NCBI GenBank assembly: GCA_024653205.1
Contig: JANLFO010000011.1
Location: forward strand, 4,940 to 68,939
DNA: 64,000 nucleotides
Source of the DNA: Clostridia bacterium
GTDB taxonomy: Bacteria; Bacillota; DSM-521; Neomoorellales; SLTJ01
Direction of reading: 5' to 3'
Shown here in pieces: positions 1 to 64,000 of the stretch. Position 1 is the first letter of the stretch; the number at the start of each line of letters is the position of its first letter. The translations under genes were made by a program, and so were the position numbers. The notes under the pieces were generated by a model. The model saw nothing but the letters and a program-made list of their open reading frames with translations, made no database searches and was not told where the DNA came from.

Positions 1-21
1 GTAGAGGGAAAGAGCGCGGAG

Positions 22-648
22 TTGATCACCCAAAACCAGGCGCTGCTTGAACCCGGCCGAGCCGTAGAGCACCAGCACCTATCCCCGATCCATACCGTGA
101 AACAGCCCTACGACCGCCACACCGTCGATCCCATTACCCGGTACCACCTGCACGCCCTTGCGGCCCTGGAGGCTTACAAGCTTGATCTCTACCACCAGTT
201 CCTGCTACGGGTACGCAGCCGGCGGTTGAGGGAACTGTTCGCGGGTATCGCCCGGCTGGAGGAGGTGCACACCAGTCTCCTGGGCTCGTACTTCGACCCC
301 GGCGAGACGGTGCTGGAACGGCTGGTGGCCCAGCAGTGGAGTGAGTGGTACCACTACTGCCGCCTGGCTGCCGAGGAGCCCGACGCGCGGGTCAGGGGGA
401 TGCTGGAAATGATCAGTCACGACGAGGAGGAGCACGTGCGGCTGGCCGCCCAGGCCTTGAGCCGGTACGAGGGCAAGGATCCCGCCCGGCTGACCCAGAC
501 GCGCTTCTTCCACCAGAGGTCCACCCGGCCTGCTGCCGACTACCTGCGAGAGCTGCGCCAGGTCCAGATGGGACGCCGCTCGGTAGGCAAAAACTGGCAG
601 CAGGACAATCAGATCGTGGTTTCTCCCCAGCTTCACGCCTATCATTAG
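22..648 (+). CDS. ferritin-like/rubrerythrin-like di-iron domain protein (hypothetical)
   Basis: 208-aa ORF starting at TTG 22. The frame stays open back to nt 1, so the true start may lie upstream of the window. Two E-x-x-H type motifs (ARLEEVH, HDEEEHVRL) suggest a ferritin-like helical bundle. No closer family recognised. Confidence 0.4.
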   Translation: MITQNQALLEPGRAVEHQHLSPIHTVKQPYDRHTVDPITRYHLHALAALEAYKLDLYHQFLLRVRSRRLRELFAGIARLEEVHTSLLGSYFDPGETVLERLVAQQWSEWYHYCRLAAEEPDARVRGMLEMISHDEEEHVRLAAQALSRYEGKDPARLTQTRFFHQRSTRPAADYLRELRQVQMGRRSVGKNWQQDNQIVVSPQLHAYH

Positions 649-673
649 GCACGCCGGCGCCTGCCGGCCGTAA

Positions 674-700
674 GGACCGAGGCGAGTGTTGCCTCGGTCC
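674..700 (+). terminator. stem-loop after the ferritin-like gene (GGACCGAGGC-N7-GCCTCGGTCC)
   Basis: Perfect 10-bp inverted repeat 26 nt after the stop at 648. No U-tract follows, so intrinsic-terminator function is uncertain. Confidence 0.3.
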
Positions 701-858
701 CGGCCTCAGGCAGCCGGCACCCGGTCCGGGGACCGCGCCAGGCGCGGTCCCTTCGCTTCTGGAGTGCGGCGCGATCGCCCGCCGGCCTCTCCGAATATTC
801 CCCTGCCAGAGGCAAATGCAACCGAGCCAGGTGCCGAAGAAAAAAATAGTACCTGGCT

Positions 859-876
859 ATAATAGCGAGCTATTAT
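859..876. promoter_or_regulatory. 18-bp perfect palindrome ATAATAGC-GA-GCTATTAT overlapping a TATAAT box; candidate operator/promoter for the frhB-like/iorAB operon
   Basis: It lies in the only AT-rich island (about 840-900) upstream of the ORF at 993. TATAAT occurs at 858-863 and again at 884-889. No convincing -35 was found. Confidence 0.3.
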
Positions 877-992
877 GACCTAGACTATAATTGTTCCTGC
901 CTGCGGCAGCGTAGGGCGGGCGGGAAGATTTGACGCCCCGGCCTAGATTTTGGTAGGGTGAGATAGAGCTGCACCGAGGGGGAAAGCGGAGT

Positions 993-2075
993 ATGCCCGG
1001 ATCGCCAGGGGGTGGCCCCCGCCGGCTCCAGGAAGAAATACTGGACAGGGGCGAGTGCGTGGCCTGCGGGCTCTGTACCGCGCTGTGTCCTTACATCAAA
1101 TACGCCGGCGACGTGGTACGGGTGGTCTATCCCTGTGGCCGGGAGGAGGGAGCCTGTTACGCTGTCTGTCCCCGGGTGAACCGGGCACCGGCGGCGGGCG
1201 GCGCGGGCCCCGAGACTTCTATCGGTGGCGACGCCGACTTCGGTCCCTACCGGGCCATATGGTGGGCCCGGGCTGCGGATGAATACCGGCCGGCCGGCGC
1301 CCAGTACGGAGGAACGGTCAGCGCCCTGCTCGGGCTGGCCCTGGGCCGAGGATCGGTGGAGGCAGCGGTGGTGGTGCGAACCGACGGGCGCGGGCGGCCG
1401 AGGCCCTTCCTGGCCCGGGACCCGGAGGAGGTGGCGTCGGCCGCAGGCTCCCGCTACGTGGCCGTCCCTTCCCTGGCCGCCCTGGCCGAGGCCCGTCGGC
1501 AGGGGATCGGGAAAGTGGCGGTGGTGGGCAGGCCCTGCCAGGTGCAGGCCCTGCGAAACTGGCGGGGGCAGGAGGCGGAGAAGGACGCCTGGCTGCCCCA
1601 AGCGGGGCTGGTTATCGGGCTTTTTTGCTTCTGGTCCCTGAGCGGAGAGGTCATGAATTACCTGGAGCGCCGGGTAGAGGGGCCGGTCCTCGGGATGGAT
1701 ATACCCCCGGAACGGGTGGTGGTCCGGACCGCCCAAGGAGAGGTGAGCCTGCCCCTGGCCGAGATACGGCCGTACATAAAGCCCGCCTGCCAGTCCTGCG
1801 GGGATCCTACTGCCGAAGGCGCGGACCTTTCCGTAGGCTCCACCGAGGCCGACCCGCAGTGGAACACGTTGATCGTGCGTACCCCCCGGGGGCAGGAACT
1901 GGTGGAAACGGCGGTAGCGGAGCGGAGACTGGAACTGAGACTCTATCCCGAGGAGCGCTTGCCGCTCCTGCGGACGGCGGTTGCCAACAAGAAGCAACGG
2001 GTGCTGGCCGGCATGAAGGAACCGGTACCGGCGGCAAATCCCGGCGTGATCCGGCGGGCGGGGGAAGGGCAGTAA
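993..2075 (+). CDS. FrhB/FdhB-family (coenzyme F420 hydrogenase/dehydrogenase beta-like) iron-sulfur flavoprotein
   Basis: 360 aa. N-terminal ferredoxin-type cysteine motifs (CVACGLCTALCP, CYAVCP) are followed by a region with the FrhB/FdhB N/C-domain layout, including a C-terminal cysteine pair (CQSCGD). SD GAGGGGGAAAG precedes ATG 993. The stop lies 1 nt before the iorA start. Confidence 0.55.
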   Translation: MPGSPGGGPRRLQEEILDRGECVACGLCTALCPYIKYAGDVVRVVYPCGREEGACYAVCPRVNRAPAAGGAGPETSIGGDADFGPYRAIWWARAADEYRPAGAQYGGTVSALLGLALGRGSVEAAVVVRTDGRGRPRPFLARDPEEVASAAGSRYVAVPSLAALAEARRQGIGKVAVVGRPCQVQALRNWRGQEAEKDAWLPQAGLVIGLFCFWSLSGEVMNYLERRVEGPVLGMDIPPERVVVRTAQGEVSLPLAEIRPYIKPACQSCGDPTAEGADLSVGSTEADPQWNTLIVRTPRGQELVETAVAERRLELRLYPEERLPLLRTAVANKKQRVLAGMKEPVPAANPGVIRRAGEGQ

Positions 2076-2076
2076 C

Positions 2077-4002
2077 ATGAATACCATGCGGGTGGTAATG
2101 GACGCTCCCGGTGAGGTGGCGCTGCTCACGGGCAACGAGGCGGTGGCCCGGGGGGCGCTTGAGGCCGGGGTGCACTACGCTACCTCCTATCCCGGTTCGC
2201 CTACGGCGGAGATCCTGGAGTGCATCGCCGCCGGAGCGGAGAAGTTCGGACTCTACGCCGAATGGTCGGTAAACGAGAAGGTGGCCATGGAGGGCGCGGC
2301 CGCAGCCTCCTTTGCCGGTCTGCGCTCCATCACCATCATGAAGTGCGACGGCCTGAACGTGGCCTTCGATTTCCTGACCAGCTTCAGCATGGCCGGCTGC
2401 CGCGGCGGCATGGTCATCGTAGTCGGGGACGATCCCAGCGCCCACTCCAGCGCCAAGGAAGAGGACTCCCGCTACCTGGGGCGGGTGGCCCACATACCGG
2501 TGCTGGAGCCGGCGGACAGCGGCGAAGCCAAAGAAATGGTTAAGCACGCCTTCGACCTCTCCGAAGCCCTGCGGCAGCCGGTGATGCTGCGGCTGGTCAC
2601 CCGGGTATGTCACGGCAGCGGCAACGCGGTTCTCGGCGAGTTCCGGCGCCGGCCGGTCAAGGCCCAGTTCCCCCCGGAAGAAAAGTTCTTCACCTGGATC
2701 GAATACCACCAGGTACAGGAAGAGAAGCTCGCGCAGGCCGCCGAACTCGCCGAGGCCTCTCCCTTTAACCGCTACGTGGGCCCGCCGGGAGCTCCGCTCC
2801 TGGTAATCTGCTCCGGACCGAGCTTCTACTACGCCAGGGAGGCGGTGGAGAAGCTGGGTCTTGCCGAAGAGGCGGGAATTCTCAAGCTCGGAACCCTGTG
2901 GCCCTTACCGGAAAACCTGCTCCTCTCCCACCTGCGGACGGCCAGGCAGGTGGTCTTCGTGGAGGAAGTCGAGCCCTTCCTGGAGGAAAACATCAAGGCC
3001 CTGGCCGCCCAGTACGGGGAGGAAGTGGGGCCGACAGGCTTCTACGGCAAGAAGTCGGGGCACGTGGCCGGAGCCAACGGCGTGGGGCTGGGAGAGATGA
3101 ACCCCGAGCAGGTGCTGAAAGCGCTGGCGGCGATTACCGGCCGCCGGCCGCCCCCGGCCGAGGATCCGGCCCTGCCCTGGCCGGAACCCGTGCCCCGGGA
3201 ACTGGCCTTCTGCCCGGGCTGCCCGCACCGCACCTCCTTTTGGGCGGTGAAGGTGGCCCTGGAGCTGGACGGCCGCCAGGGGGTGGTGCTGGGCGACATC
3301 GGCTGCTACACCCTGGGTAAGGGCCGCACCGGATACCATCTCCTGCAGACCCTCCACGCCATGGGCTCGGGCGTCGGCCTGGCCTGCGGTCTGGGACAGC
3401 TTTCCCGCTTCGGCTTCACCCAGCCGGTGGTGGCCCTGGTGGGCGATTCTACCTTTTACCACGCCGTGGTTCCCGCCCTGATTAACGGCCAGTACAACCG
3501 GGCAGAATTCCTGTGTGTGGTGCTGGATAACGAGGCTACGGCCATGACCGGCCACCAGCCCCATCCGGGCCTGGAGGTAGGGGCCATGGGCCAGCCCTGC
3601 ACCCCGGTCGAACTGGAGTCCGTGGTACGCGGATTGGGCATACCGGTGTGGGTGGCCGACCCCTACCGGGTGGAGGAAACGATAGAGTTGGTGCGAGACC
3701 TGTTACGCGTTCCCGGTCCCAAGGTGCTTATCCTCCGGCGGGCCTGTGCCCTGGTGGCAGTCAAGAAGCGGGCGCCGGTAAGGGTATGGGTGGATCCGGA
3801 ACGCTGCCGGGGCGACGCCTGCGGCTGTGAGCGCTTCTGCAGCCGCGTATTCTCCTGCCCGGCCAACATCTGGGATGCAGAGGCGGGCCGGGCGCGGATC
3901 GATGAGGCCATCTGCAACGGCTGCGGAGTGTGTGCCACGCTCTGTCCCGCCGGGGCCATCCGGGTGGAAGGTCAGCCCCTGATGGCTACCGGCTCGGTCT
4001 AG
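2077..4002 (+). CDS. iorA: indolepyruvate:ferredoxin oxidoreductase alpha subunit
   Basis: 641 aa. The N-terminus LLTGNEAVARGALEAGVHYATSYPGSPTAEILE and the TPP-binding region (GDIGCYTLG...GDSTFYH) are typical of IorA. The C-terminus has two [4Fe-4S] motifs (CGCERFCSRVFSCP, CNGCGVCATLCP). Confidence 0.9.
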   Translation: MNTMRVVMDAPGEVALLTGNEAVARGALEAGVHYATSYPGSPTAEILECIAAGAEKFGLYAEWSVNEKVAMEGAAAASFAGLRSITIMKCDGLNVAFDFLTSFSMAGCRGGMVIVVGDDPSAHSSAKEEDSRYLGRVAHIPVLEPADSGEAKEMVKHAFDLSEALRQPVMLRLVTRVCHGSGNAVLGEFRRRPVKAQFPPEEKFFTWIEYHQVQEEKLAQAAELAEASPFNRYVGPPGAPLLVICSGPSFYYAREAVEKLGLAEEAGILKLGTLWPLPENLLLSHLRTARQVVFVEEVEPFLEENIKALAAQYGEEVGPTGFYGKKSGHVAGANGVGLGEMNPEQVLKALAAITGRRPPPAEDPALPWPEPVPRELAFCPGCPHRTSFWAVKVALELDGRQGVVLGDIGCYTLGKGRTGYHLLQTLHAMGSGVGLACGLGQLSRFGFTQPVVALVGDSTFYHAVVPALINGQYNRAEFLCVVLDNEATAMTGHQPHPGLEVGAMGQPCTPVELESVVRGLGIPVWVADPYRVEETIELVRDLLRVPGPKVLILRRACALVAVKKRAPVRVWVDPERCRGDACGCERFCSRVFSCPANIWDAEAGRARIDEAICNGCGVCATLCPAGAIRVEGQPLMATGSV

Positions 4003-4016
4003 ATTTTTCCGGGGGG

Positions 4017-4649
4017 ATGGTTGTGAAAGGTTTCAATCTGGTCATCGCCGGCGTCGGCGGGCAGGGGAACGTACTGGCCTGCCAGATCATTGGCATGGCG
4101 GCGGTGGAGGAAGGGTGGCAGGTAAGCGCTGCCGACACCTTCGGCGTTTCCCAACGGGGCGGGGCGGTAATGAGCCACCTTCGCCTGGCCCAGGGCCGGC
4201 CGTGCGGACCGCTCATCGGCGCCGGCGAGGCCGACATTCTGGTGGGTCTGGAGCCCATGGAAGCGGTGCGGGTGCTCAAACGCTTCGGCAACCGCCATAC
4301 CCGGGTGCTGGTGAACACCCGGCCCAATTATCCCCTGGCGGTACTGAGCGGTACCGCTCGGTATCCGGCCGTATCCGAACTGCTGGCCGCCATGTGCGCC
4401 AACTGTGCTGCGGTGGTGGAGGTCCCGGCGGACCGGCTGGCGGCGGAAGCCGGAAGCCTGCTAACCCAGAACGTGGTCATGACCGGGGCCCTGGCCGGAA
4501 GCGGCTGGCTCCCGCTGGGCCTGGCCAGTTTCGAAAAGGTGCTGCGCTCCCTGTTCACCGGGGCGGTGCTGGAGTCTAACCTGCGCGCCTTCCATCTGGG
4601 AGTGGCGGCTACTCGAGAATGCCGGCAATGGGCGGCGGCTGGGGGTTAG
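4017..4649 (+). CDS. iorB: indolepyruvate:ferredoxin oxidoreductase beta subunit
   Basis: An internal ATG at 4017 gives MVVKGFNLVIAGVGGQGNVLA, carrying the GxGGQG motif of the 2-oxoacid oxidoreductase gamma/IorB family. The track ORF start at 3930 overlaps iorA and is rejected. Confidence 0.85.
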   Translation: MVVKGFNLVIAGVGGQGNVLACQIIGMAAVEEGWQVSAADTFGVSQRGGAVMSHLRLAQGRPCGPLIGAGEADILVGLEPMEAVRVLKRFGNRHTRVLVNTRPNYPLAVLSGTARYPAVSELLAAMCANCAAVVEVPADRLAAEAGSLLTQNVVMTGALAGSGWLPLGLASFEKVLRSLFTGAVLESNLRAFHLGVAATRECRQWAAAGG

Positions 4650-5331
4650 GCCCGGACGGGGTGGCTGCCGGCGCAGCCGGGTAGCGCCGCCGGCACACGC
4701 CGGCCGCCCGCAGGACCTCGTGATACATCTTGAGGCGCAGGCCGAAGCCCAGGAGGGGCCCGAATTTTTCTTCCTTGATAACGTGGGTAAGCCCGTCAAG
4801 GAACACTTCGGTAAAGGGCACGCCCGCGTGGGCGGCAAAGGAGTTCAGCAGCACCTCTACTCCCCAGCGGGACCAGGAGAGGTCGGGCAGGCAGTCGAGG
4901 AAGCGCCGGGAGAGCGCGCGCTGGCCGTTGAGCACGCTGAAGTAGCGCTGCTGCAGGTCCACGTGCCAGCGCCCGCCGCGAAAGGTGCCCACCACCATGC
5001 CCAGATCCCGGCGCCGCAGGAGGGGCTCCAGCAACACGCGCAGGTGCTTTTCCCTCAACCCGACGAGATCGGCGTCCAGGAACAGCACCGCCTCCATGTC
5101 CCGGAGCCGGGCCAGGCCGGTCTGCAGGGCCGCCCCCTTTCCCAGATTGCGGCCGTGCTCCACCAGGAATACCGGATAACGCCGGGCCACCTCCCCCGTA
5201 TCGTCTCCGGAACCGTCGTTGACCACCACCACCCTCTTCAACCAGGTTACCTTGCTCAATACCTCCAGCACCCGTCCCAGACGGGGACCTTCGTTGTAGG
5301 CCGGGACCACGGCTCCTATGCGCACGCCCAT
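4609..5331 (-). CDS. family-2 glycosyltransferase
   Basis: VVPAYNEG...VVVNDGSGDDT...FLDADL (DxD) motifs. Start chosen at ATG 5331 (MGVRIGAVV), preceded by GGAGAGGGG; the alternative is TTG 5370. The 3' end overlaps the convergent iorB by 41 nt. Confidence 0.75.
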   Translation of the reverse strand: MGVRIGAVVPAYNEGPRLGRVLEVLSKVTWLKRVVVVNDGSGDDTGEVARRYPVFLVEHGRNLGKGAALQTGLARLRDMEAVLFLDADLVGLREKHLRVLLEPLLRRRDLGMVVGTFRGGRWHVDLQQRYFSVLNGQRALSRRFLDCLPDLSWSRWGVEVLLNSFAAHAGVPFTEVFLDGLTHVIKEEKFGPLLGFGLRLKMYHEVLRAAGVCRRRYPAAPAATPSGPNPQPPPIAGILE

Positions 5332-5615
5332 CCCCTCTCCATCGTAGAGTCTCTCGGCGACTTTTCTCAACGGCGGCGCCGGCCCGGCCGCGGCCGGAGC
5401 TAAGCCGGGCTCAGTCTGTATCCTGCCGGCCCGGGTCTTCTCCCGTACCGGCCCCGGCTCGGGGCTCTGCCGGCAGGCAGGTACGCGGTGAAACCAGGAC
5501 TGCCGGCGGAGGCTGACAACTCAGGAGTCGGTCGCCCCGAGGCTAGGACTGTCTTTCTCTTACCTTTCTATCCCCGGTCCGGTTCTCCTGTTCTCCTTTG
5601 GCTGCCAATTCCTGC

Positions 5616-5644
5616 TTTACAAAGGCTTCGGGGGCTGATAAGAT
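5616..5644 (+). promoter_or_regulatory. sigma-A type promoter TTTACA-N17-TAAGAT for the ABC transporter operon
   Basis: -35 TTTACA at 5616-5621, exact 17-nt spacer, -10 TAAGAT at 5639-5644. It sits only 11 nt upstream of ATG 5656. Confidence 0.45.
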
Positions 5645-5655
5645 ATTCTTCGACT

Positions 5656-6636
5656 ATGGGGGGTGGCAAGGTGGTAAGAGTCGAAGGCGTAAGCAAGAGT
5701 TTCGGCCCCAAGGTCGCGGTGCAGGACGTAAGCTTTGGCGTGGAACGGGGGGAGATCCTGGGGCTTTTAGGCCCCAACGGTGCGGGCAAAACTACCACGC
5801 TGCGGCTCATTACCGGGTACATGCCGCCTACCCGGGGTCGGATCACGGTTTCGGGCATAGACGTGGCCGCCGATCCCCTGGCGGTGAAACGGAGGCTGGG
5901 CTATCTGCCCGAGCAGCCGCCGCTTTATCCCGAACTCACGGTGAAGGAGTACCTGGGATTCGTGGCCCGGGTCAAGGGCTGGCGCGGGGCGCAGGCCCGC
6001 CGGCAGGTGGCGGAAGCCATGGCCAGGGCGGGTGTGGAGGAGGTGGCCGATAGACTGGTCGGGCATCTTTCCCGCGGTTACCGGCAGCGGGTGGGGCTGG
6101 CCCAGGCGTTCATGGGCGACCCCGAGCTCCTGATTCTGGACGAGCCCACGGTGGGCCTGGACCCGGTACAGATCGCCGAGGTCCGGCAGCTTATCAGGGA
6201 TCTGGCGGGCCGGCACACGGTGGTGCTCAGCTCCCACATCCTACCGGAGGTCAACCAGATCTGCCACCGCGTGGTGATAATGAACCAGGGCCGGGTTCTG
6301 GCCCAGGATACCCCGGCCAACCTGGCGGCAGCCTTGGGCGGCGGCCAGTTGCGGGTCAAGATCAAGGGGCCGGGCCCGGAGGTGCTGGCCCTGCTGGAAA
6401 GGCTGGAGGGGGTGCGGACGGTTCATACCGGGGACACCGCTTCGGCCGGGGCGGCCGAAGTGCGAGAATACGCCCTGGAGCTGGAGCCGGGCAGGGACGT
6501 GCGGGAAGACCTGTTCTTTGCCCTGGCCGGCCGCGGCTGGCCGTTACTGGAGGCCCGACTGCACCAGCTTTCTCTGGAGGAAGTGTTCCTGCAGCTGGTG
6601 ACCGAGGAAGAAGCGCAAGAGGGCGGGGTGAATTGA
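5656..6636 (+). CDS. ABC transporter ATP-binding protein (GldA-like, ABC-2 subfamily)
   Basis: Walker A GPNGAGKTT, signature LSRGYRQRV, Walker B LLILDEP. The track N-terminal extension from 5488 is rejected. Start is ATG 5656 or in-frame GTG 5671, which follows GGGGGGTGG. Confidence 0.9.
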   Translation: MGGGKVVRVEGVSKSFGPKVAVQDVSFGVERGEILGLLGPNGAGKTTTLRLITGYMPPTRGRITVSGIDVAADPLAVKRRLGYLPEQPPLYPELTVKEYLGFVARVKGWRGAQARRQVAEAMARAGVEEVADRLVGHLSRGYRQRVGLAQAFMGDPELLILDEPTVGLDPVQIAEVRQLIRDLAGRHTVVLSSHILPEVNQICHRVVIMNQGRVLAQDTPANLAAALGGGQLRVKIKGPGPEVLALLERLEGVRTVHTGDTASAGAAEVREYALELEPGRDVREDLFFALAGRGWPLLEARLHQLSLEEVFLQLVTEEEAQEGGVN

Positions 6637-6639
6637 TCA

Positions 6640-7350
6640 ATGGCCGGGATATGGCACATCTTCTGCCGCGAGCTGAAGAGTTACCTGTACTCTCCCCTGG
6701 CCTACGTGATTCTGGCCGTGTACCTGGCCATCGGAGGCTATATATTCAGCGTGGTGCTTCTGGCCACCCGCTCGGCCGAGCTGCGGGGGTATTTCAGCAA
6801 CATAGGCCTGATCCTCTTGTTTCTGGTGCCGGTGCTGACCATGCGCCTCTGGGCGGAAGAGGAGCAGCGGGGAACGGCGGAGTTCCTGCTCACCGCCCCG
6901 GTAGGCTTGGGCCAGGTGCTGGTGGGCAAGTACCTGGCCTCGGCGGCGGTATTCCTCATCGGAGTGGGCCTCAGCCTGGTCTATCCCCTGATCCTGGGCG
7001 GCCTGGGTCAGCCGGACTGGGGAACGATTGCCTGCGGATACCTGGGCCTGGTTCTCTTCGGCCTGGCCTACCTGGCGGTGGGGCTCTTCGGTTCGGCCAT
7101 GAGTTCCAGCCAGGTGGTAGCCGGGGTCCTGAGCTTCGGCCTGCTGCTGGCCTTCTGGGTGGTGGGCTGGCTGTCCGAGGCTTTCGGCGGCAAGCTGGGG
7201 GAGGTAGCCAAGGCGCTGACCGTGGTGGGTCACTACGAAGACTTCCTGAAAGGCGTGATCGATACCACGCACCTCATCTACTTTGCCAGCTTCATCGGGA
7301 TCTTCATCTTCCTGGCGGTTGAAGGCTTGAAATCCCGCCACGGGGCCTAG
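6640..7350 (+). CDS. ABC-2 type transporter permease (GldF-like)
   Basis: 236 aa with multiple hydrophobic helices. Starts 3 nt after the ATPase stop. N-terminus IFCRELKSYLYSPLAYV is typical of ABC-2 permeases. Confidence 0.8.
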   Translation: MAGIWHIFCRELKSYLYSPLAYVILAVYLAIGGYIFSVVLLATRSAELRGYFSNIGLILLFLVPVLTMRLWAEEEQRGTAEFLLTAPVGLGQVLVGKYLASAAVFLIGVGLSLVYPLILGGLGQPDWGTIACGYLGLVLFGLAYLAVGLFGSAMSSSQVVAGVLSFGLLLAFWVVGWLSEAFGGKLGEVAKALTVVGHYEDFLKGVIDTTHLIYFASFIGIFIFLAVEGLKSRHGA

Positions 7351-7353
7351 GGG

Positions 7354-8760
7354 GTGAACGCCGTGTGGCAGAAGACCAGCCAGCGGTGGATACTGGCGGC
7401 CGCCATAGTGGGGCTGGTAGTGCTGGGCAACGTGCTGGGGGCCCGGCACCACTGGCGGCTGGACCTGACCGCGAACAAGCAGTACTCGCTTTCCGTGCAG
7501 AGCAAAGAGGTCCTGGCCCGGCTGGAGCAGCCGGTCCGGCTTTTTGCCTTCCTGGAAAAAGGGAGCGAGGAGGCGGAAAAGCTGGAGGACCTCTTGCACG
7601 AGTACGACTACGCCTCGCCCAAGGTAAGCCTCCAGGTCGTAGACCCGGTGGCCGAGCCGGCGCTCACCCAGCATTACGGCGTGCAGTATTACAACACGGT
7701 AGTGGTAGAGGTGGGCAACCAGAGCCGCAAGGTGGAGCCCTTCAACATCTTCGGCATGGGCGCCGGCATGTACGAAACGGAGTTTAAGGGCGAACAGGCG
7801 GTGACCCGCGCCATTGTGGACCTGGTGCACCAGACGGCGGCAGTGGTCTATTTCCTCGAAGGGCACGGCGAGGGCAGCCTGGATCAGGACTTCAGCGATT
7901 TCCGGGACTTCCTGGAAGGCGACGGCTACAAGGTCAAGACCCTGAACCTGGCTACGGCCGGGACGGTGCCCCAGGATGCCTCGGTGGTGGTGCTGGGCGG
8001 TCCGCGCCAGGATCTGACCGCTCCGGAGGCCGAGGCGCTCAAGAAATACATCTCCGGCGGAGGACGGCTGCTGGCGCTAATCGACCCCCTGCCCCGGGCT
8101 CTGCCCCAGCTGGAGGGTTTGCTGGGCGGCCTGGGGGTTGGGTTGCACGCCGATGTGGTGGTGGATCCACAGCGGGCTTTCTTCCTCGACGCGTTAAGCC
8201 CGGTGCCGGTTCTGGAATATCACCCTATCACGGAGAAGATGCTGGAGCAAAAGGTAAACCTGGTGCTGCCCCGGGCCAGGAGCCTGGCGGCGGCGGTTCC
8301 GGAGGGTGAGAAGGAGCTCCGGGTTAAGCCCTTACTGCGTTCCAGCGATTCCGCCTGGGGCGAAACGGATTTGACCGCCGAGAAGGCCGGCCGTGACGAG
8401 CGCGATCTGGCCGGTCCCCTCAACTACGCCCTGGCGGTGACCCGGGCGGCGGACGAGCCGGCCTCGGGCGAGGGTGCCGAGACTCAAGAACGGCCGGTGG
8501 CCTTGGTGGTAGGCAACTCCGGCTTGGCCCGCAACCAGGCGTTGGGCTTCCAGGGCAACGCCGACTTCCTGGTCAACAGCGTGAACTGGCTGCTGGGCGA
8601 GGAGCAGATGCTGACCATCCGTCCCAAGGCGGAAGAGATCCGCATGGTGCAGATGGATGCTGCTCAGGCGGCGGCGGTATTCTACGGAACTACCTTCGCC
8701 ATGCCGGCGGCACTTCTGGCCGTGGGACTGGCGGTGTGGCTGAGGAGGCGGGGCCGTTGA
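7354..8760 (+). CDS. GldG-like ABC-transporter auxiliary protein (N- and C-terminal TM anchors, large exported domain)
   Basis: 468 aa. N-terminal TM (ILAAAIVGLVVLGNVL) and C-terminal TM (AMPAALLAVGLAVWL). Its position after the ABC-2 ATPase and permease matches the GldA/F/G arrangement. Confidence 0.65.
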   Translation: MNAVWQKTSQRWILAAAIVGLVVLGNVLGARHHWRLDLTANKQYSLSVQSKEVLARLEQPVRLFAFLEKGSEEAEKLEDLLHEYDYASPKVSLQVVDPVAEPALTQHYGVQYYNTVVVEVGNQSRKVEPFNIFGMGAGMYETEFKGEQAVTRAIVDLVHQTAAVVYFLEGHGEGSLDQDFSDFRDFLEGDGYKVKTLNLATAGTVPQDASVVVLGGPRQDLTAPEAEALKKYISGGGRLLALIDPLPRALPQLEGLLGGLGVGLHADVVVDPQRAFFLDALSPVPVLEYHPITEKMLEQKVNLVLPRARSLAAAVPEGEKELRVKPLLRSSDSAWGETDLTAEKAGRDERDLAGPLNYALAVTRAADEPASGEGAETQERPVALVVGNSGLARNQALGFQGNADFLVNSVNWLLGEEQMLTIRPKAEEIRMVQMDAAQAAAVFYGTTFAMPAALLAVGLAVWLRRRGR

Positions 8761-9710
8761 GGCGCTGGCTGTTCCCCCTGGTTGCGGTGGCGGCCTTCGG
8801 GCTGCTTCTGTACTACGTGGTAGGGGTTGATCGGCCCAAGCCCTCGACCGAAGAGCCCGAGAGCACCCCGGTCCTGACCTTTGACGCCGAGAAGGCCGAC
8901 CGGCTGGAGATCCGAGGGCCGGAAGTGGAGCTTTCCGTCGTGAAACGGTCGGAGGACGGGTACGAGTGGTGGCTGCAGCCCCAGCGCCTGCCGGCCAACG
9001 GAAGCCGGGTAGAATCGCTGCTCCTGCTGCTCGGCGACCTGCGGGCGGCAGTGCCCGAGGCCGCGCCGGCGGCAGGAACGGTGGGCCTGGATCGGCCTGC
9101 CTGGCGGGTTGACGTCTACCAGGGAGACGCGAGGCTCGGGCGGCTGGAAATAGGGGACCAGGTACCGGTCACCCGGGTAGGCGGGGAAATGTCCTACTAT
9201 GCCCGGGCCAACGGCCGGGACCCGGTATTCACGGTTTCCGAAACCCTGATGGAACAGCTCCGCGGGGATTTGGACGGCTGGCGGGAGCGTTACCTCAGCG
9301 ATCTGCCCACTCCGGATGTGGTGCGGGTGGAGCTGAACCGGAACGGCTCGCGGTTGGCAGCCCGGCGGGAAGGGGAGAAGTGGCAGCGCACCCTCCCCCG
9401 TCCCGGGGACCTGGAAGCGGAGAAAATGCGCGACCTGATCCGCAAGGTGACGCTCATGGAGGCCGAAGAGTTCGTCTCCGACGCGCCCTCCCCGGCCGAG
9501 CTGGCCTCCTGGGGCCTGGATAGACCGTGGCTGACGGCTACCCTGGCCACCGGCGGGGAAAAGCCGCTGACCCGCAGGCTGCTGGTGGGCCAGAAACTGG
9601 CGGATAAAGACCTTTATTATGCCCGGCTGGCCGACAGGCCGTGGGTCTATGCGGTCGATACCGAAGCGGTAGAAGACCTGGTGAACGCGGCCAAGGAGCT
9701 CGGAGCCTAG
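8736..9710 (+). CDS. DUF4340-like exported protein, usual partner of GldG-like proteins
   Basis: 324 aa with one N-terminal TM (WLFPLVAVAAFGLLLYYVV). Overlaps the preceding gene end. Family assignment rests on architecture and context only; start uncertain (8736 or 8757). Confidence 0.5.
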   Translation: MAEEAGPLRRWLFPLVAVAAFGLLLYYVVGVDRPKPSTEEPESTPVLTFDAEKADRLEIRGPEVELSVVKRSEDGYEWWLQPQRLPANGSRVESLLLLLGDLRAAVPEAAPAAGTVGLDRPAWRVDVYQGDARLGRLEIGDQVPVTRVGGEMSYYARANGRDPVFTVSETLMEQLRGDLDGWRERYLSDLPTPDVVRVELNRNGSRLAARREGEKWQRTLPRPGDLEAEKMRDLIRKVTLMEAEEFVSDAPSPAELASWGLDRPWLTATLATGGEKPLTRRLLVGQKLADKDLYYARLADRPWVYAVDTEAVEDLVNAAKELGA

Positions 9711-9770
9711 GAGGAACGCAACCGGGACTGCCGGGCGGATAGGGCAAAGATAACCCGGGAGGGTGACAAG

Positions 9771-10532
9771 TTGCTGTTGGACCTCGACCCTTACGTCTTC
9801 CGGATAGGAGCCTTCGGGGTACGCTGGTACGGGCTCTTTATGGCCGCCAGTTTCCTGATAGGGACCTGGTATCTCCTTCGCGAGGGAAGGCGGCGGGGAT
9901 GGAGCGAGGAGTTCCTGCTCAACCTGGCGCTGCTGGTCATAGTGTGCGGGGTGGTCGGAGCCAGGCTGCTCTTTGTAGCCGCGAACTTTCCCCATTGGTT
10001 TTGGCAGCAGCCGTTACAGGTTTTCAAGGTCTGGGAGGGAGGCCTGGCCTGGCACGGAGGCCTGGCGGGAGGCTTGCTCGCCGCCTGGGGCTACGCCCGA
10101 AGCCGGGGAACAAGCATTCACGCCCTGGCCGACCTGGCCGTACCGGGGATAACCTTGGGTTACGCGGCGATCCGGGTGGCCAACATCTTTAACCAGGAGG
10201 TGCTGGGCCGTCCCACGGAGTTCTGGTTCGGCCGCTGGCCGGCCCAGCCGGTGGCCATGGCCCTGGTACTCGTTCTGCTGGCGCGCTACTTCTACCTGGA
10301 GCGTAAGGGCGTGCCCGCAGGTTACCAGTTCTGGTCCTTCGTGTTTTATCACCAGCTGTTACGGGCGGTAATAGAGGAGAGCATCAGGGACATGCCCCTG
10401 GTTCTGTGGGGACGGGTGGTGGAGCCCTGGGGCCTGGGCTTCTTCACCCTGGCCCAGGTGGCCACTCCGCCGGTGTTGCTGCTGGCCGCATATTTCTTGC
10501 GGCGGGCCCGAGCCGGGGATTTGAAAATTTAA
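9771..10532 (+). CDS. lgt: prolipoprotein diacylglyceryl transferase
   Basis: 253 aa. The polytopic-membrane pattern GVRWYGLFMAASFLIG...VVGARL...W.GGLAWHGGLAGG is typical of Lgt. Confidence 0.85.
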   Translation: MLLDLDPYVFRIGAFGVRWYGLFMAASFLIGTWYLLREGRRRGWSEEFLLNLALLVIVCGVVGARLLFVAANFPHWFWQQPLQVFKVWEGGLAWHGGLAGGLLAAWGYARSRGTSIHALADLAVPGITLGYAAIRVANIFNQEVLGRPTEFWFGRWPAQPVAMALVLVLLARYFYLERKGVPAGYQFWSFVFYHQLLRAVIEESIRDMPLVLWGRVVEPWGLGFFTLAQVATPPVLLLAAYFLRRARAGDLKI

Positions 10533-10664
10533 ATTTACGGGTTCGGTAGGAATGCCCGCCGGCGGCGGCGAATATTGGGACCACAGTTCAGCCCGTCCTT
10601 GGGGGTGGTAATGTTTCTGGAAGCCGGAGGTATGCGGAAGGGGTAATACTAGCAAGGGGGAGGC

Positions 10665-10847
10665 ATGAGAAGAATGGCGGTCATCATTAACGTGGACGAA
10701 TGCACCGGATGCGGCAGCTGCGCTGACGTGTGCCCGGAGAGCGCCATTACCGTAGAGGACGTGGCTACGGTAGATGCGGATAAGTGTACCGAGTGCGGCA
10801 CCTGCGTGGATGAGTGCGTGAACGAGGCCATCAGTCTGCCCGACTAG
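10665..10847 (+). CDS. 2x[4Fe-4S] ferredoxin
   Basis: 60 aa with two CxxCxxCxxxCP-type motifs (CTGCGSCADVCP, CTECGTCVDEC). Confidence 0.9.
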   Translation: MRRMAVIINVDECTGCGSCADVCPESAITVEDVATVDADKCTECGTCVDECVNEAISLPD

Positions 10848-10879
10848 TCGTAGGGAAACGGAGGGTAACGAGCCTTCGA

Positions 10880-10904
10880 GGGCAGCCGGGGCGGCTGCCC
10901 TTTT
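10880..10904 (+). terminator. intrinsic terminator after the ferredoxin gene
   Basis: GGGCAGCCG-GGG-CGGCTGCCC (9-bp GC stem) followed by TTTT. It ends 9 nt before the mobA ATG. Confidence 0.55.
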
Positions 10905-10913
10905 CGGTAAGCC

Positions 10914-11501
10914 ATGCACCCGGTGAGCGGCCTTATCCTGGCCGGCGGCCGGAGCCAACGGATGGGGCAACCCAAGGCACTGCTGCGGCTGGGCGGCAAC
11001 ACCATAATCGAGCGGGTAGTAGGAGTGGCCGCCGGCGTGTGTCGGGAGGTCTTGCTGGTGAGCAACGAGCCCGGAGCCTATGCCCGGCTCGGGCTGCCGG
11101 TGGTCACCGATCGCTTCCTCGGACGCGGCCCCCTGGCCGGTATTCATGCCGGGCTGCTGGCCGCAACCTGGGATCGGAGCCTGGTCTTGGCCTGCGACCT
11201 GCCGTTTCTCGAGGCTCCCCTCTTGCGGGGCCTGCTGGAGGCCTCCTGCGGATTTGACGTGGCGGTGCCGGTGGTCAGGGGCTACCCGGAACCCCTGGTA
11301 GGGGTCTACTCTCGGGACTGCCTGCCGGCCGTAGAGGAGGTTCTTTCCCTGAGCGAACGGCCAAAGGTGACCGATTTCTTCTCCCGGGTGAGGGTGTGCT
11401 ACGTGCCGGAGGCCGAGGTCGCCAAATGGACGGACGTGCGCAAGGCCTTCTTTAACATTAATACCCCGGCGGATCTGGCCCGGGCCGGCCTTTGGGCCTG
11501 A
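10914..11501 (+). CDS. mobA: molybdenum cofactor guanylyltransferase
   Basis: 195 aa with the N-terminal motif LILAGGRSQRMGQPKALLRLGG typical of MobA. Confidence 0.85.
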   Translation: MHPVSGLILAGGRSQRMGQPKALLRLGGNTIIERVVGVAAGVCREVLLVSNEPGAYARLGLPVVTDRFLGRGPLAGIHAGLLAATWDRSLVLACDLPFLEAPLLRGLLEASCGFDVAVPVVRGYPEPLVGVYSRDCLPAVEEVLSLSERPKVTDFFSRVRVCYVPEAEVAKWTDVRKAFFNINTPADLARAGLWA

Positions 11502-11513
11502 TCCCCTTAAGGA

Positions 11514-12620
11514 CTAAGGTCTGGCTACGGGCGAACGGCCGGGCAGGTAGAGGCGGGGGCCGGAGATCTGCATTTCTGCCGCTTCCGCCGGCCCGGCGGC
11601 CAGGCTTCGCTCTACCAGCTGGCGGAAGAAGGGAATGAAGGCCGGTTTCTCGCCCCGGGTAAGCGCACGGGCCAGGGCTACCGCCCGGCGCGCAGAAGCC
11701 GGACGGCCGGTTTCCCAGAAGAGGAACGCCATTTCCTCCAGCCGCCGGGCGTACACCTTCCGGAATTCGGGGGAGAACATTTCTTCCAGTAACTCGGTCT
11801 TGACCTTGTCGGCCAGCTCCCGGGCCGTAAGGGGGCTGATCACCAGCCTGCTCTCGCGCTGCCGGCGCAGCCTTTCCGCAGCCTGCTCAACCGCCGGGCC
11901 CTCCAGGGCCCAGGAGTGCATCTCTTTTTCTTCCAGAAGCTGATCCGACCCGGCCAACAGGATTTGCAGTTCGGCCTCAACGTCGTCGGCCGGCAGGTAG
12001 CGGTAGACCAGAGGTTCGGGAAGAGTTTCCTCCGGCTCCAGATTGGCGCGGTAGAGCTCGAAATCGCGCGGTACGGGCCGGTTGTGCTTCCGGTTCAGAC
12101 GGTAGTAGTGATGCAGCCATGCGCGGCAGTAGCCGGGGGCCACACTTGCGAAGGTGAAGCCCTCCATCCGGCGCACGCCCTGCCGCAGGGTTTCGTAGTC
12201 CCGCTTGTTCGCCGGCTGATAGACCTCGGCGAAGGTGAGGCCGGCGGTATCCCTGCCCACGGCCAGCAACACCAGGTAAGGATCCGTGGGCCGGCTGAAG
12301 GCGTAGAAGAGGAAGCGGTCGCCGCGCCGATCGATGTGACTGACCAGGGCCTCGAGTGCCCGGGGTACGGACTTGAGGGTCCAGGTCTGGCCGGGGGCGG
12401 GCCCGGATGCCGCCAGACCCTGACTGCGCCAGCGGTGCAGAAGGCGCCGGGCGGCCTTGGCCAGGGTCTTGGGAGCAGTCTCTGCCGCGGCCTGGAGCGC
12501 CCGAACCGCTTCGGGGTCGGGCCGTAGCCGGGATAGGAGGTCCACCAGGGTTGACAATTCGGGTTGCCCTTGGGAAGAGAGCAGACCCTGCTTTTTCATT
12601 TCGGCGATGAGTTCCTGCAC
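11514..12620 (-). CDS. hypothetical protein (no family recognised)
   Basis: 368-aa ORF with coding-like composition. Convergent with mobA and divergent from the riboswitch-led che operon. No motif recognised. Confidence 0.5.
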   Translation of the reverse strand: MQELIAEMKKQGLLSSQGQPELSTLVDLLSRLRPDPEAVRALQAAAETAPKTLAKAARRLLHRWRSQGLAASGPAPGQTWTLKSVPRALEALVSHIDRRGDRFLFYAFSRPTDPYLVLLAVGRDTAGLTFAEVYQPANKRDYETLRQGVRRMEGFTFASVAPGYCRAWLHHYYRLNRKHNRPVPRDFELYRANLEPEETLPEPLVYRYLPADDVEAELQILLAGSDQLLEEKEMHSWALEGPAVEQAAERLRRQRESRLVISPLTARELADKVKTELLEEMFSPEFRKVYARRLEEMAFLFWETGRPASARRAVALARALTRGEKPAFIPFFRQLVERSLAAGPAEAAEMQISGPRLYLPGRSPVARP

Positions 12621-12749
12621 GGCATACCCCTCCCTGCTCGTCGTTGTGCGCGCCGGCGCCAGTATACCACAGTCTGCCCTTGCGGTGAAGGATGTGCCGT
12701 CGGCGGCAGGATTAAGGCGAGATTTGGCGAAGTAAACTGCAAATTCGAT

Positions 12750-12842
12750 TTCGTCCGGGGCAAACCGGTCGAAAGGCCGGGACGCAAAGCTACGGGTCTA
12801 AGGCCTGCGGGGCTACGATCGCCGGGCTGCCGAAATCGGGGT
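12750..12842 (+). promoter_or_regulatory. c-di-GMP-I (GEMM-I) riboswitch aptamer, copy 1
   Basis: GGGGCAAACC-GGUC-GAAA-GGCC-GGGACGCAAAGCUACGGGUCUAAGG...GCCGGGCUGCCGA matches the conserved GEMM-I core known from Vc2 (GGGCAAACC..GAAA..GGACGCAAAGCC...GGGGUUACCGA). The GNRA-capped P1b helix covaries with copy 2. Lies 33 nt upstream of the fapA-like start. Confidence 0.8.
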
Positions 12843-12874
12843 GACGGCGGCCGGTCGTGCGGGGAGGAGAAAAC

Positions 12875-14785
12875 ATGGCGGAGGAAGTGGTAGTGGAGGG
12901 AGCGAGCCTCGAGGAAGCGCGTTCACGGGCGGCCGCCGCCTTGGGGTGCTCGGTTGAAGAGCTGAAGGTGGAGGTCCTCAGCGAGGGCAAAGGGGGATTG
13001 TGGTCGCGAGCGCGGGTGCGCATCCGGGCGCGCCGGGCGGAAGAGGGGCAGTTGGACGGGCGGGTGTGGATAGAGGAGGGAACCGTAGCAGTCGCCGATC
13101 CCGAGCCGGGGGGACGGCCGGCGGTGCTGGGAGCGGGGCCGCACGTCCGGTTATGGATTAACGAGGTGCCGGTAGGGGAGCCGAGGCCGGTAACCAGCCT
13201 GGACCAGGTCCGGGTAGAGGCGGAGGTAGTGGAAGGAGAGGTTTCCGTAGACGTGGAGGTGGCGCCGGACGGCATGAGCTGCGTGCTCAGGGTCCGGCGG
13301 AAGCCCCGGGAAGTCTATGCCGTGGAGGATGCCGAGCCCTCGAACCGCCTTACGATCCGGGCCCGCGTGGTGGAGAGCACCCTTCCGCCCCTCAGCGTCG
13401 AAGAGGTGCTGGCACGCCTTGCCGCGGCCAAGGTGGTCTACGGCGTGGACCGGGAAGCGGTGCAGCAGGCGGTCGAACGGGGAGACGGGGAGCCGGTAGT
13501 GGTGGCCCGGGGTACGCCGCCCACGCCCCCGGTAGACGCCCAGATAGAGTACCTGTTCCTGGCCAGGCAGGAAGAGTTCGAGCGCCAGGCTCCGGGACGG
13601 CGGCGGGTTTTTGCCGTTGAGCCCGGGGAGGTCCTGGCGGTGAAGAAGCCGCCGGTCGCCGGCACGCCCGGCAAGGACGTGCACGGTCGGGCAGTCGAGC
13701 CTCCACCGCCCCGGGACGCTCCGCTGCGGGCCGGAAACGGTACCCGGCTGAGAGAGGACGGCCTGGCGGTGGTGGCCACCACGGTGGGAAGGCCGGAGCG
13801 GCGGGGGAGCCTCATAACCGTAGTGCCGGTGTACGTAGTGGAAGGCGACGCCGACCCTCGGGAAGGGCCGATCAAGTTCAAGGGCGACATCGTGGTCCAG
13901 GGCGACGCGCTGGACGGTACGGTGATCGAGGCCGGAGGAAACCTGCGGGTGAAAGGTCTGGTGGCCAATGCCACTCTCACCGCCGGCGGCAGCATCCTGG
14001 TGGAGGGAAACGTGGTCGGATCCAAGCTCAAGGCCGGGGGAATGGCGCTGGTATGGGAGAAGTGGTGGTCCTACTGGCAGGAGATCGATGAGAACGTACG
14101 GGATTTCCTGTTGGCACTCGAGCAGCTCCGGGAACAGTGGGAGAAGACCAGGCCGGAGGAGGAACGGCGTATCGCCAACGGAGCCCTTATCAAGGTGCTC
14201 CTGGACACCAGGTATCGGCAGCTACCCCAGCAGTTGGAGAAGGCCAGGGCGGCGACGGAAGAACTCTTTGAGGCCACGGGGCTGGAGGCCGAGCACCCCT
14301 TTCGGGAAGCGCTCGGCTATCTCTGCCACTACCTGGCCGAACAGGGGCACATGGCCCTGGCCAGCGCCCGGGAACTGGCAGAACGTTTTGAGCTTGCCCG
14401 GCAAGAAGCTCAGGCGCTGCAACAGTCGGCGCTGGAGGCCGGTAAGAACGCCAACATTACCGCCTTCTACGTGCAGAACTCGGTTCTGGAAACCACCGGC
14501 CAGGTGGTAGTTAACGGTAAGGGCTGCTACAATTGTTCGGTCTACGCGGGCAACGGGGTGGTGATCGGCGGGGTCCCGGGCGCCTTCCGTGGGGGTCAGA
14601 TAATCAGCAAGGGCCACGTGCGGGTCCAGCAGTTGGGCAGCCCCGCGGAGGTCAGGACCTTCGTGCAGGTGCCCAAGCACTTTACGATTCGTGCGGTTGA
14701 GGCCTTTCCGGGGGTACTGCTCAAGGCGGGCAGCCGGGTGGAGAAAATCACTGCCCACATGGCGGTAAACCTGTTGGGAGAATAG
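12875..14785 (+). CDS. FapA/DUF342-family protein (flagellar assembly protein A-like) with a Jag/KhpB-N-like N-terminus
   Basis: 636 aa from ATG 12875 (SD GGGGAGGAG). The N-terminus EVVVEGASLEEARSRAAAALGCSVEELKVEVL resembles Jag_N. The central beta-solenoid-like glycine-rich repeats (GDIVVQGDALDGTVIEAGGNLRVKGLVANATLTAGGSILVEGNVVGSKLKAGG) are typical of DUF342. Confidence 0.7.
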   Translation: MAEEVVVEGASLEEARSRAAAALGCSVEELKVEVLSEGKGGLWSRARVRIRARRAEEGQLDGRVWIEEGTVAVADPEPGGRPAVLGAGPHVRLWINEVPVGEPRPVTSLDQVRVEAEVVEGEVSVDVEVAPDGMSCVLRVRRKPREVYAVEDAEPSNRLTIRARVVESTLPPLSVEEVLARLAAAKVVYGVDREAVQQAVERGDGEPVVVARGTPPTPPVDAQIEYLFLARQEEFERQAPGRRRVFAVEPGEVLAVKKPPVAGTPGKDVHGRAVEPPPPRDAPLRAGNGTRLREDGLAVVATTVGRPERRGSLITVVPVYVVEGDADPREGPIKFKGDIVVQGDALDGTVIEAGGNLRVKGLVANATLTAGGSILVEGNVVGSKLKAGGMALVWEKWWSYWQEIDENVRDFLLALEQLREQWEKTRPEEERRIANGALIKVLLDTRYRQLPQQLEKARAATEELFEATGLEAEHPFREALGYLCHYLAEQGHMALASARELAERFELARQEAQALQQSALEAGKNANITAFYVQNSVLETTGQVVVNGKGCYNCSVYAGNGVVIGGVPGAFRGGQIISKGHVRVQQLGSPAEVRTFVQVPKHFTIRAVEAFPGVLLKAGSRVEKITAHMAVNLLGE

Positions 14786-14838
14786 CGGAGGAGTCTTGGT
14801 TCTGCGGGGAAAAAATCACTCTGGGGAGGGCGAGATTC

Positions 14839-15324
14839 ATGGAGGCAGGCCAGGGGATCAAGGGGGTCGAACGCCAGCTTGTGGCCTTTGAGCTGGCCGG
14901 GGAGACCTACGGCGTGGACATCAACTGGGTGCACGAGATCATACGCATGCAGGCGGTTACCAGGCTGCCGCGCACCCCGGTGTTCATCGAGGGGGTAATC
15001 AATCTTCGGGGCCGGATCATCCCCGTGATTGACCTGCGCAAACGGTTCGGGCTACCGCCCAAGGAGCAGACCCCGGATACGAGGATTATGGTCGTGGAGA
15101 TGGCCGGGGTCACGGTGGGCATGATCGTGGACGCGGTTTCCGAAGTGGTGCGGCTGTCGGCGGAAAGCATCGAGCCGCCGCCGCCGATGATGCACGGCAT
15201 CGATACCGCCTACCTGGAGGGCGTGGGAAAGTGGGAGGAACGCCTGGTAATACTGCTTAACCTGGACAGAGTGCTGCGTCAGGCCGAACAGGAGCAGTTG
15301 GCCGAAGCCGCGCAGGCGCTCTAG
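14839..15324 (+). CDS. cheW: chemotaxis coupling protein CheW
   Basis: 161 aa. QLVAFELAGETYGVDINWVHEI...INLRGRIIPVIDLRKRFG is the CheW-domain signature. Confidence 0.9.
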   Translation: MEAGQGIKGVERQLVAFELAGETYGVDINWVHEIIRMQAVTRLPRTPVFIEGVINLRGRIIPVIDLRKRFGLPPKEQTPDTRIMVVEMAGVTVGMIVDAVSEVVRLSAESIEPPPPMMHGIDTAYLEGVGKWEERLVILLNLDRVLRQAEQEQLAEAAQAL

Positions 15325-15362
15325 CCCGGACTTTGGGGGTGGAGTCCTTGGCCGGAACGGAT

Positions 15363-17414
15363 ATGGGCCAGTACCTAAGCCTGTTTCTGGAGGAAACCGA
15401 GGAGCAGCTTCAGCTCATGGACCAGAACCTGGTGCTTCTCGAGGAGCACCCGGAGGATCTGGAGCTTCTGAACCGGATTTTCCGGGCCGCCCACACCATT
15501 AAAGGGGCAGCCGCTTCCATGGGCTTCGAGCGGCTGGCCGGGCTCACCCACGCCATGGAGGAGGTACTGGACAAGCTTCGGCAGGGCCGGCTGGCGGTTA
15601 CCAGCCGGGTAGTCGACGTGCTGCTGGCCTGCCTCGACGTCCTGCGAGAGCTGAAAGAAGAGGTGAGCGGCGGCCGGGAGCAGACGGTGGAGGTGGAGGA
15701 CCTGGTAGGGCGGCTTCGCGCCCTGACCGGCGGTGCGGGCGGTGACATTCGGCCGGTGGCCAAGTCGGCGGCCGGTACGCGGGCGGACCTCGACCTCAAC
15801 GACGTGGAGCGGCATCTGGTAGAAGCGGCCTACCTTAAGGGTTTCCGCGTCTGGCATCTGGTGGTGACGCTGGAGGAGGGCTGTCTCATGAAGGCGGCCC
15901 GGGCCTACATTGTCTACAAGAACCTGGAAGAGATCGGAGAGATCATTAAGACCGTGCCCCCGGCCGAGGACATCGAGGCCGAGAGGTTCGACCGCACCCT
16001 TTCCTTCGTGCTGGTTACCCGGGAGGATGCCGACGTGGCGGCCAGTGTGGTCAAGTCCACCTCCGAGATAGCCTCGGTTGCGGTCGAGGCGGTCAACCTG
16101 GAAGCGGGCGAAGAGAAGCCGGCGGCCGTAGAGGCTCCGACCGTGGCCCAGGCTTCCCCGTCCGGGAAGGAGGAACTTGCGGCCAGACGGGCGGAGGACG
16201 CCCGCAGCGGCCAAACCGTCCGGGTAGATGTGCAGCGGCTGGACAACCTAATGAACCTGGTGGGCGAACTGGTAATCGACCGTACCCGTTTGGCCGAAGT
16301 TGAGGCCTCGCTGCAGGGGCGCCTGGGAAGCAGCGGCCTTCTGGAAACCCTGGAGGAGATCTCGGTGCATATCGGCCGAATAACCGGAGAACTGCAGGAA
16401 GAAATCATGAAGGCGCGCATGTTCCCGGTGGAGCAGGTATTCAGCCGCTTCCCGCGCATGGTGCGGGATTTGGCCCAGAAGGCGGGCAAGGAGGTCAACT
16501 TCGTGGTGGAAGGCCGGGAAACCGAACTGGACCGGACGGTAATCGAAGAGATAGGAGACCCGCTGATCCACCTTCTGCGCAACGCCATCGACCACGGCAT
16601 CGAGCCGCCGGAGGAGAGGGAAAGGCTGGGCAAACCCAGGCGGGGCACCATAGAGCTCAAGGCTTACCACCAGGAGAACCAGATCGTGATCACCGTGAGC
16701 GACGACGGCCGGGGCATGGACGCGGGCGCCATTCGGGAGCGGGCGATCGGCCGCGGCCTGGTCACCGCCGAGCAGGCGGCGCGGATGAGCGAACGCGATG
16801 TCCTCAACCTTATCTTCCTCCCCGGCTTCTCCACCGCCGAGACGGTTACTGACGTTTCCGGACGGGGCGTGGGCATGGACATCGTGCGCAATCACCTGGA
16901 GCGCATAAACGGCACCATAGATATTTCCACCCGGCCGGGCAGGGGCACCACCTTCACCATCAAGCTGCCGCTTACCCTGGCCATTAACCGCTCCCTCCTG
17001 GTCAGGGTGGAGGGTCTGGTGCTGGCCTTCCCCCTGGCCAACGTGGTAGAAATCCTGGAGGTCTCGGGGAGCGAGGTCCAGTACGTGCACCGGCAGCCGG
17101 TGGTGGTGGTAAGGGGAGAGGTACTGCCCCTTTTCTCGCTGGGCGAGGTGCTGGGCGTGAAGAACGGCGCGGAGATGGAGCGTCAGCAAATGGCGGTAGT
17201 GGTGGCGGCCATTTCCGAGAAGCGGCTGGGGTTCGTGGTAGACGAACTCATCGGGGAGCAGGAAATCGTGATTAAGCCTCTGGGCGGGTACGTGGGCAGT
17301 ATCCCCGGCCTGGCCGGGGCTACCATCATGGGGGACGGCAGCGTGGCCCTCATCCTGGACGTGCGGGGATTGCTGGCCCAGACCGGCGGCCGCCTTGGGC
17401 CGGTGGCAGCATGA
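15363..17414 (+). CDS. cheA: chemotaxis histidine kinase CheA
   Basis: HPt motif HTIKGAAASMG, N-box HLLRNAIDHGIE, G1 DDGRGMD, G2 GRGVGMD and a C-terminal CheW-like domain. Start taken at ATG 15363; the track start 15333 is also possible. Confidence 0.95.
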   Translation: MGQYLSLFLEETEEQLQLMDQNLVLLEEHPEDLELLNRIFRAAHTIKGAAASMGFERLAGLTHAMEEVLDKLRQGRLAVTSRVVDVLLACLDVLRELKEEVSGGREQTVEVEDLVGRLRALTGGAGGDIRPVAKSAAGTRADLDLNDVERHLVEAAYLKGFRVWHLVVTLEEGCLMKAARAYIVYKNLEEIGEIIKTVPPAEDIEAERFDRTLSFVLVTREDADVAASVVKSTSEIASVAVEAVNLEAGEEKPAAVEAPTVAQASPSGKEELAARRAEDARSGQTVRVDVQRLDNLMNLVGELVIDRTRLAEVEASLQGRLGSSGLLETLEEISVHIGRITGELQEEIMKARMFPVEQVFSRFPRMVRDLAQKAGKEVNFVVEGRETELDRTVIEEIGDPLIHLLRNAIDHGIEPPEERERLGKPRRGTIELKAYHQENQIVITVSDDGRGMDAGAIRERAIGRGLVTAEQAARMSERDVLNLIFLPGFSTAETVTDVSGRGVGMDIVRNHLERINGTIDISTRPGRGTTFTIKLPLTLAINRSLLVRVEGLVLAFPLANVVEILEVSGSEVQYVHRQPVVVVRGEVLPLFSLGEVLGVKNGAEMERQQMAVVVAAISEKRLGFVVDELIGEQEIVIKPLGGYVGSIPGLAGATIMGDGSVALILDVRGLLAQTGGRLGPVAA

Positions 17415-17992
17415 TCCGGGCGGTCGCCATCGCCGCCTCTACCGGCGGCCCGACCGCCCTGCAGAAGATAGTTCCCCGGCTGCCGGCTGGATTTCCGGCA
17501 GCCGTTTTCGTAGTCCAGCACATGCCCCCGGGGTTCACGCACGGGCTGGCGGTCCGCCTGGGTGAACTGGGGGAACTGCCGGTGCGGGAAGCGGTGGACG
17601 GCGAGCCGGTACTGCCCGGGCAGGTGCTGGTTGCCCCCGCCGGGCGCCAGACCTGGGTGGTACGAAGCGAGGGAGACGTAAAGGTGCGGGTTGGAGAGGC
17701 CGGCCCCGTGCCCGGCGCCTTTCGTCCCTCGGCCGACGTACTCTTCTACAGCCTGGCGGAAGCCTACGGGCAGGAAGTACTGGCCGTGGTGCTTACCGGA
17801 ATGGGCAAGGACGGCCTCAAGGGCCTGGCCCGGGTTAAGGAGAAAGGCGGCCTGATACTGGCCCAGGATGAGGCCTCGTCGGTGGTTTTCGGTATGCCCC
17901 GGGTAGCAATTGAGGCCGGTCTGGCCGACCTGGTGATGGGGTTGGAAGAAATGGCCGCCGCAATTGTCTCCCTGGTGCTAAAGAAGACTTAG
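17411..17992 (+). CDS. cheB: chemotaxis methylesterase CheB, catalytic domain only (no receiver domain)
   Basis: 193 aa. Catalytic-triad contexts ASTGGP (Ser), VQHMP (His) and TGMGKDG (Asp). The start overlaps the cheA stop (ATGA). No REC domain is encoded upstream in frame. Confidence 0.85.
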   Translation: MIRAVAIAASTGGPTALQKIVPRLPAGFPAAVFVVQHMPPGFTHGLAVRLGELGELPVREAVDGEPVLPGQVLVAPAGRQTWVVRSEGDVKVRVGEAGPVPGAFRPSADVLFYSLAEAYGQEVLAVVLTGMGKDGLKGLARVKEKGGLILAQDEASSVVFGMPRVAIEAGLADLVMGLEEMAAAIVSLVLKKT

Positions 17993-18006
17993 GGGGCGGC
18001 CGATAA
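17979..18006 (+). promoter_or_regulatory. sigma-28 (FliA/SigD) promoter TAAA-N16-GCCGATAA upstream of flgM
   Basis: TAAA at 17979-17982 and GCCGATAA at 17999-18006. Exact match to the -10 consensus. It overlaps the last codons of cheB, about 120 nt upstream of flgM. Confidence 0.8.
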
Positions 18007-18124
18007 CCTTACTAGAAGGCTCGGCCGGCGGCACATTTAGTACGGGGAAAAAGGCCGGAGCCGTGAAGCGGCGGGGTGCGGCGCCCGCCGCCGGCCGGGG
18101 CCGGGGGAGAACGCACCGGGGCAG

Positions 18125-18424
18125 GTGACGACGGTGAAGATCGAAGGGCGGGGCCCGGTGAAGCCCAAGCAGGTTTATCCGGTGGAGGAGACGGGGCCTC
18201 AGTCTGCGCGGGGTATAGGGTCCCGGGCCCAGGCAGACGAAGTCCGGGTTTCGGCCGAGGCGCGGCTGCGTCAGGAGATGCTGTCCCGCCTGAAGGGGCT
18301 GCCGGACGTCCGCAGCGAAGTGGTGCGAGAACTGGGCCGGAAGGTGGCAGAAGGAGAGTACGCCGTGGAGCCGGAGAAGCTGGCCGGGACCATGCTGGAG
18401 GAAATCGCCCGGCAGCGGCGCTAG
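18125..18424 (+). CDS. flgM: anti-sigma-28 factor FlgM
   Basis: 99 aa. The C-terminal half DEVRVSAEA...SEVVRELGRKVAEGEYAVEPEKLAGTMLEE fits the FlgM sigma-28-binding helices. Start is GTG 18125 or GTG 18134. Confidence 0.85.
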   Translation: MTTVKIEGRGPVKPKQVYPVEETGPQSARGIGSRAQADEVRVSAEARLRQEMLSRLKGLPDVRSEVVRELGRKVAEGEYAVEPEKLAGTMLEEIARQRR

Positions 18425-18471
18425 AGCCGGGGCTCCCGGCGGTACGCCTTGGGGACGGGAGGTTGGAAACC

Positions 18472-18957
18472 TTGCCGGATTTGTTGGGGGGGCTGATGGG
18501 GCTCCTGGAGGAACAGGAAGCCCTGATCCGGCGCCTTATCGAGCTGGGGCGAGAAGAGACCAGAGCCCTGAAAGCAGAAGATCTGGCCGGTCTGAGTGCG
18601 CTGATTGCGGAGCAGGAGCAGTGCGGGCGCAAGCTGCGCGAACTGGAGGTGCGCCGGCTGTCCCTCCAGCTGGAGCTGGCCCGACAGCTGGGCCTGGTAG
18701 AGGGTGAATCCTCCCTCCAGGGGCTGGCGGAGCGGGTCGGTCCGGGGGGAGAAGAGTTGGTGAACGCGGTGAAGCGGCTGCGCCGGAGCTTTGAGGAGCT
18801 CAAGGAGCTCAACCGGATAAACCGGGCCCTGGTGCAGCAGGCGCTGACCTACATCAACCGGGTGCTGGCGCTGCTGGGCGCGGGTACCGGAGGCTACGAC
18901 CACGAGGGGCAGGTAAAGGTGGCCCCCGAGCAGACCCGGGTAAACACCGTAGTCTAG
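18472..18957 (+). CDS. flgN: flagellar export chaperone FlgN-family protein
   Basis: Helical, about 161 aa (LLEEQEALIRRLIELGREETRALKAEDLAGL...), in the position between flgM and flgK. The long track ORF from 18076 overlaps flgM out of frame, so its N-terminal part is rejected. Start is TTG 18463 or 18472, after GGGACGGGAGG. Confidence 0.7.
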   Translation: MPDLLGGLMGLLEEQEALIRRLIELGREETRALKAEDLAGLSALIAEQEQCGRKLRELEVRRLSLQLELARQLGLVEGESSLQGLAERVGPGGEELVNAVKRLRRSFEELKELNRINRALVQQALTYINRVLALLGAGTGGYDHEGQVKVAPEQTRVNTVV

Positions 18958-18976
18958 GGGTAGAGGTGAAAAAGGA

Positions 18977-20758
18977 GTGCCTTCTCTGTTCTTTACCCTG
19001 AACATTGCCCGCCGGGGATTGACCGCCCAGCAGGCGGCGATGAACACTTCCGGCCACAACATCGCCAACGCCAACACCGAGGGCTACAGCCGCCAGCGGG
19101 CGGTGATGCAGACCACCACTCCCTGGCCGGTGCCCTCGGTGAATATGCCCGTAGGTGCCGGGCAGATCGGCACCGGCGTTGAAGTGGCACTTATCGAGCG
19201 CATCCGCGATACCTTCCTGGACCGGCAGATCCGGAACGAGCTGCAGGCCCTGGGGCATTGGGAGCAGCGCAGCGACGCCCTGCAGCAGGTGGAAGTGGTG
19301 TTCATGGAGCCGAGCGAGACCGGCCTGTCCACCCTTCTCTCCCAGTTCTGGGATAGCTGGCAGGAACTGAGCAAGTACCCCGAGAGCATGCCGGTGCGCA
19401 CCACGGTCATCGAGACCGCCCAGGCCCTGGCCGAGGCCCTGCGCCACACCCACCAGCAGCTTACTACCCTCAGGAGCGACCTCAACGAGCTAATCGATCT
19501 CAAGGTGGAAGAGATAAACACCCTGGCCCGGCAGATCGCCGACCTCAACCAGCAGATCTTCACCATCACGGCGGCCGGCATGTCCCCCAACGACCTCCTG
19601 GACCGGCGCGATTTGCTGTTGGACCAGTTGGGCAAGATCGTCGCCATCACCGTGGAACCGGTGACCATTGATCACGGAGGCCAAACCGTTGACACCGGGG
19701 CGGTAAGGGTTAGACTCCAATCCGGATATATAGACGCGGATGCCGACAGCGTTTACGACCCCGGCGAAGAAGTGACGATTGTGGACTGGGGTGCAAAGGC
19801 GTTCGTCCACGAGTTGCAAGTGGGCGAGGATGGCGGGATCGAGTGGCAGAAAAAGGATGTTGCGGGAAATGACGTAGGATTGCCCCAGGACGTGGCGGGG
19901 GCACTCGGCGGGGAACTGGAGGGGCTGTTGTACGCCCGCGACATCTTAGTGCAGGGGTACTTGTCTGACCTCAACCAGTTCGCATCGGGTTTAGCCGGGG
20001 TGGTAAACACGCAGCATCGGCGAGGCCTGGGTCTAGACCAATTGGGTGATCGTGACTTTTTTGTGGCCGGCACCGGAGGTAGCGTAGACGCGAGCAATAT
20101 CGAAGTTAACCCGGATCTGGCCGCTAACCCCGCGAAACTGGCCGCTGGGCTTTGGCGCGCCGAGATAGACTCCCTGGCCGGCGACGCTCAGGTGGGTCCG
20201 GGCGTTGAACACAGCCTCCTGTACCGGGTGGAAGTATCGGGAGGGCAGCTGCGGTTACAAGAGAGTTCCGACGGCGGTACTACTTGGCAGTACGTAGGCG
20301 GAAGCACTACCTGGGAGGCAGACCAACAGGTCACGGTAGGGGATCAGGAAACCGGCGAGACCTTGAGCTTTCTCTGCGGGTCCGGTGCTCCAGCCGATGG
20401 CACCTACGCGGTGACCTTCAGAAACGAGGTGGCCTCCGGTGACGGCACTAACGCCCTGGCCATCGCCCAGCTTCGGCGAGAGAAGATAGCGGAACTGGAC
20501 GGCTTCACCTTTGACGATTACTACAAGAACCTCATCGCCCGGCTGGGGGTGGCCTCCAACGAGGCCCAGCGCATGGCGGAGAACCAGAACGTGCTGGTGG
20601 AGCAGCTGAACCAGCGCAAGGAGTCCATTTCCGGGGTATCGCTGGATGAGGAAATGGTCAACCTCATCCAGTACCAGTACGCCTATCAGGCGGCGGCTCG
20701 GGTCATCACCGTGGTAGACGAGATGCTGGACACGATCATCAACCGGATGGCACAGTAA
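18977..20758 (+). CDS. flgK: flagellar hook-associated protein 1 FlgK
   Basis: 593 aa. N-terminus LNIARRGLTAQQAAMNTSGHNIANANTEGYSRQR and C-terminus GVSLDEEMVNLIQYQYAYQAAARVITVVDEMLDTIIN. Confidence 0.95.
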   Translation: MPSLFFTLNIARRGLTAQQAAMNTSGHNIANANTEGYSRQRAVMQTTTPWPVPSVNMPVGAGQIGTGVEVALIERIRDTFLDRQIRNELQALGHWEQRSDALQQVEVVFMEPSETGLSTLLSQFWDSWQELSKYPESMPVRTTVIETAQALAEALRHTHQQLTTLRSDLNELIDLKVEEINTLARQIADLNQQIFTITAAGMSPNDLLDRRDLLLDQLGKIVAITVEPVTIDHGGQTVDTGAVRVRLQSGYIDADADSVYDPGEEVTIVDWGAKAFVHELQVGEDGGIEWQKKDVAGNDVGLPQDVAGALGGELEGLLYARDILVQGYLSDLNQFASGLAGVVNTQHRRGLGLDQLGDRDFFVAGTGGSVDASNIEVNPDLAANPAKLAAGLWRAEIDSLAGDAQVGPGVEHSLLYRVEVSGGQLRLQESSDGGTTWQYVGGSTTWEADQQVTVGDQETGETLSFLCGSGAPADGTYAVTFRNEVASGDGTNALAIAQLRREKIAELDGFTFDDYYKNLIARLGVASNEAQRMAENQNVLVEQLNQRKESISGVSLDEEMVNLIQYQYAYQAAARVITVVDEMLDTIINRMAQ

Positions 20759-20774
20759 GAGGAGGCGTGAGACG

Positions 20775-21674
20775 ATGCGGGTTACCAACCGGATGCTGGC
20801 CACCACCGTGCTGGATAACGTGCAGGCGAACCTGGGGCGCCTGCAGAAGCTTCAGGACCAGATGTCCTCGGGTAAGCTGGTGCGCCGGCCCTCGGACAAT
20901 CCCATGGCCCTCTCCCGCATCATGGCCCTGCGCACGGGTTTGGCCGAGCAGGCGCAGCACACCCGTAACATGGAGGACGCCATCGGGTTTTTGGACGCCT
21001 CGGAAAGCGCCCTGGCCAAGTTCAACGATACCCTGCAGCGGGTTAGGGAGCTAACCATTTACGGCGCCAGCGGCACCCTTTCCGACTCGGACCGCCAGGC
21101 CCTGGCCAAGGAGGTAGACCAGCTGATCGACGAGTTGGTGCAGACCGGGAATACCGCCTACGCCGGCCAGTTCCTTTTCGGCGGGCAGGAGACTACGGTT
21201 GCGCCGTTGGAACGAGTCAACGGGGCGGTAGAGTATAGGGGCAACGGCTCGGCGCTGGTGTGGGAAGTCTCGCCGGACGTCACCATGGAGATCGGCGTGA
21301 CCGGAAGCACGATCTTCAAGGTTAGCGGCGTGCAAAGCCAGCTATTCGATACCCTTTTCAGGATCAAGACGACCCTAGAAAGTGGCACCAATTTGCAGGA
21401 CCTGAGCGGTACCCTTCTGGGCGAGGTCGATCGACACATAGACCACATCCTCCAGATGCGGGCCATCTACGGTGCCAAGAGCAACCGCCTGAACCTGGCG
21501 GTGGAGCGCAACGGCGAAAGCGAGATCAAGATGACCGAACTGCTGTCCCGCCTGGAGGACGCCGACCTGGCCGAGCTGGCCATGAACTACAGCATAGCCC
21601 AGTACGTGTACCAGGCCTCTCTGGCCACCGGTGCCAAGGTGATCCAGCCCAGCCTGGTAGACTATCTTACCTAG
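20775..21674 (+). CDS. flgL: flagellar hook-associated protein 3 FlgL
   Basis: 299 aa. MRVTNRMLATTVLDNVQANLGRLQKLQDQMSSGKLVRRPSDNP and C-terminal DADLAELAMNYSIAQYVYQASLA. Flagellin-superfamily termini, but HAP3 by size, position and the lack of flagellin N-terminal motifs. Confidence 0.9.
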   Translation: MRVTNRMLATTVLDNVQANLGRLQKLQDQMSSGKLVRRPSDNPMALSRIMALRTGLAEQAQHTRNMEDAIGFLDASESALAKFNDTLQRVRELTIYGASGTLSDSDRQALAKEVDQLIDELVQTGNTAYAGQFLFGGQETTVAPLERVNGAVEYRGNGSALVWEVSPDVTMEIGVTGSTIFKVSGVQSQLFDTLFRIKTTLESGTNLQDLSGTLLGEVDRHIDHILQMRAIYGAKSNRLNLAVERNGESEIKMTELLSRLEDADLAELAMNYSIAQYVYQASLATGAKVIQPSLVDYLT

Positions 21675-21691
21675 AGAAGGGGCGGCGCGAA

Positions 21692-22159
21692 GTGCGGGTG
21701 GTTACCGAGCGTTTCGGAGAACTGGAGGTCGCCGAGAGCGACCTGCTTCGCTTCTCCCAGGGAGTGCCGGGCTTCGAGCATCTCAAAGAATTCTTCCTGC
21801 TGCCCGTCCCCGGCAATCCTCTTTTTGTCTGGCTGCAGGCCGTGCAAGATCCGGCGGTGGCCTTCCTCCTGGTGGATCCCTTTCCCTTCTTCCCCGACTA
21901 CGCGGTGGAATTAGGCGAGTCGGAAACCCGGTTCCTTGAGGCTTCCGGGCCGGAAGAACTGGCGGTCTACGCGGTGACCACCATCCCGCCGGAAGGAGTG
22001 CGGGAGATGACCGCCAACCTCCTGGCGCCGGTGGTCCTGAACCTCCGCGCCCGCCTGGGCCTGCAGACCATCCTGGACGGCAGCGGCTATTCCACCCGGC
22101 ACCGCCTCTTCCGCCAGGTCGACAGGGCGGCAGAGGCGGGCCGCGCGTGCGGCCGCTGA
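21692..22159 (+). CDS. fliW: flagellar assembly factor FliW
   Basis: 155 aa. FSQGVPGFEHLKEFFLLPVPGNPLFVWLQAVQDPAVAFLLVDPF is the FliW signature. Confidence 0.9.
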   Translation: MRVVTERFGELEVAESDLLRFSQGVPGFEHLKEFFLLPVPGNPLFVWLQAVQDPAVAFLLVDPFPFFPDYAVELGESETRFLEASGPEELAVYAVTTIPPEGVREMTANLLAPVVLNLRARLGLQTILDGSGYSTRHRLFRQVDRAAEAGRACGR

Positions 22160-22179
22160 CCGGGCGCGCAGATACGGCC

Positions 22180-22419
22180 ATGCTGGTACTGACGCGCAGG
22201 CGGGGCCAGAGCATCCTCATAGGCGAGCACATCCGCGTCACCATCGTGGGCCTGGGTGAGGACCAGGTTCGGGTGGGCATCGAGGCGCCGAAAGGGATAA
22301 GCATCTACCGGGAGGAAATCTACGAGGCCATCAGGCGCGCCAACCTGGAGGCGGCGCACACTTCGGCCCTGCCGGAGGGGCAGGAACTCCCCCGGCCTTC
22401 CTCGCCGGAGGAAGAATAG
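22180..22419 (+). CDS. csrA: carbon storage regulator / translational repressor CsrA
   Basis: ATG 22180 gives MLVLTRRRGQSILIGEHIRVTIVGLGEDQVRVGIEAPKGISIYREEIY, a near-canonical CsrA. The track start 22147 overlaps fliW and is rejected. Confidence 0.95.
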   Translation: MLVLTRRRGQSILIGEHIRVTIVGLGEDQVRVGIEAPKGISIYREEIYEAIRRANLEAAHTSALPEGQELPRPSSPEEE

Positions 22420-22505
22420 TGCGGACGGCAGGAGAGTTGGGAAGCCCTCACGTGTAGTGCGGGATCAGACGGGTTAGTTGGGGCAGCGAAGGGGTGCCGG
22501 AGGAA

Positions 22506-25500
22506 ATGCGAATACGCGGGGGGGCCCGGTCAAAAGCTCTGCTGTTGCTCTTCTTTATGCTGGCCAACCTGCTTCTTATCCCCGCCTCGCCGGTGCGGGC
22601 ACAAGACCATACGCCAGAAGTGACCGACATCGAGCCTGAGCAAGGCGGTATGGGTGGCGGCTACATAATGACCATCACCGGCTCCAACTTTGCCACCGAA
22701 GCTCAAGGGCAGGTGGAAGTCACCATTGGTGGCGTGGTCGCCCGGGTAGTGGAGCGTTCCGAGAACGAACTTAAGGTGGAAGTCCCGCCCCGCGATCCCT
22801 TGCCCACGGCGCCGGTGCCGGTGTTGGTAACCAATATAATCTACGGCCAACGCTACCCCGCCGCCCAACAGCCGGAGTTTGCCTATCTGGCCGGGCCGGT
22901 CATCGATTATGTGGCGCCCAACTACGGAAGCCTTGCCGGCGGTGCGTCCACCGGTACTGTTACCGTAATTGCCGGTAAGAACTTTCCGCTTCAAGAGTCT
23001 CAAGATTTGCTGGTCCTCTTCGGTGATGGGAGCGAGGCGAAGGAGGCCCAAATCGTAGACGTGGACTCGGATAACGGTCACTGGATCAAGGTTTACCATC
23101 CGGCAACGGAGTACGACACCGGCAATCCCGTGCCCGTAACCGTGCGGGTCTACCAGGGGAATGACTACGTGGAGGCGCGACTGCCCGACGCGTTCCGATA
23201 CAGTACCGCTCAGAGCGCTCCCAAAGTAACCGCGGTTTCGCCCAACGTGATAGCCAGCACTGGGGGCGATCTGACCGTCTACGGCCAGGACTTCCGTAGC
23301 TCTCTGGGGGCGGACGATGTACCCGTTTTTGCCGCTGTGTACCTCGAAAAGGATGGTGCCAGTTACACCTGCGAGGTAAGGCGCCTCACCTGTACCGCCA
23401 TGTTGGTCCGCGCGCCCTCCGGGCTTTCGTCGGGCCTTTACCGGGTGAGGGTGCGCAACCCCGATGGCCGGGAGACCACCATGGCCGCGGCTCTGACCGT
23501 GGTTCCTTCCGAGCAGGCCCTGCGCATCCTCAGCATCACCCCCAACGTGGGCAGCGTGGAGGGCGGGCTTAGGGTCACCCTGAAGGTGGTTAACCTGCCG
23601 TCAACCGAGAGCGATTTCCCCCGTGTGGTAGCGGTGAAGTTCGGCGACACCCCGGGGATTGAGCCAATAGAGGAGGACGCCAACACCATCGCCGTGACCA
23701 CTCCCACCCAGATGCCCGAGGGGGTCTACAACGTTACCCTGGAGGTAACCTACAAGCAATCCGGCCAAATCAAGCAGCAGGTGGCCGTGTTGCCTCAGGG
23801 TTTTCGATTCGCCATTCCTGCCAGTCGGCCTCGGATCGAAAAGGTTGACCCGTACTTCGGGTCGCCCGGCGGCGGAACGCTGGTGACCATATACGGCTCC
23901 GATTTCCGCTCCCCCGCCGAAGGGGAGGAGATCGTCGTCAGGTTCGGCGGAAAAGAAGCCGACAAGTCCCAGGTCCAGGTGGTCAGCCCGACGGAGATCA
24001 AGGTGGTGACACCTAAGGCCGGCACGGCTGGCGCGGTGGACGTGGAAGTGATCAACCCGGACGGCGCCCGTGCGGTGCTTCCCGGGGGTTTCGTCTACGT
24101 TTCTAGCCCGCCGTGGCTGCAGAGCGTGTTGCCCGAATCGGGAACCGTGGGAGAGACGGTGTACCTTTATGCCACCAACCTGGCCTACCGTCCGGAGGAC
24201 ATCGGCCTCGTCCGGCCGAAAATCGCGAACGGCTTGCCCGAGAATGAGTCTAACCTTACTTTTTACCCTATGGAAGGAGTCAATCTTACCGACCTGGGCG
24301 CCGGAGCCTGGCGGGTAGAGGCCCAGGTGCCAAAGCTTGTCAGGCCGGGCCCCGCGGTGGTGCGCATAGAAACCCCTTATGGAGTTTCCAACCCCTTGGA
24401 GTTTACCGTCCTTTCGGGCTTTCCCCCGCCAAAAGTCCAGGAGGTTTCGCCCTCTCGAGTGTCCACGAGGGGTGGGGCGAAAGTAACGGTCAGGGGGGAA
24501 AACTTCCGTAAGGGGGCGGTCGTCAAGTTAGAGAGCGGTGATCTGAGCAATGTCCTCAGTAACGTCGAGGTAACGAGCCCTACGGTGATAAACTTCACGA
24601 CGCCCAATCTCATTCCTGGCAAGTACCTTGTCCGGGTGATCAATCCCGACGGAAAAGAGGGCATCTGGAAAGACAGGTACTTTACCGTCTACAGCGAGCC
24701 CAGCATCACCCGGGTCAGCCCGGCAACGGGCAGCGTGTACGGGGGCAATATCATCACCGTGACCGGCGAGGACTTCTACCCCGGCGCCCAGGTGGTGCTG
24801 CGGATAAAGGTCAGCGATACCGTAACGAAAGAAGTGTACGCGGAAGGTAACGACGTTGAGGTGAAGGGCCGCAACGAGCTTCTCTTCCGCCTCCCTCCGG
24901 CGGGGATAGAGTTAGACTTGGACAAACGGGTCTTGGCGGACGTGGTAGTGGAGAACCTCGACGGCGGCAGGGGCGAATTGCCTAACGGCTTCACCTACTG
25001 CTGTCCGCGGACAAGCCCCGAAATCAAGTCCGTTGTGCCGCCCCGTGGCCCTACGGAGGGGGGGATACCGATACTGGTTCTCGGTTCCGACTTTCGTAAG
25101 GGTGCGCGGGTGTTTATCGGCTGGAAGGAAGTCGATACTCAAGAGGTGCAGGTAGAGGATTCTACTCTCATCAAGGTGGGAGAAATACCGGGGCAGCCGA
25201 AGGACCTGTACCCCGTAACGGTCGTGAACCCTGATGGTGGGGCCGCCGTGTTTGAATCTGGCTTCCAGTATTTGGAGCCCGAGACGGAGCCGGTTATTGA
25301 CACCATTTACCCCGACAAGGGGCCAAACGACCGGTCCATCCCGGTGATCATCCGGGGCAAGAACTTTCTGCCGTATTCGGATGTTTTCTTCGGTCCGTAC
25401 CCCGCCGCCGAAGTAGAGTGGCGGGACAGCACCGTGCTCAAGGTCTACACCCCCGTAGTTCCCGAATATCTCGGCACGGTGGACGTGTACGTGCTAGATC

Positions 25501-28085
25501 CCAACGGCGGCACGGCGCTGAAGAAGGGCGGCTTCACGTTCATGAGGCCCGCCTACTTGCCGGAGATAACGAACATCACCCCCGATAAGGGTTCTACCGA
25601 GGGCGGTACCCTGGTGGTGATCACCGGCAAGAACTTCTTCACGGGAGTAAAGGTATACTTCGACGGGCTGCCCGCGCGTTCGGTAGAACTCCTAGACAAA
25701 GTAGTGATCGAGGGCGAGGAGTTCGACCGGGTGGTGGCCGAAACTCCGCCCCACCCGCCCGGTCGGGTGGACGTGACCCTGGTAAACTGGGACGGCGGCG
25801 TGGCTACGAAGCCCGACGCCTTTACCTACGTCCTAGCTGGCACGCCACCTGAGATCCTCAAGGTGGACCCCCCGGAAGGCCCGGCCATGGAGGAGACTAG
25901 GGTTACTATCTATGGCCGCAACTTCCAGCCGGGGACCCCTGAGAACCCGCTCACGGTATATTTTGGTTACACCCCGGCAAGAGTAGAAAACGTTGATTAC
26001 GACACCATTGTGTGTGTCGCTCCGGCTCTGCCCGCCGGAAAGGTGAAGGTGCGGGTGGTGAACCCCGACTTCGGCGAGGCGGTCTGGGACGGATACTTCG
26101 TCTACCAGGCTTCGGTTCCCAGGATTACGGCGGTGAATCCCGATCAGGGACCAAAGCAAGGGGACTACCGCGTAACCATCCTGGGCGAGGATTTCCGGCC
26201 GGGACTGGTGGTCTACTTTGGTCAGGAAGGACTCAGGGTGGAGGAGATTACAATCACAGAGGACCTATGCAGCGTAAGGGTGTACGTCTATCGAGATGAA
26301 CACCGTACCGCCGGACGGGTAGACGTACGGGTTGTGAACCCCGACGGCGCCGAGGCGGTGCTGAAGAACGGGTTCACGTACACCAGCCCGGCTTCTAATC
26401 CCACCATTGCCGGGGTCACGCCGGACAAGGGTCCAACCACCGGCGGCATCTGGGTGACCATCAGCGGAACCGACCTGCGGGAGGAGGCGCGGGTGTACTT
26501 CGGCGGCAGGGAAGCAAGCCGGGTGCGCTTCATCGACAACCAGACCCTGCTCGTCCTCATCCCCGCCCACCCGGAAGGGACGGTGGCGGTGACGGTGGTG
26601 AACTACGACGGCGGCACCGATACCTGGGACAAGCCTTTTACTTACGTTACCCCCGTATCCAGCCCCCATATCGACCGGGTGGTACCCAATAAGGGGCCGC
26701 ACGTGGGCGGGACCAGCATCACCATCTACGGCCTGGACTTTCGCAGCGGGGCGGCGGTGTACATCGACGGCGTCCCCGCGAAAGAGGTCGTGTGGGTCAG
26801 CTACAAGGAGATCACCTGCGTGACCCCCGGCGGGAAGCCGGGAAAGGTCGATGTCACCGTGGTCAACCCAGACCAGGACGCCTACGGCGCCTACACCGCC
26901 CCGAACGCCTTCACCTACGTGGAGGTCGAGGTGCCCACCATCACCGGGGTGGAGCCGGACCGGGGCCCGAAAAAGGGCGGCACGGCCATTACCATCACCG
27001 GCACCGGCTTTGCCTCCGGGGCCAGGGTCTGCATCGGCGGCAAGGAGGCCTTGGAAGTCAGGGTAGCCGGCGGGACCCAGATCACTGCTGTCACCCCTCC
27101 GGGAGAACCGGGGCGGCAGGACGTGAGGGTGGAGAACCCCGATGGCGGTTACGCCGTGTTGGAGGACGGCTTCCTGTACCTGGGGCCGCCGGAGGAGCCG
27201 GGATGGCTTTCCGCCAGTCCGGTTGACGAGCGCACCGTGGAGCTGGAATGGGAGGAAGTGGAGTTTGCCACCGCCTACGAGATCTTCGTGGCCAGGGAGG
27301 ATGGCGGGCCGTACGCCTTCCTGGACCGCACCACCGCCACCACCTACTACGCCACCGGGCTGGTTCCCGACCAGGAGTACTTCTTCCGGGTGCGGGCGGT
27401 GAACGACCAAGGCATTTCGGTGCTGTCGGAGGAAACCTGGTCCTGGACCGATGAGGCGGAGGAAGACGAAGAGGATGAGGCCTCGGTGCCGGAGGAGCGC
27501 CTGGAAGGGAACATCCTTTATGTTACCCTGACCAACGGCTACGCCTGGAGAAACCTGGGCAGCACGCTGGACCTGACGCAGACCGCCCACGCGGGCGCAG
27601 GCGGGCTGTTGCTTCGCGTTCCGGTGGACGTGGCCCTCGCCTACGGCCGCAGCCTCAGGGTGGTGGGCCTGCGCTATTCGGTGGAGATCCCGTCGGCCGT
27701 GTTCGCGCCGGCACAAGCGCGCCGCCTGAGCTCGGCGGAGCGGGCAGAGTCGGCGCTGGTGCTGCAGCTGGAGGAGGTGCCGGCGGCCGAGGCGGCCGAT
27801 CTGGCCCGGCAGGCGCCGGGCCGGGTGATCTCGCGGATGCTGCGCCTGACTCTGAGGCTGGAGGGCGCAGGGAACAGAAGCGTGCTTTCTGATCTGGGGA
27901 GCTACGCGCCGGTTACGGTTGCCGTCGATCCCAACCTCGCCCGGGGCCGCACGGTGGGCCTGTACCGGTACCGCCCGGAAAGGGGCTGGGAGCGGCTGGG
28001 CGGGCAGCCCTCGCCCGGCTGGCCCCAGGTAATCGGCGCGGGCAACCTGACCGGCATCTTCGCCGCCGTGGCCGAGACCAGGTAG
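22506..28085 (+). CDS. giant secreted surface protein: signal peptide + 16 IPT/TIG repeats + FN3 domain + acidic linker + unknown C-terminal domain
   Basis: 1859 aa from ATG 22506 (or GTG 22494). Signal peptide ALLLLFFMLANLLLIPASPVRA|QD. I counted 16 repeats of 85-95 aa with the pattern P-x-I-x-x-V-x-P-x-x-G-x-x-x-GG-x-x-V-T-I-x-G-x-x-F...V-x-V-x-N-P-D-G. FN3-like segment at 27192-27450 (TVELEWEEVEFATAYEIF...YFFRVRAVN). Acidic linker DEAEEDEEDEA. The last 195 aa or so have no recognised family. No SLH, LPXTG or TM anchor. Confidence 0.85.
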   Translation: MRIRGGARSKALLLLFFMLANLLLIPASPVRAQDHTPEVTDIEPEQGGMGGGYIMTITGSNFATEAQGQVEVTIGGVVARVVERSENELKVEVPPRDPLPTAPVPVLVTNIIYGQRYPAAQQPEFAYLAGPVIDYVAPNYGSLAGGASTGTVTVIAGKNFPLQESQDLLVLFGDGSEAKEAQIVDVDSDNGHWIKVYHPATEYDTGNPVPVTVRVYQGNDYVEARLPDAFRYSTAQSAPKVTAVSPNVIASTGGDLTVYGQDFRSSLGADDVPVFAAVYLEKDGASYTCEVRRLTCTAMLVRAPSGLSSGLYRVRVRNPDGRETTMAAALTVVPSEQALRILSITPNVGSVEGGLRVTLKVVNLPSTESDFPRVVAVKFGDTPGIEPIEEDANTIAVTTPTQMPEGVYNVTLEVTYKQSGQIKQQVAVLPQGFRFAIPASRPRIEKVDPYFGSPGGGTLVTIYGSDFRSPAEGEEIVVRFGGKEADKSQVQVVSPTEIKVVTPKAGTAGAVDVEVINPDGARAVLPGGFVYVSSPPWLQSVLPESGTVGETVYLYATNLAYRPEDIGLVRPKIANGLPENESNLTFYPMEGVNLTDLGAGAWRVEAQVPKLVRPGPAVVRIETPYGVSNPLEFTVLSGFPPPKVQEVSPSRVSTRGGAKVTVRGENFRKGAVVKLESGDLSNVLSNVEVTSPTVINFTTPNLIPGKYLVRVINPDGKEGIWKDRYFTVYSEPSITRVSPATGSVYGGNIITVTGEDFYPGAQVVLRIKVSDTVTKEVYAEGNDVEVKGRNELLFRLPPAGIELDLDKRVLADVVVENLDGGRGELPNGFTYCCPRTSPEIKSVVPPRGPTEGGIPILVLGSDFRKGARVFIGWKEVDTQEVQVEDSTLIKVGEIPGQPKDLYPVTVVNPDGGAAVFESGFQYLEPETEPVIDTIYPDKGPNDRSIPVIIRGKNFLPYSDVFFGPYPAAEVEWRDSTVLKVYTPVVPEYLGTVDVYVLDPNGGTALKKGGFTFMRPAYLPEITNITPDKGSTEGGTLVVITGKNFFTGVKVYFDGLPARSVELLDKVVIEGEEFDRVVAETPPHPPGRVDVTLVNWDGGVATKPDAFTYVLAGTPPEILKVDPPEGPAMEETRVTIYGRNFQPGTPENPLTVYFGYTPARVENVDYDTIVCVAPALPAGKVKVRVVNPDFGEAVWDGYFVYQASVPRITAVNPDQGPKQGDYRVTILGEDFRPGLVVYFGQEGLRVEEITITEDLCSVRVYVYRDEHRTAGRVDVRVVNPDGAEAVLKNGFTYTSPASNPTIAGVTPDKGPTTGGIWVTISGTDLREEARVYFGGREASRVRFIDNQTLLVLIPAHPEGTVAVTVVNYDGGTDTWDKPFTYVTPVSSPHIDRVVPNKGPHVGGTSITIYGLDFRSGAAVYIDGVPAKEVVWVSYKEITCVTPGGKPGKVDVTVVNPDQDAYGAYTAPNAFTYVEVEVPTITGVEPDRGPKKGGTAITITGTGFASGARVCIGGKEALEVRVAGGTQITAVTPPGEPGRQDVRVENPDGGYAVLEDGFLYLGPPEEPGWLSASPVDERTVELEWEEVEFATAYEIFVAREDGGPYAFLDRTTATTYYATGLVPDQEYFFRVRAVNDQGISVLSEETWSWTDEAEEDEEDEASVPEERLEGNILYVTLTNGYAWRNLGSTLDLTQTAHAGAGGLLLRVPVDVALAYGRSLRVVGLRYSVEIPSAVFAPAQARRLSSAERAESALVLQLEEVPAAEAADLARQAPGRVISRMLRLTLRLEGAGNRSVLSDLGSYAPVTVAVDPNLARGRTVGLYRYRPERGWERLGGQPSPGWPQVIGAGNLTGIFAAVAETR

Positions 28086-28098
28086 GGGAGGGAACGGA

Positions 28099-30531
28099 GT
28101 GGCGCAGGTAAGGCGTTGCCTTGGAGCGGTCCAAGGGCGGTGTCTGATAGCGGGATTCCTCCTGCTCCTCGCCTCTTACTTCTTCCTCCCGGTGCAGGCC
28201 GTGGCCCAGACCCGGACCTATTCGGGCTGGATCGGAGCGGCGCGGGTGGCGTCCCGGCTGAACTACTCCGATCTTTCCGGCCACTGGGCCAGGGAAGCGA
28301 TACTGCGGGTGGCTTCGCTGGGAGTCCTCACCGGCGAGGGCGGCCGGTTCCGGCCCCAGGCGGCGCTCAGCCGGGAGGAGGCCCTGACCGCGTTACTTTC
28401 CCTGTCGGGCAGCGGGACGCGCGGCACCGGCCTGCTGGACAGGGCAGAAGGAGCGGGAATAGTGACCCGGGAGGAGAGGGCCGGGCTGGAGGGCAATCTG
28501 GCGGCTGCGGTGCAGAGGCAGGAGTTCGGCGCCTGGCTGGCCCGGGCCGCGGGACTTGCGGAAGCTGCGGGCCCGGGCAATCTGCGCCTGGCAGGTTTTT
28601 CCGATGCCGCCAGGGTCCGGCCGGAGTACCGGGGCGGGCTCGAGTTCCTGCTGGAAAGAGGCTGGCTTGCCGGCAGGGGCAGAACGCTGGCACCCCAGGC
28701 CTCCATTACCCGGGCGGAGGCGGCCAGCCTGCTTTATCGTGCCCTGCCGGAGGTTTTGCCCGCGCGCGGCTGGGAAGTGCTGCAGGGAGTGGTCGCGGCC
28801 GTGGATGAAGTGCGGACCGCCCAGGGCCTGCGCCTGACGGTTCAGGTGGCTGCGGCCGGAGGGGACAGCGTGGAACTGGTGGCCGGGCCGGGGGCCGGAA
28901 CCGCCGCCGGCCCGGACTGGCCGGTGGTAGCCGGGGGCAGGGTTGGCACCGCCTCCGCCCTGTCTGCCGGTCAGGTGGTGCGGGTGTGGATTACTCCTCC
29001 CACGGTGCGGATGGCAGAGGTTCTGTCCGGGCAGTCGCAGCGAAGCAGCGGCACGCTGGCCGCGGTGGATGCCGGCCGGGGGGAAATCACGGTGCTGATT
29101 AACGGCCGGTCGACCGTTCTCTCCCTGCACCCGGGGGCCAGGATCAGCGTGGGCGGCAGTGCCGCCCGGCTGTCCGATCTCCTGCCGGGTCAGGAGGTGG
29201 AGCTCTCGCTCCGGGGCGGCATGGTGGAGGAATTGGCGGCGGAGCTGCCGGTTCCGGAACTGGCCGCCTACGCCGAGACGCCCGGCCGGGTGGTGACCGG
29301 GTACCTGGCCGGGTGGGATGGGAGCCGGCTGCGGGTGGTGCTGGCCGGGGGGCAGGAACAGAGCTACTACCTTTCCCCGGCGGCGGCCGTAGTCTCGGGC
29401 AGCCGGGCCGTGGCGCCTTCCGAACTGCGGGTGGGAGACCTGCTTCGGATTACCATTTCGGACACGCCGGCGAGTACCGCCACCCGGGTGGAGGTGGCGG
29501 CCGGAGCGGCCCGGGAGGAACTGTGGTACGGGCGGCTGGCCGGGGTGCTGGTTCAGGACCGGGTGGTGCTGGTTTCCCAGCCGCGGCGGCTGTACTTCGG
29601 CCGCTGGCTGTCCCAGGGCGGGCAGCGGGCCTTTGCGCTCTCGCCGGAGGCACGGGTCTATCGGGGGGCAACGGCGGCCGAACTGGAGGACCTGAGGAAC
29701 TTGATGGGCAGCCAGGTATTCCTGAGCGTGGGGCAGCCGTTCGGACGGGAAGAGGCAGCCTGGCTGGCCCTCCGGGAAGGAGAGCCCTGGATCTACCAGG
29801 ACCGCCTGGCGGACTGGGACGCGGGGCGCCGGGTGCTCACCCTGAGCGGGGGAACGCGTTTGACCCTGCCGGAGGAGGCGCGGGTACTGGCGGCCGGCCG
29901 GGCCGTGGATCCGGCCGGCCTGGAGACCGATCGGCCCCTGGTGGCCGTGGCCGCGGATGCCGGCGCGGTTTTCGTGGAGCAGACCGAGTACTACCCCTCC
30001 TCCTGGTCCTTCTACCGGGGCGAGGTTGAGGAAGTGGAAGAGCGGTGCCTGGTGCTGGACAGCTGGAGCCGCTTTGACGGTGATTACTGGTCCGATACCC
30101 GATATCGCGATAAGGAACTGACGCTAACCGGCGATACGGTAGCGGTGGACGCCACGGGCGCGCCGCCGCGAGTGCTCGATCTGTATTCCTTCCTGCAGGC
30201 GCGCCACACCGGCGCCTTCGACGGCAGGCAGGTTTATGTGGTGGCCGACGGTTCGGACCGGGTGCGGGCGGTGGTGCTGCGCGACGAGGAGCGCGGCCCG
30301 GAGGTGGCCTCCCTGGCCACGGTAGGCGGTTCGGGCGAGTTTGCCGACGTACTGTCCTGGAGCCCGGAGTACCGGGCCTGGCGGGAACTGGGGGCCTCGC
30401 TGGCGCTGGATACCTCGAAGGCCCTAGTGTTCCGAAACGGATACTGGGTGGGCCCGGCGGCCCTGGCCGAGGGCGACCCGGTGTACTTGCTTCACGACTA
30501 CGAGGAAGCGCTGATCGTCTTTCTTCAGTAA
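28099..30531 (+). CDS. secreted SLH-domain protein (N-terminal SLH region + array of small beta-module repeats)
   Basis: 810 aa. Signal peptide LLLLASYFFLPVQAVA|QT. SLH motifs YSDLSGHWAREAILRVASLGVLTGEGGRFRPQAALSREEALTALL and FSDAARVRPEYRGGLEFLLERGWLAGRGRTLAPQASITRAEAASLLYRAL. They are followed by at least 5 degenerate 65-85-aa repeats. Starts 13 nt after the IPT gene stop (SD GGGGAGGGAA). Confidence 0.8.
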   Translation: MAQVRRCLGAVQGRCLIAGFLLLLASYFFLPVQAVAQTRTYSGWIGAARVASRLNYSDLSGHWAREAILRVASLGVLTGEGGRFRPQAALSREEALTALLSLSGSGTRGTGLLDRAEGAGIVTREERAGLEGNLAAAVQRQEFGAWLARAAGLAEAAGPGNLRLAGFSDAARVRPEYRGGLEFLLERGWLAGRGRTLAPQASITRAEAASLLYRALPEVLPARGWEVLQGVVAAVDEVRTAQGLRLTVQVAAAGGDSVELVAGPGAGTAAGPDWPVVAGGRVGTASALSAGQVVRVWITPPTVRMAEVLSGQSQRSSGTLAAVDAGRGEITVLINGRSTVLSLHPGARISVGGSAARLSDLLPGQEVELSLRGGMVEELAAELPVPELAAYAETPGRVVTGYLAGWDGSRLRVVLAGGQEQSYYLSPAAAVVSGSRAVAPSELRVGDLLRITISDTPASTATRVEVAAGAAREELWYGRLAGVLVQDRVVLVSQPRRLYFGRWLSQGGQRAFALSPEARVYRGATAAELEDLRNLMGSQVFLSVGQPFGREEAAWLALREGEPWIYQDRLADWDAGRRVLTLSGGTRLTLPEEARVLAAGRAVDPAGLETDRPLVAVAADAGAVFVEQTEYYPSSWSFYRGEVEEVEERCLVLDSWSRFDGDYWSDTRYRDKELTLTGDTVAVDATGAPPRVLDLYSFLQARHTGAFDGRQVYVVADGSDRVRAVVLRDEERGPEVASLATVGGSGEFADVLSWSPEYRAWRELGASLALDTSKALVFRNGYWVGPAALAEGDPVYLLHDYEEALIVFLQ

Positions 30532-30556
30532 CCGCAAGGAGGCAGGTGGAGGCTGT

Positions 30557-32104
30557 ATGGCTGGGCGGCAGCTGCGGGTGGCAGCCCTGGTGGCGCTGGT
30601 TGCGGCCCTGGCGGCATTCCTCCCGGTTCGTCCGGCACTGGCCCGGGGAGAGGAGCGCGTGTCCGGGGGCATAGGCGCCGGGAGCGAGTACAGGGAGCTT
30701 TACCTCTTCGGCGGCCGGCCGGTGGTGCTGACCGGCCAGGCGAAGGTGAGCAGCAGCGCGGCCCGCAATGGCAAGGCTCAGGTGCGGATAAGCTACAACC
30801 TGAAGAACGAGGCCAGCCAGGTCACCCTCTCCCGCAGCCTGACTCTGGCCGGAGAGGAAGAGGAGGCTCTGGACGGCCGCCAGGTGCTCACCAGCCTCAC
30901 CGCTACCGGCTTCACGGAAAGCATCCGGGCGGGGAGTAACCGCTATACCCTGCGGCGCGGAGACTTCTCCTACACCCGGCTCACCGACCGGGCGGGCGGC
31001 GTGGAGTACTTCACCAGCAATTGGAGCGGGACCAAGGTCTACGACTTTAACAGCGATCAAGGGACCCTGACCGTGCAGGTGTGGGGGCGGGGAGTGGGCT
31101 ACGACCACGCGTGGGGCAGCACGGAAACGCAGCATCTGGATCTCATCCTGGATTTTGAGGGCCGGATAGAGGAGAAGGGCGCCGACCGGCAGGTAACCAC
31201 CTACAAGGTGGAGTGGAGCGGTTCGGCTTCACTGGATCTGACCTACACGCGCTGGCGCCGGCTGGACTACGTGGAAAACGAGGCGGTCCCGATCAGCTTT
31301 GCCGGCGGCTACCTGGAGAGCCGGGGCGAGCAGGCCAGCCTCAAGTACGAGGTGGATCTCCCGGTGCTGGATTCTCTGGGCCGGGTGGTGAGCGGGGGCC
31401 GGGTCCGGGAGGAGGGGACCCTGGGACTGGAGTCGACCCCCACCTACGCCCGGCTGCCGGTACCGCCGCTGAGGGATCTGCAGGGGCACTGGTCCTGGCA
31501 GGAAGTCCTGCGTCTGGCCAGCCTGGGGGTGCTCGCCGCCGGGGAGTATTTCGGCCCGGAACTGCCGGTAACCAGGGGCGACTTCTGCCTGGGGCTGGCC
31601 CGGCTGCTGGAGCTGGAAGCGGCGAAGGCGGCGCCGGCCGTTCCCGTTCCGATCCTGGCGCTGACGAATCCGGCCCGGCAGACCACCACCACCGCCTCCC
31701 CTCCCTACCTGGATGTTTCGGAGGACAGCCCCTACTACGCGGCCGTAGAGGCCCTGCAGCAGCGACGAATCCTGGACAGCGCCGGTCTTTACCTCCGGCC
31801 CAATGAGGCCCTGACCAGAGCCGAGGCGGTGGCCCTGGTGGTCAGGGCTCTGGGCCTGGAAGGTCTGGCACCGGCCGCACTGGTGCAGACCCCCTTCCAG
31901 GATGACTACGCCATCCCTTCCCGCTTCAAGCGCGCTGTCTGGGTGGCGGAGCGTCTGGGGCTGGCAGGGGGCACCTCGGGCGGGTACTTCCAGCCGCAGC
32001 GCCGCATGACCCGGGGAGAAGCCGCCGCCCTGTTCAACCGCACCCTGAGTTACCTTCAGGACGGCCTCCGGCGGGATTACCAGACCCTCGTCCGGTTCCG
32101 GTAG
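30557..32104 (+). CDS. secreted protein with an unknown beta-rich N-domain and three C-terminal SLH domains
   Basis: 515 aa. Signal peptide ALVALVAALAAFLPVRPALA|RG. C-terminal SLH motifs LRDLQGHWSWQEVLRLASLGVL...VTRGDF, YLDVSEDSPYYAAVEALQQRRIL...LTRAEAVALVVRAL and FQDDYAIPSRFKRAVWVAERLGL...MTRGEAAALFNRTL. Confidence 0.8.
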   Translation: MAGRQLRVAALVALVAALAAFLPVRPALARGEERVSGGIGAGSEYRELYLFGGRPVVLTGQAKVSSSAARNGKAQVRISYNLKNEASQVTLSRSLTLAGEEEEALDGRQVLTSLTATGFTESIRAGSNRYTLRRGDFSYTRLTDRAGGVEYFTSNWSGTKVYDFNSDQGTLTVQVWGRGVGYDHAWGSTETQHLDLILDFEGRIEEKGADRQVTTYKVEWSGSASLDLTYTRWRRLDYVENEAVPISFAGGYLESRGEQASLKYEVDLPVLDSLGRVVSGGRVREEGTLGLESTPTYARLPVPPLRDLQGHWSWQEVLRLASLGVLAAGEYFGPELPVTRGDFCLGLARLLELEAAKAAPAVPVPILALTNPARQTTTTASPPYLDVSEDSPYYAAVEALQQRRILDSAGLYLRPNEALTRAEAVALVVRALGLEGLAPAALVQTPFQDDYAIPSRFKRAVWVAERLGLAGGTSGGYFQPQRRMTRGEAAALFNRTLSYLQDGLRRDYQTLVRFR

Positions 32105-32130
32105 CCGTCTGGCCCGGCCTCTGGCGGCGC

Positions 32131-32157
32131 TAAAGAAAGGCGGCGCCGGGCCGATAA
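32131..32157 (+). promoter_or_regulatory. sigma-28 promoter TAAA-N15-GCCGATAA upstream of flaG
   Basis: TAAA at 32131-32134 and GCCGATAA at 32150-32157. It starts 26 nt after the stop of the preceding SLH gene and ends 40 nt upstream of the flaG start. Confidence 0.8.
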
Positions 32158-32196
32158 CCCAGTATAGATCTACCCTGCGGGCGAGGAGGTAGGGCA

Positions 32197-32559
32197 TTGA
32201 AGGTAGAGGGTGTGGACCGGGTAGTGTTGGAGCAGATCCGGGCACGGGCCGAGCAGGCGGAAGTAACCCAGACCCGGGATCTGCGCATCCGGAGCGAGGA
32301 ACAGCAGGACCAGGAGCGCCGCCATGCCCAGGAGCCTCAGGAGCAACTGCGTCAGGCGGTGCGCCAGCTCAACGAGGCCACCGAGGTCTTCAACATCCGG
32401 CTGCGTTTCAAGCTGGACCGGGAAACCGGGGAGATCTACGTGCTGGTGATCGACCGGGAAAAGGGAGAGATCATCCGCCGCATTCCACCGGAAAAGGTGA
32501 TAGAGATGGCCTCCCGCATGCAGCACATGATCGGCCTTCTGCTGGACGAACTGGTGTGA
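32197..32559 (+). CDS. flaG: flagellar protein FlaG
   Basis: 120 aa from TTG 32197 after GAGGAGG. C-terminal LRFKLDRETGEIYVLVIDREKGEIIRRIPPEKVIEMASRM matches the FlaG family pattern. Confidence 0.8.
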   Translation: MKVEGVDRVVLEQIRARAEQAEVTQTRDLRIRSEEQQDQERRHAQEPQEQLRQAVRQLNEATEVFNIRLRFKLDRETGEIYVLVIDREKGEIIRRIPPEKVIEMASRMQHMIGLLLDELV

Positions 32560-32789
32560 CGGGAAGGCGGGGTGGTTTCCCGTCGTACCCGACACCGTCC
32601 GCGACGGACTTGAGCTTGTAGCGGCCTCGCCCGCGGCCCCCGCAGGCCCTGTCCGGTTCGGCCACCCCGACCAGGTCGCGCTTAAGCTGGGCGGGACCGA
32701 ATCGGCAGGGGGCGATCCGAGCGGCAGACTTCTAGAAAAGGGAGGGAACGGCTCCGCCTTGGGCTTTCCGTCCGGCGGGCCGGCACGGC

Positions 32790-33209
32790 GTGTACGCTTC
32801 ACAGCCTTATCAGGCCTATCAGGAGAACCAGGTTCAGACCCAACCCCAGGAGAAACTGGTGCTGATGCTCTACGATGGCGCCCTGCGCTTCATCCGCCAG
32901 GCTCAAGACGCGGTGGCGGCCAGGCGATACGACGAAACCAGCTACTATCTCGGTCGGGCGCAGGACATTCTGAGCGAACTGATGCTCACCCTGAACCTGG
33001 AGGTGGGCGAAATTGCCCACCGGCTTTACGCGCTTTACGATTTCATGTACGGGCACCTGGTTCAGGCCAACCTCAAGAAGGACGCCCGGATGATGGCCCA
33101 GGTTTACCGGCTCTTGAGCGAGTTGCGCCAGACCTGGGAGGAGGCGACCCGCATTTACCACAGCCACAACTACCTCACCCGGCCCGGAGGGCTGGAAGGC
33201 CGCCGCTGA
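32790..33209 (+). CDS. fliS: flagellin-specific export chaperone FliS
   Basis: 139 aa. PYQAYQENQVQTQPQEKLVLMLYDGALRFIRQA...IAHRLYALYDFMYGHLVQAN is a typical FliS four-helix pattern. Confidence 0.9.
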   Translation: MYASQPYQAYQENQVQTQPQEKLVLMLYDGALRFIRQAQDAVAARRYDETSYYLGRAQDILSELMLTLNLEVGEIAHRLYALYDFMYGHLVQANLKKDARMMAQVYRLLSELRQTWEEATRIYHSHNYLTRPGGLEGRR

Positions 33210-33241
33210 GGCGCCGGCGTGAGCGGAGGGGAGCGGGAGCG

Positions 33242-33628
33242 GTGCCGTTAGGCGGGGAAACCCTGGCACGGCGGGTGGAGGAGTTCGCGCGCCTGGTCTC
33301 CGAACAGGGAGAGGCCTTGCGGGCGGGCCGGTGGCAGGCGGCGCGGCGGCTGCAGGAACGGGCTGTCGAGCTGCAGGAGGAACTGGAGGGCCGGCTGGCC
33401 TCGGCGGTGCCGGAGGCAACCGAGGAGGAGCGCCAGGATCTGGCCCGGGCGCTGGCCCTGGCCCTCGAGGAGGTAAGGCGGCAGGAGGCCGCCCTGAGGG
33501 TTCTGCTGGAAGAAACGGGACGGCAGCGGTCGGACCTCCTGACCTGGCGGCGACGGATGCAGAGCGTTTTTGCCGCGGTCCGCAGTGCGGGCTCCGGCTC
33601 CGGCGGCCGGGTCGACACGGTTCGATAA
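33242..33628 (+). CDS. small helical protein in the FliT position (putative flagellar chaperone)
   Basis: 128 aa from GTG 33242 (SD GGAGGGGAG 8 nt upstream). Predicted all-helical and charged (LARRVEEFARLVSEQGEALRAGRWQAARRLQERAVELQEELE). Assignment by position after fliS only. The track ORF 32759..33628 fuses it to out-of-frame fliS sequence. Confidence 0.45.
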   Translation: MPLGGETLARRVEEFARLVSEQGEALRAGRWQAARRLQERAVELQEELEGRLASAVPEATEEERQDLARALALALEEVRRQEAALRVLLEETGRQRSDLLTWRRRMQSVFAAVRSAGSGSGGRVDTVR

Positions 33629-33789
33629 CTGCTTACAAAGGGATGGCCGCAACTGGCCATTCCTCCGGGTGTGCCGGTTTGCCTTTCTCGACATTATCTC
33701 CCTCTAAGCACAATTTTTTTTATCCGTCTGGAGGATTCTCCCTTTCGGCGTGGAATATTTAGTCGAAAATACCAAAAGGGCCAACATTC

Positions 33790-33880
33790 GCCGCTAAGGG
33801 CAAACCACTCGAAAGGGTGGGGCGCAAAGCCACGGGTCTAAGGCCGAACTCAAGGCTAGGACCGCCGGGTTGCCGGAGAA
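33790..33880 (+). promoter_or_regulatory. c-di-GMP-I (GEMM-I) riboswitch aptamer, copy 2
   Basis: AGGGCAAACC-ACUC-GAAA-GGGU-GGGGCGCAAAGCCACGGGUCUAAGG...GCCGGGUUGCCGGA. Same conserved core as copy 1 and Vc2. P1b carries compensatory changes relative to copy 1 (CCGGUC/GGCCGG vs CCACUC/GGGUGG). Confidence 0.85.
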
Positions 33881-33896
33881 TGCTTCACGAGTCTCC

Positions 33897-33924
33897 GACC
33901 GCCCGACGGGGGGTCTTGTTTTTT
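33897..33924 (+). terminator. intrinsic terminator forming the riboswitch expression platform
   Basis: GACC(G)CCC-GACG-GGGGGTC stem followed by TTGTTTTTT. It ends immediately before the flgB SD (GGAGGGG, 33925-33931). Confidence 0.7.
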
Positions 33925-33937
33925 GGAGGGGTGTGAC

Positions 33938-34345
33938 GTGGATCTCATCGGAGGGCGTAGCTGGGAACTGCTCAACCGGGCGCTGGATGCTTTCGCCGTA
34001 CGCCAGCGGGTAATCGCCCATAACGTGGCAAATTTGAATACGCCGGGCTATAAGAAGTACCGGGTGCGTTTTGAGGAGGAACTGCAGGAGGCCAGGCGAC
34101 GGTCCGACCTGCCGCTCTACCGCACCCATCCCCAGCACCTCGACCCCCGGCGCGCTCCGGAGGAGGCAGAGCCGGAAGTGGTGCGGGAAACCGCCACCTC
34201 TTCCCGGCCGGACGGCAACAACGTGGATTTGACCGAGCAGATGGTTCAGCTGGCCATGAACCAGTTTTACTACCAGCTGGCGGCTCAGTCGGCGAGCGGA
34301 TACCTGGCCCGGCTGCGCCTGGTCATAACCGGAGGGCGGCGCTAG
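33938..34345 (+). CDS. flgB: flagellar basal-body rod protein FlgB
   Basis: GTG 33938 lies 6 nt after GGAGGGG. LLNRALDAFAVRQRVIAHNVANLNTPGYKK and C-terminal VDLTEQMVQLAMNQFYYQ. Confidence 0.9.
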   Translation: MDLIGGRSWELLNRALDAFAVRQRVIAHNVANLNTPGYKKYRVRFEEELQEARRRSDLPLYRTHPQHLDPRRAPEEAEPEVVRETATSSRPDGNNVDLTEQMVQLAMNQFYYQLAAQSASGYLARLRLVITGGRR

Positions 34346-34358
34346 CCGCCGGCAGGAG

Positions 34359-34784
34359 GTGAGAGAGACCGTGGGGCTTTTACCGGCGTGGGCCATCAGC
34401 GCGTCCGGAATGGCGGCCGAACAGCTGCGGCTGGACTTGGTGGCCACCAATCTGGCCAACGTTCATACCACCAGGGCGGCGGACGGCGGCCCTTACCGGC
34501 GCCGGGTGGCCCTCTTTGCGGAGAAGCTCGAAGCCGCGGGGAGGTTTGCCGGCCGGGGAGTAAGGGTAGTGGGCATTTGGAAGGATACTTCACCCGCCCA
34601 GCTGGTTTACGACCCGAACCACCCCGACGCCGACGCCCGGGGATACGTGGCCCTGCCCAACGTTAACGTGGTGAACGAGATGGTAGACCTCCTGACTGCC
34701 ACCCGAGCCTACGAGGCCAACGTGACCGTGCTCAACGCGGCCAAGTCTATGGCTCTGAAGGCGCTGGAGATCGGCCGGGCGTAG
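34359..34784 (+). CDS. flgC: flagellar basal-body rod protein FlgC
   Basis: ISASGMAAEQLRLDLVATNLANVHTTR...GYVALPNVNVVNEMVDLLTATRAYEANV. Start is 34359 or 34371. Confidence 0.9.
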   Translation: MRETVGLLPAWAISASGMAAEQLRLDLVATNLANVHTTRAADGGPYRRRVALFAEKLEAAGRFAGRGVRVVGIWKDTSPAQLVYDPNHPDADARGYVALPNVNVVNEMVDLLTATRAYEANVTVLNAAKSMALKALEIGRA

Positions 34785-34820
34785 ACCGCAACTCGACCAG
34801 AAGGGAGAGGTGAAGCGCAG

Positions 34821-35117
34821 ATGCGGGTGGAAGCGGTAGCCAGCATGCTGGCGCCGGCGCCAGCCGAAGGAGTGGGGAAGGAGGGTGCGGCTGCGCCCCG
34901 TTCCTTCGGCGACGTGCTGGCGGAAAAGCTGGCCGAGGTAGATGCCCTGCAGAAGCGGGCGACGGAAATGCTGGAAGGATTCCTTGCCGGTGAGGTCACG
35001 GACGTGCACGAGGTCATCCTGGCCGCGCAGCAGGCGGAGCTGGCATTGCAGCTTACGGTGGAGATACGCAACCGGGTGATCGAGGCCTACCAGGAAGTGG
35101 CCAGGATGCAGCTCTAG
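34821..35117 (+). CDS. fliE: flagellar hook-basal body complex protein FliE
   Basis: 98 aa. FGDVLAEKLAEVDALQKRA...VHEVILAAQQAELALQLTVEIRNRVIEAYQEVARMQ. Confidence 0.9.
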   Translation: MRVEAVASMLAPAPAEGVGKEGAAAPRSFGDVLAEKLAEVDALQKRATEMLEGFLAGEVTDVHEVILAAQQAELALQLTVEIRNRVIEAYQEVARMQL

Positions 35118-35140
35118 CCGGAAAGGGGCGGGAGCCTTAG

Positions 35141-36700
35141 GTGCCGGCGTGGCTGGGTAAGCTTAGAGAAAAATGGAACAATGTGCCTGCGGGTCGGCGA
35201 GTGGCCCTGGTACTGGCAGCGGCAGCGGTGCTGGCGGGCGTGATCCTGCTCCTCCAGTGGGCGGGAAGAGAGCGCTACGTGCCTCTGTTTACCAACCTGG
35301 AGTTGTCGGAAGCGGCAGAAATCGTGGCCAGGCTCAAGGAGGACAAGGTTCCTTACCAGCTGGTGGCCGACGGCACCACCATCCTGGTGCCGGAGAGCAG
35401 GGTTTACGACCTGCGCCTGGAGGTGGCGGGAAGCGGGCTTCTGGCCGGCAGCGGTGTGGGGTTCGAGCTCTTTGACAAGACCCAGCTGGGCATGACCGAT
35501 ACCCAGTGGCACCTGAACTACCAGCGGGCCCTGCAGGAGGAACTCCGGCGGACCATCGTGCAGTACGACCAGATAGAGCAGGCCCGGGTGCACCTGGTTA
35601 TACCCCAGCCCAGCGTGTTTCTGGAGGAGGCCCAGCCGGCCTCGGCGGCGGTGCTGCTCAAACTCCGGCCCATGGCCGCTCTGGATGCCGAGCAGGTCAG
35701 GAGCATCATGTACCTGGTGGCCTCCAGCGTGGAGGGGATGCGGCCGGAGAACGTGCGGGTGGTGGATACTCAGGGCCGGGTGCTGAGCGAGGGGGTACTC
35801 CCGCAGGGCGAGGAAGGCCAGGCGGCTGCGGCCGGAGCCGACCAGCAGGAGCTGAAGCGCCGCTTCGAGCAGGAGCTGGAGCGCCGCATCCAGCAGAAGC
35901 TCGAGACCGTGCTGGGGCCGGGCAACGTCGTGGTTATGGTGACCGCGGATCTCGATTTTAGCCGGCGCGAGGTCACGCGGCTGGAGTACGACGACACCGG
36001 CGCGGTGCGCAGCGAGCAGGTGCTTCAGGAGCAGGCCAGCAGTTCGGGAGGGGCCGCCCTTCCGCCGGTAGGGGACGTGAACCGTCAGCCGGAAACCTAT
36101 CTGGAAAGCACCTCGGGCGGCGAGTCTTCCTACAACCGCACTCAGACCACCCGGAATTACGAGCTGGGTAAGACCGAGGAAAAGGTGGTGTACGCCCCCG
36201 GGCGGGTGGAGCGGCTGGCCACGGCGGTGGTAATCAACGGCCCCCTGGACACCACCACCGAGCAGCAGATCCGGGAAATAGTGGCCGCGGCCGCCGGATG
36301 CGACCCCCAGCGGGGGGATCAGATCGCCCTTACCAGCATGGCCTTCGACCGCAGCCTGCAGGCCCAGATGGAGCAGGAAATGGCCGAGGCCGAGGCCACG
36401 CTCAAGCGGCGACAGCAGATAGAGCAGTACGTTACCTGGGGGGCGGTGGGAGCGGCGCTCCTGGTTGCCCTGGTGTTGGGCCTGATAGCGCTGCGGCGCC
36501 GTCCGGCGCCCGTGCCGGTGGAACTGGCTCCGGCGCTGGAGGCGGTGGTCCCCATAGAACCCTCCGCACCGCCGGAAGAGGCGGCAGTAGCCGCGGCGGA
36601 GCGGGAGGCGCGGGACAAGGTGGAGAAGGTGCGGGATATCGTGCGGCGGCGGCCGGAGGAGGCCGTGCAATTGCTTAAGGCCTGGCTGGGGGAGGATTAG
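35141..36700 (+). CDS. fliF: flagellar M-ring protein FliF
   Basis: 519 aa. N-terminal TM, YVPLFTNLELSEAAEIVARLKEDKVPYQL, and a second TM near the C-terminus (VTWGAVGAALLVALVLGLIAL). Confidence 0.95.
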   Translation: MPAWLGKLREKWNNVPAGRRVALVLAAAAVLAGVILLLQWAGRERYVPLFTNLELSEAAEIVARLKEDKVPYQLVADGTTILVPESRVYDLRLEVAGSGLLAGSGVGFELFDKTQLGMTDTQWHLNYQRALQEELRRTIVQYDQIEQARVHLVIPQPSVFLEEAQPASAAVLLKLRPMAALDAEQVRSIMYLVASSVEGMRPENVRVVDTQGRVLSEGVLPQGEEGQAAAAGADQQELKRRFEQELERRIQQKLETVLGPGNVVVMVTADLDFSRREVTRLEYDDTGAVRSEQVLQEQASSSGGAALPPVGDVNRQPETYLESTSGGESSYNRTQTTRNYELGKTEEKVVYAPGRVERLATAVVINGPLDTTTEQQIREIVAAAAGCDPQRGDQIALTSMAFDRSLQAQMEQEMAEAEATLKRRQQIEQYVTWGAVGAALLVALVLGLIALRRRPAPVPVELAPALEAVVPIEPSAPPEEAAVAAAEREARDKVEKVRDIVRRRPEEAVQLLKAWLGED

Positions 36701-36709
36701 GACCGGGTC

Positions 36710-37732
36710 ATGAGTATGCCGGCGGCGAGACTGTCGAGGCTGAGCGGCCTGCGTAAGGCGGCGGTATTGCTTATAACGCTGGGCCCGGAGCTTTCGGCCG
36801 CGATCCTGAAGCAGTTTCCTCAGGAGGACATCGAGCGCATCAGTTCGGAGATCGCCAATACCTCGGCGGTGTCTCCGGAAATCCAGCAGGCAGTCGTGGA
36901 GGAGTTCCTGGAGCTCAGCGAGGCGCAGCAGTACATCCTGCGCGGCGGGGTCAAGTATGCCCGGGAGGTGCTGGAGCGTACCGTAGGGCCGCAGCGGGCG
37001 CAGGAAATCATCCGCAAGCTGACGGAGAGCTCGGCCATTCGGCCCTTTTCCCTGGTGCGCAAGACCGATCCGCGCCAACTGCTGAATTTCATCACCGGCG
37101 AGCATCCCCAGACCATTTCCCTGATCCTTTCCTACCTGGATCCGGAACAGGCGGCGGTGATCCTGGGCGCCTTGCCGGAAGAGCAGCAGATTGACATCGC
37201 CAAGCGCATCGCCCAGATGGAGCGGACCTCGCCGGAGATCGTCCGCGAAGTGGAAAAAGCCCTGGAGGGTCGCCTTTCCACGCTGGTGGGGCAGGATTTC
37301 ACCGCCGTGGGCGGGGTAAAGGCCCTGGTAGACATCCTCAACCGGGTGGACCGGGGCACGGAAAAAACCATCCTGGAAGCCCTGGACCAGGAAGACCCGG
37401 AGCTGGCGGAAGAAGTGCGCAAGCGCATGTTCGTCTTCGAGGACATCGTCACCCTGGACGACAACTCCATCCGGCGGGTGCTGCGCGAGGTGGACATGAA
37501 GGATCTCGCCTATGCCCTCAAGGGCAGCAGCGAGGAAGTGCGCCAGCGCATCTTCCGCAACCTGTCCCAGCGGGCGGGAGAGATGCTCCGCGAGGACATG
37601 GAAATGCTGGGCCCGGTGCGCCTGCGGGACGTGGAGGCGGCGCAATCCAAGATCGTGCAAATAATCCGGCGGTTGGACGAAACCGGCGAGATCATCATCT
37701 CGCGGGGTGGAGAAGATGCCATTGTTGTCTAG
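36710..37732 (+). CDS. fliG: flagellar motor switch protein FliG
   Basis: 340 aa. LSGLRKAAVLLITLGPELSAAILKQF...MFVFEDIVTLDDNSIRRVLREVD...EDMEMLGPVRLRDVEAAQ. Confidence 0.95.
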   Translation: MSMPAARLSRLSGLRKAAVLLITLGPELSAAILKQFPQEDIERISSEIANTSAVSPEIQQAVVEEFLELSEAQQYILRGGVKYAREVLERTVGPQRAQEIIRKLTESSAIRPFSLVRKTDPRQLLNFITGEHPQTISLILSYLDPEQAAVILGALPEEQQIDIAKRIAQMERTSPEIVREVEKALEGRLSTLVGQDFTAVGGVKALVDILNRVDRGTEKTILEALDQEDPELAEEVRKRMFVFEDIVTLDDNSIRRVLREVDMKDLAYALKGSSEEVRQRIFRNLSQRAGEMLREDMEMLGPVRLRDVEAAQSKIVQIIRRLDETGEIIISRGGEDAIVV

Positions 37733-38495
37733 GGTATTCAAACCCGGTCAGGTTATGCCCGACGGCCGGTATCTGCTGGCGGTGCGGACGGTGGCAGAAC
37801 CGGAGACCGAGGGGTCCGGAGAAGAGGCCCGGCAACTAGTACAGGAGGCAATCGGCCGGGCAGAAGCCTTGCTTGCCCGGGCGAGGGAAGAGGCGGAGAC
37901 CCTCTTGCGGGAGGCAGAGACCCGGAGGGCGGAGATAGAAAAGCAGGCCTACGAGGAGGGATACCGCCGGGGATACGCTGCAGCGCTGGAAGAGGCCCGC
38001 CGGGAGGCGGAGGAGATCAGGCTTCAGGCGCAGGCGGTGCTGCAGGAGGCCCGGCGGTTGCGGGAAGAGATGATAGCCGGCGCCGAGCCGGAATTGGTGG
38101 AGCTGGCTTTGGACATTGCCAGGCAGGTGGTACACCGGCAGTTATCGGTGGAGCCGGAAACGGTGGCGAACGTGGTGCGCGAGGCCGCCCTGCGGCTGCG
38201 GGGTCGGCGCCAACTGGTGGTACTGGTGAATCCTCAGGATGCGGCGCTGGTGCACTCCCGGGTTTCCGAGCTTCGCGCCGAATTGGGCCCGGAAGCCACG
38301 ATACACGTCCTGTCCGACCCGGGCATCCCGGCGGGCGGGTGTCGGGTGGAATCCGAGGCCGGCCAGGTGGAGGCTACGGTAGAAGGTCAGCTGGAGCGGC
38401 TGGGCCGGGCCCTGCGCGAGCTGGCCCGGGAGCGCGCTCCGGAGGAGAAGCAGGAGGAGAAGCAGCCGGAGGCGGAGGCAGGCGGCAGTGGTTAG
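37716..38495 (+). CDS. fliH: flagellar assembly protein FliH
   Basis: ATG 37716 lies 6 nt after GGGGTGGAG. Charged coiled-coil N-terminal half and C-terminal FliH-type domain ([19 protein letters not shown]). Positioned between fliG and fliI. Confidence 0.8.
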
Positions 38496-39789
38496 TCTGG
38501 CGGTCTACCGGGACATGGTGCGGGGTTTTGACCCCCTGGAGGTTGCCGGCCGGGTCATCCGGGTGGTAGGGCTCACCGTGGAGGCCTCGGGGCTGGAGCT
38601 TCCGGTAGGGGAGCTTTGCCGGGTAGGTACGGGGGAGACGGCGGTGGTGGCCGAGGTAGTAGGTTTCCGGGAGGAGACCACCCTGCTGCTGCCCCTGGGG
38701 GAGCTGGGCGGGATTGCGCCGGGGCAAAAGGTGGTTCCTACCGGGCGCGCCCACCTGATAGGCGTGGGGTGGAACCTGCTGGGCCGCGTACTGGACGGCC
38801 TGGGACAGCCCCTGGACGGCCGGCCCCTGCCGCCGCCGCAGGCCTGGTACCCGGTACAGGGTACGGTTCCCAATCCCCTTTCCCGCCGGCGGATCACCCA
38901 GGCCCTGCCTACGGGGGTGCGGGCGGTGGACGCCGTGCTTACCCTGGGCCGGGGCCAGCGGATGGGCATCTTTGCCGGGAGCGGGGTGGGGAAGAGCACC
39001 CTTCTGGGCATGATCGCCCGCCACAGCCGGGCGGACGTGAACGTGATCGCCCTGATCGGCGAGCGGGGGCGGGAGGTGCTGGACTTCCTGGAAAGGGACC
39101 TGGGGCCGCAGGGGCGGGAGCGGTCGGTGGTGGTGGTGGCCACTTCCGACCGGCCGGCGCTGGTCCGGGTCAAGGGGGCGCTGGTGGCCACGGCCATTGC
39201 GGAATTCTTCCGCGACCAGGGCGCCCAGGTGATGCTGATGATGGACTCGCTGACCCGTCTGGCCATGGCCCAGCGGGAGGTGGGGCTGGCCGTAGGCGAG
39301 CCGCCTACGGCGCGCGGTTATACCCCCTCGGTGTTCGCCCTGCTGCCGCAGCTCCTGGAGCGGGCGGGTCAGACGGAAAAGGGATCCATAACCGGGCTCT
39401 ATACCGTGCTGGTAGACGGCGACGACTTCAACGAGCCCATCAGCGATGCTGCCCGGGCCATCCTGGACGGCCACATCGTGCTGTCGCGGCGTTTGGCCAA
39501 TCGCAACCACTTTCCGGCCATCGAGGTCACGGCCAGCGTGAGCCGGCTCATGGGCGAGGTCGCTTCCCCGGAACACCGGGAGGCTGCCGGCCGCCTGCGC
39601 GAACTGCTGGCGGCATACGAGCAGGTGGAGGACCTGATCAACATCGGTGCCTACCAGAAAGGCAGCAATGCCCGGGTGGACCGGGCGGTGGAGAAGCACG
39701 AGGCCATCATGTCCTTTCTGCGCCAGGGTTTGGAGGAATACAGCTCCTTTGAAGAAGCGCTGGCCGGGCTGGAGACGCTGGTGGCCTAG
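38488..39789 (+). CDS. fliI: flagellum-specific ATPase FliI
   Basis: 433 aa. Walker A GSGVGKST, Walker [12 protein letters not shown]1/T3SS-ATPase layout. Confidence 0.95.
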
Positions 39790-39800
39790 GGGGAACGATC

Positions 39801-40259
39801 GTGGCGCGGTTTCGCTTTTCCCTGGAATCGGTGCTGAGCTACCGGCGCTTCCGCGAGGAGCAGGAACTGCGGCGGCTGGCGGAGGGGTACCGCCGGGAGC
39901 GCCGGGCGGAGGCGCAGCTTGCCGCCTGGCGGGGGGAACTGGCCCGGCGGCAGGAGGAAGCGGGGGGTTCCGGGGCGGACCTGGGCGAGAGGCTTCATAC
40001 GGCCGTCTACCTGGAGTTTCTGGCCGGGAGGGTGAGGCGGCAGCGGGAGGAACTGGAAGGGCTGCGCCGCGAGGTTAGAGAGCTGGAAGGTTGCGCCGCC
40101 CGGGCCTCGCAGGAGCGTCGGGCCCTGGAACGGCTAAGGGATCACCGGCGGGAACAGTGGCAGTACGAAGAAGGGAGGTGTAGCCAGCGGGAGGCGGACG
40201 AAATGGTACTTCTGCGCTACGGCGGTTCTCGATGGGAGGAAGGAGGTGAGGAGTATTGA
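39801..40259 (+). CDS. fliJ: flagellar export protein FliJ
   Basis: 152 aa. RFRFSLESVLSYRRFREEQELRRLAE is the FliJ coiled-coil pattern. Position is after fliI. Confidence 0.8.
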   Translation: MARFRFSLESVLSYRRFREEQELRRLAEGYRRERRAEAQLAAWRGELARRQEEAGGSGADLGERLHTAVYLEFLAGRVRRQREELEGLRREVRELEGCAARASQERRALERLRDHRREQWQYEEGRCSQREADEMVLLRYGGSRWEEGGEEY

Positions 40260-41413
40260 CGGTGGTGACGGAAGTAAACCCGGCGGCGCGGCCGGCAGAA
40301 ACGCAGGAGGGAGGACGGGCCTCGACGATCGAGGGGCCGGAGTTCGGCAACCTTCTGGCCCTGCTGCTGGCCTTGCTGGCGGTGCCCGCGCAGGCGGAGG
40401 CTCCTTCTTCAGTGCCTCTCGCCGCGGGCACGGCAGTAGAAGGCGGGGCGCAGGGGAGCCAACAGGCGCCTGTCGGTTCCGGGGCAGCGTGGAGTGCGGG
40501 CGGCGCCGAGCCCGGTGTGCCCGTGGACGGCCCTCAGGGTGGTCTGGCCGATGCGGCTGCCAGAGCCGCACCTGCTCCGGTTGAGGGCGCCGCGCAGAAC
40601 GCGCCCGCTTCCGCGCCTCCGGTCCTGGCGTCGGAAGCGGAGGCCGCCGGCGTGGAACTGACGGTTCCGGCCGGCGTCGGCGCCAGGGTGGCGGAGAGCG
40701 GGAACCGGCCCGCCTGCCCGGACGCTCCGGGCCGGTCGGAGGCGAAGTCGGCCGGGGCCGAGCCGTCCGAGCCAAGGGCCGCTCCGGCGCCGGTGAATCC
40801 GGACGGTGAAGCGAGGGCGGATTTCTTGCCGGCCGTTTCCCGGGCAGACGGTCCGGAGAAGGCGGTGCAGGCCCTGCGCTTCACCGCCGGAACCGGAGGA
40901 GAGAGTTCGGGGCTGCAGGGTCCGGGAGCCGGGGTGTCTGAGACGGCCGGCGGCAGGGTAGCCGGGGAAGAGGCCTTTGGACCTGTGGGCCGCGCCCGGG
41001 CCGAAGGTGCGGAGGTCACGGTGGCCCGGGAGCTGGTGCAGCAGGGCCTGGCGGTGTGGCAGCACGGCTACGGGTACGTGCGGCTCAAGCTCAAGCCCGA
41101 TTTTCTCGGCCGGGTAGAGGTGCAGGTGAGCAGTCACCTGGGCCGGCTGAGCGCCCAGGTGGTGGTGGAAAACGAGGCGGCGCGGCAGTTGCTGCAGGGC
41201 AGCTTTTCCCACCTGCGGGACAACCTGGCCCAGTACGGCCTCAACCTCGAGCGGTTAAGCGTGGAGGTGGGCGGATACGGGTCGGGCGCCGCCCAGTCCG
41301 AGGGCCGGGATTCCGGCTATTACCATTATTATCCGTCGGTACCCGAGTTCGGTCCGGCGGCGGAACCGGGGACGCCGGAGAGTTTCCGCTCTCTGGTAAA
41401 TTGCCTGGCGTGA
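40256..41413 (+). CDS. fliK: flagellar hook-length control protein FliK
   Basis: 385 aa. Low-complexity Ala/Pro/Gly-rich N-terminal two-thirds. C-terminal Flg_hook-type domain YVRLKLKPDFLGRVEVQVSSHLGRLSAQVVVENEAARQLLQGSFSHLRDNLAQYGL. Confidence 0.8.
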   Translation: MTVVTEVNPAARPAETQEGGRASTIEGPEFGNLLALLLALLAVPAQAEAPSSVPLAAGTAVEGGAQGSQQAPVGSGAAWSAGGAEPGVPVDGPQGGLADAAARAAPAPVEGAAQNAPASAPPVLASEAEAAGVELTVPAGVGARVAESGNRPACPDAPGRSEAKSAGAEPSEPRAAPAPVNPDGEARADFLPAVSRADGPEKAVQALRFTAGTGGESSGLQGPGAGVSETAGGRVAGEEAFGPVGRARAEGAEVTVARELVQQGLAVWQHGYGYVRLKLKPDFLGRVEVQVSSHLGRLSAQVVVENEAARQLLQGSFSHLRDNLAQYGLNLERLSVEVGGYGSGAAQSEGRDSGYYHYYPSVPEFGPAAEPGTPESFRSLVNCLA

Positions 41414-41461
41414 GTTCATCTTGAGGTAGCCGAGAGGGGGCAGCTCTATGGGGTAGAGAGC

Positions 41462-41959
41462 GTGAGCTTGGTAAGCGGCAGCAGTTCGAGCCAATCCAGC
41501 GTTAGCAGTACCTTGGGGCTGAGCGGCGAGGACTTCCTGCAGATTCTGGTAACCCAGTTGCGCTACCAGAACCCGCTGGCCCCCATGGACAATCTCCAGT
41601 TCATGACCGAACTCGCCCAGTTCGCGGTGCTGCAGGAGCTGATCACCCTGCGTTCCGAGATGGAAGAGACCAGGCAGCAGCTGGAAGAATTAATGCAGGC
41701 TTCGGCGGCGGAACAGGAAGCGCACCGGGCCCTGACCCTGATAGGCATGGAGGTTGTGGCCCGGGACGACGCCGGCGACACCCGGCAGGGCGTGGTGACC
41801 GGGGTGCGCCTGAACGAGGGAACGGTTTATCTGCTGCTGGGCGAGACGGCGGTGCGGCTGGACGGCGTGATAGAGGTGCGGCAACCCGCGGCAGGCGAGG
41901 CCTCGGTCGAACCGGTTTCCGAAACCGAAAGCCCAGACGGGACGGCGGAGGGAGCGTAG
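41462..41959 (+). CDS. flgD: flagellar hook capping/assembly protein FlgD
   Basis: 165 aa. GEDFLQILVTQLRYQNPLAPMDNLQFMTELAQFAVLQEL. Confidence 0.9.
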   Translation: MSLVSGSSSSQSSVSSTLGLSGEDFLQILVTQLRYQNPLAPMDNLQFMTELAQFAVLQELITLRSEMEETRQQLEELMQASAAEQEAHRALTLIGMEVVARDDAGDTRQGVVTGVRLNEGTVYLLLGETAVRLDGVIEVRQPAAGEASVEPVSETESPDGTAEGA

Positions 41960-42333
41960 TGGTAGAGCGGATTCAAGGGTTGAGGCCGGCAGAGGCGGGC
42001 ACGGTCCGGCCTTCCCGGCCTGAGGGCATAGACGGGCGCGGCCGTTTCGCGGAGATCCTGCGCGAGAAGCTGGCCCCCGGGGAGGTGCGCTTTTCCCAGC
42101 ACGCCCTGGCCCGGCTGGAAAGCCGGGAGATCGAGCTTTCCGCCGGGCACCTGGCGCGGCTGGAGCGGGCGGTATCCCTGGCCGCGGCCAAGGGGGCCAG
42201 GGAATCGCTGGTGCTGATGGACGATCTGGCCCTACTGGTGAGCGTTTCTAACCGCACGGTGATTACCGCCCTCAAAGGGACGGAGAACCGGGAGCGGGTG
42301 TACACCAACATCGACAGCGCGGTGATAATCTAG
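41959..42333 (+). CDS. flagellar operon protein (small conserved protein found between flgD and flgE in Firmicutes, TIGR02530-like)
   Basis: 124 aa. VRFSQHALARLESREIELSAGHLARLERAVSLAAAKGARESLVLMDDLALLVSVSNRTVITAL. Recognised by this conserved pattern and by position. Confidence 0.65.
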   Translation: MVERIQGLRPAEAGTVRPSRPEGIDGRGRFAEILREKLAPGEVRFSQHALARLESREIELSAGHLARLERAVSLAAAKGARESLVLMDDLALLVSVSNRTVITALKGTENRERVYTNIDSAVII

Positions 42334-42414
42334 CGGGGCGGACCTCTGTCGAGGGGCCCCGGGGCGGGCGGATCGACCGAAGCCCGCCCAGACCACGAGG
42401 GAGGTCGATTTCCT

Positions 42415-43335
42415 ATGATGCGTTCCATGTACTCGGCGGTGTCGGGCCTGCGCAACCACCAGATACGCATGGACGTGATCGGCAACAACATCGCCAACGT
42501 GAACACCGTGGCCTTCAAGTCCAGCCGCGTTACCTTCCAGGACACGTTTTACCAGTTGATCAGATCGGGCGCTGCCCCGGTCCAGAACGGTATCGGAGGT
42601 ACCACCCCCAGGCAGGTGGGCATCGGCATGGCCATCAACACCATCGATACGATGTTTACCCAGGGCGCGGTGCTGCCCACCGGCAACTTTACCGACCTGA
42701 TGATTCAAGGCGACGGCCTGTTTATACTGTCGCCCGATCCTGATACTGATATTACGGTATCGGAAGACGGCACCAACTTGACAGAGACTGACGACACCGT
42801 GTTCTTCACCCGGGCCGGGGTCTTCGGCTTCGACGCCTGGGGCAACCTGGTCAACAAGTCGAACGGCATGTACGTATTGGGCCTCGCCTACGACTCCGGG
42901 GGCAATCTTGGCAATGATTGTGATGCCATTCGGTTGGAAGAGATAATGAGAGATTTGACCGGAGACGATACATGGACTATTGCCAATGCCAACACGATCA
43001 CCATCAACTCCCAGGGGCAGGTAGTGGTGGACGGAGAGCCGGTGGCCGTCGTGGCCCTGGCCAAGTTCCCCAATCCCGAGGGGTTGCTCAAGAAGGGTGA
43101 AAACCTTTTCGTCTACGATCCGGCGGCCGGCAGCCCTCAGGCCGGTACCGCAAGCGATAGCAATGCCGGGCTGGGCAACACCACCATCGTGCCGGGGGCG
43201 CTGGAGATGTCCAACGTGGACCTGGCCCTGGAGTTCACGGAGATGATCACCACCCAGCGGGGGTTTCAGGCCAACGCCCGCACCATCACCACCTCGGACG
43301 AGATGCTGCAGGAACTGGTCAATCTCAAGCGCTAG
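42415..43335 (+). CDS. flgE: flagellar hook protein FlgE
   Basis: 306 aa. MRSMYSAVSGLRNHQIRMDVIGNNIANVNTVAFK...LEMSNVDLALEFTEMITTQRGFQANARTITTSDEMLQELVNLKR. Confidence 0.95.
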   Translation: MMRSMYSAVSGLRNHQIRMDVIGNNIANVNTVAFKSSRVTFQDTFYQLIRSGAAPVQNGIGGTTPRQVGIGMAINTIDTMFTQGAVLPTGNFTDLMIQGDGLFILSPDPDTDITVSEDGTNLTETDDTVFFTRAGVFGFDAWGNLVNKSNGMYVLGLAYDSGGNLGNDCDAIRLEEIMRDLTGDDTWTIANANTITINSQGQVVVDGEPVAVVALAKFPNPEGLLKKGENLFVYDPAAGSPQAGTASDSNAGLGNTTIVPGALEMSNVDLALEFTEMITTQRGFQANARTITTSDEMLQELVNLKR

Positions 43336-43343
43336 GCTCATTC

Positions 43344-43373
43344 GGGGGCGGGGGCCTTCGGGCCCCTGCCCCT
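43344..43373 (+). other. strong intra-operon RNA hairpin after flgE (13-bp GC stem, UUCG tetraloop)
   Basis: GGGGGCGGGGGCC-TTCG-GGCCCCTGCCCCT, with 11 Watson-Crick and 2 G-U pairs. Begins 9 nt after the flgE stop. No U-tract. Confidence 0.6.
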
Positions 43374-43397
43374 AGACGGATATGAGGGGGCAGTAAG

Positions 43398-43622
43398 GTG
43401 ATCAAGGTCATCACCCTGGACGGTCGAGAAATCATACTCAATGCCGAGCTGATCGAGCGGGTGGAAACCGTTCCGGAAACGGTGATCACCCTGGTAACCG
43501 GGAAGAAGATCCTGGTGCGGGACACGGTAGAAGAAGTCGTGGGTAAGGTGATGTCCTACCGGCGGCAGGTGGGGAGCCAGCCCGTCCCCCTGGCCGGATG
43601 CCGGGATGAGGTTCAGGCCTAG
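43398..43622 (+). CDS. flbD: flagellar protein FlbD
   Basis: 74 aa. MIKVITLDGREIILNAELIERVETVPETVITLVTGKKILVRDTVEEVVGKV is the typical FlbD sequence. Confidence 0.9.
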   Translation: MIKVITLDGREIILNAELIERVETVPETVITLVTGKKILVRDTVEEVVGKVMSYRRQVGSQPVPLAGCRDEVQA

Positions 43623-43657
43623 GCGGGCGGAGCGGAAAGGTTACGGGGTGAGATTCC

Positions 43658-44476
43658 TTGCGTAAAACCGATGCACTTACCATCCTGGGCGTAATGTGCG
43701 GGGTGGCGGCCATAATCCTGGCGATCGAGATGGGCGGGGACCTGAAGATGTTCATCAATATACCCTCGGTGCTGATCACCGTGGTGGGCTCCTTCTCCGC
43801 CATACTGATCCACTTCGGCATCGAGGAGATAAGGAACGTCTTTGCGGTAACCGGCCACGCCTTCCGGGCCCCGGACTGGAAGCCGTGGGAACTGATCGGG
43901 CTCCTGACCGACCTGGCCCGCAAGGCCCGCCGGGAAGGGCTTCTGGCCCTGGAAGACGACATCAACCGGGTGGAGGACCCTTTCTTCCAGAAAGGCCTGC
44001 GCATGGTGGTGGACGCCATCGACGCCGAGATCATCCGGGAAGTCCTGGAGACGGACATAGAGTTCACGGAAGAACGCCACCAGCGCGGCCAGCGGGTCTA
44101 CCGGGCCTGGGCCGGCCTGGCTCCCGCCTTCGGCATGATCGGCACCCTGATCGGCCTGATCCAGATGCTGGCCAATCTGAACGATCCGGACGCCCTGGGG
44201 CCGGGCATGGCGGTGGCCCTGATCACCACTTTCTACGGCAGCATTATGGCCAACCTCCTCTTTACCCCCCTGGCAGGCAAGCTGGCCCTGCGGGGAGAGG
44301 AGGAAATGCTGGTGCGGCGGCTCATCCTGGAAGGGCTGATTTCCATCCAGTCGGGCATGAATCCCCGGCTGCTGGAAGAGAAGCTCAAGTCGTTCCTGCC
44401 GCCCAAGGTGAGGGAAGCGGCCCGGTCCGAAGCCCGGAGCGCGGTGGGCGAGGAAGCCCGTCGCCCCGCATTCTAG
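43658..44476 (+). CDS. motA: flagellar stator protein MotA
   Basis: 272 aa with four TM segments. C-terminal PAFGMIGTLIGLIQML...MAVALITTFYGSIMANL pattern of MotA/TolQ/ExbB. Confidence 0.9.
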   Translation: MRKTDALTILGVMCGVAAIILAIEMGGDLKMFINIPSVLITVVGSFSAILIHFGIEEIRNVFAVTGHAFRAPDWKPWELIGLLTDLARKARREGLLALEDDINRVEDPFFQKGLRMVVDAIDAEIIREVLETDIEFTEERHQRGQRVYRAWAGLAPAFGMIGTLIGLIQMLANLNDPDALGPGMAVALITTFYGSIMANLLFTPLAGKLALRGEEEMLVRRLILEGLISIQSGMNPRLLEEKLKSFLPPKVREAARSEARSAVGEEARRPAF

Positions 44477-44547
44477 CCCATACGGGGGAACCGCGTGCGG
44501 GAGCGGGGAAGCGGCCGATCGCGGGCGCCGGCAGGTGAGGCCAGAAG

Positions 44548-45345
44548 ATGACCCGGGAGGGAAAGAGCGTGTTGAGGCGCAGCCGACGCCGGGAAGACGA
44601 TACCATAGGATCGGGGGAGTGGCTGCTTACCTATTCCGACTTCATCACCCTGGTCCTGACTTTCTTCGTGCTGCTTTACTCTTTTTCCAACCTTGACATC
44701 CAGAAGTTCCGCACCTTTATTGCGTCCTTTCAAGGGGTGAGCATTTTCAGCCAGGGACCGCAGCCTTTGGAGGGCGGGGAAGCGGAGGAACAGGAGCAGA
44801 TAACGCTGTTTGAGCCTAACCCTTCAATTCTGGAGGCGGCGCGCCGGCAACAGCAGCGTTTGGAGCAGATATACTCCCAGGTTCAGGCCTACTTGCAGGA
44901 GTACGGACTGGAGGACAAAGTGGAGCTGCGCTATACTGACCGGGGCGTGGCCCTGGACGTAAAGGAACGAATCCTCTTCGACACCGGCAAGGCCGACCTC
45001 AAGCCGGAGGCCAGGGTGCTGCTGGACCGGCTGGCCGGGCTTTTTGTCCGGTTGCCTTACCAGATCCAGGTGGAGGGCCATACCGACCCTCGGCCCATTC
45101 ATACCGTGGAGTTTCCCACCAACTGGGAGCTCTCCACGGCACGCTCGGCGCGGGTGGTGCGGTACTTCACCGAGATGCACGGTCTGGACCCCCGGAGGTT
45201 CGTCGCCGTAGGTTACGGTGAGTTTCGTCCCCTGGTGCCTAACGACAGCGAAGAACACATGGCCCTTAACCGACGAGTGGTCATGGTAATTCTGGTGGCA
45301 GAGGCGGCAGAAACTGGAGGGAGCGCGGTTGGCGAAAGGCATTAG
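44548..45345 (+). CDS. motB: flagellar stator protein MotB
   Basis: 265 aa. TM with the conserved Asp (WLLTYSDFITLVLTFFVLL). C-terminal OmpA-like domain (VEGHTDPRP...NRRVVMVIL). Confidence 0.9.
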   Translation: MTREGKSVLRRSRRREDDTIGSGEWLLTYSDFITLVLTFFVLLYSFSNLDIQKFRTFIASFQGVSIFSQGPQPLEGGEAEEQEQITLFEPNPSILEAARRQQQRLEQIYSQVQAYLQEYGLEDKVELRYTDRGVALDVKERILFDTGKADLKPEARVLLDRLAGLFVRLPYQIQVEGHTDPRPIHTVEFPTNWELSTARSARVVRYFTEMHGLDPRRFVAVGYGEFRPLVPNDSEEHMALNRRVVMVILVAEAAETGGSAVGERH

Positions 45346-45805
45346 TCTAGGGGGAAAGAAGCTTTTTGCAGTCGTAGTGGTGCTGGCCCTGGTGGCGGGA
45401 GGGGCGGGCTACGCTTTCCTGGGCGGAGGAAGCTTGCCCTTCCTAAACTGGGGAGAGAATCGGGGGGAAGAGGAGAAGCCCGCTCAAGCTCAGGCGGAGG
45501 CGGCCCAGCTCCATCAGATGGCCCTGGATTCGCTGGTGGTGAATCTGGCGGACGCCGGCGGGAGGCGCTACCTGCGAGTAACCATTACCCTGGAATATTC
45601 GGATCCCAGGGTGGAGAAGGAGCTGGAGAGGACCGGCTACAAGATCCGCGACGCCGTCATCCGGGTGCTCCGGTCCAAAACCGCCGCCGATCTATCACCG
45701 GACAAGACGGAGCCGCTCAAGACGGAACTGATCGATACGGTGAACGGCTACCTGAATTCGGGCCGGATCACGGGGTTATACTTTCAGGAATTCATTATCC
45801 AGTAG
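45329..45805 (+). CDS. fliL: flagellar basal body-associated protein FliL
   Basis: 158 aa. N-terminal TM, then LVVNLADAGGRRYLRVTITLEYSD...IRDAVIRVLRSKTAADL. Confidence 0.85.
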   Translation: MAKGISLGGKKLFAVVVVLALVAGGAGYAFLGGGSLPFLNWGENRGEEEKPAQAQAEAAQLHQMALDSLVVNLADAGGRRYLRVTITLEYSDPRVEKELERTGYKIRDAVIRVLRSKTAADLSPDKTEPLKTELIDTVNGYLNSGRITGLYFQEFIIQ

Positions 45806-45817
45806 GGGGGAGGATCG

Positions 45818-46156
45818 GTGGCAGCCGAGGGCAAAAAGCGACCGGTTGGCAAGCTCCCGGTACGGGAGGCCGAATTCGGCCAGTTAACGCCGGCGGGCGG
45901 GCTTCGGCCCAACAAGGCCCCCCTGGAGACCCTGGGCCCGGTGGCGGTGGACATCACCGTGGAGCTGGGCAGGGCCTGGGTGCCGGTGAGGGAGGTTCTG
46001 GAGTGGGAGCCCGGATCGGTGCTGCGGCTGGACAAGGTGGCGGGCGAGCCGGCAGAGGTCCTGATCAACGGCTGCCTACTGGGTCGCGGCGAGGTGGTGG
46101 TGGTCAACGAGCGCCTGGCCTTCCGCCTGCGTACCTTTCGGGAGAAGGAGGACTAG
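45818..46156 (+). CDS. fliN: stand-alone FliN-like (SpoA/surface-presentation-of-antigens domain) switch protein
   Basis: 112 aa. [61 protein letters not shown] is the FliN/SpoA domain. Confidence 0.8.
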   Translation: [112 protein letters not shown]

Positions 46157-46159
46157 AGG

Positions 46160-46525
46160 GTGGACGGCCAGTTCCTGTGGGCTTTGCTGCAGTTGGCGAT
46201 TTTCCTCCCTCTGGTAATAGCGGGGGCCTACCTGGTAACCCGCTACGTGGGTGCCTGGGGGCACATCCGGGCCCGGAGCGGCTCCTACCTGGAGGTGGTA
46301 GAGCGGCTTATGATCGGGCCGCGGTGCGGACTGTACGTGGTGCGGATGGGCACCAGGTACTGCCTGTTAGGGGTTAGCGAGAAGGGCCTGGATCTGCTTC
46401 GGGAGTTATCCGACTATCCTGCACCGCCCCAGTCCGGAAGACCGGGCACGCGGCTGACGCTTCCCCGGTTTCTAAACCGGCTCCGACTGGGACCTCGGGC
46501 GGAGGAGGATAAGGTTGAAGACTAA
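46160..46525 (+). CDS. fliO: flagellar biosynthesis protein FliO/FliZ
   Basis: 121 aa. Single N-terminal TM (LLQLAIFLPLVIAGAYLV), then YLEVVERLMIGPRCGLYVVRMGTRYCLLGVSEKGL. Position is before fliP. Confidence 0.75.
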   Translation: MDGQFLWALLQLAIFLPLVIAGAYLVTRYVGAWGHIRARSGSYLEVVERLMIGPRCGLYVVRMGTRYCLLGVSEKGLDLLRELSDYPAPPQSGRPGTRLTLPRFLNRLRLGPRAEEDKVED

Positions 46526-47267
46526 GGCGGCTCTGGTGGTGGCTCTGGCAGGGCTGGGCCTGGCAATCTCCCTGCGGGCGGCCTGGGCGCAGACCTGGCC
46601 GGGCCTGGAGCTGAATATCACCCCTACGGAAGAACCCGCCGGGGTAGTCAATACCCTGCGGCTCCTGATGGTGCTGACGGTGTTGGCCCTGGCTCCGGCC
46701 ATTCTGGTGATGGTCACTTCCTTCACCCGCATCGTGGTGGTCCTGTCGTTCCTGCGCAATGCTTTGGCCACCCAGCAGACTCCGCCCAACCAGGTGCTGG
46801 TCGGTCTGGCACTCTTTCTAACCTTTTTCACCATGTACCCGGTCTGGCAGGAGGTCCGGACCCAGGCGGTGGAGCCCTATCTCGCCGGAAGCATGGACCA
46901 GGCTACCGCCATGGACGCCGCCGCCCGGCCCCTGCGGGAATTCATGCTGCGCCATACCCGGGAGAAGGACCTGGCCCTGTTCGTGCGCATGGCACAGCTC
47001 CCGGCGCCGCCCACCCGGGAGGACGTGCCCCTGCGGGTGCTGATTCCGGCCTTCACCATTAGCGAGCTGAAGACCGCCTTCCAGATGGGATTCCTGCTAT
47101 ACGTGCCTTTTCTGATTATCGACCTGGTGGTGGCCAGCACCCTGATGTCCATGGGCATGTTCATGGTGCCGCCGATCATGATTTCTCTGCCCTTTAAGAT
47201 CCTGCTCTTCGTATTGGTAGACGGCTGGTACCTGGTGGTGAAGTCCTTGCTGGAGAGCTTTGGCTAG
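46515..47267 (+). CDS. fliP: flagellar export apparatus protein FliP
   Basis: 250 aa. Signal-like N-terminus, then LAPAILVMVTSFTRIVVVLSFLRNALATQQTPPNQVL...ELKTAFQMGFLLYVPFLIIDLVVASTLMSMGM. Confidence 0.95.
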   Translation: MKTKAALVVALAGLGLAISLRAAWAQTWPGLELNITPTEEPAGVVNTLRLLMVLTVLALAPAILVMVTSFTRIVVVLSFLRNALATQQTPPNQVLVGLALFLTFFTMYPVWQEVRTQAVEPYLAGSMDQATAMDAAARPLREFMLRHTREKDLALFVRMAQLPAPPTREDVPLRVLIPAFTISELKTAFQMGFLLYVPFLIIDLVVASTLMSMGMFMVPPIMISLPFKILLFVLVDGWYLVVKSLLESFG

Positions 47268-47314
47268 GGGAATGCCGGGAAGGAAAGAGGAGAGGTTAGT
47301 CAGGAGGAGTGGCC

Positions 47315-47584
47315 TTGAACGAGCAGTTCGTCCTGGGGCTGGCACGGCAGGGTTTGACCGTGGCCCTAATGCTGGCCGCACCCGCCTTGGTGACCGCCCT
47401 GGTGGTGGGGGTGGCGATCAGCATATTCCAGGCCACCACCCAGATTCAGGAACAAACCCTGACCTTCGTGCCCAAGATCGTGGCCGTGCTGGTGGCCATG
47501 CTGATCTTCGGCGCCTGGATGCTCAATCAACTGCTGGCGTTTACCGAACAATTGTTCGGTAACCTGGGAATCTGGGTGCGATAG
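47315..47584 (+). CDS. fliQ: flagellar export apparatus protein FliQ
   Basis: 89 aa from TTG 47315, 6 nt after GGAGGA (the track start 47309 is also possible). AISIFQATTQIQEQTLTFVPKI. Confidence 0.9.
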   Translation: MNEQFVLGLARQGLTVALMLAAPALVTALVVGVAISIFQATTQIQEQTLTFVPKIVAVLVAMLIFGAWMLNQLLAFTEQLFGNLGIWVR

Positions 47585-47594
47585 GAGGGCGGCC

Positions 47595-48359
47595 GTGGAT
47601 CCGGGAACCTGGCAGTCCGCACTCCTGATCTTCGCCCGGGTAAGTGCCTTCATGGCCGTGGGGCCGCTTTTCGGGCTCCGCCCGGTACCGCCGCTACTCA
47701 AGGCGGGAGCGGCCCTGATACTGGCCAGTCTGCTCGTTCCCGTGGTTCGGCTGCCGGAAGGCTCGCTTCAGGCGCCGGTCTACGCCCTGGCAATACTCGG
47801 CGAGGTGCTGGTGGGCCTGGCTCTGGGATATGCCGCCAGTCTGCTCTTTCACGCCTTCCGGGTCGCCGGCCAGCTTCTGGACCTGGAGACCGGCCTGGCC
47901 ATGGCCAACCTTCTGGACCCGGAGACCGGTGCGGGAGTGTCCTTGCTGGGTGAGTTCTTCTACCTCCTGGGGCTGTGGCTTCTCCTGCAAATGGACGGCC
48001 ACCACAGCCTGCTGCGCGCCCTGGCGGACAGCTTTGAGCTGGTTCCGCCGGGAACCGCCGCCTGGCAGGGTGCCCTGGCAGCGGAGATAGGGCGGCGTTT
48101 TGCCGCCATGTTCGGCCTGGCCCTGCGCCTGGCGGCGCCGGTCATGGCGGTCCTGGTGGTAAGCGACGTGGCCCTGGCCCTGATCTCCCGGACCGTGCCC
48201 CAGCTCAACGTGTTCATGATGGGGTTTCCCCTCAAGGTGGGTCTGGGGCTGCTGGGCCTGATCCTGGTGCTTCCCATTCTGGCCCAGGCCTTCGGTCCGG
48301 TGGTGAAAATGATGGAAGAAAGCATGGCGGTGGTAAGCCGCTATCTGGTGGGGGCGTGA
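47595..48359 (+). CDS. fliR: flagellar export apparatus protein FliR
   Basis: 254 aa, polytopic. LLIFARVSAFMAVGPLFG...GFPLKVGLGLL. Confidence 0.9.
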   Translation: MDPGTWQSALLIFARVSAFMAVGPLFGLRPVPPLLKAGAALILASLLVPVVRLPEGSLQAPVYALAILGEVLVGLALGYAASLLFHAFRVAGQLLDLETGLAMANLLDPETGAGVSLLGEFFYLLGLWLLLQMDGHHSLLRALADSFELVPPGTAAWQGALAAEIGRRFAAMFGLALRLAAPVMAVLVVSDVALALISRTVPQLNVFMMGFPLKVGLGLLGLILVLPILAQAFGPVVKMMEESMAVVSRYLVGA

Positions 48360-48360
48360 C

Positions 48361-49458
48361 ATGGAGGCGTGGCGCCTTAATCTCCAGCTTTTCGCCGCCG
48401 AGGAGAAAACCGAGGAACCCACTCCGCACCGGCGGGAAGAGGTGCGCCGCCAGGGCCAGGCGGCCCGCAGCGCCGATCTCAACGCGGCCACCGTACTGCT
48501 GGCGGGAATCCTGGTGCTGTGGAGCGCGCACCACGCCTTCCTGCAGGGCCTGGCCCTGCAGAGCCGCGGCGCCTGGAGTCGCGGGGTGGCGGAGTTGACC
48601 GTGCCGGCGGCGGTGAACCTGGTAAGCGGGGAGCTGGTTGCGGCCGTGCGGGGACTCCTGCCGCTGGTGGTCGCAGCCCTGGCGGCGGGCCTGGTGGTGA
48701 GCTTTGCCCAGGTGGGGTGGACGGTGTCGTTTGCGCCCCTCAAGCCCAGGCCGGAGAACCTGGATCCGGTGCGCGGCCTGCAGCGCATGTTCTCGCGGCG
48801 CGCTCTCATGGAACTGGCCAAGTCGCTCCTGAAGGTGGGTCTCACCGGAGCCGTGGTTTTCCTTGCGGTTCGGGGCAGGCTGGACGACCTCTTCACCCTG
48901 GTCTATACCGGCGGCTGGCAGCTTTACGAGGTGGTCAGCGGCCTCCTGCTCCGGCTGGGCCTGGTCGTGGCCGGGATTTACGCCGCGGTGGCGGTGTGGG
49001 ACTACGCCTTCCAGCGGCGCCAGTTCCTGCAGCAGATCCGCATGACCCGGTTCGAGCTCAAGGAAGAGCTGCGGCAGACCGAAGGCGATCCCCAGGTGAG
49101 GGCCCGGGTGCGCCAGCGGCAGCGGCAGATCGCCCGGCAGAGAATGATGCGCCAGGTTCCTCAGGCCACGGTAGTCATCACCAACCCCACCCACCTGGCG
49201 GTGGCCCTGCGCTACGACCAGCAGGTAATGCGGGCGCCGGTGGTGGTGGCCAAGGGGGTTAACTGGCTGGCGGAAAAGATTGTGAAGGTGGCCCGGGAGC
49301 ACCGCGTACCGGTGGTTCCCGACGCGCCCCTGGCTCAGGCGCTCTACCGGACGGTAGAGGTGGGCCGGGAGATACCGCCCGAGCTTTACCACGCCGTCGC
49401 CGAGATCCTCGCCGCGCTCTACCGGGCGCAGGGCCGGCTGGGCGGCGCGGTCGGATAG
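48361..49458 (+). CDS. flhB: flagellar export switch protein FlhB
   Basis: 365 aa. FAAEEKTEEPTPHRREEVRRQGQ N-terminus and the NPTH autocleavage site (VVITNPTHLAVALRY). Confidence 0.95.
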   Translation: MEAWRLNLQLFAAEEKTEEPTPHRREEVRRQGQAARSADLNAATVLLAGILVLWSAHHAFLQGLALQSRGAWSRGVAELTVPAAVNLVSGELVAAVRGLLPLVVAALAAGLVVSFAQVGWTVSFAPLKPRPENLDPVRGLQRMFSRRALMELAKSLLKVGLTGAVVFLAVRGRLDDLFTLVYTGGWQLYEVVSGLLLRLGLVVAGIYAAVAVWDYAFQRRQFLQQIRMTRFELKEELRQTEGDPQVRARVRQRQRQIARQRMMRQVPQATVVITNPTHLAVALRYDQQVMRAPVVVAKGVNWLAEKIVKVAREHRVPVVPDAPLAQALYRTVEVGREIPPELYHAVAEILAALYRAQGRLGGAVG

Positions 49459-49542
49459 CGGGAAGGCGGCAACGGCGCCGGGCAGACCGGCAGTTCGGGT
49501 CGGGTGGACGAGTAACTTCGGAAATCGGGGGAGGGGATAGCA

Positions 49543-51606
49543 GTGGCCGATCCGTGGAGCGCACCTTTGGGCAGGCGCCTCGCCGCCTACCGGGACGTGC
49601 TGGTGGCCGGGTTGGTGGTGGCCATTGTGATTCTCATCGTGGTTCCCATCCCCACGGCCTTGCTGGACTTTCTTCTGGCCTCCAGCCTGGCCTTTTCCGT
49701 CCTGGTGCTGCTGAACACCATGTTTACCACCCACCCGCTGCAGTTCTCGGTCTTCCCGTCTCTGTTGCTGGTGGCTACCCTGTTTCGCCTGGCCCTGAAC
49801 ATCTCCTCTACCCGCCTGATCCTGAGCCAGGCCTACGCCGGCCGGATTATCGACGCCTTCGGCAGTTTCGTGGTGGGCGGCAACCTGGTGGTGGGTCTGG
49901 TGATCTTCGGTATCATTACCATCATACAGTTCGTCGTCATCACCAACGGCGCCGGCCGGGTGGCGGAGGTGGCGGCCCGCTTCACCCTGGACGCCCTGCC
50001 GGGGAAGCAGATGAGCATCGATGCCGACCTCAACACCGGTCTCATTACCGAGGAAGAGGCCCGTGCCCGCAGGCGGGAGCTGCAGCGGGAGGCCGACTTT
50101 TACGGAGCCATGGACGGCGCCAGCAAGTTCGTGCGCGGGGATGCCATTGCCGGGCTGGTCATCACCCTGATCAACATCGTGGGCGGGCTGGCGGTAGGGG
50201 TTTGGCAGCGGGGTTTTGCGCTGCAGGAAGCCATGGACCGCTACACGATACTGACCGTGGGCGACGGTCTGGTCAACCAGATACCGGCGCTGCTGGTATC
50301 CACCGCCACCGGCATACTGGTCACCCGGGCGGGGGCTTCGGCCAACCTCGGCCGGGAGCTTTCCGGCCAGCTTACCGCTTTCCCGCAGGTCCTGGGCCTG
50401 GCGGCGGTCATACTGGCCGGCCTGGGTCTGGTGCCGGCGGTGCCGCCCTGGCCCTTCTTCATCCTGGCGGCGGCCAGCGCCTACGGCGCCTATACCCTGG
50501 CCAAGGAGGAGCAGCGGGAGAAGCTGCGGCCGGCGGCGGAGGCGGCGGCGGTGAGAAAACGGGAGCCGGAGAACGTGTTGCCCTTGTTCCAGGTAGAGCC
50601 GCTGGAAATAGAGATCGGCTACAATCTGGTGGGCCTGGCCGACGAGTCCCAGGGTGGCGATCTCCTGGACCGGCTGGGTGCGGTGCGGCGCCAGTGCGCC
50701 ACCGACCTGGGGATATACGTGCGGCCCATCCGCGTGCGGGATAACCTCAGGCTGCCGCCCAACGGCTACGTGTTCAGGCTCCGGGGAGTGGAGGCCGCCC
50801 GGGGCGAGCTGATGCCCGGACACTACCTGGCCATGGCGCCGCCGGGAGTCCAGGGCGAGGTCCGGGGCGTGGCCACCAAGGAGCCCACCTTCGGCCTCCC
50901 CGCCTGGTGGATCTCCGAGTCCGAGCGGCTGGGGGCGGAGGCGGCCGGCTACACGGTGGTGGACTGCGGCACGGTCTTGATTACCCACCTTACGGAGTTC
51001 GTCAAGCGGCATGCCCATGAACTTCTGGGCCGCCAGGAGGTGCGGGAGCTTCTGGACGCAATAAAGGAAACCAACGCCGCCCTGGTGGACGAACTGGTGC
51101 CGGGGCTGCTTTCTCTGGGCGAGGTGCAGAAGGTGTTGCAGAACCTGTTGCGGGAGCAAGTGCCCATAAGGGACCTGGTTTCCATCCTGGAGGCTCTGGC
51201 CGACCACGCAGCGCGCAGCCGCGACCCGGATTATCTTACGGAAGCGGCGCGCCAGGCCCTGCGGCGCACCCTAACCCGGCTCTACGCTCCGGGAGGTAAG
51301 CTGGTAGCCATTACCCTGCACCCCAAGCTCGAGGAAACGGTGGCGGAAAGCATCCAGCCCACCCAGCAGGGAAGCTACCCCGTGCTGCCGCCGGAGGTCA
51401 CCCGGCGCCTGCTGGACCGGCTGGGCAATTTGGTGGAGGAGGCGGTGCGCCGCAATCTGCAGCCGGTAGTGCTGGTATCCTCGCGGATCCGCCTGCCGCT
51501 GCGGCGCCTGCTCGAGCGCTTCATTCCCGGGGTGGTAGTGCTATCCCTGGCCGAATTGCTGCCGGATCTGGAAATCGAGTCTCTGGGGACGGTGGTGGCG
51601 GATTGA
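49543..51606 (+). CDS. flhA: flagellar export gate protein FlhA
   Basis: 687 aa. TM domain with FSVFPSLLLVATLFRLALNISSTRLIL and FVRGDAIAG, plus a cytoplasmic C-domain. Confidence 0.95.
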   Translation: MADPWSAPLGRRLAAYRDVLVAGLVVAIVILIVVPIPTALLDFLLASSLAFSVLVLLNTMFTTHPLQFSVFPSLLLVATLFRLALNISSTRLILSQAYAGRIIDAFGSFVVGGNLVVGLVIFGIITIIQFVVITNGAGRVAEVAARFTLDALPGKQMSIDADLNTGLITEEEARARRRELQREADFYGAMDGASKFVRGDAIAGLVITLINIVGGLAVGVWQRGFALQEAMDRYTILTVGDGLVNQIPALLVSTATGILVTRAGASANLGRELSGQLTAFPQVLGLAAVILAGLGLVPAVPPWPFFILAAASAYGAYTLAKEEQREKLRPAAEAAAVRKREPENVLPLFQVEPLEIEIGYNLVGLADESQGGDLLDRLGAVRRQCATDLGIYVRPIRVRDNLRLPPNGYVFRLRGVEAARGELMPGHYLAMAPPGVQGEVRGVATKEPTFGLPAWWISESERLGAEAAGYTVVDCGTVLITHLTEFVKRHAHELLGRQEVRELLDAIKETNAALVDELVPGLLSLGEVQKVLQNLLREQVPIRDLVSILEALADHAARSRDPDYLTEAARQALRRTLTRLYAPGGKLVAITLHPKLEETVAESIQPTQQGSYPVLPPEVTRRLLDRLGNLVEEAVRRNLQPVVLVSSRIRLPLRRLLERFIPGVVVLSLAELLPDLEIESLGTVVAD

Positions 51607-52649
51607 AGATCAAACGTTACCTGGTGAAGAGTATGCCCGAGGCCATGGCGCAAATCCGCCGCGACCTGGGCACAGAGGCGGTGATTATCGGTACCCGGAG
51701 GGTCCGGCAGCGGGGGGTTCGGGGGTGGTTCACGCCTCCCTGGCTGGAGGTGACGGCGGCGGCAGACACCCGGCCGCCCGAGCCCTCGTCCACGGCGCTG
51801 AAGCGAGAGGTAGAGGAGATCAAGGGCCTCCTGCAGAAGGTGAGCGGCCACCTGGGCCTGGCCGAGCCGGAACCCGACGCCCTGTTGCGCTGGCGGGACC
51901 TGTTACAGCAAATTGAGGTCAATACCGAGATTACCGAGAGGCTCTTGGAGGGTATGGAGGACAGTCTCCGTGGGTCAGGGGGCGAAGACGGCAATCTCTG
52001 GCGGGAGGAAATGGCCGAAAGGCTGGCCCGATTCCTGGCTCCCGCCTGGCCGGGCAAACCCCCGGGCCGGATCATGGCCTTCATCGGCCCCACCGGGGTG
52101 GGCAAGACCACCACCCTGGCCAAGCTGGCCGCGCGCTACTGCCTGCTGGAGAAGAAGAAGGTGGGCCTGGTAACCATGGATACCTACCGCATAGGGGCGG
52201 TGCAGCAACTGGCCATCTACGGAGAGATCCTGGGGGTCCCGGTGGAAACGGCCTTTACCCCCCAGGAGCTCCGGCAGAAGGTAGAGGCGTTCGGCGACCG
52301 CGACGTGGTGCTGATCGATACCGTCGGCCGCTCGCCGCGGAACGACCTGCGGCTGGCTGAACTGCGTGCCTTCCTGGATACGCTGCAGCAGGTGGACAGC
52401 TTCCTGGTTCTGAGTTGCACCACCAGGGCCGGGGACCTGGAGGAGGCGGTGGCCAGGTTCGGCCAGCTCCGGCCCTCCTGGCTCATTTTCACCAAGCTGG
52501 ACGAAACCCGTTGCCGGGGTGCCATTGTGAACGCCGTGGCCAGTACCGGGTTGCCGGTGGCCTACATAACCAACGGTCAGAACGTGCCCGACGACATAGT
52601 GCGGACCGGTCCGGAGAGGCTGGCCCGGCTGATTCTGGGGGTGGACTGA
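51603..52649 (+). CDS. flhF: flagellar SRP-type GTPase FlhF
   Basis: 348 aa. MKIKRYLVKSMPEAMAQIRRDLG N-terminus, G1 GPTGVGKTTT, DTVGRS, TKLDET. Confidence 0.95.
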   Translation: MKIKRYLVKSMPEAMAQIRRDLGTEAVIIGTRRVRQRGVRGWFTPPWLEVTAAADTRPPEPSSTALKREVEEIKGLLQKVSGHLGLAEPEPDALLRWRDLLQQIEVNTEITERLLEGMEDSLRGSGGEDGNLWREEMAERLARFLAPAWPGKPPGRIMAFIGPTGVGKTTTLAKLAARYCLLEKKKVGLVTMDTYRIGAVQQLAIYGEILGVPVETAFTPQELRQKVEAFGDRDVVLIDTVGRSPRNDLRLAELRAFLDTLQQVDSFLVLSCTTRAGDLEEAVARFGQLRPSWLIFTKLDETRCRGAIVNAVASTGLPVAYITNGQNVPDDIVRTGPERLARLILGVD

Positions 52650-53491
52650 TGAGCGACCAGGCCGGCCGACTGCGAGAACTGGTGGCAACCGGAGTCCTGC
52701 CCCTTCGGGCCCTGGCCGTGGCCAGCGGCAAGGGCGGGGTGGGCAAGACCAACCTGGTGGTCAACCTGGCCCTGGCCCTGGGGCTGCGGGGCAGGCGGGT
52801 AGTGGTGCTGGACGGCGACCTGGGCCTGGCCAACGTGGACGTGATGCTGGGGCTGTGCCCGCGCTACAGCCTGTACGACGTACTGAAGGGTGAGTGCCGG
52901 CTGGAGGACGCCGTGCTGGAGGGTCCCGCCAACCTGCGGCTCATACCGGCCGGATCGGGCATAGCCGAGCTGGCGGATCTGGACGGCGGACAGAGGGTAC
53001 AGTTGGTGAACAGCCTCCGCCGCTTCCTTGCCGGGGCGGAGTTTCTGCTCATCGATACCGGCGCGGGCATAGGCCGGGGGGTGATGAGCCTGCTCTCTAC
53101 GGCCGACGAGGTCATAGTGGTGGTAACTCCCGAACCGACATCCTTGGCCGACGGCTATGCTCTGATCAAGGTTCTGGGGCAGGGACGCCTGCACTCCCGG
53201 GTTAACCTGGTGGTGAACCGGGCGGAGAGTGCCGCCGAGGCGCAGCAGGTGCTGCGACGCCTGGCCCTGGTGGTGAACCGCTTCCTGGACATAGAACTCC
53301 GCTATTTGGGCTTCGTCTACAACGATCCGGCGGTTCCCAAGGCCGTTGCCCGGCAGCAGCCGGTGGTGCTGAGCCACCCGCATTCCCGCGCCGCCCGGCA
53401 GTTCAACTATCTGGCCGGTCGGCTGCTGGAGGAGGAGGTTCCCCCGCAGGACGGGGGGTTCATGAGGCGCCTGTTACGGCTCTTCGGGTAG
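52649..53491 (+). CDS. flhG: MinD-type ATPase FlhG (YlxH/FleN)
   Basis: ATG 52649 overlaps the flhF stop (TGATG). Deviant Walker A SGKGGVGKTN. The track ORF start 52415 lies inside flhF and is rejected. Confidence 0.9.
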   Translation: MSDQAGRLRELVATGVLPLRALAVASGKGGVGKTNLVVNLALALGLRGRRVVVLDGDLGLANVDVMLGLCPRYSLYDVLKGECRLEDAVLEGPANLRLIPAGSGIAELADLDGGQRVQLVNSLRRFLAGAEFLLIDTGAGIGRGVMSLLSTADEVIVVVTPEPTSLADGYALIKVLGQGRLHSRVNLVVNRAESAAEAQQVLRRLALVVNRFLDIELRYLGFVYNDPAVPKAVARQQPVVLSHPHSRAARQFNYLAGRLLEEEVPPQDGGFMRRLLRLFG

Positions 53492-53596
53492 AGGACCGGC
53501 CGGCGGCCAGGGAGCCGGCTCTACAAGCAACAGGTGGAGTGCGCCGGAAGTAAAGCGAGGACAGGCTCGGGGCGGACGGCAGACGGAGGGGCGACC

Positions 53597-54277
53597 TTGG
53601 CTACGGGCAGCGGACTCTTGCGCGTAAACCAACGGGTGGAAATCCGGCGAGAGAACGAGGACCAAGGGTACCTAACCCTGGTGCAGGAGGTAAGAGAAGC
53701 AGATTTCGCCGTGCAGTTACCCATGCGGGGTGGCGTGGAGGTCCCGCTTTGGCCGGGAGAAGAGGTGCAGGTGTATGTGCCTACCAGCCGCGGGCGGTAC
53801 GTATTCAGCACTAAGGTGCTGGAGCGCTATTACGACCGGGTACCCTTATGCCGTTTGGCCAAGCCTCGGGAGGTCACCCGGCTGCAAAGGCGCGAGTACG
53901 TACGCTGGCAGGTGGCCCTGGAGGTCCGCTACCAGGTAACCGACGACCCGGCTACGCCCCCTCCCAGGGCCAGGCTGCGCCAGCGGGGGCTCACCGTGGA
54001 CCTCAGCGGCGGAGGGCTCCAGCTTCTGGTCCGGGAGCCGGTTTCGGTGGGGTCGTGGCTGTGGTTGGAATTCGAAATTCCCTACCGGGGAGGTCAGGAG
54101 TCGGTGCGGGCGTTGGGGAAGGTCCGGAGAGTACTGCCCCAAGAAGGGGAAGGACCCCCACGGTACCTCCTGGGGATATCCTTTGAGCGCATAGGGGACC
54201 GGGAGCGGGAAATGATTATCGCTTACATCTTTCATCGCATGGTGTCCGATCGCGCTCTCGTTCCGCCTGAGGAATGA
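53597..54277 (+). CDS. PilZ-domain c-di-GMP receptor, YcgR/MotI(DgrA)-type flagellar brake
   Basis: TTG 53597 lies 5 nt after GGAGGGG (the track start 53534 is also possible). N-terminal PilZN-like barrel, then PilZ motifs RxxxR (LQRREYVRW) and D-x-S-x-x-G (VDLSGGGL). Confidence 0.8.
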   Translation: MATGSGLLRVNQRVEIRRENEDQGYLTLVQEVREADFAVQLPMRGGVEVPLWPGEEVQVYVPTSRGRYVFSTKVLERYYDRVPLCRLAKPREVTRLQRREYVRWQVALEVRYQVTDDPATPPPRARLRQRGLTVDLSGGGLQLLVREPVSVGSWLWLEFEIPYRGGQESVRALGKVRRVLPQEGEGPPRYLLGISFERIGDREREMIIAYIFHRMVSDRALVPPEE

Positions 54278-55053
54278 GGGGGAGCCGGCGAGTGCAGGTA
54301 GACAAAGCCTTAAGAGAACGGCTTTGGGAGCAGTACCGGCGCGGGCGGGACGTCGAAACCCGACGCGAGTTGGTTCTGGCTTACCTGCCGTTGGTAAAAT
54401 ACCTGGCCGGACGCCTTAAACTGCGCCCACGGGTGGGGCTTACCGAGGAGGATTTGGAAGCCTACGGGGTGATAGGGCTGCTGGAGGCTCTGGAACGGTA
54501 TGACCCCAACCGGGGGGCAGAATTTGAAACCTTCGCCCGGCGCCGCATCCAGGGCGCCATGCTCGACGCCCTCCGGCGCCAGGACTGGGCGCCCCGGTCG
54601 GTGCGCGAGCGCCTGCACCAGGTGGCCGGCGTCGTTCGGGTGATAGAACAGGAAAAGAAAGCTCCGGCGACCGACGAGGAGGTGGCCACGCGCCTGGGCT
54701 GGCCGGTATCCCGGGTGCAGGAGGCCTGGCTGGAGGCGCACGAGACTGCCCTTACCTCTCTGGAGGAGCTGCTTTTTCCGGGGGAAGGGCAGGACTCGTC
54801 CCGTCCGGCCGCCGACCCGGAGAGCCCCGATCCCGCCCGGGTTTACGAGGAAAACGAGCTGCGGGCCCTCCTGGCCCGGGCCCTGTCGGAGCTGGGTGAT
54901 CCCGACCGCCTGGTGCTTAACCTCTACTACTACGAGGGCTTGACCCTGAAGGAGATCGGCGCGGTGCTGGGAGTGTCCGAGTCCAGAGCCTGCCAGCTGC
55001 GGGGCCGGGCGCTGCTGAGGCTGCGCGCGCGGTTGAAGGAGTGGGGCTACTAA
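54274..55053 (+). CDS. fliA: flagellar sigma factor sigma-28 (FliA/SigD)
   Basis: 259 aa. Region 2 (LVLAYLPLVKYLA...DLEAYGVIGLLEALERYD) and region 4.2 HTH (LTLKEIGAVLGVSESRACQLRGRAL). Confidence 0.95.
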   Translation: MRGSRRVQVDKALRERLWEQYRRGRDVETRRELVLAYLPLVKYLAGRLKLRPRVGLTEEDLEAYGVIGLLEALERYDPNRGAEFETFARRRIQGAMLDALRRQDWAPRSVRERLHQVAGVVRVIEQEKKAPATDEEVATRLGWPVSRVQEAWLEAHETALTSLEELLFPGEGQDSSRPAADPESPDPARVYEENELRALLARALSELGDPDRLVLNLYYYEGLTLKEIGAVLGVSESRACQLRGRALLRLRARLKEWGY

Positions 55054-55054
55054 G

Positions 55055-55477
55055 GTGGGTTATCTCTTGATCCTGCTGGGCCTGGCGCTGGTGGCCCTTA
55101 CCTTTAGGTCGGCGCTGTTCGGACAGCGCGGCCCGGCGGAGGACCGGACGCGAGACGCTGCTGCCGTAGAGCCTGCGCCCGCGCCGGCGGCCTGGGAGCA
55201 GTTGATGGAGCGCCTGAGTGCGCTGGAAAGGCGCCTGATGGAAGACGCCGCAGAGCCTGCGGGGCCCGTACTGCCGCCCGAGGCCGCGGGGGAGGCGGCT
55301 CCGGAAGGAGGCGCCACGGCCTTCGACGAAGTATTGGCCCATACCTTGCGTGACGGCTGGCGGCAGGAGGTGTACGCCGCCTACGACGCCGGGGAGGACG
55401 TGGAGAGTATTGCCCGCCGTCTGGGTCGGGGAAGGGGGGAGATAGAATTAATCCTTCGGCTGCGCTCGGGCGCGTGA
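55055..55477 (+). CDS. hypothetical single-TM protein in the post-sigD (swrB-like) position
   Basis: 140 aa. N-terminal TM (YLLILLGLALVALTF), Ala/Pro/Glu-rich linker and a C-terminal short helical module (DVESIARRLGRGRGEIELILRL). Starts 1 nt after the fliA stop. Confidence 0.55.
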   Translation: MGYLLILLGLALVALTFRSALFGQRGPAEDRTRDAAAVEPAPAPAAWEQLMERLSALERRLMEDAAEPAGPVLPPEAAGEAAPEGGATAFDEVLAHTLRDGWRQEVYAAYDAGEDVESIARRLGRGRGEIELILRLRSGA

Positions 55478-55923
55478 AGTACTGGTGGCCGGCGGCGTCC
55501 CGGATAGGGATGGGTATGGGCTTGGGTCTCATCGCGGCCGGAATCCTGGTGTTGAGCTTTCCGCCGTCGCCTCCTACGCGGCAGCAGATCGAGAGTCAGG
55601 CGCGGGCCCTGGGTATGGTTTACCGGGAAGAGGTGGTAGCCTGGGCGCCGGAGCCGGCGGCCACCCGGCCGGAGCCGGCAAAGGAGGAGGCGGCCGGAGG
55701 CCCGCGGGAGGTGGAGGTCTACATTCCTCCCGGGTTTACTTCTTCGCAGGTGGCGGAGCTTCTGGCCCGCCAGGGAGTGGTGCCTGAGGCCGCCGCGTTT
55801 GAGCGGCTGCTGCAGGAAAAGGGCCTTACCCGCCGACTGGCCGCCGGGTATCACCGCATCCCGGTGCCGGCAGAGGCCGAGGAGGTGGCGACAATACTTA
55901 CGCGGAGCAGGAAGTCCAGGTGA
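55474..55923 (+). CDS. hypothetical single-TM protein
   Basis: 149 aa. TM (GMGLGLIAAGILVLSF), then a small C-terminal domain (VEVYIPPGFTSSQVAELLARQGVV...). Overlaps the previous stop by 4 nt. No family recognised with confidence. Confidence 0.5.
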   Translation: MKYWWPAASRIGMGMGLGLIAAGILVLSFPPSPPTRQQIESQARALGMVYREEVVAWAPEPAATRPEPAKEEAAGGPREVEVYIPPGFTSSQVAELLARQGVVPEAAAFERLLQEKGLTRRLAAGYHRIPVPAEAEEVATILTRSRKSR

Positions 55924-55991
55924 GCAGTTATCGCCGGCACGAAGTTGCACCTAGCTTGCAAGTGAGAGGGCAAAAGCGGAGGGGATAGCTC

Positions 55992-56732
55992 ATGTTGCGC
56001 GGACTGTATGCGGCCAATACCGCCCTGGTAACCCAGCAGATGGTGGAAACCGTAGTGGGCAACAACCTGGCCAATCTCAATACCTGGGGATACAAGGCGG
56101 ACGCCGCAGCCTTGAGGAGCTTTCGCGAAGTGCTGCTGTGGCGGCTGGAGGGGTACGGGCAGAGCCCGGTGGGTACCGTGGGGCCGGGAGTGGCCGTAGA
56201 CGAGGTAAGGACCGACTTTGAAACCGGTCCCCTGGTGTTTACCGGTCGGCGGCTGGACCTGGCGCTGGCGGGACCGGGATACTTCGTGCTCCAGGACGCC
56301 GCGGGGGAGGTTTACCTCACGCGCTGCGGGGCCCTGGCGGTGAACGCCCAGGGCTACCTGGTGACGGAGCACGGCCACCTGGTACTGGGCGAGGGCGGCC
56401 CCATATCTGTAGGTGCGGAAGAGGTGAGCGTGGGCGAGGACCGGGTGGTGCGGGTTGCCGGCGAAGCCGTTGGGCGGTTGCTGGTGGTAGATCTGCAGGG
56501 ACAGGTGCCGGTAAAGGTGGAAGCGGGCCTGCTGCGGCCGCCGGACCGGGCCAACCTGGTGGCGTTGGAAACCCCGGTGAAGAGCGGTCACCTGGAGCAG
56601 TCCAACGTGGACGCGGTACGGGCCATGGTGGAGCTGTTGTCCGCCTTCCGGGCGTACGAAGCCGCGCAGCGGGTGCTGCGGGCGCAGGATGAAACCCTGG
56701 GCCGGTCCATAGAGGTAGGGTCGCTACGCTGA
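55992..56732 (+). CDS. flgF: flagellar basal-body rod protein (FlgF/FlhO-like)
   Basis: 246 aa. MLRGLYAANTALVTQQMVETVVGNNLANLNTWGYK...LEQSNVDAVRAMVELLSAFRAYEAAQRVL. Confidence 0.85.
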   Translation: MLRGLYAANTALVTQQMVETVVGNNLANLNTWGYKADAAALRSFREVLLWRLEGYGQSPVGTVGPGVAVDEVRTDFETGPLVFTGRRLDLALAGPGYFVLQDAAGEVYLTRCGALAVNAQGYLVTEHGHLVLGEGGPISVGAEEVSVGEDRVVRVAGEAVGRLLVVDLQGQVPVKVEAGLLRPPDRANLVALETPVKSGHLEQSNVDAVRAMVELLSAFRAYEAAQRVLRAQDETLGRSIEVGSLR

Positions 56733-56746
56733 GGAGGTGAGAGGGA

Positions 56747-57514
56747 ATGGGACCCATCATGCGAACCGCGGCCAGCGGCCTTTACGCCCAGGCGACGAAA
56801 TTGGAGGTGCTGGCCAACAACCTGGCCAACGTGCAGACCACCGGTTTCAAGTCCCGGCGTGTGGGCCTGGCCGATCTGACCTATCAGGAGCTTACCCGCT
56901 CCGGCTGGCCGGCCTACGGCGGCCGCGTGGGAACGGGTACGGCGGTGGCCGAGATTGGCCCGGACTTTGCCGGGGGCGCCCTGCTCGAAACCGGCCGACC
57001 CTTTGACGTGGCCGTGCTGGGATCCGGGTTCCTGGCCGTACAGCTTCCGGACGGCAGTCCGGCCTACACCCGGGACGGCCACCTGGTGCTGACGCCCGGC
57101 GGCAGGCTGGTGCACGCCGGAACCGGGTATCCGCTCCTGCCGGAAATTGCGGTCCCCGAGGAGGCGCAGCAGGTAAGCATCACGCCCGACGGCCGGGTGT
57201 GGGCCCGGACGGCGGAGGGCGAACCCGAGGAAGTGGGCCAGATCTGGCTGTACCGGTTTGTCAATCCTCAAGGCCTGGTGGCCCGGGGCGAGAACCTGTG
57301 GCTCGCCGGGGAGCTGAGCGGTGAACCGGAAGTGGCCGCGCCGGGAACCCCGGGCTGGGGTAGCCTGGGGATCGGACAGCTCGAGGCCAGCAACGTGGAC
57401 GTGGCGGAACAAATGGTAGAAATGCTGTTGGCCCAGAGGGCGTACCAGCTCAACGCCCGGATGATTACCACGGCGGACGAAATGTGGTCCTTGGCCAACG
57501 ATCTCCGTCGCTAG
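56747..57514 (+). CDS. flgG: flagellar distal rod protein FlgG (FlhP-like)
   Basis: 255 aa. RTAASGLYAQATKLEVLANNLANVQTTGFK...LEASNVDVAEQMVEMLLAQRAYQLNARMITTADEM. Confidence 0.9.
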   Translation: MGPIMRTAASGLYAQATKLEVLANNLANVQTTGFKSRRVGLADLTYQELTRSGWPAYGGRVGTGTAVAEIGPDFAGGALLETGRPFDVAVLGSGFLAVQLPDGSPAYTRDGHLVLTPGGRLVHAGTGYPLLPEIAVPEEAQQVSITPDGRVWARTAEGEPEEVGQIWLYRFVNPQGLVARGENLWLAGELSGEPEVAAPGTPGWGSLGIGQLEASNVDVAEQMVEMLLAQRAYQLNARMITTADEMWSLANDLRR

Positions 57515-57544
57515 CGTTGCCGGTACCGCGGAGGGCCAGGGCTA

Positions 57545-58051
57545 ATGGCAGAGGACTCCAGGGACCATGCCAGAGAGGTGAAAGTGGGAATAGCCCAGTG
57601 GAAGGTGGCCAAGGCGCCCTACCGTTTGATCACTTTGGGTCTGGGCTCCTGTGTGGGCGTGGCCTTATACGACCGCCAAGCCCGCGTCGGGGGTATGGCG
57701 CACGTCATGCTGCCGGATAGCTCGCAGTTCGCCAACCAGCATAATCCGGCAAAGTTTGCCGACACCGCCCTCCCGGCCCTGCTCGAGGAGATGCTGCGCT
57801 GGGGTGCCGGCCGGCAGCGCCTGGTAGCGAAGCTGGCCGGAGGAGCCCAGATGTTTAACTCCCAGGGCGGCGGCCCCTTGTTGAATATCGGGCCACGCAA
57901 CGTTGCCGCCGTCAAGGAAACGCTGCAGCAATTGGGAATTCCCGTTTCCGGCGAGGATTGCGGGGGCAGCATGGGTCGGACCATGATTCTGGATACGGAG
58001 ACCGGTGCCGTTTACATAAGGGCTATCGGCCGACCGGTACGGAGCCTGTGA
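57545..58051 (+). CDS. cheD: chemoreceptor glutamine deamidase CheD
   Basis: 168 aa. LITLGLGSCVGVALYD...GGMAHVMLP carries the CheD catalytic Cys/His context. Confidence 0.9.
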   Translation: MAEDSRDHAREVKVGIAQWKVAKAPYRLITLGLGSCVGVALYDRQARVGGMAHVMLPDSSQFANQHNPAKFADTALPALLEEMLRWGAGRQRLVAKLAGGAQMFNSQGGGPLLNIGPRNVAAVKETLQQLGIPVSGEDCGGSMGRTMILDTETGAVYIRAIGRPVRSL

Positions 58052-58094
58052 CAGCGCATGGGGTTGAGACAACGTTTTCCGGGAGAGGGAGACC

Positions 58095-58865
58095 ATGGAC
58101 TTTGCGGAGTTTCGGCAGGCGGTGAACGCCAGTTTCGGTCTGGTCCTGGACGGCTATAAGGAAAAGCAGCTCAGACGCCGGATCGACACCCTGATGCACA
58201 CTCTGGACCTAAAGGATTATCGGGCCTACTACGAGCTGCTTTTGCAGGACCCTCAGCAAAAGAAGCGCTTTTTGGATCGCATCACCATCAACGTTTCGGA
58301 GTTCTTTCGTAACCCGGAAATCTTCGGCTACCTGGAGAAGGAGATCCTGCCGCAACTGCTGGCGGAGAACCGGAACCTGCGGGTATGGAGTGCAGGCTGC
58401 GCCAACGGAGCGGAGCCGTACTCTCTGGCCATACTGTGTGCTGAACAGAATCCCGCCGGCGGCCACCGTATCGAGGCCACCGACGTGGACGAGGGAGTGC
58501 TGGCCGAGGCCCGGGCCGGAGCCTACCGGAAGGAACTGCTGCAGAACGTTTCCCCGCCGCGCCTGGCGCGCTACTTTGAACCGCGCGATGGGGTGTACCT
58601 GGTCAAGGAGGAGCTGCGGCAGGCGGTGAGCTTCCGGCGCCACGACTTGCTGAAAGACCCTTACGGCCAGGGTTACGACCTCATCGTGTGTCGCAACGTG
58701 GTCATTTACTTTACCCGCGAGATTCAGGACCGCCTGTATGCCCAATTCTTCCGCGCCTTGCGGCCCGGCGGGGTACTGTTCATAGGCGCGGCGGAAACCA
58801 TTCTCCAGTACCGGCAGCTGGGGTTCGCCAGGCTGGCGCCCTGGTTTTACCGGCGGCCGGCCTAA
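58095..58865 (+). CDS. cheR: chemotaxis methyltransferase CheR
   Basis: 256 aa. TINVSEFFRNPEIF and the SAM-binding LRVWSAGCANGAEPYSLA, CRNVVIYF. Confidence 0.95.
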   Translation: MDFAEFRQAVNASFGLVLDGYKEKQLRRRIDTLMHTLDLKDYRAYYELLLQDPQQKKRFLDRITINVSEFFRNPEIFGYLEKEILPQLLAENRNLRVWSAGCANGAEPYSLAILCAEQNPAGGHRIEATDVDEGVLAEARAGAYRKELLQNVSPPRLARYFEPRDGVYLVKEELRQAVSFRRHDLLKDPYGQGYDLIVCRNVVIYFTREIQDRLYAQFFRALRPGGVLFIGAAETILQYRQLGFARLAPWFYRRPA

Positions 58866-58889
58866 CCTGGGGCTGGAAGAGGTGGGAAC

Positions 58890-59504
58890 GTGGACGTCTG
58901 GAACGGTCTGAGCAACCTTCAGGTTGACGCCATCCGCGAAATCGGCAACATCGGGGCCGGCAGTGCCGCCACCGCTCTGGCGCAAATGATGAACCAGCGC
59001 ATACAGATGAGCGTGCCCCGGGCGGGAGTCATGCCCCTGGAGGACATAATCCGCCTGGTGGGAGGCGAGGAGGAACCGGTGGCCTGCGTCACCACGGTGG
59101 TGACCGGGCAGGCTCCTTCTCTGGTGCTGTACCTGCTGTCTGCCTCTGCCGCCTTCGGCCTGGTGGATCTGCTCCTGGGGCGCCCCTCCGGCAGTACTAC
59201 CGATTTGGGAGAGATGGAGAAGTCGGTGCTCTCCGAAGTAGGGAATATACTTACCGGGTCTTTTCTCACCGCTTTCTCCCAGATGACCGGTCTTTCCCTG
59301 CTGCCCTCGGTGCCCGTGCTGGCGTTCGACATGCTGGGGGCGGTGATCAGCGCTGCGCTGGTGGAAGGAGGTTACTACGAGGACCGAGTACTGGTTATTG
59401 AGACCGTATTCTCCGGGACAAACAGCTCCATTTCCAGCCATTTCTTCCTTGCTCCGCAGGCAGGAAGCCTGGAAGCGATCTTGAAAGCCGTGGGCCTGGC
59501 CTAG
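58890..59504 (+). CDS. cheC: CheY-P phosphatase CheC
   Basis: 204 aa. Duplicated motifs DAIREIGNIGAGSAATALAQ and LSEVGNILTGSFLTAFSQ. Confidence 0.9.
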   Translation: MDVWNGLSNLQVDAIREIGNIGAGSAATALAQMMNQRIQMSVPRAGVMPLEDIIRLVGGEEEPVACVTTVVTGQAPSLVLYLLSASAAFGLVDLLLGRPSGSTTDLGEMEKSVLSEVGNILTGSFLTAFSQMTGLSLLPSVPVLAFDMLGAVISAALVEGGYYEDRVLVIETVFSGTNSSISSHFFLAPQAGSLEAILKAVGLA

Positions 59505-59528
59505 AACTCGGTGTTGGGGGTGTGAGTT

Positions 59529-59891
59529 TTGGGTAAGCGGGTGTTAATTGTGGATGATGCCGCCTTCATGCGCATGATGCTTAAAGACATACTTGCCAGA
59601 AACGGGTATGAGATCGCCGGTGAAGCGGAGAACGGCCAGCGGGCGGTGGAACTGTATCGGGAACTCAGGCCCGACGCCGTCACCATGGACATTACCATGC
59701 CGGAAATGGACGGTATTACCGCGGTCAAGGAGATCAAGAAGCTGGACCCCGAGGCCAGGATCGTGATGTGCAGTGCCATGGGCCAGCAGCTGATGGTCAT
59801 GGAAGCCATCCAGGCCGGGGCGAAGGATTTCGTGGTAAAGCCGTTTCAGCAAGAACGGGTGCTCCAGGCCCTGGAAAAGGTCCTGGGATAA
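59529..59891 (+). CDS. cheY: chemotaxis response regulator CheY
   Basis: 120 aa. VLIVDDAAFMR, phospho-acceptor context AVTMDITMPEMDG, FVVKPF. Confidence 0.95.
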   Translation: MGKRVLIVDDAAFMRMMLKDILARNGYEIAGEAENGQRAVELYRELRPDAVTMDITMPEMDGITAVKEIKKLDPEARIVMCSAMGQQLMVMEAIQAGAKDFVVKPFQQERVLQALEKVLG

Positions 59892-59912
59892 CCCCGGCTA
59901 AGGAGGATCGCC

Positions 59913-60911
59913 ATGCCCAGGGAAGTACTCAGCCAGGAAGAGATAGACCTGCTGCTCAAGGCACTGGCCACCGGGGAAGTGCGGGCCGAGGAGGCCATGG
60001 GGCGCCAGGAAAGGCAGGAGGCCAATCCCTACGACTTCCGGCGCCCGAACAAGTTTTCCAAGGAGCAGCTGAACACCCTCTTTATGATCCACGACAATTT
60101 CGGCCGGCTGGTGTCCAATTTTCTCTCGGGGTACCTGCGCACCAGCGTTCAGGTTAAGATCGTTTCCGTGGATCAGGTAACCTATGAGGACTTCCTGGTT
60201 TCCATCCCCATGCCCACCCTGATTACCGTATTCAGCCTGGCCCCCCTGAAGGGTACGGCGATCCTGGAAACCAGCCCGGCCTTTGTTTTTCCGATTCTCG
60301 ATCTGCTGTTGGGCGGGAGCGGGTACATGCCCCAGAGGGCCCGCGAGTTGACGGACATCGAGATGGGGGTTTTGCGCCGGGTTAACGCCCGGATTCTGGA
60401 GCAGCTCCGGTACGCCTGGGGCGATCTGGTGGGTTTCGAGCCGCGCATCGAGTTTTTGGAAACCAATCCGCAGTTCAACCAGATTCTATCGCCCAACGAG
60501 ACCGTGGGCGTGATTACCTTCACCACTCAGGTAGGTGAGGTCCAGGGACTGATCAACCTGTGCTGGCCGTTCATCAGCTTGGAGTCGGTGGTGGGCAGGC
60601 TCACCGCCCGGTATTGGTTTGCCGCCCAGGAGGCGGAGGACGCGGAAGCCTCCCGCGAAACCCTGGAGCGGCTTATGGAGGAGGTTCCCTTGGAGCTGGC
60701 AGTACGCGTGGGTCAAACCCGGATCAGTTTGCGGGAGTTCCTGGAGTTGGAGCCGGGCGATGTGATCCCGCTCGAGCGCTCGGTGCATGAGGACCTGGAG
60801 TTCATGGTGGGAGATCGCCCTTATCTTTTGGGCCAGCCCGGAGCCGTGGGCAAGAAACTGGGGCTCTTGCTGACCGGCTGGGCGGGCCAGGAGGAAAGAG
60901 CCAGTGAGTGA
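59913..60911 (+). CDS. fliM: flagellar motor switch protein FliM
   Basis: 332 aa. N-terminal CheY-binding motif LSQEEIDLLL, then PYDFRRPNKFSKEQLNTLFMIHDNFGR and a C-terminal SpoA-like domain. Confidence 0.95.
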   Translation: MPREVLSQEEIDLLLKALATGEVRAEEAMGRQERQEANPYDFRRPNKFSKEQLNTLFMIHDNFGRLVSNFLSGYLRTSVQVKIVSVDQVTYEDFLVSIPMPTLITVFSLAPLKGTAILETSPAFVFPILDLLLGGSGYMPQRARELTDIEMGVLRRVNARILEQLRYAWGDLVGFEPRIEFLETNPQFNQILSPNETVGVITFTTQVGEVQGLINLCWPFISLESVVGRLTARYWFAAQEAEDAEASRETLERLMEEVPLELAVRVGQTRISLREFLELEPGDVIPLERSVHEDLEFMVGDRPYLLGQPGAVGKKLGLLLTGWAGQEERASE

Positions 60912-61968
60912 GCAGGATTTTCTCTCTCAAGAACAGGTAGATGCCTTATTGCAGCGGGCTTATGCCCAAGCACCCCAGCCCGAGGGGGAAATGCCGAGCC
61001 TGAACGAAATGGAGGCCGACGTTCTAGGGGAGATAGGGAACATCTCCATGGGCTCCGCGGCTACGGCCCTTTCGGAGATTCTCGGGCACAAGGTCACAAT
61101 TACCACGCCCAGGGTGGAGATCACCACTCCGGAAGACCTGTTCAGCTCTTTCCAGGTACCCTACGTGATCGTCACCGTGGAGTACACCGGCGGGCTGGTG
61201 GGCAGTAACCTGCTGATCATCAGGGTTACGGATGCCGCGGTAATCGCCGACCTCATGATGGGAGGAGGAGGGAAACCGGCGGAGGAATTGACCGAAATCG
61301 GGCTCAGCGCCGTGGCCGAGGCCATGAACCAGATGATCGGCTCGGCGGCTACGGCCATGTCTTCCATGTTCGGTCGGGCGGTCACCATTTCTCCTCCCCG
61401 GGTAGCCGTGTTTCGGGATCAAGAGGAGACCGGCGAGGCCCGGCGTTACTACCCCTGGGCGCCGGACGACCAGGTGGCCGTGGTGCACTTCCGCCTTACG
61501 GTGAACGATCTCCTGGACAGCGAGCTGATACAGGTAGTCCCGGTTGAGGTGGCCAGGCAGGAGGCCGAGCTTCTTCTGAGGCCGGCGGCCCAGGAGGCAC
61601 CGCCTGCACCTCCGGCCTCGGCTCCACCGGATTCGCCTCCCCAGGACCCGGACGCTGCCGTTCCCGCGCCTGCCGGCGAGACCGAACCGGCAGCCCGGCC
61701 CGCCGGGCCACGCAATCTGGATCTACTCCTGGATATCCCCTTGGAGGTCTCGGTAATCATAGGCCGTACCCGCAGGCCGATAAGGGATGTCTTGAACCTG
61801 GTGCCGGGGTCGGTGGTGGAACTGGACAAGCTGGTGGAAGAGCCGGTAGAGATCCTGGTCAACGGTACCCTGGTGGCAGAGGGGGAAGTGGTGGTGGTGA
61901 ACGAGAATTTCGGCGTGCGCATCACCAAGATCGTGGATCCCTCGGAGCGGCTCAAGTACCTGCGTTAG
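60904..61968 (+). CDS. fliY: flagellar motor switch phosphatase FliY (CheC-like domain + FliN domain)
   Basis: 354 aa. CheC-type motifs LGEIGNISMGSAATALSE and VAEAMNQMIGSAATAMSS, a Pro-rich linker, and C-terminal FliN domain LDIPLEVSVIIGRTRRPIRDVLNLVPGSVVELDKLVEEPVEILVNGTLVAEGEVVVVNENFGVRI. Confidence 0.95.
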   Translation: MSEQDFLSQEQVDALLQRAYAQAPQPEGEMPSLNEMEADVLGEIGNISMGSAATALSEILGHKVTITTPRVEITTPEDLFSSFQVPYVIVTVEYTGGLVGSNLLIIRVTDAAVIADLMMGGGGKPAEELTEIGLSAVAEAMNQMIGSAATAMSSMFGRAVTISPPRVAVFRDQEETGEARRYYPWAPDDQVAVVHFRLTVNDLLDSELIQVVPVEVARQEAELLLRPAAQEAPPAPPASAPPDSPPQDPDAAVPAPAGETEPAARPAGPRNLDLLLDIPLEVSVIIGRTRRPIRDVLNLVPGSVVELDKLVEEPVEILVNGTLVAEGEVVVVNENFGVRITKIVDPSERLKYLR

Positions 61969-61981
61969 GGGGGCGGGGAGC

Positions 61982-62158
61982 CTACTTTCCGGCGAGGTTG
62001 CGTTCGGCAATCTCAATGGCCTTTCTAACCAAGTTGCCGCACTCTCGGGAGGGAACTGCGCCCCAGCCCTCGGCGGCTACCAAATGGGCAACGCCCAGTT
62101 CCTTGGCCAGCTCCCACTTGAGCGCCTCCGACATGAGCCCGCCGCGCCGCCTGCTCAA
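61982..62158 (-). CDS. alpha/beta-type small acid-soluble spore protein (SASP)
   Basis: Not in the ORF track (58 aa). My translation of the minus strand is (M)SRRRGGLMSEALKWELAKELGVAHLVAAEGWGAVPSRECGNLVRKAIEIAERNLAGK. It resembles the SASP pattern (K-x-E-hydrophobic-A-x-E-hydrophobic-G-V ... SR-x-x-G-x-hydrophobic-V-(K/R)-(K/R)-x-hydrophobic-E-x-A-E). TTG 62158 lies 6 nt after AAAGGGGG; the alternative start is ATG 62134. Confidence 0.6.
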   Translation of the reverse strand: MSRRRGGLMSEALKWELAKELGVAHLVAAEGWGAVPSRECGNLVRKAIEIAERNLAGK

Positions 62159-62232
62159 AGGGATACCCCCTTTTCGGTTTACGGCCGGCTCACCCGCCCG
62201 AATCCATTATGCGTGCCTCGGCCCCGGGCCTA

Positions 62233-62241
62233 TGCTATAAT
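62233..62241 (+). promoter_or_regulatory. extended -10 element TGcTATAAT upstream of fdhD
   Basis: TG-N-TATAAT at 62233-62241, 41 nt upstream of ATG 62282. No good -35 element. Confidence 0.35.
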
Positions 62242-62281
62242 ATTTTTGTCAAATTACCGGTGGGCGAGAGGACGGTCAAGT

Positions 62282-63058
62282 ATGATTCGTCGGGTTTCGG
62301 TGTTGCGCGTTAATCAATCCCAGCAGACTACCGGAATTGATCACGTCGTCGAAGAAGCGGCCGTTACCATACACCTGAACGGTGAGGAGGTAGTCACCCT
62401 GCTTTGCTCACCCCGGAACCGGGACGAATTGGGAGCAGGGTTCTTGTTCATGCAGGGAATACTGCGTGAGCGGGAGGAACTGGTGCGAGTTGAGGTGGAC
62501 GAGGAGAAGGGGCTGGTTCGGGTGCACAGCCGGGAGGGTCGCCCTCTGGCGGCGCACGGCCTGTTCAAGCGGGTAATCGGGTCCAGCGGCGGTCGAGGCT
62601 TTCAGAGCGGGGGAGATCGGCCGGCGTCCGAGGTGGCCGCCGGAGGCGGCTCCTTTTCTGCCGAGGCGATCATGGAGTTGGCGGCGCGCTTTGAAACCGC
62701 CAGCGAGGTGTACCGCCTCACCGGCGGGGTGCACAGTGCCGCTCTGGCTACGGAGAAGGAGATCCTGGTTTTTCGGGAAGACATTGGCCGGCACAATGCG
62801 ATAGACAAGATCGCCGGGTATTGTCTCATGAACGGCATTACTACCGCCGACAAGCTCTTGTTCACTACCGGCCGGGTGTCGTCGGAGATCCTCTCCAAGG
62901 CCGTGCGCCTGGGGGTCCCCTGCCTGGTATCCCGGGCGGCGCCCACCAGCGTCGCGGTAGCCGGTGCCGAGGAACTGGGGATAACCCTCATCGGTTTTGT
63001 CCGGAGCGACCGCTTCTCGGTGTACAGCCGCCCGGACCGGGTCCGGATGGGCGGCTGA
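62282..63058 (+). CDS. fdhD: formate dehydrogenase accessory sulfurtransferase FdhD
   Basis: ATG 62282 gives 258 aa. Contains DIGRHNAIDK and RVSSEILSKAVRLGVPCLVSRAAPTSVAV, typical of FdhD. The track start 62084 overlaps the SASP gene on the opposite strand and is rejected. Confidence 0.9.
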   Translation: MIRRVSVLRVNQSQQTTGIDHVVEEAAVTIHLNGEEVVTLLCSPRNRDELGAGFLFMQGILREREELVRVEVDEEKGLVRVHSREGRPLAAHGLFKRVIGSSGGRGFQSGGDRPASEVAAGGGSFSAEAIMELAARFETASEVYRLTGGVHSAALATEKEILVFREDIGRHNAIDKIAGYCLMNGITTADKLLFTTGRVSSEILSKAVRLGVPCLVSRAAPTSVAVAGAEELGITLIGFVRSDRFSVYSRPDRVRMGG

Positions 63059-63143
63059 CCCGACCTCTTACCTCGCATCGGGGCAGGCCGTCTCGGGCCG
63101 AAGCGGCGGAGCCGGCCCGCCCCGCCGAAGTTGGCGTACCTGT

Positions 63144-63602
63144 CTAATGCAGGCGCACGTTTTCCCCGCCGTGGCGGCGCAGTACCGTCGCCGCCTGGTC
63201 GGCCCGGTTGGCGTCGGAGCGCACCGATACCAGGGTCTTGCCCTGACGGACGTCCTCTTCGTAGCGGCGGCCTTCGGCCTCCGGGATTCCCCAGTCGATG
63301 AGGCTGCCGGCCAGCCCGCCGGTAGCCGCGCCGGAAAGGGCGGCGGCAATGGGTCCGGCGGCGATTATGGGGCCCAGACCGGGAATGGCCAGGGCTCCGG
63401 CTCCCAGGGCCAGTCCGGCCAGGCCGCCCAGGACGCCGCCCGTGGTGGCTCCCTCGGCCACGCTACCGCCTCCCTCCTGATCCGACTGGTCGCCTTTGGC
63501 CACTACCGAAATCTCCCGGGAAAACCCGAGGCCTCTCAGGTCGTGGACTGCTGCCTCTGCTGCCTCTCGAGAGGTAAAAGCGCCGATGACCGTCTTGTCC
63601 AA
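63144..63602 (-). CDS. YflT/Gsp17M-like general stress protein with a glycine-zipper segment
   Basis: TTG 63602 lies 8 nt after GGGAGGG. N-terminus KTVIGAFTSREAAEAAVHDLRGLGF, central Gly/Ala-rich zipper, and C-terminal WGIPEAEGRRYEEDVRQGKTLVSV. Family call is from pattern memory only. Confidence 0.5.
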   Translation of the reverse strand: MDKTVIGAFTSREAAEAAVHDLRGLGFSREISVVAKGDQSDQEGGGSVAEGATTGGVLGGLAGLALGAGALAIPGLGPIIAAGPIAAALSGAATGGLAGSLIDWGIPEAEGRRYEEDVRQGKTLVSVRSDANRADQAATVLRRHGGENVRLH

Positions 63603-63732
63603 AAGGTTTCCCTCCCTACTGGTTTGGGTGCACAACTTGGTGACGTGGATAGTATGCCCCGAACACGGGCTCAATCACGACCGGCCGGGATGGGTTCCGG
63701 CTCCGGACGGAACTTCGCGGCGCGGGGAACGC

Positions 63733-64000
63733 CTAGGGCCTGCGCGGCCGCTTCCGAAGCCATGCGGCCATTAGGGGGGTAAAGGGAAGGGCGGCCAGGG
63801 AGCAGGCCGCGTTGAACAGAAGGTGACCGGCGGCCACCCGGCCGCCGGGTGAGGCGCTGATCCCTTCCAACAGGGCGGTAAAAGAAGGGACGAGGGGCAG
63901 AAAGACCAGCGCGCCCAGGGCGTTCAGCAACAGGTGGGCCAGGGCGACGCGGCGGGCGTCGGTGTTTCCCCACAGGGCGGCCAGGAGGGTGTCGGTGCAG
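63733..64000 (-). CDS. Na/Pi-cotransporter-family protein, C-terminal fragment (5' end outside the window)
   Basis: The minus-strand frame is open to the window edge. The translation ...TDTLLAALWGNTDARRVALAHLLLNALGALVFLPL...GRVAAGHLLFNAACSLAALPF shows the repeated A-x-A-H-L-L-F-N motif of PF02690-type transporters. Confidence 0.45.
   Translation of the reverse strand, partial: CTDTLLAALWGNTDARRVALAHLLLNALGALVFLPLVPSFTALLEGISASPGGRVAAGHLLFNAACSLAALPFTPLMAAWLRKRPRRP

Follow-up and report, generated by a model that had tools for sequence, protein, structure and literature searches.

A class I c-di-GMP riboswitch aptamer without an intrinsic terminator upstream of a fapA–cheW–cheA–cheB operon in a Moorellales-like Firmicute

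Class I c-di-GMP riboswitches (c-di-GMP-I, GEMM-I; Rfam family RF01051) of Firmicutes usually have an intrinsic terminator. In Clostridia, riboswitches of this class are OFF switches, and the one upstream of flgB in Clostridioides difficile is transcriptional (PMC11477304). In the Bacillus cereus group, the class I element Bc1 lies upstream of mcpE, with the ribosome-binding site and AUG in a stem-loop, and both transcriptional and translational control have been discussed for it (PMC11218506). For Vc2 of Vibrio cholerae, it is known that G20 contacts one guanine of c-di-GMP and that C92 forms a Watson–Crick pair with the other (PMC6140456), and the roles of the ligand-contact bases G20, A47 and C92 have been described (PMC6140456, PMC11218506). 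An A replacing G20 is the criterion for the c-GAMP subclass, GEMM-Ib (PMC6140456).

We here analyse a 64,000-nucleotide stretch of contig JANLFO010000011.1 (the window, whose first letter is position 1), from a metagenome-assembled Clostridia genome; the nearest FapA, 77% identical, is that of a Moorellales MAG. When the complete window was scanned with Rfam, exactly two matches were obtained, both to the c-di-GMP-I clan, at 12750-12835 (copy 1) and 33789-33877 (copy 2). Copy 1, the subject of this study, precedes a fapA–che operon; homologous loci in other genomes are designated L002, L004 and so on.

Identity and structure of the aptamer

The following features of copy 1 were mapped, all on the forward strand (+).

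12746-12838 (+): complete c-di-GMP-I (GEMM-I) aptamer including the closing helix P1 (cmscan, RF01051 core score, canonical fold mapped)
12746-12753 (+): 5′ strand of P1, CGAUUUCG, pairing with 12831-12838 (sequence, and in L008 both strands of the helix changed)
12759 (+): G, equivalent of Vc2 G20 (aligned to RF01051 model position 11)
12760-12785 (+): hairpin with a GAAA tetraloop, GC/GC plus CCGGUC-GAAA-GGCCGG (Rfam alignments, pair counts)
12786 (+): A, equivalent of Vc2 A47, a G in the GGC-variant model (Rfam consensus lines against GACGCAAAG in the window)
12788-12828 (+): P3, the second hairpin, with a receptor-like UCUAAG/UACGA internal loop and a distal GCCU-GCG-GGGC stem-loop
12830 (+): C, equivalent of Vc2 C92 (alignment to RF01051)
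12831-12838 (+): 3′ strand of P1, CGAAAUCG (read from the sequence, fold mapping)

A first-pass annotation, made from the sequence alone, had proposed at this place a second, diverged GEMM-I riboswitch sharing a conserved core with copy 2. The core elements named there are all present: GGCAAACC at 12759-66, GACGCAAAGC at 12781-90, ACGGGUCUAAGGCC at 12792-12805 and GCCGGGCUGCCG at 12821-32, with the CCGGUC-GAAA-GGCCGG part of the tetraloop hairpin at 12765-80. Two hairpins, a junction closed by P1, a GNRA tetraloop and a receptor-like internal loop, that is, the architecture of the class, were all found. P1, in which CGAUUUCG pairs with CGAAAUCG over 8 bp, closes the aptamer and covaries within the fapA group, reading GGUUUCG/CGAAACC in L008. 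The covariance-model search with RF01051 that the annotation had recommended gave 68.4 bits for the core with P1 trimmed (12759-12832), about twice the Rfam gathering score of 35 bits, and in the model alignment the positions matching G20, A47 and C92 carry the canonical bases (G12759, A12786 and C12830). Since these three bases are canonical, c-di-GMP is the expected ligand, and the aptamer would be expected to bind it. That 12746-12838 constitutes a canonical class I c-di-GMP aptamer we regard as close to certain. The presence of a second riboswitch is thereby borne out by scores above gathering and by canonical contact bases, but the word 'diverged' was an overstatement, the aptamer being canonical and high-scoring with its three ligand-contact positions intact. 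Its location had been given correctly, and its extent (12750-12842) needs correction to 12746-12838, the true span being slightly larger with the 8-bp P1 counted in.

The fold is also supported by pair counting over the canonical pairs, P1 excluded, in 12 distinct aptamers, namely the two of the window, those of the fapA orthologues and further ones from Bacillota loci recovered by a pattern scan. In this set 88.8% of cells are paired and seven pairs have changed on both sides; the observed pairing score was reached by none of 500 shuffles, and sliding the partners by 1-3 columns lowers pairing to 25-56%. Four of the six stem pairs of the tetraloop hairpin have changes on both sides, and the invariance of P3 is uninformative, as the pattern used to collect the sample fixed the P3 sequence. 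The compensatory changes that had been reported between the two window copies are real: the tetraloop hairpin is CCGGUC/GGCCGG in copy 1 and CCACUC/GGGUGG in copy 2, with two pairs changed on both sides (G-C and G-C in the former, A-U and C-G in the latter).

Over the full-length element (12750-12835), however, the top model of the clan is not RF01051 but RF03167, the c-di-GMP-I-GGC variant, with 69.6 bits (E=2e-14) and hence above its gathering score of 59 bits, and RF03167 is likewise the best model for the full elements of L002, L006 and L008. Taken at face value, this would make copy 1 a GGC variant of altered ligand specificity rather than a c-di-GMP sensor. We take 'GGC' to mean G20/G47/C92, on the basis of the Rfam consensus lines. 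The core consensus sequences of the two models differ at one base (GACGCAAAg in RF01051, GACGCGAAg in RF03167), and the variant is alike in overall architecture, with an explicit outer P1 included, but has G at the A47 position and is without the distal receptor stem. In the window the distinguishing base is A (12786, in GACGCAAAG), as it is in all orthologues (GCAAAG, against GCGAAG in the RF03167 consensus), and the distal P3 stem with its receptor is kept. Once the outer P1 is removed, RF01051 becomes the best match at the 68.4 bits given above, so that the RF03167 score is attributable to the outer P1 pairs of that model; RF01051 also gives 71-72 bits in L004 and L005, whose contigs begin inside the aptamer, and L013 and L016, unrelated aptamers with the canonical A, are taken by RF03167 as well. 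Membership in the GGC variant was rejected because the defining base is A, not G, and because RF01051 is best after trimming of P1, and we consider it scarcely credible; the RF03167 label is model cross-talk from the explicit outer P1 pairs. The c-GAMP subclass was rejected too, position 12759 being G. For annotation there is a pitfall here, in that Rfam clan competition tags canonical c-di-GMP-I aptamers with a good outer P1 as 'GGC' variants. It is a likely source of mis-annotation, the cases seen being window 12750-12835, L002, L006, L008, L013 and L016.

The operon and the leaders of its orthologues

Downstream of the aptamer, the leader and the operon contain the following features.

12845-12852 (+): CGGCGGCC, the sole conserved block of the linker and a candidate switching sequence (conservation between the window and L002)
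12854-12879 (+): weak hairpin of GUCGUG (12854-59) with CAUGGC (12874-79), predicted by folding with the aptamer closed; its loop holds the Shine-Dalgarno (SD) sequence and its stem includes the start codon
12861-12869 (+): strong SD sequence GGGGAGGAG, 5 nt before the ATG (read from the sequence)
12875-14785 (+): fapA (DUF342), first gene of the operon, starting at ATG 12875, with Jag_N, FapA_N and FapA domains (Pfam)
14839-15324 (+): cheW (Pfam CheW)
15333-17414 (+): cheA (Pfam Hpt, P2, H-kinase_dim, HATPase_c and CheW; the public gene call starts at 15363)
17411-17992 (+): cheB (Pfam CheB_methylest)

Pfam domains confirm that the aptamer precedes fapA–cheW–cheA–cheB, and the SD sequence and ATG lie where the first-pass annotation had placed them, 22 nt separating the end of the aptamer from the SD. 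The fapA product has 636 aa and the same start in the public gene call; its N-terminal Jag_N domain (residues 7-51, encoded at 12875-13030) comes before FapA_N and the beta-solenoid and is absent from more distant FapA homologues. CheB (17411-17992) consists, with 193 aa, of the methylesterase domain only and is without a receiver domain. Genes for an FlgN-like protein, FlgK and FlgL follow cheB. Farther downstream, between fliW and the riboswitch-preceded flgB operon, the region 22494-32104 encodes a protein of 1863 aa with at least 13 IPT/TIG repeats and fn3, then two SLH-domain proteins.

On the other side of the aptamer lies a divergent gene of 368 aa (11514-12620, − strand), for which the public annotation gives a Y4lR_C match and nothing else, and which is syntenic in all orthologous loci. 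A promoter-like site of this gene is found at 12661-12689 (TTCACC-17-TATACT, with TG upstream), and its −10 element is conserved across loci. Between it and the aptamer, the motif GGATTAAGG..(A)ATTTGGCGAAGTAA occurs at 12710-12736 in the window, at about 2330-2356 in L002 and at about 2281-2312 in L008; L006 is without it and has a sigma-A-like TTGCTT-15-TATATT. Inspection of 12710-12736 by eye gave no convincing sigma-70, sigma-28 or sigma-54 spacing, and the motif may be a promoter or an operator.

Copy 2 provides a comparison within the same window.

33789-33877 (+): copy 2 c-di-GMP-I aptamer upstream of flgB-flgC-fliE-fliF-fliG (RF01051, 80.9 bits)
33897-33924 (+): copy 2 terminator, GACCGCCC-GAC-GGGGGGUC, then UUGUUUUUU (read from the sequence)

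The first-pass annotation was right that copy 2 has a U-tract terminator and copy 1 has none. In copy 2 the terminator hairpin spans 33897-33915 and is followed by the U-tract UUGUUUUUU; in the region around copy 1 (12300-13300) a simple terminator scanner found no terminator-like site; the copy 2 terminator was missed by the scanner on account of one G-G mismatch in its stem. Read directly, the 36-nt linker of copy 1 (12839-12874) has only four scattered U residues (12842, 12855, 12858 and one in the AUG context), and a GC-rich hairpin with a U-tract is absent between aptamer and start codon. In copy 2, furthermore, CCGGAGA (33873-79, the 3′ strand of P1) can form a hairpin with UCUCCG (33892-97), and UCUCC is also complementary to the SD sequence GGAGGGG (33925-31) that directly follows the terminator. 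From its sequence, copy 2 may combine termination with SD sequestration.

What could not be seen from the window alone is that the absence of a terminator from the copy 1 leader is lineage-specific and probably a derived state. The protein search returned six close FapA homologues only, and in the contigs fetched for them (from Moorellales-like MAGs) the aptamer, near-identical in sequence, lies just upstream of every recovered close fapA orthologue, within a shared neighbourhood in which the divergent Y4lR_C-like gene is followed by fapA and che genes. The leaders themselves fall into two sets. A terminator hairpin GCCUUUUC...GAAAAGGC with U6 follows the aptamer in L004, L005, L006 and L008, an example being GCCUUUUCGCC-GGUA-GGUGGAAAGGC then UUUUUU directly after P1; counting near-duplicates by locus, the bearers are L004, L005, L006/L007 and L008/L009/L011, whereas the window and L002/L003/L015 are without it. 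From GCUGCC to the start codon there are 52-55 nt in the window and L002, its closest relative, against 91-96 nt in the terminator bearers, a difference of about 40 nt. Because independent assemblies agree, the missing terminator is not an assembly artefact. In a FapA tree built by neighbour joining and rooted on distant homologues, a root that is weakly determined since the outgroups are very distant, the terminator-bearing L006 is basal and the window plus L002 are sister to the other terminator-bearing group. As a terminator-bearing lineage is basal, loss in the window/L002 lineage is the more parsimonious reading of the rooted tree and most likely what happened. Affine-gap alignments place the long gap mostly over the hairpin and U-tract and align CGGCGGCC of the window with the CGCGGCAG/GCGGCG element 3′ of the relatives' terminator; MAFFT puts the leader gap elsewhere, and the exact indel junction thus differs by method.

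Further terminator-less relatives were not found by a protein scan of genome contigs, and pattern scans at the DNA level, run on collections of genomes and metagenomes, gave the genome of L002 and otherwise unrelated GEMM-I loci. The known terminator-less lineages number two, too few for a covariation test of the platform. L022, whose FapA is 32% identical and which lies next to motAB, is without a riboswitch. A different arrangement is seen in L010 (− strand, about 7234-7360) and L017 (932-1060), where a c-di-GMP-I aptamer has an extended P1 (GUGC...GCAC) directly followed by UUUUU, such that the ligand-stabilised P1 itself resembles a terminator stem.

Selection on the aptamer and mode of control

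The window and L002 share 92.7% identity over the aptamer, as compared with 56% over the linker, 65% over the upstream spacer and 52% at the fourfold-degenerate sites of fapA, and the differences within the aptamer are confined to J1/2, the distal loop and a single base of the receptor bulge, all of them family-variable positions. The contrast with the fourfold sites implies that the aptamer has been under purifying selection after the loss of the terminator, and from this maintenance we infer that it probably still regulates something. Another possibility is that the aptamer has been kept but drives no gene control, being a relic or a structured 5′ end, and that fapA–che expression is constitutive with respect to c-di-GMP. 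A precedent exists in Bc1, a class I riboswitch whose downstream genes are unresponsive to c-di-GMP in vivo (PMC11218506), and the leader examined here has no terminator, no statistically supported sequestration of the SD or AUG in either polarity, and no anti-SD C-run in its linker, unlike L004, L005, L006 and L008. However, in a relic the ligand pocket would have decayed, and the degree and distribution of conservation between lineages whose fourfold sites have drifted to 52% identity are not those of a decaying element; we consider a relic unlikely.

If the aptamer is still regulatory, the one clue to its expression platform is the conserved block CGGCGGCC. The conserved stretch, which extends to CGGCGGCC(G) at 12845-53, is embedded in an otherwise poorly conserved linker, and the block (12845-52) is complementary to GGCUGCCG of the aptamer (12825-32) over 8 bp, or 9 bp in L002. 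Since the C92 equivalent lies within GGCUGCCG, along with the bottom of P3 and the first bases of the P1 3′ strand, the alternative helix and the ligand-bound fold would be mutually exclusive. Once the block is transcribed, the alternative helix appears in the unconstrained minimum free energy (MFE) fold of both lineages. In the window the duplex of the block with the aptamer 3′ strand has z = -2.7, 12 of 1000 dinucleotide shuffles being as good, and the same trend is seen in five of six orthologues (p 0.01-0.09, one exception), although the orthologues are related and these values are not independent. In the terminator-bearing orthologues, a segment complementary to the aptamer lies between the U-tract and the SD, and in L004, L005, L006 and L008 this segment contains C-runs that in isolation pair with the SD (positions of the segment: L004, about 95-160; L005, about 95-155; L006, about 2455-2500; L008, about 2450-2500). 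A possible reading is that the ancestral leader relied on both termination and translational control and that the window may retain a remnant of the second tier only.

The best overall explanation, to which we assign a probability of about 0.6, would be that the canonical aptamer, its terminator most likely lost, is still regulatory; our best guess at the mechanism is a c-di-GMP-dependent structure switch acting on translation, probably in the OFF direction. In the absence of c-di-GMP, the block at 12845-52 would pair with 12825-32, thereby excluding P1 and the ligand pocket; with c-di-GMP, the aptamer would close and release CGGCGGCC, the start region would refold through pairing of GUCGUG (12854-59) with CAUGGC (12874-79), and translation initiation of fapA would be altered as a result. 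Most probably, high c-di-GMP would lower expression, in line with the terminator-bearing relatives and with the expectation for motility genes. Three things favour translational OFF control: an alternative helix that has been conserved, the way the leaders of the relatives are built, and the biological link between c-di-GMP and motility. Considered separately, a translational level of control, as modelled, is a tentative assignment, and the OFF polarity, given that the element is regulatory, has a slight edge.

Folding of the start region does not single out this explanation. The first-pass annotation had held that control, if any, is more likely translational or Rho-dependent and had suggested searching alternative folds for SD sequestration, and this search did not bear it out: occlusion of the start site is no better than in shuffled linkers, and in either modelled state of the window the SD has an accessibility of about 0.9. 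When the fold is constrained to contain the aptamer, the weak hairpin at 12854-79 is the sole contact with the start codon, which is less occluded in this closed state than in 96% of the linker shuffles. For translational OFF control, neither competitor strength nor AUG occlusion exceeded chance under linker shuffling, and in full folding any GC-rich linker competes with the GC-rich aptamer about equally. A local model comparing a free with a blocked tail in six orthologues was discarded, since L006 alone gave a clear OFF effect and the sign was not consistent among the others. Sequestration of the SD by the 5′ strand of P1 (UUUCGUCC with GGAGAAA), seen in the first MFE fold, was likewise rejected, the pairing not being conserved in L002. 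The Ala codons CGGCCGCCG of fapA (12930-38) are complementary at all 9 nt to the linker block CGGCGGCCG (12845-53), but long-range pairing of the two as a platform was dismissed because it is found only in the window and L002, where shared Ala codons and common ancestry explain it.

Folding also bears on the opposite polarity, in which the bound P1 at the 5′ end would free the start site or protect the transcript, so that c-di-GMP raises fapA–che expression. In the full-length unliganded MFE fold of the window, bases of P3 pair with 12858-63, 12868-70 and 12876-79 and cover parts of the SD and AUG, and in a whole-molecule model closing the aptamer increases the accessibility of SD plus AUG by 0.30; an action through RNA stability also has a reported precedent in Vc2 (bioRxiv 10.1101/617340). 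However, the increase of 0.30 is matched by about 10% of shuffles and is not significant, so that the ON model did not pass linker shuffling, and L002 shows no accessibility difference between the states. Moreover, the order of aptamer then terminator in the orthologues and the motility context point to OFF. An ON switch or a stabilising element is, on this evidence, improbable.

The Rho-dependent alternative fares worse. It would have ligand-controlled folding expose or hide a rut site, with Rho stopping transcription in the leader or early in fapA, and it had been suggested on the ground that an intrinsic terminator is absent. Yet the RNA from 12820 to about 13300 is G-rich and C-poor, the opposite of a rut site, with a C/G ratio of 0.35-0.67 in every 78-nt window over some 450 nt and the first ratio above 1 near 13330, and the untranslated linker has just 36 nt. 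Rho-dependent attenuation was rejected on composition and appears very unlikely.

At the level of the clade, the favoured translational switch can be placed in a history of expression-platform turnover. The ancestral leader may have had a terminator and a pre-SD segment able to pair with either the aptamer 3′ strand or the SD; the terminator and the anti-SD C-run would have been deleted and the aptamer and complementary block kept, leaving control that is now purely post-transcriptional, through translation initiation or mRNA stability. We put this scenario forward with reserve, at somewhat less than even odds. If true, it would be a natural example of platform turnover in a Gram-positive, with matched 'before' and 'after' sequences.

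Comparison with described systems

A chemotaxis/FapA operon is added here to the c-di-GMP riboswitch regulon, and together with copy 2 upstream of flgB, two separate motility gene blocks of one genome would be under direct c-di-GMP sensing by RNA. Our literature search found no paper linking DUF342/FapA genes to a c-di-GMP-I riboswitch; fapA is nevertheless a new target gene and not a new principle, as class I switches before flagellar and chemotaxis genes are documented. The one unusual point is that a terminator is missing in a particular Firmicute lineage while selection on the aptamer has continued. The same aptamer and gene with and without a terminator form a natural pair that could serve as a probe for riboswitch function after platform replacement, the practical value being modest.

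With the orthologous fapA leaders of related MAGs (L004, L005, L006/L007 and L008/L009/L011), the window element shares the aptamer, the downstream gene and the divergent Y4lR_C-like neighbour, and differs, together with L002, in having neither the terminator hairpin with U6 nor the SD-pairing C-runs. With the RF01051 class and its representative Vc2 it has in common the core, the three-helix junction, the GAAA tetraloop with receptor, the bases G20, A47 and C92 and a position in the 5′ leader of motility genes, the differences being the host, a high-GC Moorellales-like Firmicute, and the lack of an intrinsic terminator. Bc1 is likewise a class I c-di-GMP aptamer before a chemotaxis gene, but has a 220-nt platform with two terminators, against a 36-nt linker with none. 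The flgB riboswitch of C. difficile belongs to the same aptamer class, the same phylum and the same field of motility-gene control; its arrangement is matched by copy 2 with its terminator, whereas copy 1 precedes fapA–cheWAB and has no terminator.

Follow-up and report, generated by a model that had tools for sequence, protein, structure and literature searches.

A TIG-repeat protein and two SLH proteins encoded within a late flagellar operon of a Clostridia bacterium: a candidate for a non-covalently docked surface fibre

Described systems closest to the locus

Long Ig-repeat surface proteins are common, and adhesin-like fibres are usually regulated in the opposite direction to flagella. The giant members of this group usually possess an anchor of their own, be it LPXTG, PEP-CTERM, a T9SS C-terminal domain or SLH. 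In the cellulosome of C. thermocellum, CipA is held by the SLH proteins SdbA, OlpB and Orf2p via type II dockerin-cohesin interactions; CipA is a long modular protein devoid of an anchor, and its C-terminal docking module, which is preceded by an Ig-like or FN3-like module, binds these separate SLH-anchored proteins. Our literature search for SLH/TIG modules in flagellar clusters recovered only two further systems, CmoA and SlhA. CmoA from Paenibacillus sp. NAIST15-1 has a signal peptide plus eight IPT/TIG domains in tandem; its gene follows yvyC(flaG)-fliD-fliS and is induced together with the flagellar genes, and the protein works extracellularly and is needed by the cells to move on hard agar (Kobayashi et al., 2016; PMC5072692). 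SlhA of Paenibacillus alvei is an SLH protein whose loss abolishes swarming, with flagella remaining in place (PMC3776848).

The locus described here lies in a 64,000-nucleotide stretch of DNA (referred to as the window) and encodes a TIG-repeat protein followed by two SLH proteins, SLH810 and SLH515; these three genes are collectively called the trio (Table 1). With CmoA, the locus shares a large, Sec-secreted protein made of tandem IPT/TIG domains for which no wall anchor of its own has been described, a position in a late flagellar cluster near flaG/fliD/fliS (for CmoA, expression with the flagellar genes has been shown) and a presumed extracellular location around the cells, a comparison made at the level of the published description of CmoA. 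CmoA differs from the window protein by combining its eight TIG domains with an N-terminal vWFA domain, for which our Pfam scan of the window protein gave no match, and by possessing neither an FN3 domain nor an equivalent of the C-terminal domain discussed below. Moreover, cmoA is located after fliS, whereas the TIG gene of the window is located between csrA and flaG, and SLH partner genes have not been reported for CmoA.

The parallel to the cellulosome resides in the combination of a long anchorless protein with separate SLH-bearing ones and in the Ig-like or FN3-like module ahead of the docking module, for which the C-terminal domain is the candidate here. It does not extend to the binding modules, as neither dockerin nor cohesin came up when the C-terminal domain of the TIG protein and its SLH partners were searched against Pfam and PDB sequences; furthermore, the trio carries no enzymes or carbohydrate-binding domains and is found in a flagellar rather than a cellulolytic context. 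Giant Ig-like adhesins and stalks (Big, TIG and FN3 types; proteins carrying NF058597) resemble the TIG protein in having a signal peptide and a long, diverged spacer array with a variable number of repeats, 16-21 among the orthologs of the window protein. They differ from it in that the window protein has an orphan globular domain at its end and would depend on two partners. SlhA, in turn, is an SLH-anchored surface protein and hence a precedent for an influence of SLH proteins on surface motility; however, it is a single protein of 1335 amino acids with its own SLH domains, and its likeness to SLH810 and SLH515 is that of the SLH repeats.

Table 1. Features of the trio and of its flagellar surroundings, in positions of the window.
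Feature	Position	Strand	Evidence or remark
c-di-GMP-I-GGC riboswitch aptamer ahead of fapA-cheW-cheA-cheB	12750..12835	+	RF03167, 69.6 bits (gathering threshold 59)
Sigma-28/SigD-type promoter match, TAAAGAAGACTTAGGGGGCGGCCGATA	17979..18005	+	~120 nt before flgM (18125-18424)
csrA, 79 aa	22180..22422	+	PF02599; gene call on the identical contig L001
TIG-repeat protein gene, 1859 aa, predicted secreted	22506..28085	+	ORF call, Pfam, NCBIfam, own HMM
Sec-type signal peptide, residues 1-32	22506..22601	+	predicted cut VRA|QD; conserved in orthologs
16 IPT/TIG (Ig-like) domains, repeat 6 degenerate	22614..27179	+	Pfam, NCBIfam NF058597, own HMM, ortholog
FN3 domain, residues 1564-1643	27195..27434	+	PF00041, 36.1 bits (gathering threshold 25)
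Acidic linker DEAEEDEEDEA	27450..27482	+	translation
Orphan C-terminal domain, ~195 aa, predicted mostly beta	27498..28082	+	candidate docking module
SLH810: signal peptide, three SLH repeats (~52-219), then orphan region of ~590 aa	28099..30531	+	Pfam SLH, E 1.8e-16
SLH515: signal peptide, N-terminal all-beta region of ~270 aa, three SLH repeats (~301-500)	30557..32104	+	Pfam SLH, E 5.1e-21
Second sigma-28/SigD-type promoter match, TAAAGAAAGGCGGCGCCGGGCCGATA	32131..32156	+	after the SLH515 stop, before flaG
flaG	32197..32559	+	PF03646, E 1.2e-26
fliS	32790..33209	+	PF02561, E 3.6e-39
c-di-GMP-I riboswitch ahead of flgB	33789..33877	+	Rfam RF01051, 80.9 bits

Architecture of the TIG-repeat protein and its SLH partners

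The open reading frame of the TIG protein on the + strand spans positions 22494/22506-28085; we favour the ATG at 22506 as the start codon because the N-terminus that it yields is conserved in the ortholog P0002 (MRRYGRARSK...ARAQDYTPQV). Only four residues separate the signal peptide from the first repeat, which begins at residue 37 (nt 22614), and the sixteenth repeat finishes at residue 1558 (nt 27179). The initial annotation had counted 16 consecutive IPT/TIG repeats, and this number stands as 15 clear repeats plus a degenerate one. The Pfam model PF01833 matched the protein with an E-value of 3.9e-153 (498 bits; 13 stretches pass), the NCBIfam model NF058597 (choice-of-anchor Z repeating domain) reached 248.1 bits over nine stretches (curated cut-off 30 bits), and an HMM iterated on the protein's own repeats recovered 15 of them. 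The gap at residues 532-641 fits the repeat pattern on alignment and scores only E ~0.2 (repeat 6, residues 535-637). As the equivalent position in an ortholog of 1836 amino acids does score as TIG, which brings the total of this ortholog to 16, we consider the count of 16 to be right. PF00041 likewise scored significantly on the translation, above its threshold, so that the FN3-like domain proposed to follow the array could be confirmed, and the acidic linker read behind it is present as described; acidic linkers sit at the same place in the orthologs. The repeats had also been described as diverged at the DNA level. This agrees with a mean codon-aligned identity among them of 44% (maximum 56%), with direct DNA repeats that are at most 48-55 nt long and 60-81% identical, and with our finding that the gene contains no tandem array of ~270 nt.

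Per-domain comparison with one ortholog revealed that the ends of the TIG protein are better conserved than its middle. Repeat 1 is 76% identical, repeats 2-13 are 42-66% identical and repeats 14-16 reach 68-74%; the FN3 domain is the best-conserved part (81%), and the C-terminal domain is moderately conserved (59%). Among the orthologs, the number of TIG repeats differs (16, 18, 21) and the end composed of FN3 domain, linker and C-terminal domain is retained, as one would expect if the array served as a spacer stalk and the end were functional.

The TIG protein has no recognizable anchor of its own. A scan of the whole protein detected a single hydrophobic window (residues 7-14+19) and no hydrophobic or transmembrane segment outside residues 1-33; there is no lipobox with a Cys in the first 45 residues, no C-terminal LPXTG with a hydrophobic tail (the protein finishes with ...IFAAVAETR, and LPESG-type strings are internal only), and the Pfam scan of all 1859 residues gave no SLH match. 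The hydrophobicity, motif and Pfam scans thus uphold the earlier reading of a protein with a signal peptide and none of these four types of anchor.

That reading had left the C-terminal domain outside any family, and there it stays. At E<=10, Pfam searches gave nothing for this domain, whether taken from the window protein or from six orthologs, in which it is retained with 15-58% identity; no PDB sequence matched it, and a word-indexed search found no homologs. In an exhaustive phmmer search of 1.84 billion representatives, the accepted relatives were the domain itself and one ortholog only; the protein P0003 (E 3.6e-7) was rejected as a repetitive sequence of biased composition of which 59 residues were matched seven times. 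An AlphaFold2 single-sequence model of the domain had a pLDDT of 42 and was unusable for a fold assignment.

Both downstream proteins carry SLH repeats, as had been proposed. In profile searches of the PDB, 3pyw, the SLH structure of Sap, was the only match of SLH810, and the matches of SLH515 are confined to its SLH part. The AlphaFold2 model of SLH515 (pLDDT 65.5) displays 12 long antiparallel strands, for which a structural match was not found. Each protein of the trio contains an orphan domain, three in all: in the TIG protein it is the C-terminus, in SLH515 the N-domain and in SLH810 the C-region.

Flagellar setting and distribution of the trio

Within its late flagellar operon, the trio is preceded by csrA and followed by flaG; the order of genes in the window is cheW-cheA-cheB-flgM-flgN-flgK-flgL-fliW-csrA-[trio]-flaG-fliS-flgB-flgC-fliE-fliF, with further genes beyond. 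The order of a gene for a TIG protein with this C-terminal domain, an SLH810 homolog and an SLH515 homolog is invariant in 13 independent loci (the window, L003, L004, L008, L011, L012, L013, L014, L015, L017, L018, L022 and L023), in which the identity of SLH515 drops as low as 26-39%. This strictly conserved gene order supports a functional partnership of the TIG protein with the two SLH proteins. Nine loci share the flagellar placement: the slot between csrA and flaG recurs in L003, L004, L011 and L017, and flagellin or flgL adjoins the trio in L008, L013, L014 and L015. Homologs of the SLH810-SLH515 pair also occur without any TIG protein, next to housekeeping genes of the cell envelope (S41 peptidase, pyrG for CTP synthase, murA-like), and the SLH pair is the older module. 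Matches to FliA (E 1e-8 to 4e-15) lying 6 kb upstream of the pair in four of these TIG-less loci (L032, L035, L037 and L039) were weak and not counted as flagellar linkage, since AddA, MBL and MurA genes intervene on the other strand.

The sigma-28 pattern TAAA-N13-17-CCGATA was found twice in the 64 kb (0.10 matches expected). The match before flgM is the closest candidate promoter upstream of the unit that extends into the TIG gene, and the match before flaG, a motif that also precedes flaG in L003 and L011, putatively closes the trio-bearing unit on its downstream side. A terminator scan from csrA to flaG in the window gave nothing above chance, and the 83 nt that separate csrA from the TIG gene hold no terminator-like site. 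From these motifs and the missing terminators, we infer that the trio is co-transcribed with the flagellar genes. Hairpins followed by a T-run are present after csrA in L011 and L017, so that flagellar read-through into the trio is not assured everywhere. Directly ahead of the TIG gene, a motif of the type TAAA-N15-GCCGATAT is absent from the window, L003, L011, L013 and L017; in L022, where the trio is found outside a flagellar locus, TAAA-N15-GCCGATAA precedes the TIG start by ~55 nt, and an MCP gene lies upstream of the trio.

Riboswitches for c-di-GMP bracket the gene block of the trio in the window and in L003. The one ahead of fapA bounds, on the upstream side, the block of motility genes to which the trio belongs, and L003 has an equivalent at the same position; with the one before flgB the next flagellar operon begins, and this riboswitch is conserved in L003, L004 and L017. 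CsrA-type control of the TIG mRNA, considered because the TIG gene occupies the place of flagellin behind csrA, is unsupported: GGA motifs do occur in the leader and in the Shine-Dalgarno region, but a leader rich in purines and in GC would be expected to have them, and their conservation in L003, L011 or L013 is not obvious.

A docked fibre and the alternatives to it

The data summarized above lend themselves to a model, to which we give an even chance of being correct, in which a Sec-exported fibre is docked non-covalently onto a wall-bound SLH pair and is expressed with the motility regulon. The TIG protein would leave the cell via the Sec system, and its 16 TIG domains and one FN3 domain would form an extended, semi-rigid stalk of ~60-70 nm, an estimate that uses the general dimension of ~4 nm per Ig-like domain. 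The two co-encoded SLH proteins, whose SLH triplets would bind the wall polymer, probably hold the stalk non-covalently. The wall-proximal end would comprise repeats 14-16, the FN3 domain, the acidic linker and the orphan C-terminal domain, and the well-conserved repeat 1 would represent the distal tip. In this lineage, the module would have moved into a late flagellar operon that depends on SigD/sigma-28, with csrA on one side and flaG on the other. Owing to this placement, production of the fibre would coincide with flagellation. Its likely role would be played at the cell surface during motility, in cell-surface or cell-cell contact or in the conditioning of surfaces, for which CmoA of Paenibacillus provides the precedent. 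The physical docking, the choice of the docking domain and the motility-linked role are those parts of the model that we infer. Several observations weigh against it: the C-terminal domain is moderately conserved (59%) and resembles neither known docking modules nor its presumed partners, a sigma-28 motif is absent directly ahead of the TIG gene in the five loci named above, and hairpins follow csrA in L011 and L017.

Alternatively, the trio might be a general envelope- or S-layer-associated structure without a tie to flagella, whose position is the historical accident of a single, inherited insertion; this reading is possible, and we rate it as somewhat unlikely. The csrA-flagellin-flaG region is known to vary, and other cargo is found there in the relatives, namely a FAD oxidase (L003, L004), a transposase (L011) and a glycosylation island (L013). 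In a neighbour-joining tree, the loci with a flagellar context form one derived clade, an S41 peptidase gene and pyrG follow the trio in L023, the most basal TIG-bearing locus, and L012 and L010 have non-flagellar genes downstream. Together with the envelope neighbours of the TIG-less SLH pair, these observations speak for this reading. The flagellar placement may indeed be a single relocation that was inherited afterwards, as the SLH pair is older in envelope contexts and some trios are followed by non-flagellar genes. However, the placement has persisted through divergence down to 35-39% SLH515 identity and through several local rearrangements, which speaks against a mere accident. The same can be said of the terminator-free position of the trio between two sigma-28-type promoter motifs in the window, of the sigma-28-type promoter and the MCP gene that accompany the displaced trio in L022, and of the experimentally supported precedent CmoA.

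It is improbable, in our estimation, that the TIG protein is untethered and released as a soluble or loose matrix protein, with the SLH proteins serving separately and the C-terminal domain acting, for example, in oligomerization or ligand binding. The missing anchor motif would suit such a protein, as would CmoA, which occurs in secreted and surface fractions and complements its mutant extracellularly (PMC5072692). So would the C-terminal domain: profile-profile tests against SLH810 and SLH515 were both negative, and Pfam and PDB sequence searches disclosed no likeness to known docking modules. Opposed to this are the invariant gene order, the tight spacing of the genes (gaps of 13-25 nt in the window, overlaps in L013) and the finding that the C-terminal domain was always beside the SLH pair, and never away from it, in the loci that we examined. 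Far less probable still, and in our view very unlikely, is a role of the trio as an accessory of the flagellum itself, a collar or guide at the SLH-decorated wall that stands in for functions linked to flagellin and FliD. Firmicutes usually keep flagellin in the slot after fliW-csrA, which is filled by the trio here, and neither flagellin nor fliD genes were found in the 64-kb window. Nevertheless, some trio-bearing relatives retain flagellin and FliD beside the trio, the trio also occurs outside of flagellar loci, the signal peptide marks the TIG protein as a substrate of Sec and not of the flagellar type III system, and a rod of ~60 nm built from a variable number of 16-21 Ig domains is unlike a ring or bushing.

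A bolder version of the docked-fibre model, which we put forward tentatively and hold to be doubtful, sees in the trio a surface organelle, so far undescribed, of S-layer/SLH-bearing thermophilic Clostridia: a fibre of ~60 nm made by three orphan-domain proteins, docked onto an SLH heterocomplex by a mechanism other than cohesin-dockerin pairing, belonging to the sigma-28/c-di-GMP motility regulon and needed for surface motility or for contacts made during swimming. The gene for a candidate Ig-repeat fibre is found here in the usual late-operon slot of flagellin, flanked by sigma-28-type promoter motifs and bracketed by c-di-GMP riboswitches. If the organelle reading were true, an adhesin-like structure would be switched on together with flagella and not in opposition to them. 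With CmoA as the sole experimental precedent, secreted TIG-repeat proteins may be accessories that recur with flagellar motility in the Firmicutes. As three of its domains are without known relatives or folds, the trio is also a candidate for a new mechanism of non-covalent docking to the cell wall. One carrier of the trio, Thermoanaerobacterium sp. DL9XJH110 (L012), has been isolated and cultured, which makes these ideas directly testable.

TIG protein and orphan C-terminal domain

The ORF at 22494/22506-28085 on the + strand is real. Translated from the ATG at 22506, its product starts with MRIRGGARSKALLLLFFMLANLLLIPASPVRA followed by QD, which is also the N-terminus of an 1836-aa ortholog (P0002); the shorter start picked by one gene caller on an identical contig (L001) would truncate the signal peptide. 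The initial annotation of this 1859-aa protein (TIG protein) had proposed 16 tandem IPT/TIG repeats followed by an FN3 domain, and both assignments are borne out. Pfam reports TIG (E 3.9e-153, 13 stretches) and fn3 (residues 1564-1643), and NCBIfam reports NF058597, the 'choice-of-anchor Z repeating domain', with 248 bits. An HMM iterated on the protein's own repeats delineates 15 units and leaves a 110-residue gap at 532-641, which fits the repeat pattern on alignment and scores only with an E of about 0.2; an ortholog possesses a scoring TIG domain at this position, bringing its total to 16. The array thus comprises 15 clear repeats and one degenerate one. By sequence, the TIG protein belongs to two repeat families, IPT/TIG and NF058597, and carries an FN3 domain. 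The divergence of the repeats at the DNA level, noted at first, is evident from their codon-aligned identity (mean 44%, maximum 56%), and no long-period tandem array was found in the DNA of the gene.

The TIG protein likewise lacks an anchor of its own, as had been suggested: its hydrophobic stretch is the signal peptide only, and neither a lipobox nor a C-terminal LPXTG motif with tail is present. By these sequence features, it is not anchored as an SLH, sortase or lipoprotein type protein. The products of the two downstream genes, SLH810 and SLH515, do carry Pfam SLH domains, as first annotated; they align with each other across three SLH repeats, and each also aligns with the SLH structure of Sap from B. 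anthracis. The window contig exists in public data both as a JGI metagenome contig and within a 'Clostridia bacterium' MAG; in the annotation there, the three proteins encoded by this trio of genes appear only as "IPT/TIG" or "SLH domain-containing". The TIG protein is a giant Ig-repeat surface protein with putative partner-mediated anchoring.

The C-terminal domain of about 195 aa had initially not been placed in any family, and this still holds: Pfam yields nothing at E<=10, be it for the window protein or for six orthologs, PDB sequences contain no match, and a word-indexed search among 5.8 billion proteins returned no homolog. In an exhaustive phmmer search of 1.84 billion cluster representatives, the only matches were the domain itself, an ortholog with 59% identity and a repetitive protein that we dismissed as spurious. 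With tblastn and alignment, remoter orthologs reveal a domain of equal length and position with 15-19% identity, and the domains of distant orthologs share a motif near their end, (L/V)Y.Y......W(E/Q). A single-sequence AlphaFold model (pLDDT 42) was unusable, and comparison with all parts of SLH810 and SLH515 revealed no relationship.

The trio within the flagellar locus

The window is essentially a single flagellar and chemotaxis locus. In order, this locus comprises fapA, cheW, cheA and cheB, then flgM, flgN, flgK, flgL, fliW and csrA; after csrA follow TIG, SLH810, SLH515, flaG, fliS and a small ORF, then flgB, flgC, fliE, fliF, fliG, fliH, fliI, fliJ, fliK, flgD and flgE, later motB, fliL, fliP, fliR, flhB, flhA, flhF, a MinD-like gene, PilZ and fliA, and finally rod genes, cheD, cheR, cheC, fliM and fliY. 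By this order, the trio is therefore placed after fliW-csrA, the slot occupied by the flagellin gene in Firmicutes such as B. subtilis.

Coordinates of features in the window
Feature	Position	Remarks
c-di-GMP class I riboswitch	12750-12835	ahead of fapA-cheW-cheA
Flagellar locus (~50 kb)	12800-62000	no flagellin gene; flagellin domains in flgL only
Long ORF	18076-18957	5' end an artefact; flgN begins inside, near residue 135
sigma-28/SigD-type match 1		~120 nt upstream of flgM
flgM (99 aa)	18125-18424	frame other than long ORF
TIG gene	22506-28085	+ strand; 83 nt after csrA
SLH810 gene	28099-30531	+ strand; 13 nt after TIG
SLH515 gene	30557-32104	+ strand; 25 nt after SLH810
SLH515 N-domain	30644-31471	
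sigma-28/SigD-type match 2		in 92-nt gap SLH515-flaG, directly after trio
flaG-fliS gap	32559-32790	230 nt only
ORF after fliS	33242-33628	117-128 aa in gene calls on identical contigs; helical, charge-rich; no Pfam match
c-di-GMP class I riboswitch	33789-33877	ahead of flgB
Hairpin with T-run	about 33880-33918	behind flgB riboswitch

Across the whole window, two sigma-28/SigD-type promoter matches were found (0.10 expected), and nothing in the csrA-to-flaG stretch resembles a terminator more than expected by chance. Most simply, the trio would be transcribed together with flgM-csrA, as the distal end of that unit. The two riboswitches bracket the trio-bearing block, and the pair recurs in an ortholog locus; L003, L004 and L017 have conserved both, the one ahead of flgB as a tandem. 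An arrangement similar to the flgB riboswitch with its hairpin and T-run exists in Clostridioides difficile.

The window has no fliD, and tblastn over its whole length detected no fliD remnant; in the close relatives L003 and L004, fliD lies between flaG and fliS. The ORF after fliS sits in the fliT position, and an ORF between fliD and fliS in L011 has a weak FliT/FlgN match.

Related loci and the origin of the flagellar placement

Related loci were collected through ortholog look-ups (L003, L004) and through two collection scans with the SLH515 family alignment, which yielded 35 more (L008-L042). All were mapped with flagellar queries and with one HMM each for the TIG repeat, C-terminal domain, SLH810 C-region and SLH515 N-domain. 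Every locus with enough flank contains the pair of SLH810 and SLH515 homologs. A TIG protein ending in FN3, acidic linker and C-terminal domain is encoded directly upstream of this pair in 13 loci, with 16, 18 or 21 repeats, and in nine of the 13 the trio lies inside or adjoining late flagellar genes: between csrA and flaG or flagellin in the window, L003, L004, L011 and L017, between flgL and flagellin in L013, and with flagellin shortly downstream in L008, L014 and L015. Elsewhere, unrelated genes follow it (L012, the cultured isolate Thermoanaerobacterium sp. DL9XJH110), or an S41 peptidase and pyrG (L023), or a methyl-accepting chemotaxis protein gene precedes it (L022). More distant loci have only the SLH pair, adjoining S41 peptidase, pyrG or murA.

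Neighbour-joining on the SLH515 N-domain gives a tree in which pair-only loci are basal, TIG-bearing loci are nested inside them, and flagellar-context loci form one derived clade. This topology makes it likely that an old envelope pair acquired a TIG partner and that the trio was relocated afterwards, in one lineage, to the late flagellar operon, where it has remained.

The flagellar placement may nevertheless be an accident, a single event followed by vertical inheritance. Its retention down to 35-39% SLH515 identity argues against this, while the csrA/flagellin/flaG region takes other cargo too (a FAD oxidase, a transposase, toxin-antitoxin-like ORFs and glycosylation genes). Transcription signals point both ways. 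The trio of the window is flanked by the two sigma-28-type matches with no terminator between them, and the displaced trio of L022 has a promoter-like match of its own, TAAATGAAAAAGCGCCATCGCCGATAA, preceded by a terminator-like hairpin and located ~55 nt upstream of the Shine-Dalgarno sequence and the ATG of TIG; because this interval is so short, a match by chance is unlikely. In five flagellar-context loci, however, a sigma-28 motif is absent directly ahead of TIG, whereas adjoining flagellin genes have a perfect one, and L011 and L017 possess a hairpin with T-run 3' of csrA. CmoA of Paenibacillus sp. NAIST15-1 provides a direct precedent (PMC5072692). Our literature searches turned up no description of a flagellar cluster with an SLH/TIG module. 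Points of added interest are the conserved late-flagellar-operon placement and the three orphan domains.

Several observations concern individual loci. The pair appears as a wider, older two-gene module in L020, L021, L023, L027, L032, L035, L037 and L039; the adjoining S41 peptidase is CtpB-like with a PG-binding domain. The SLH810 C-region of distant copies matches its HMM two or three times, a pattern suggestive of internal duplication. Directly 3' of the L013 trio, 11675-21129 is a flagellin nonulosonic-acid glycosylation island that encodes flagellin, a Maf-type flagellin glycosyltransferase, a radical SAM/B12 enzyme, NeuC/NeuB-like proteins, an acetyltransferase and a nucleotidyltransferase. 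In L011, a MAG, the TIG gene (1364-7214) consists of two overlapping ORFs, owing to a frameshift or an assembly error, and a DDE transposase gene (11811-12883) separates the trio from an inverted flagellin gene.

A putative stalk for motile cells

With its Sec signal peptide, the TIG protein would be exported, and its 16 Ig-like domains and FN3 would form an extended stalk, roughly 60-70 nm long by comparison with Ig-like arrays in general. Gene linkage suggests that this stalk is tethered non-covalently to a wall-bound SLH810/SLH515 complex. In this it would parallel the scaffoldin of a cellulosome, which SLH anchoring proteins hold in place, although the defining cohesin and dockerin modules of the cellulosome are absent from the TIG protein and its SLH partners. 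Between the two closest orthologs, conservation peaks at both ends (identity 76% for repeat 1, 42-66% for repeats 2-13, 68-74% for repeats 14-16, 81% for FN3 and 59% for the C-terminal domain). This pattern agrees with a spacer whose tip and base are both functional, and it makes the FN3 and last-repeat region no weaker a candidate for docking than the orphan domain. The initial view of a rod held by its SLH partners, perhaps through the C-terminal domain, is partly supported.

CmoA resembles the TIG protein in architecture and genomic setting. It is secreted, contains eight tandem IPT/TIG domains and is located around cells; its gene follows yvyC(flaG)-fliD-fliS and is induced together with the flagellar genes, and CmoA is needed to move on hard agar, with external supply restoring movement (PMC5072692). 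Unlike CmoA, the TIG protein is without vWFA and has in addition FN3, the orphan C-terminal domain and genes for two partners. Swarming of P. alvei requires the SLH protein SlhA (PMC3776848). By analogy with CmoA and from the regulatory context, the trio would serve surface or cell-cell contact, or surface conditioning, during motility; this is the weakest step of our model.

Within the trio (window 24000-30000, 2-kb windows), GC content jumps from 60% midway through TIG to 72% in the SLH810 gene, a shift that may stem from amino-acid composition (SLH810 is Ala/Gly/Arg-rich) or from a different history. An AlphaFold model of the SLH515 N-domain built from 3 sequences (pLDDT 65.5) shows 12 antiparallel strands, each 13-21 residues long, arranged as a meander, with no significant Foldseek match in the PDB. 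The domain has two highly conserved motifs, VGYDHAWGSTETQ and NEP.PISFAGGYLE, whose conservation suggests a specific binding or catalytic site.
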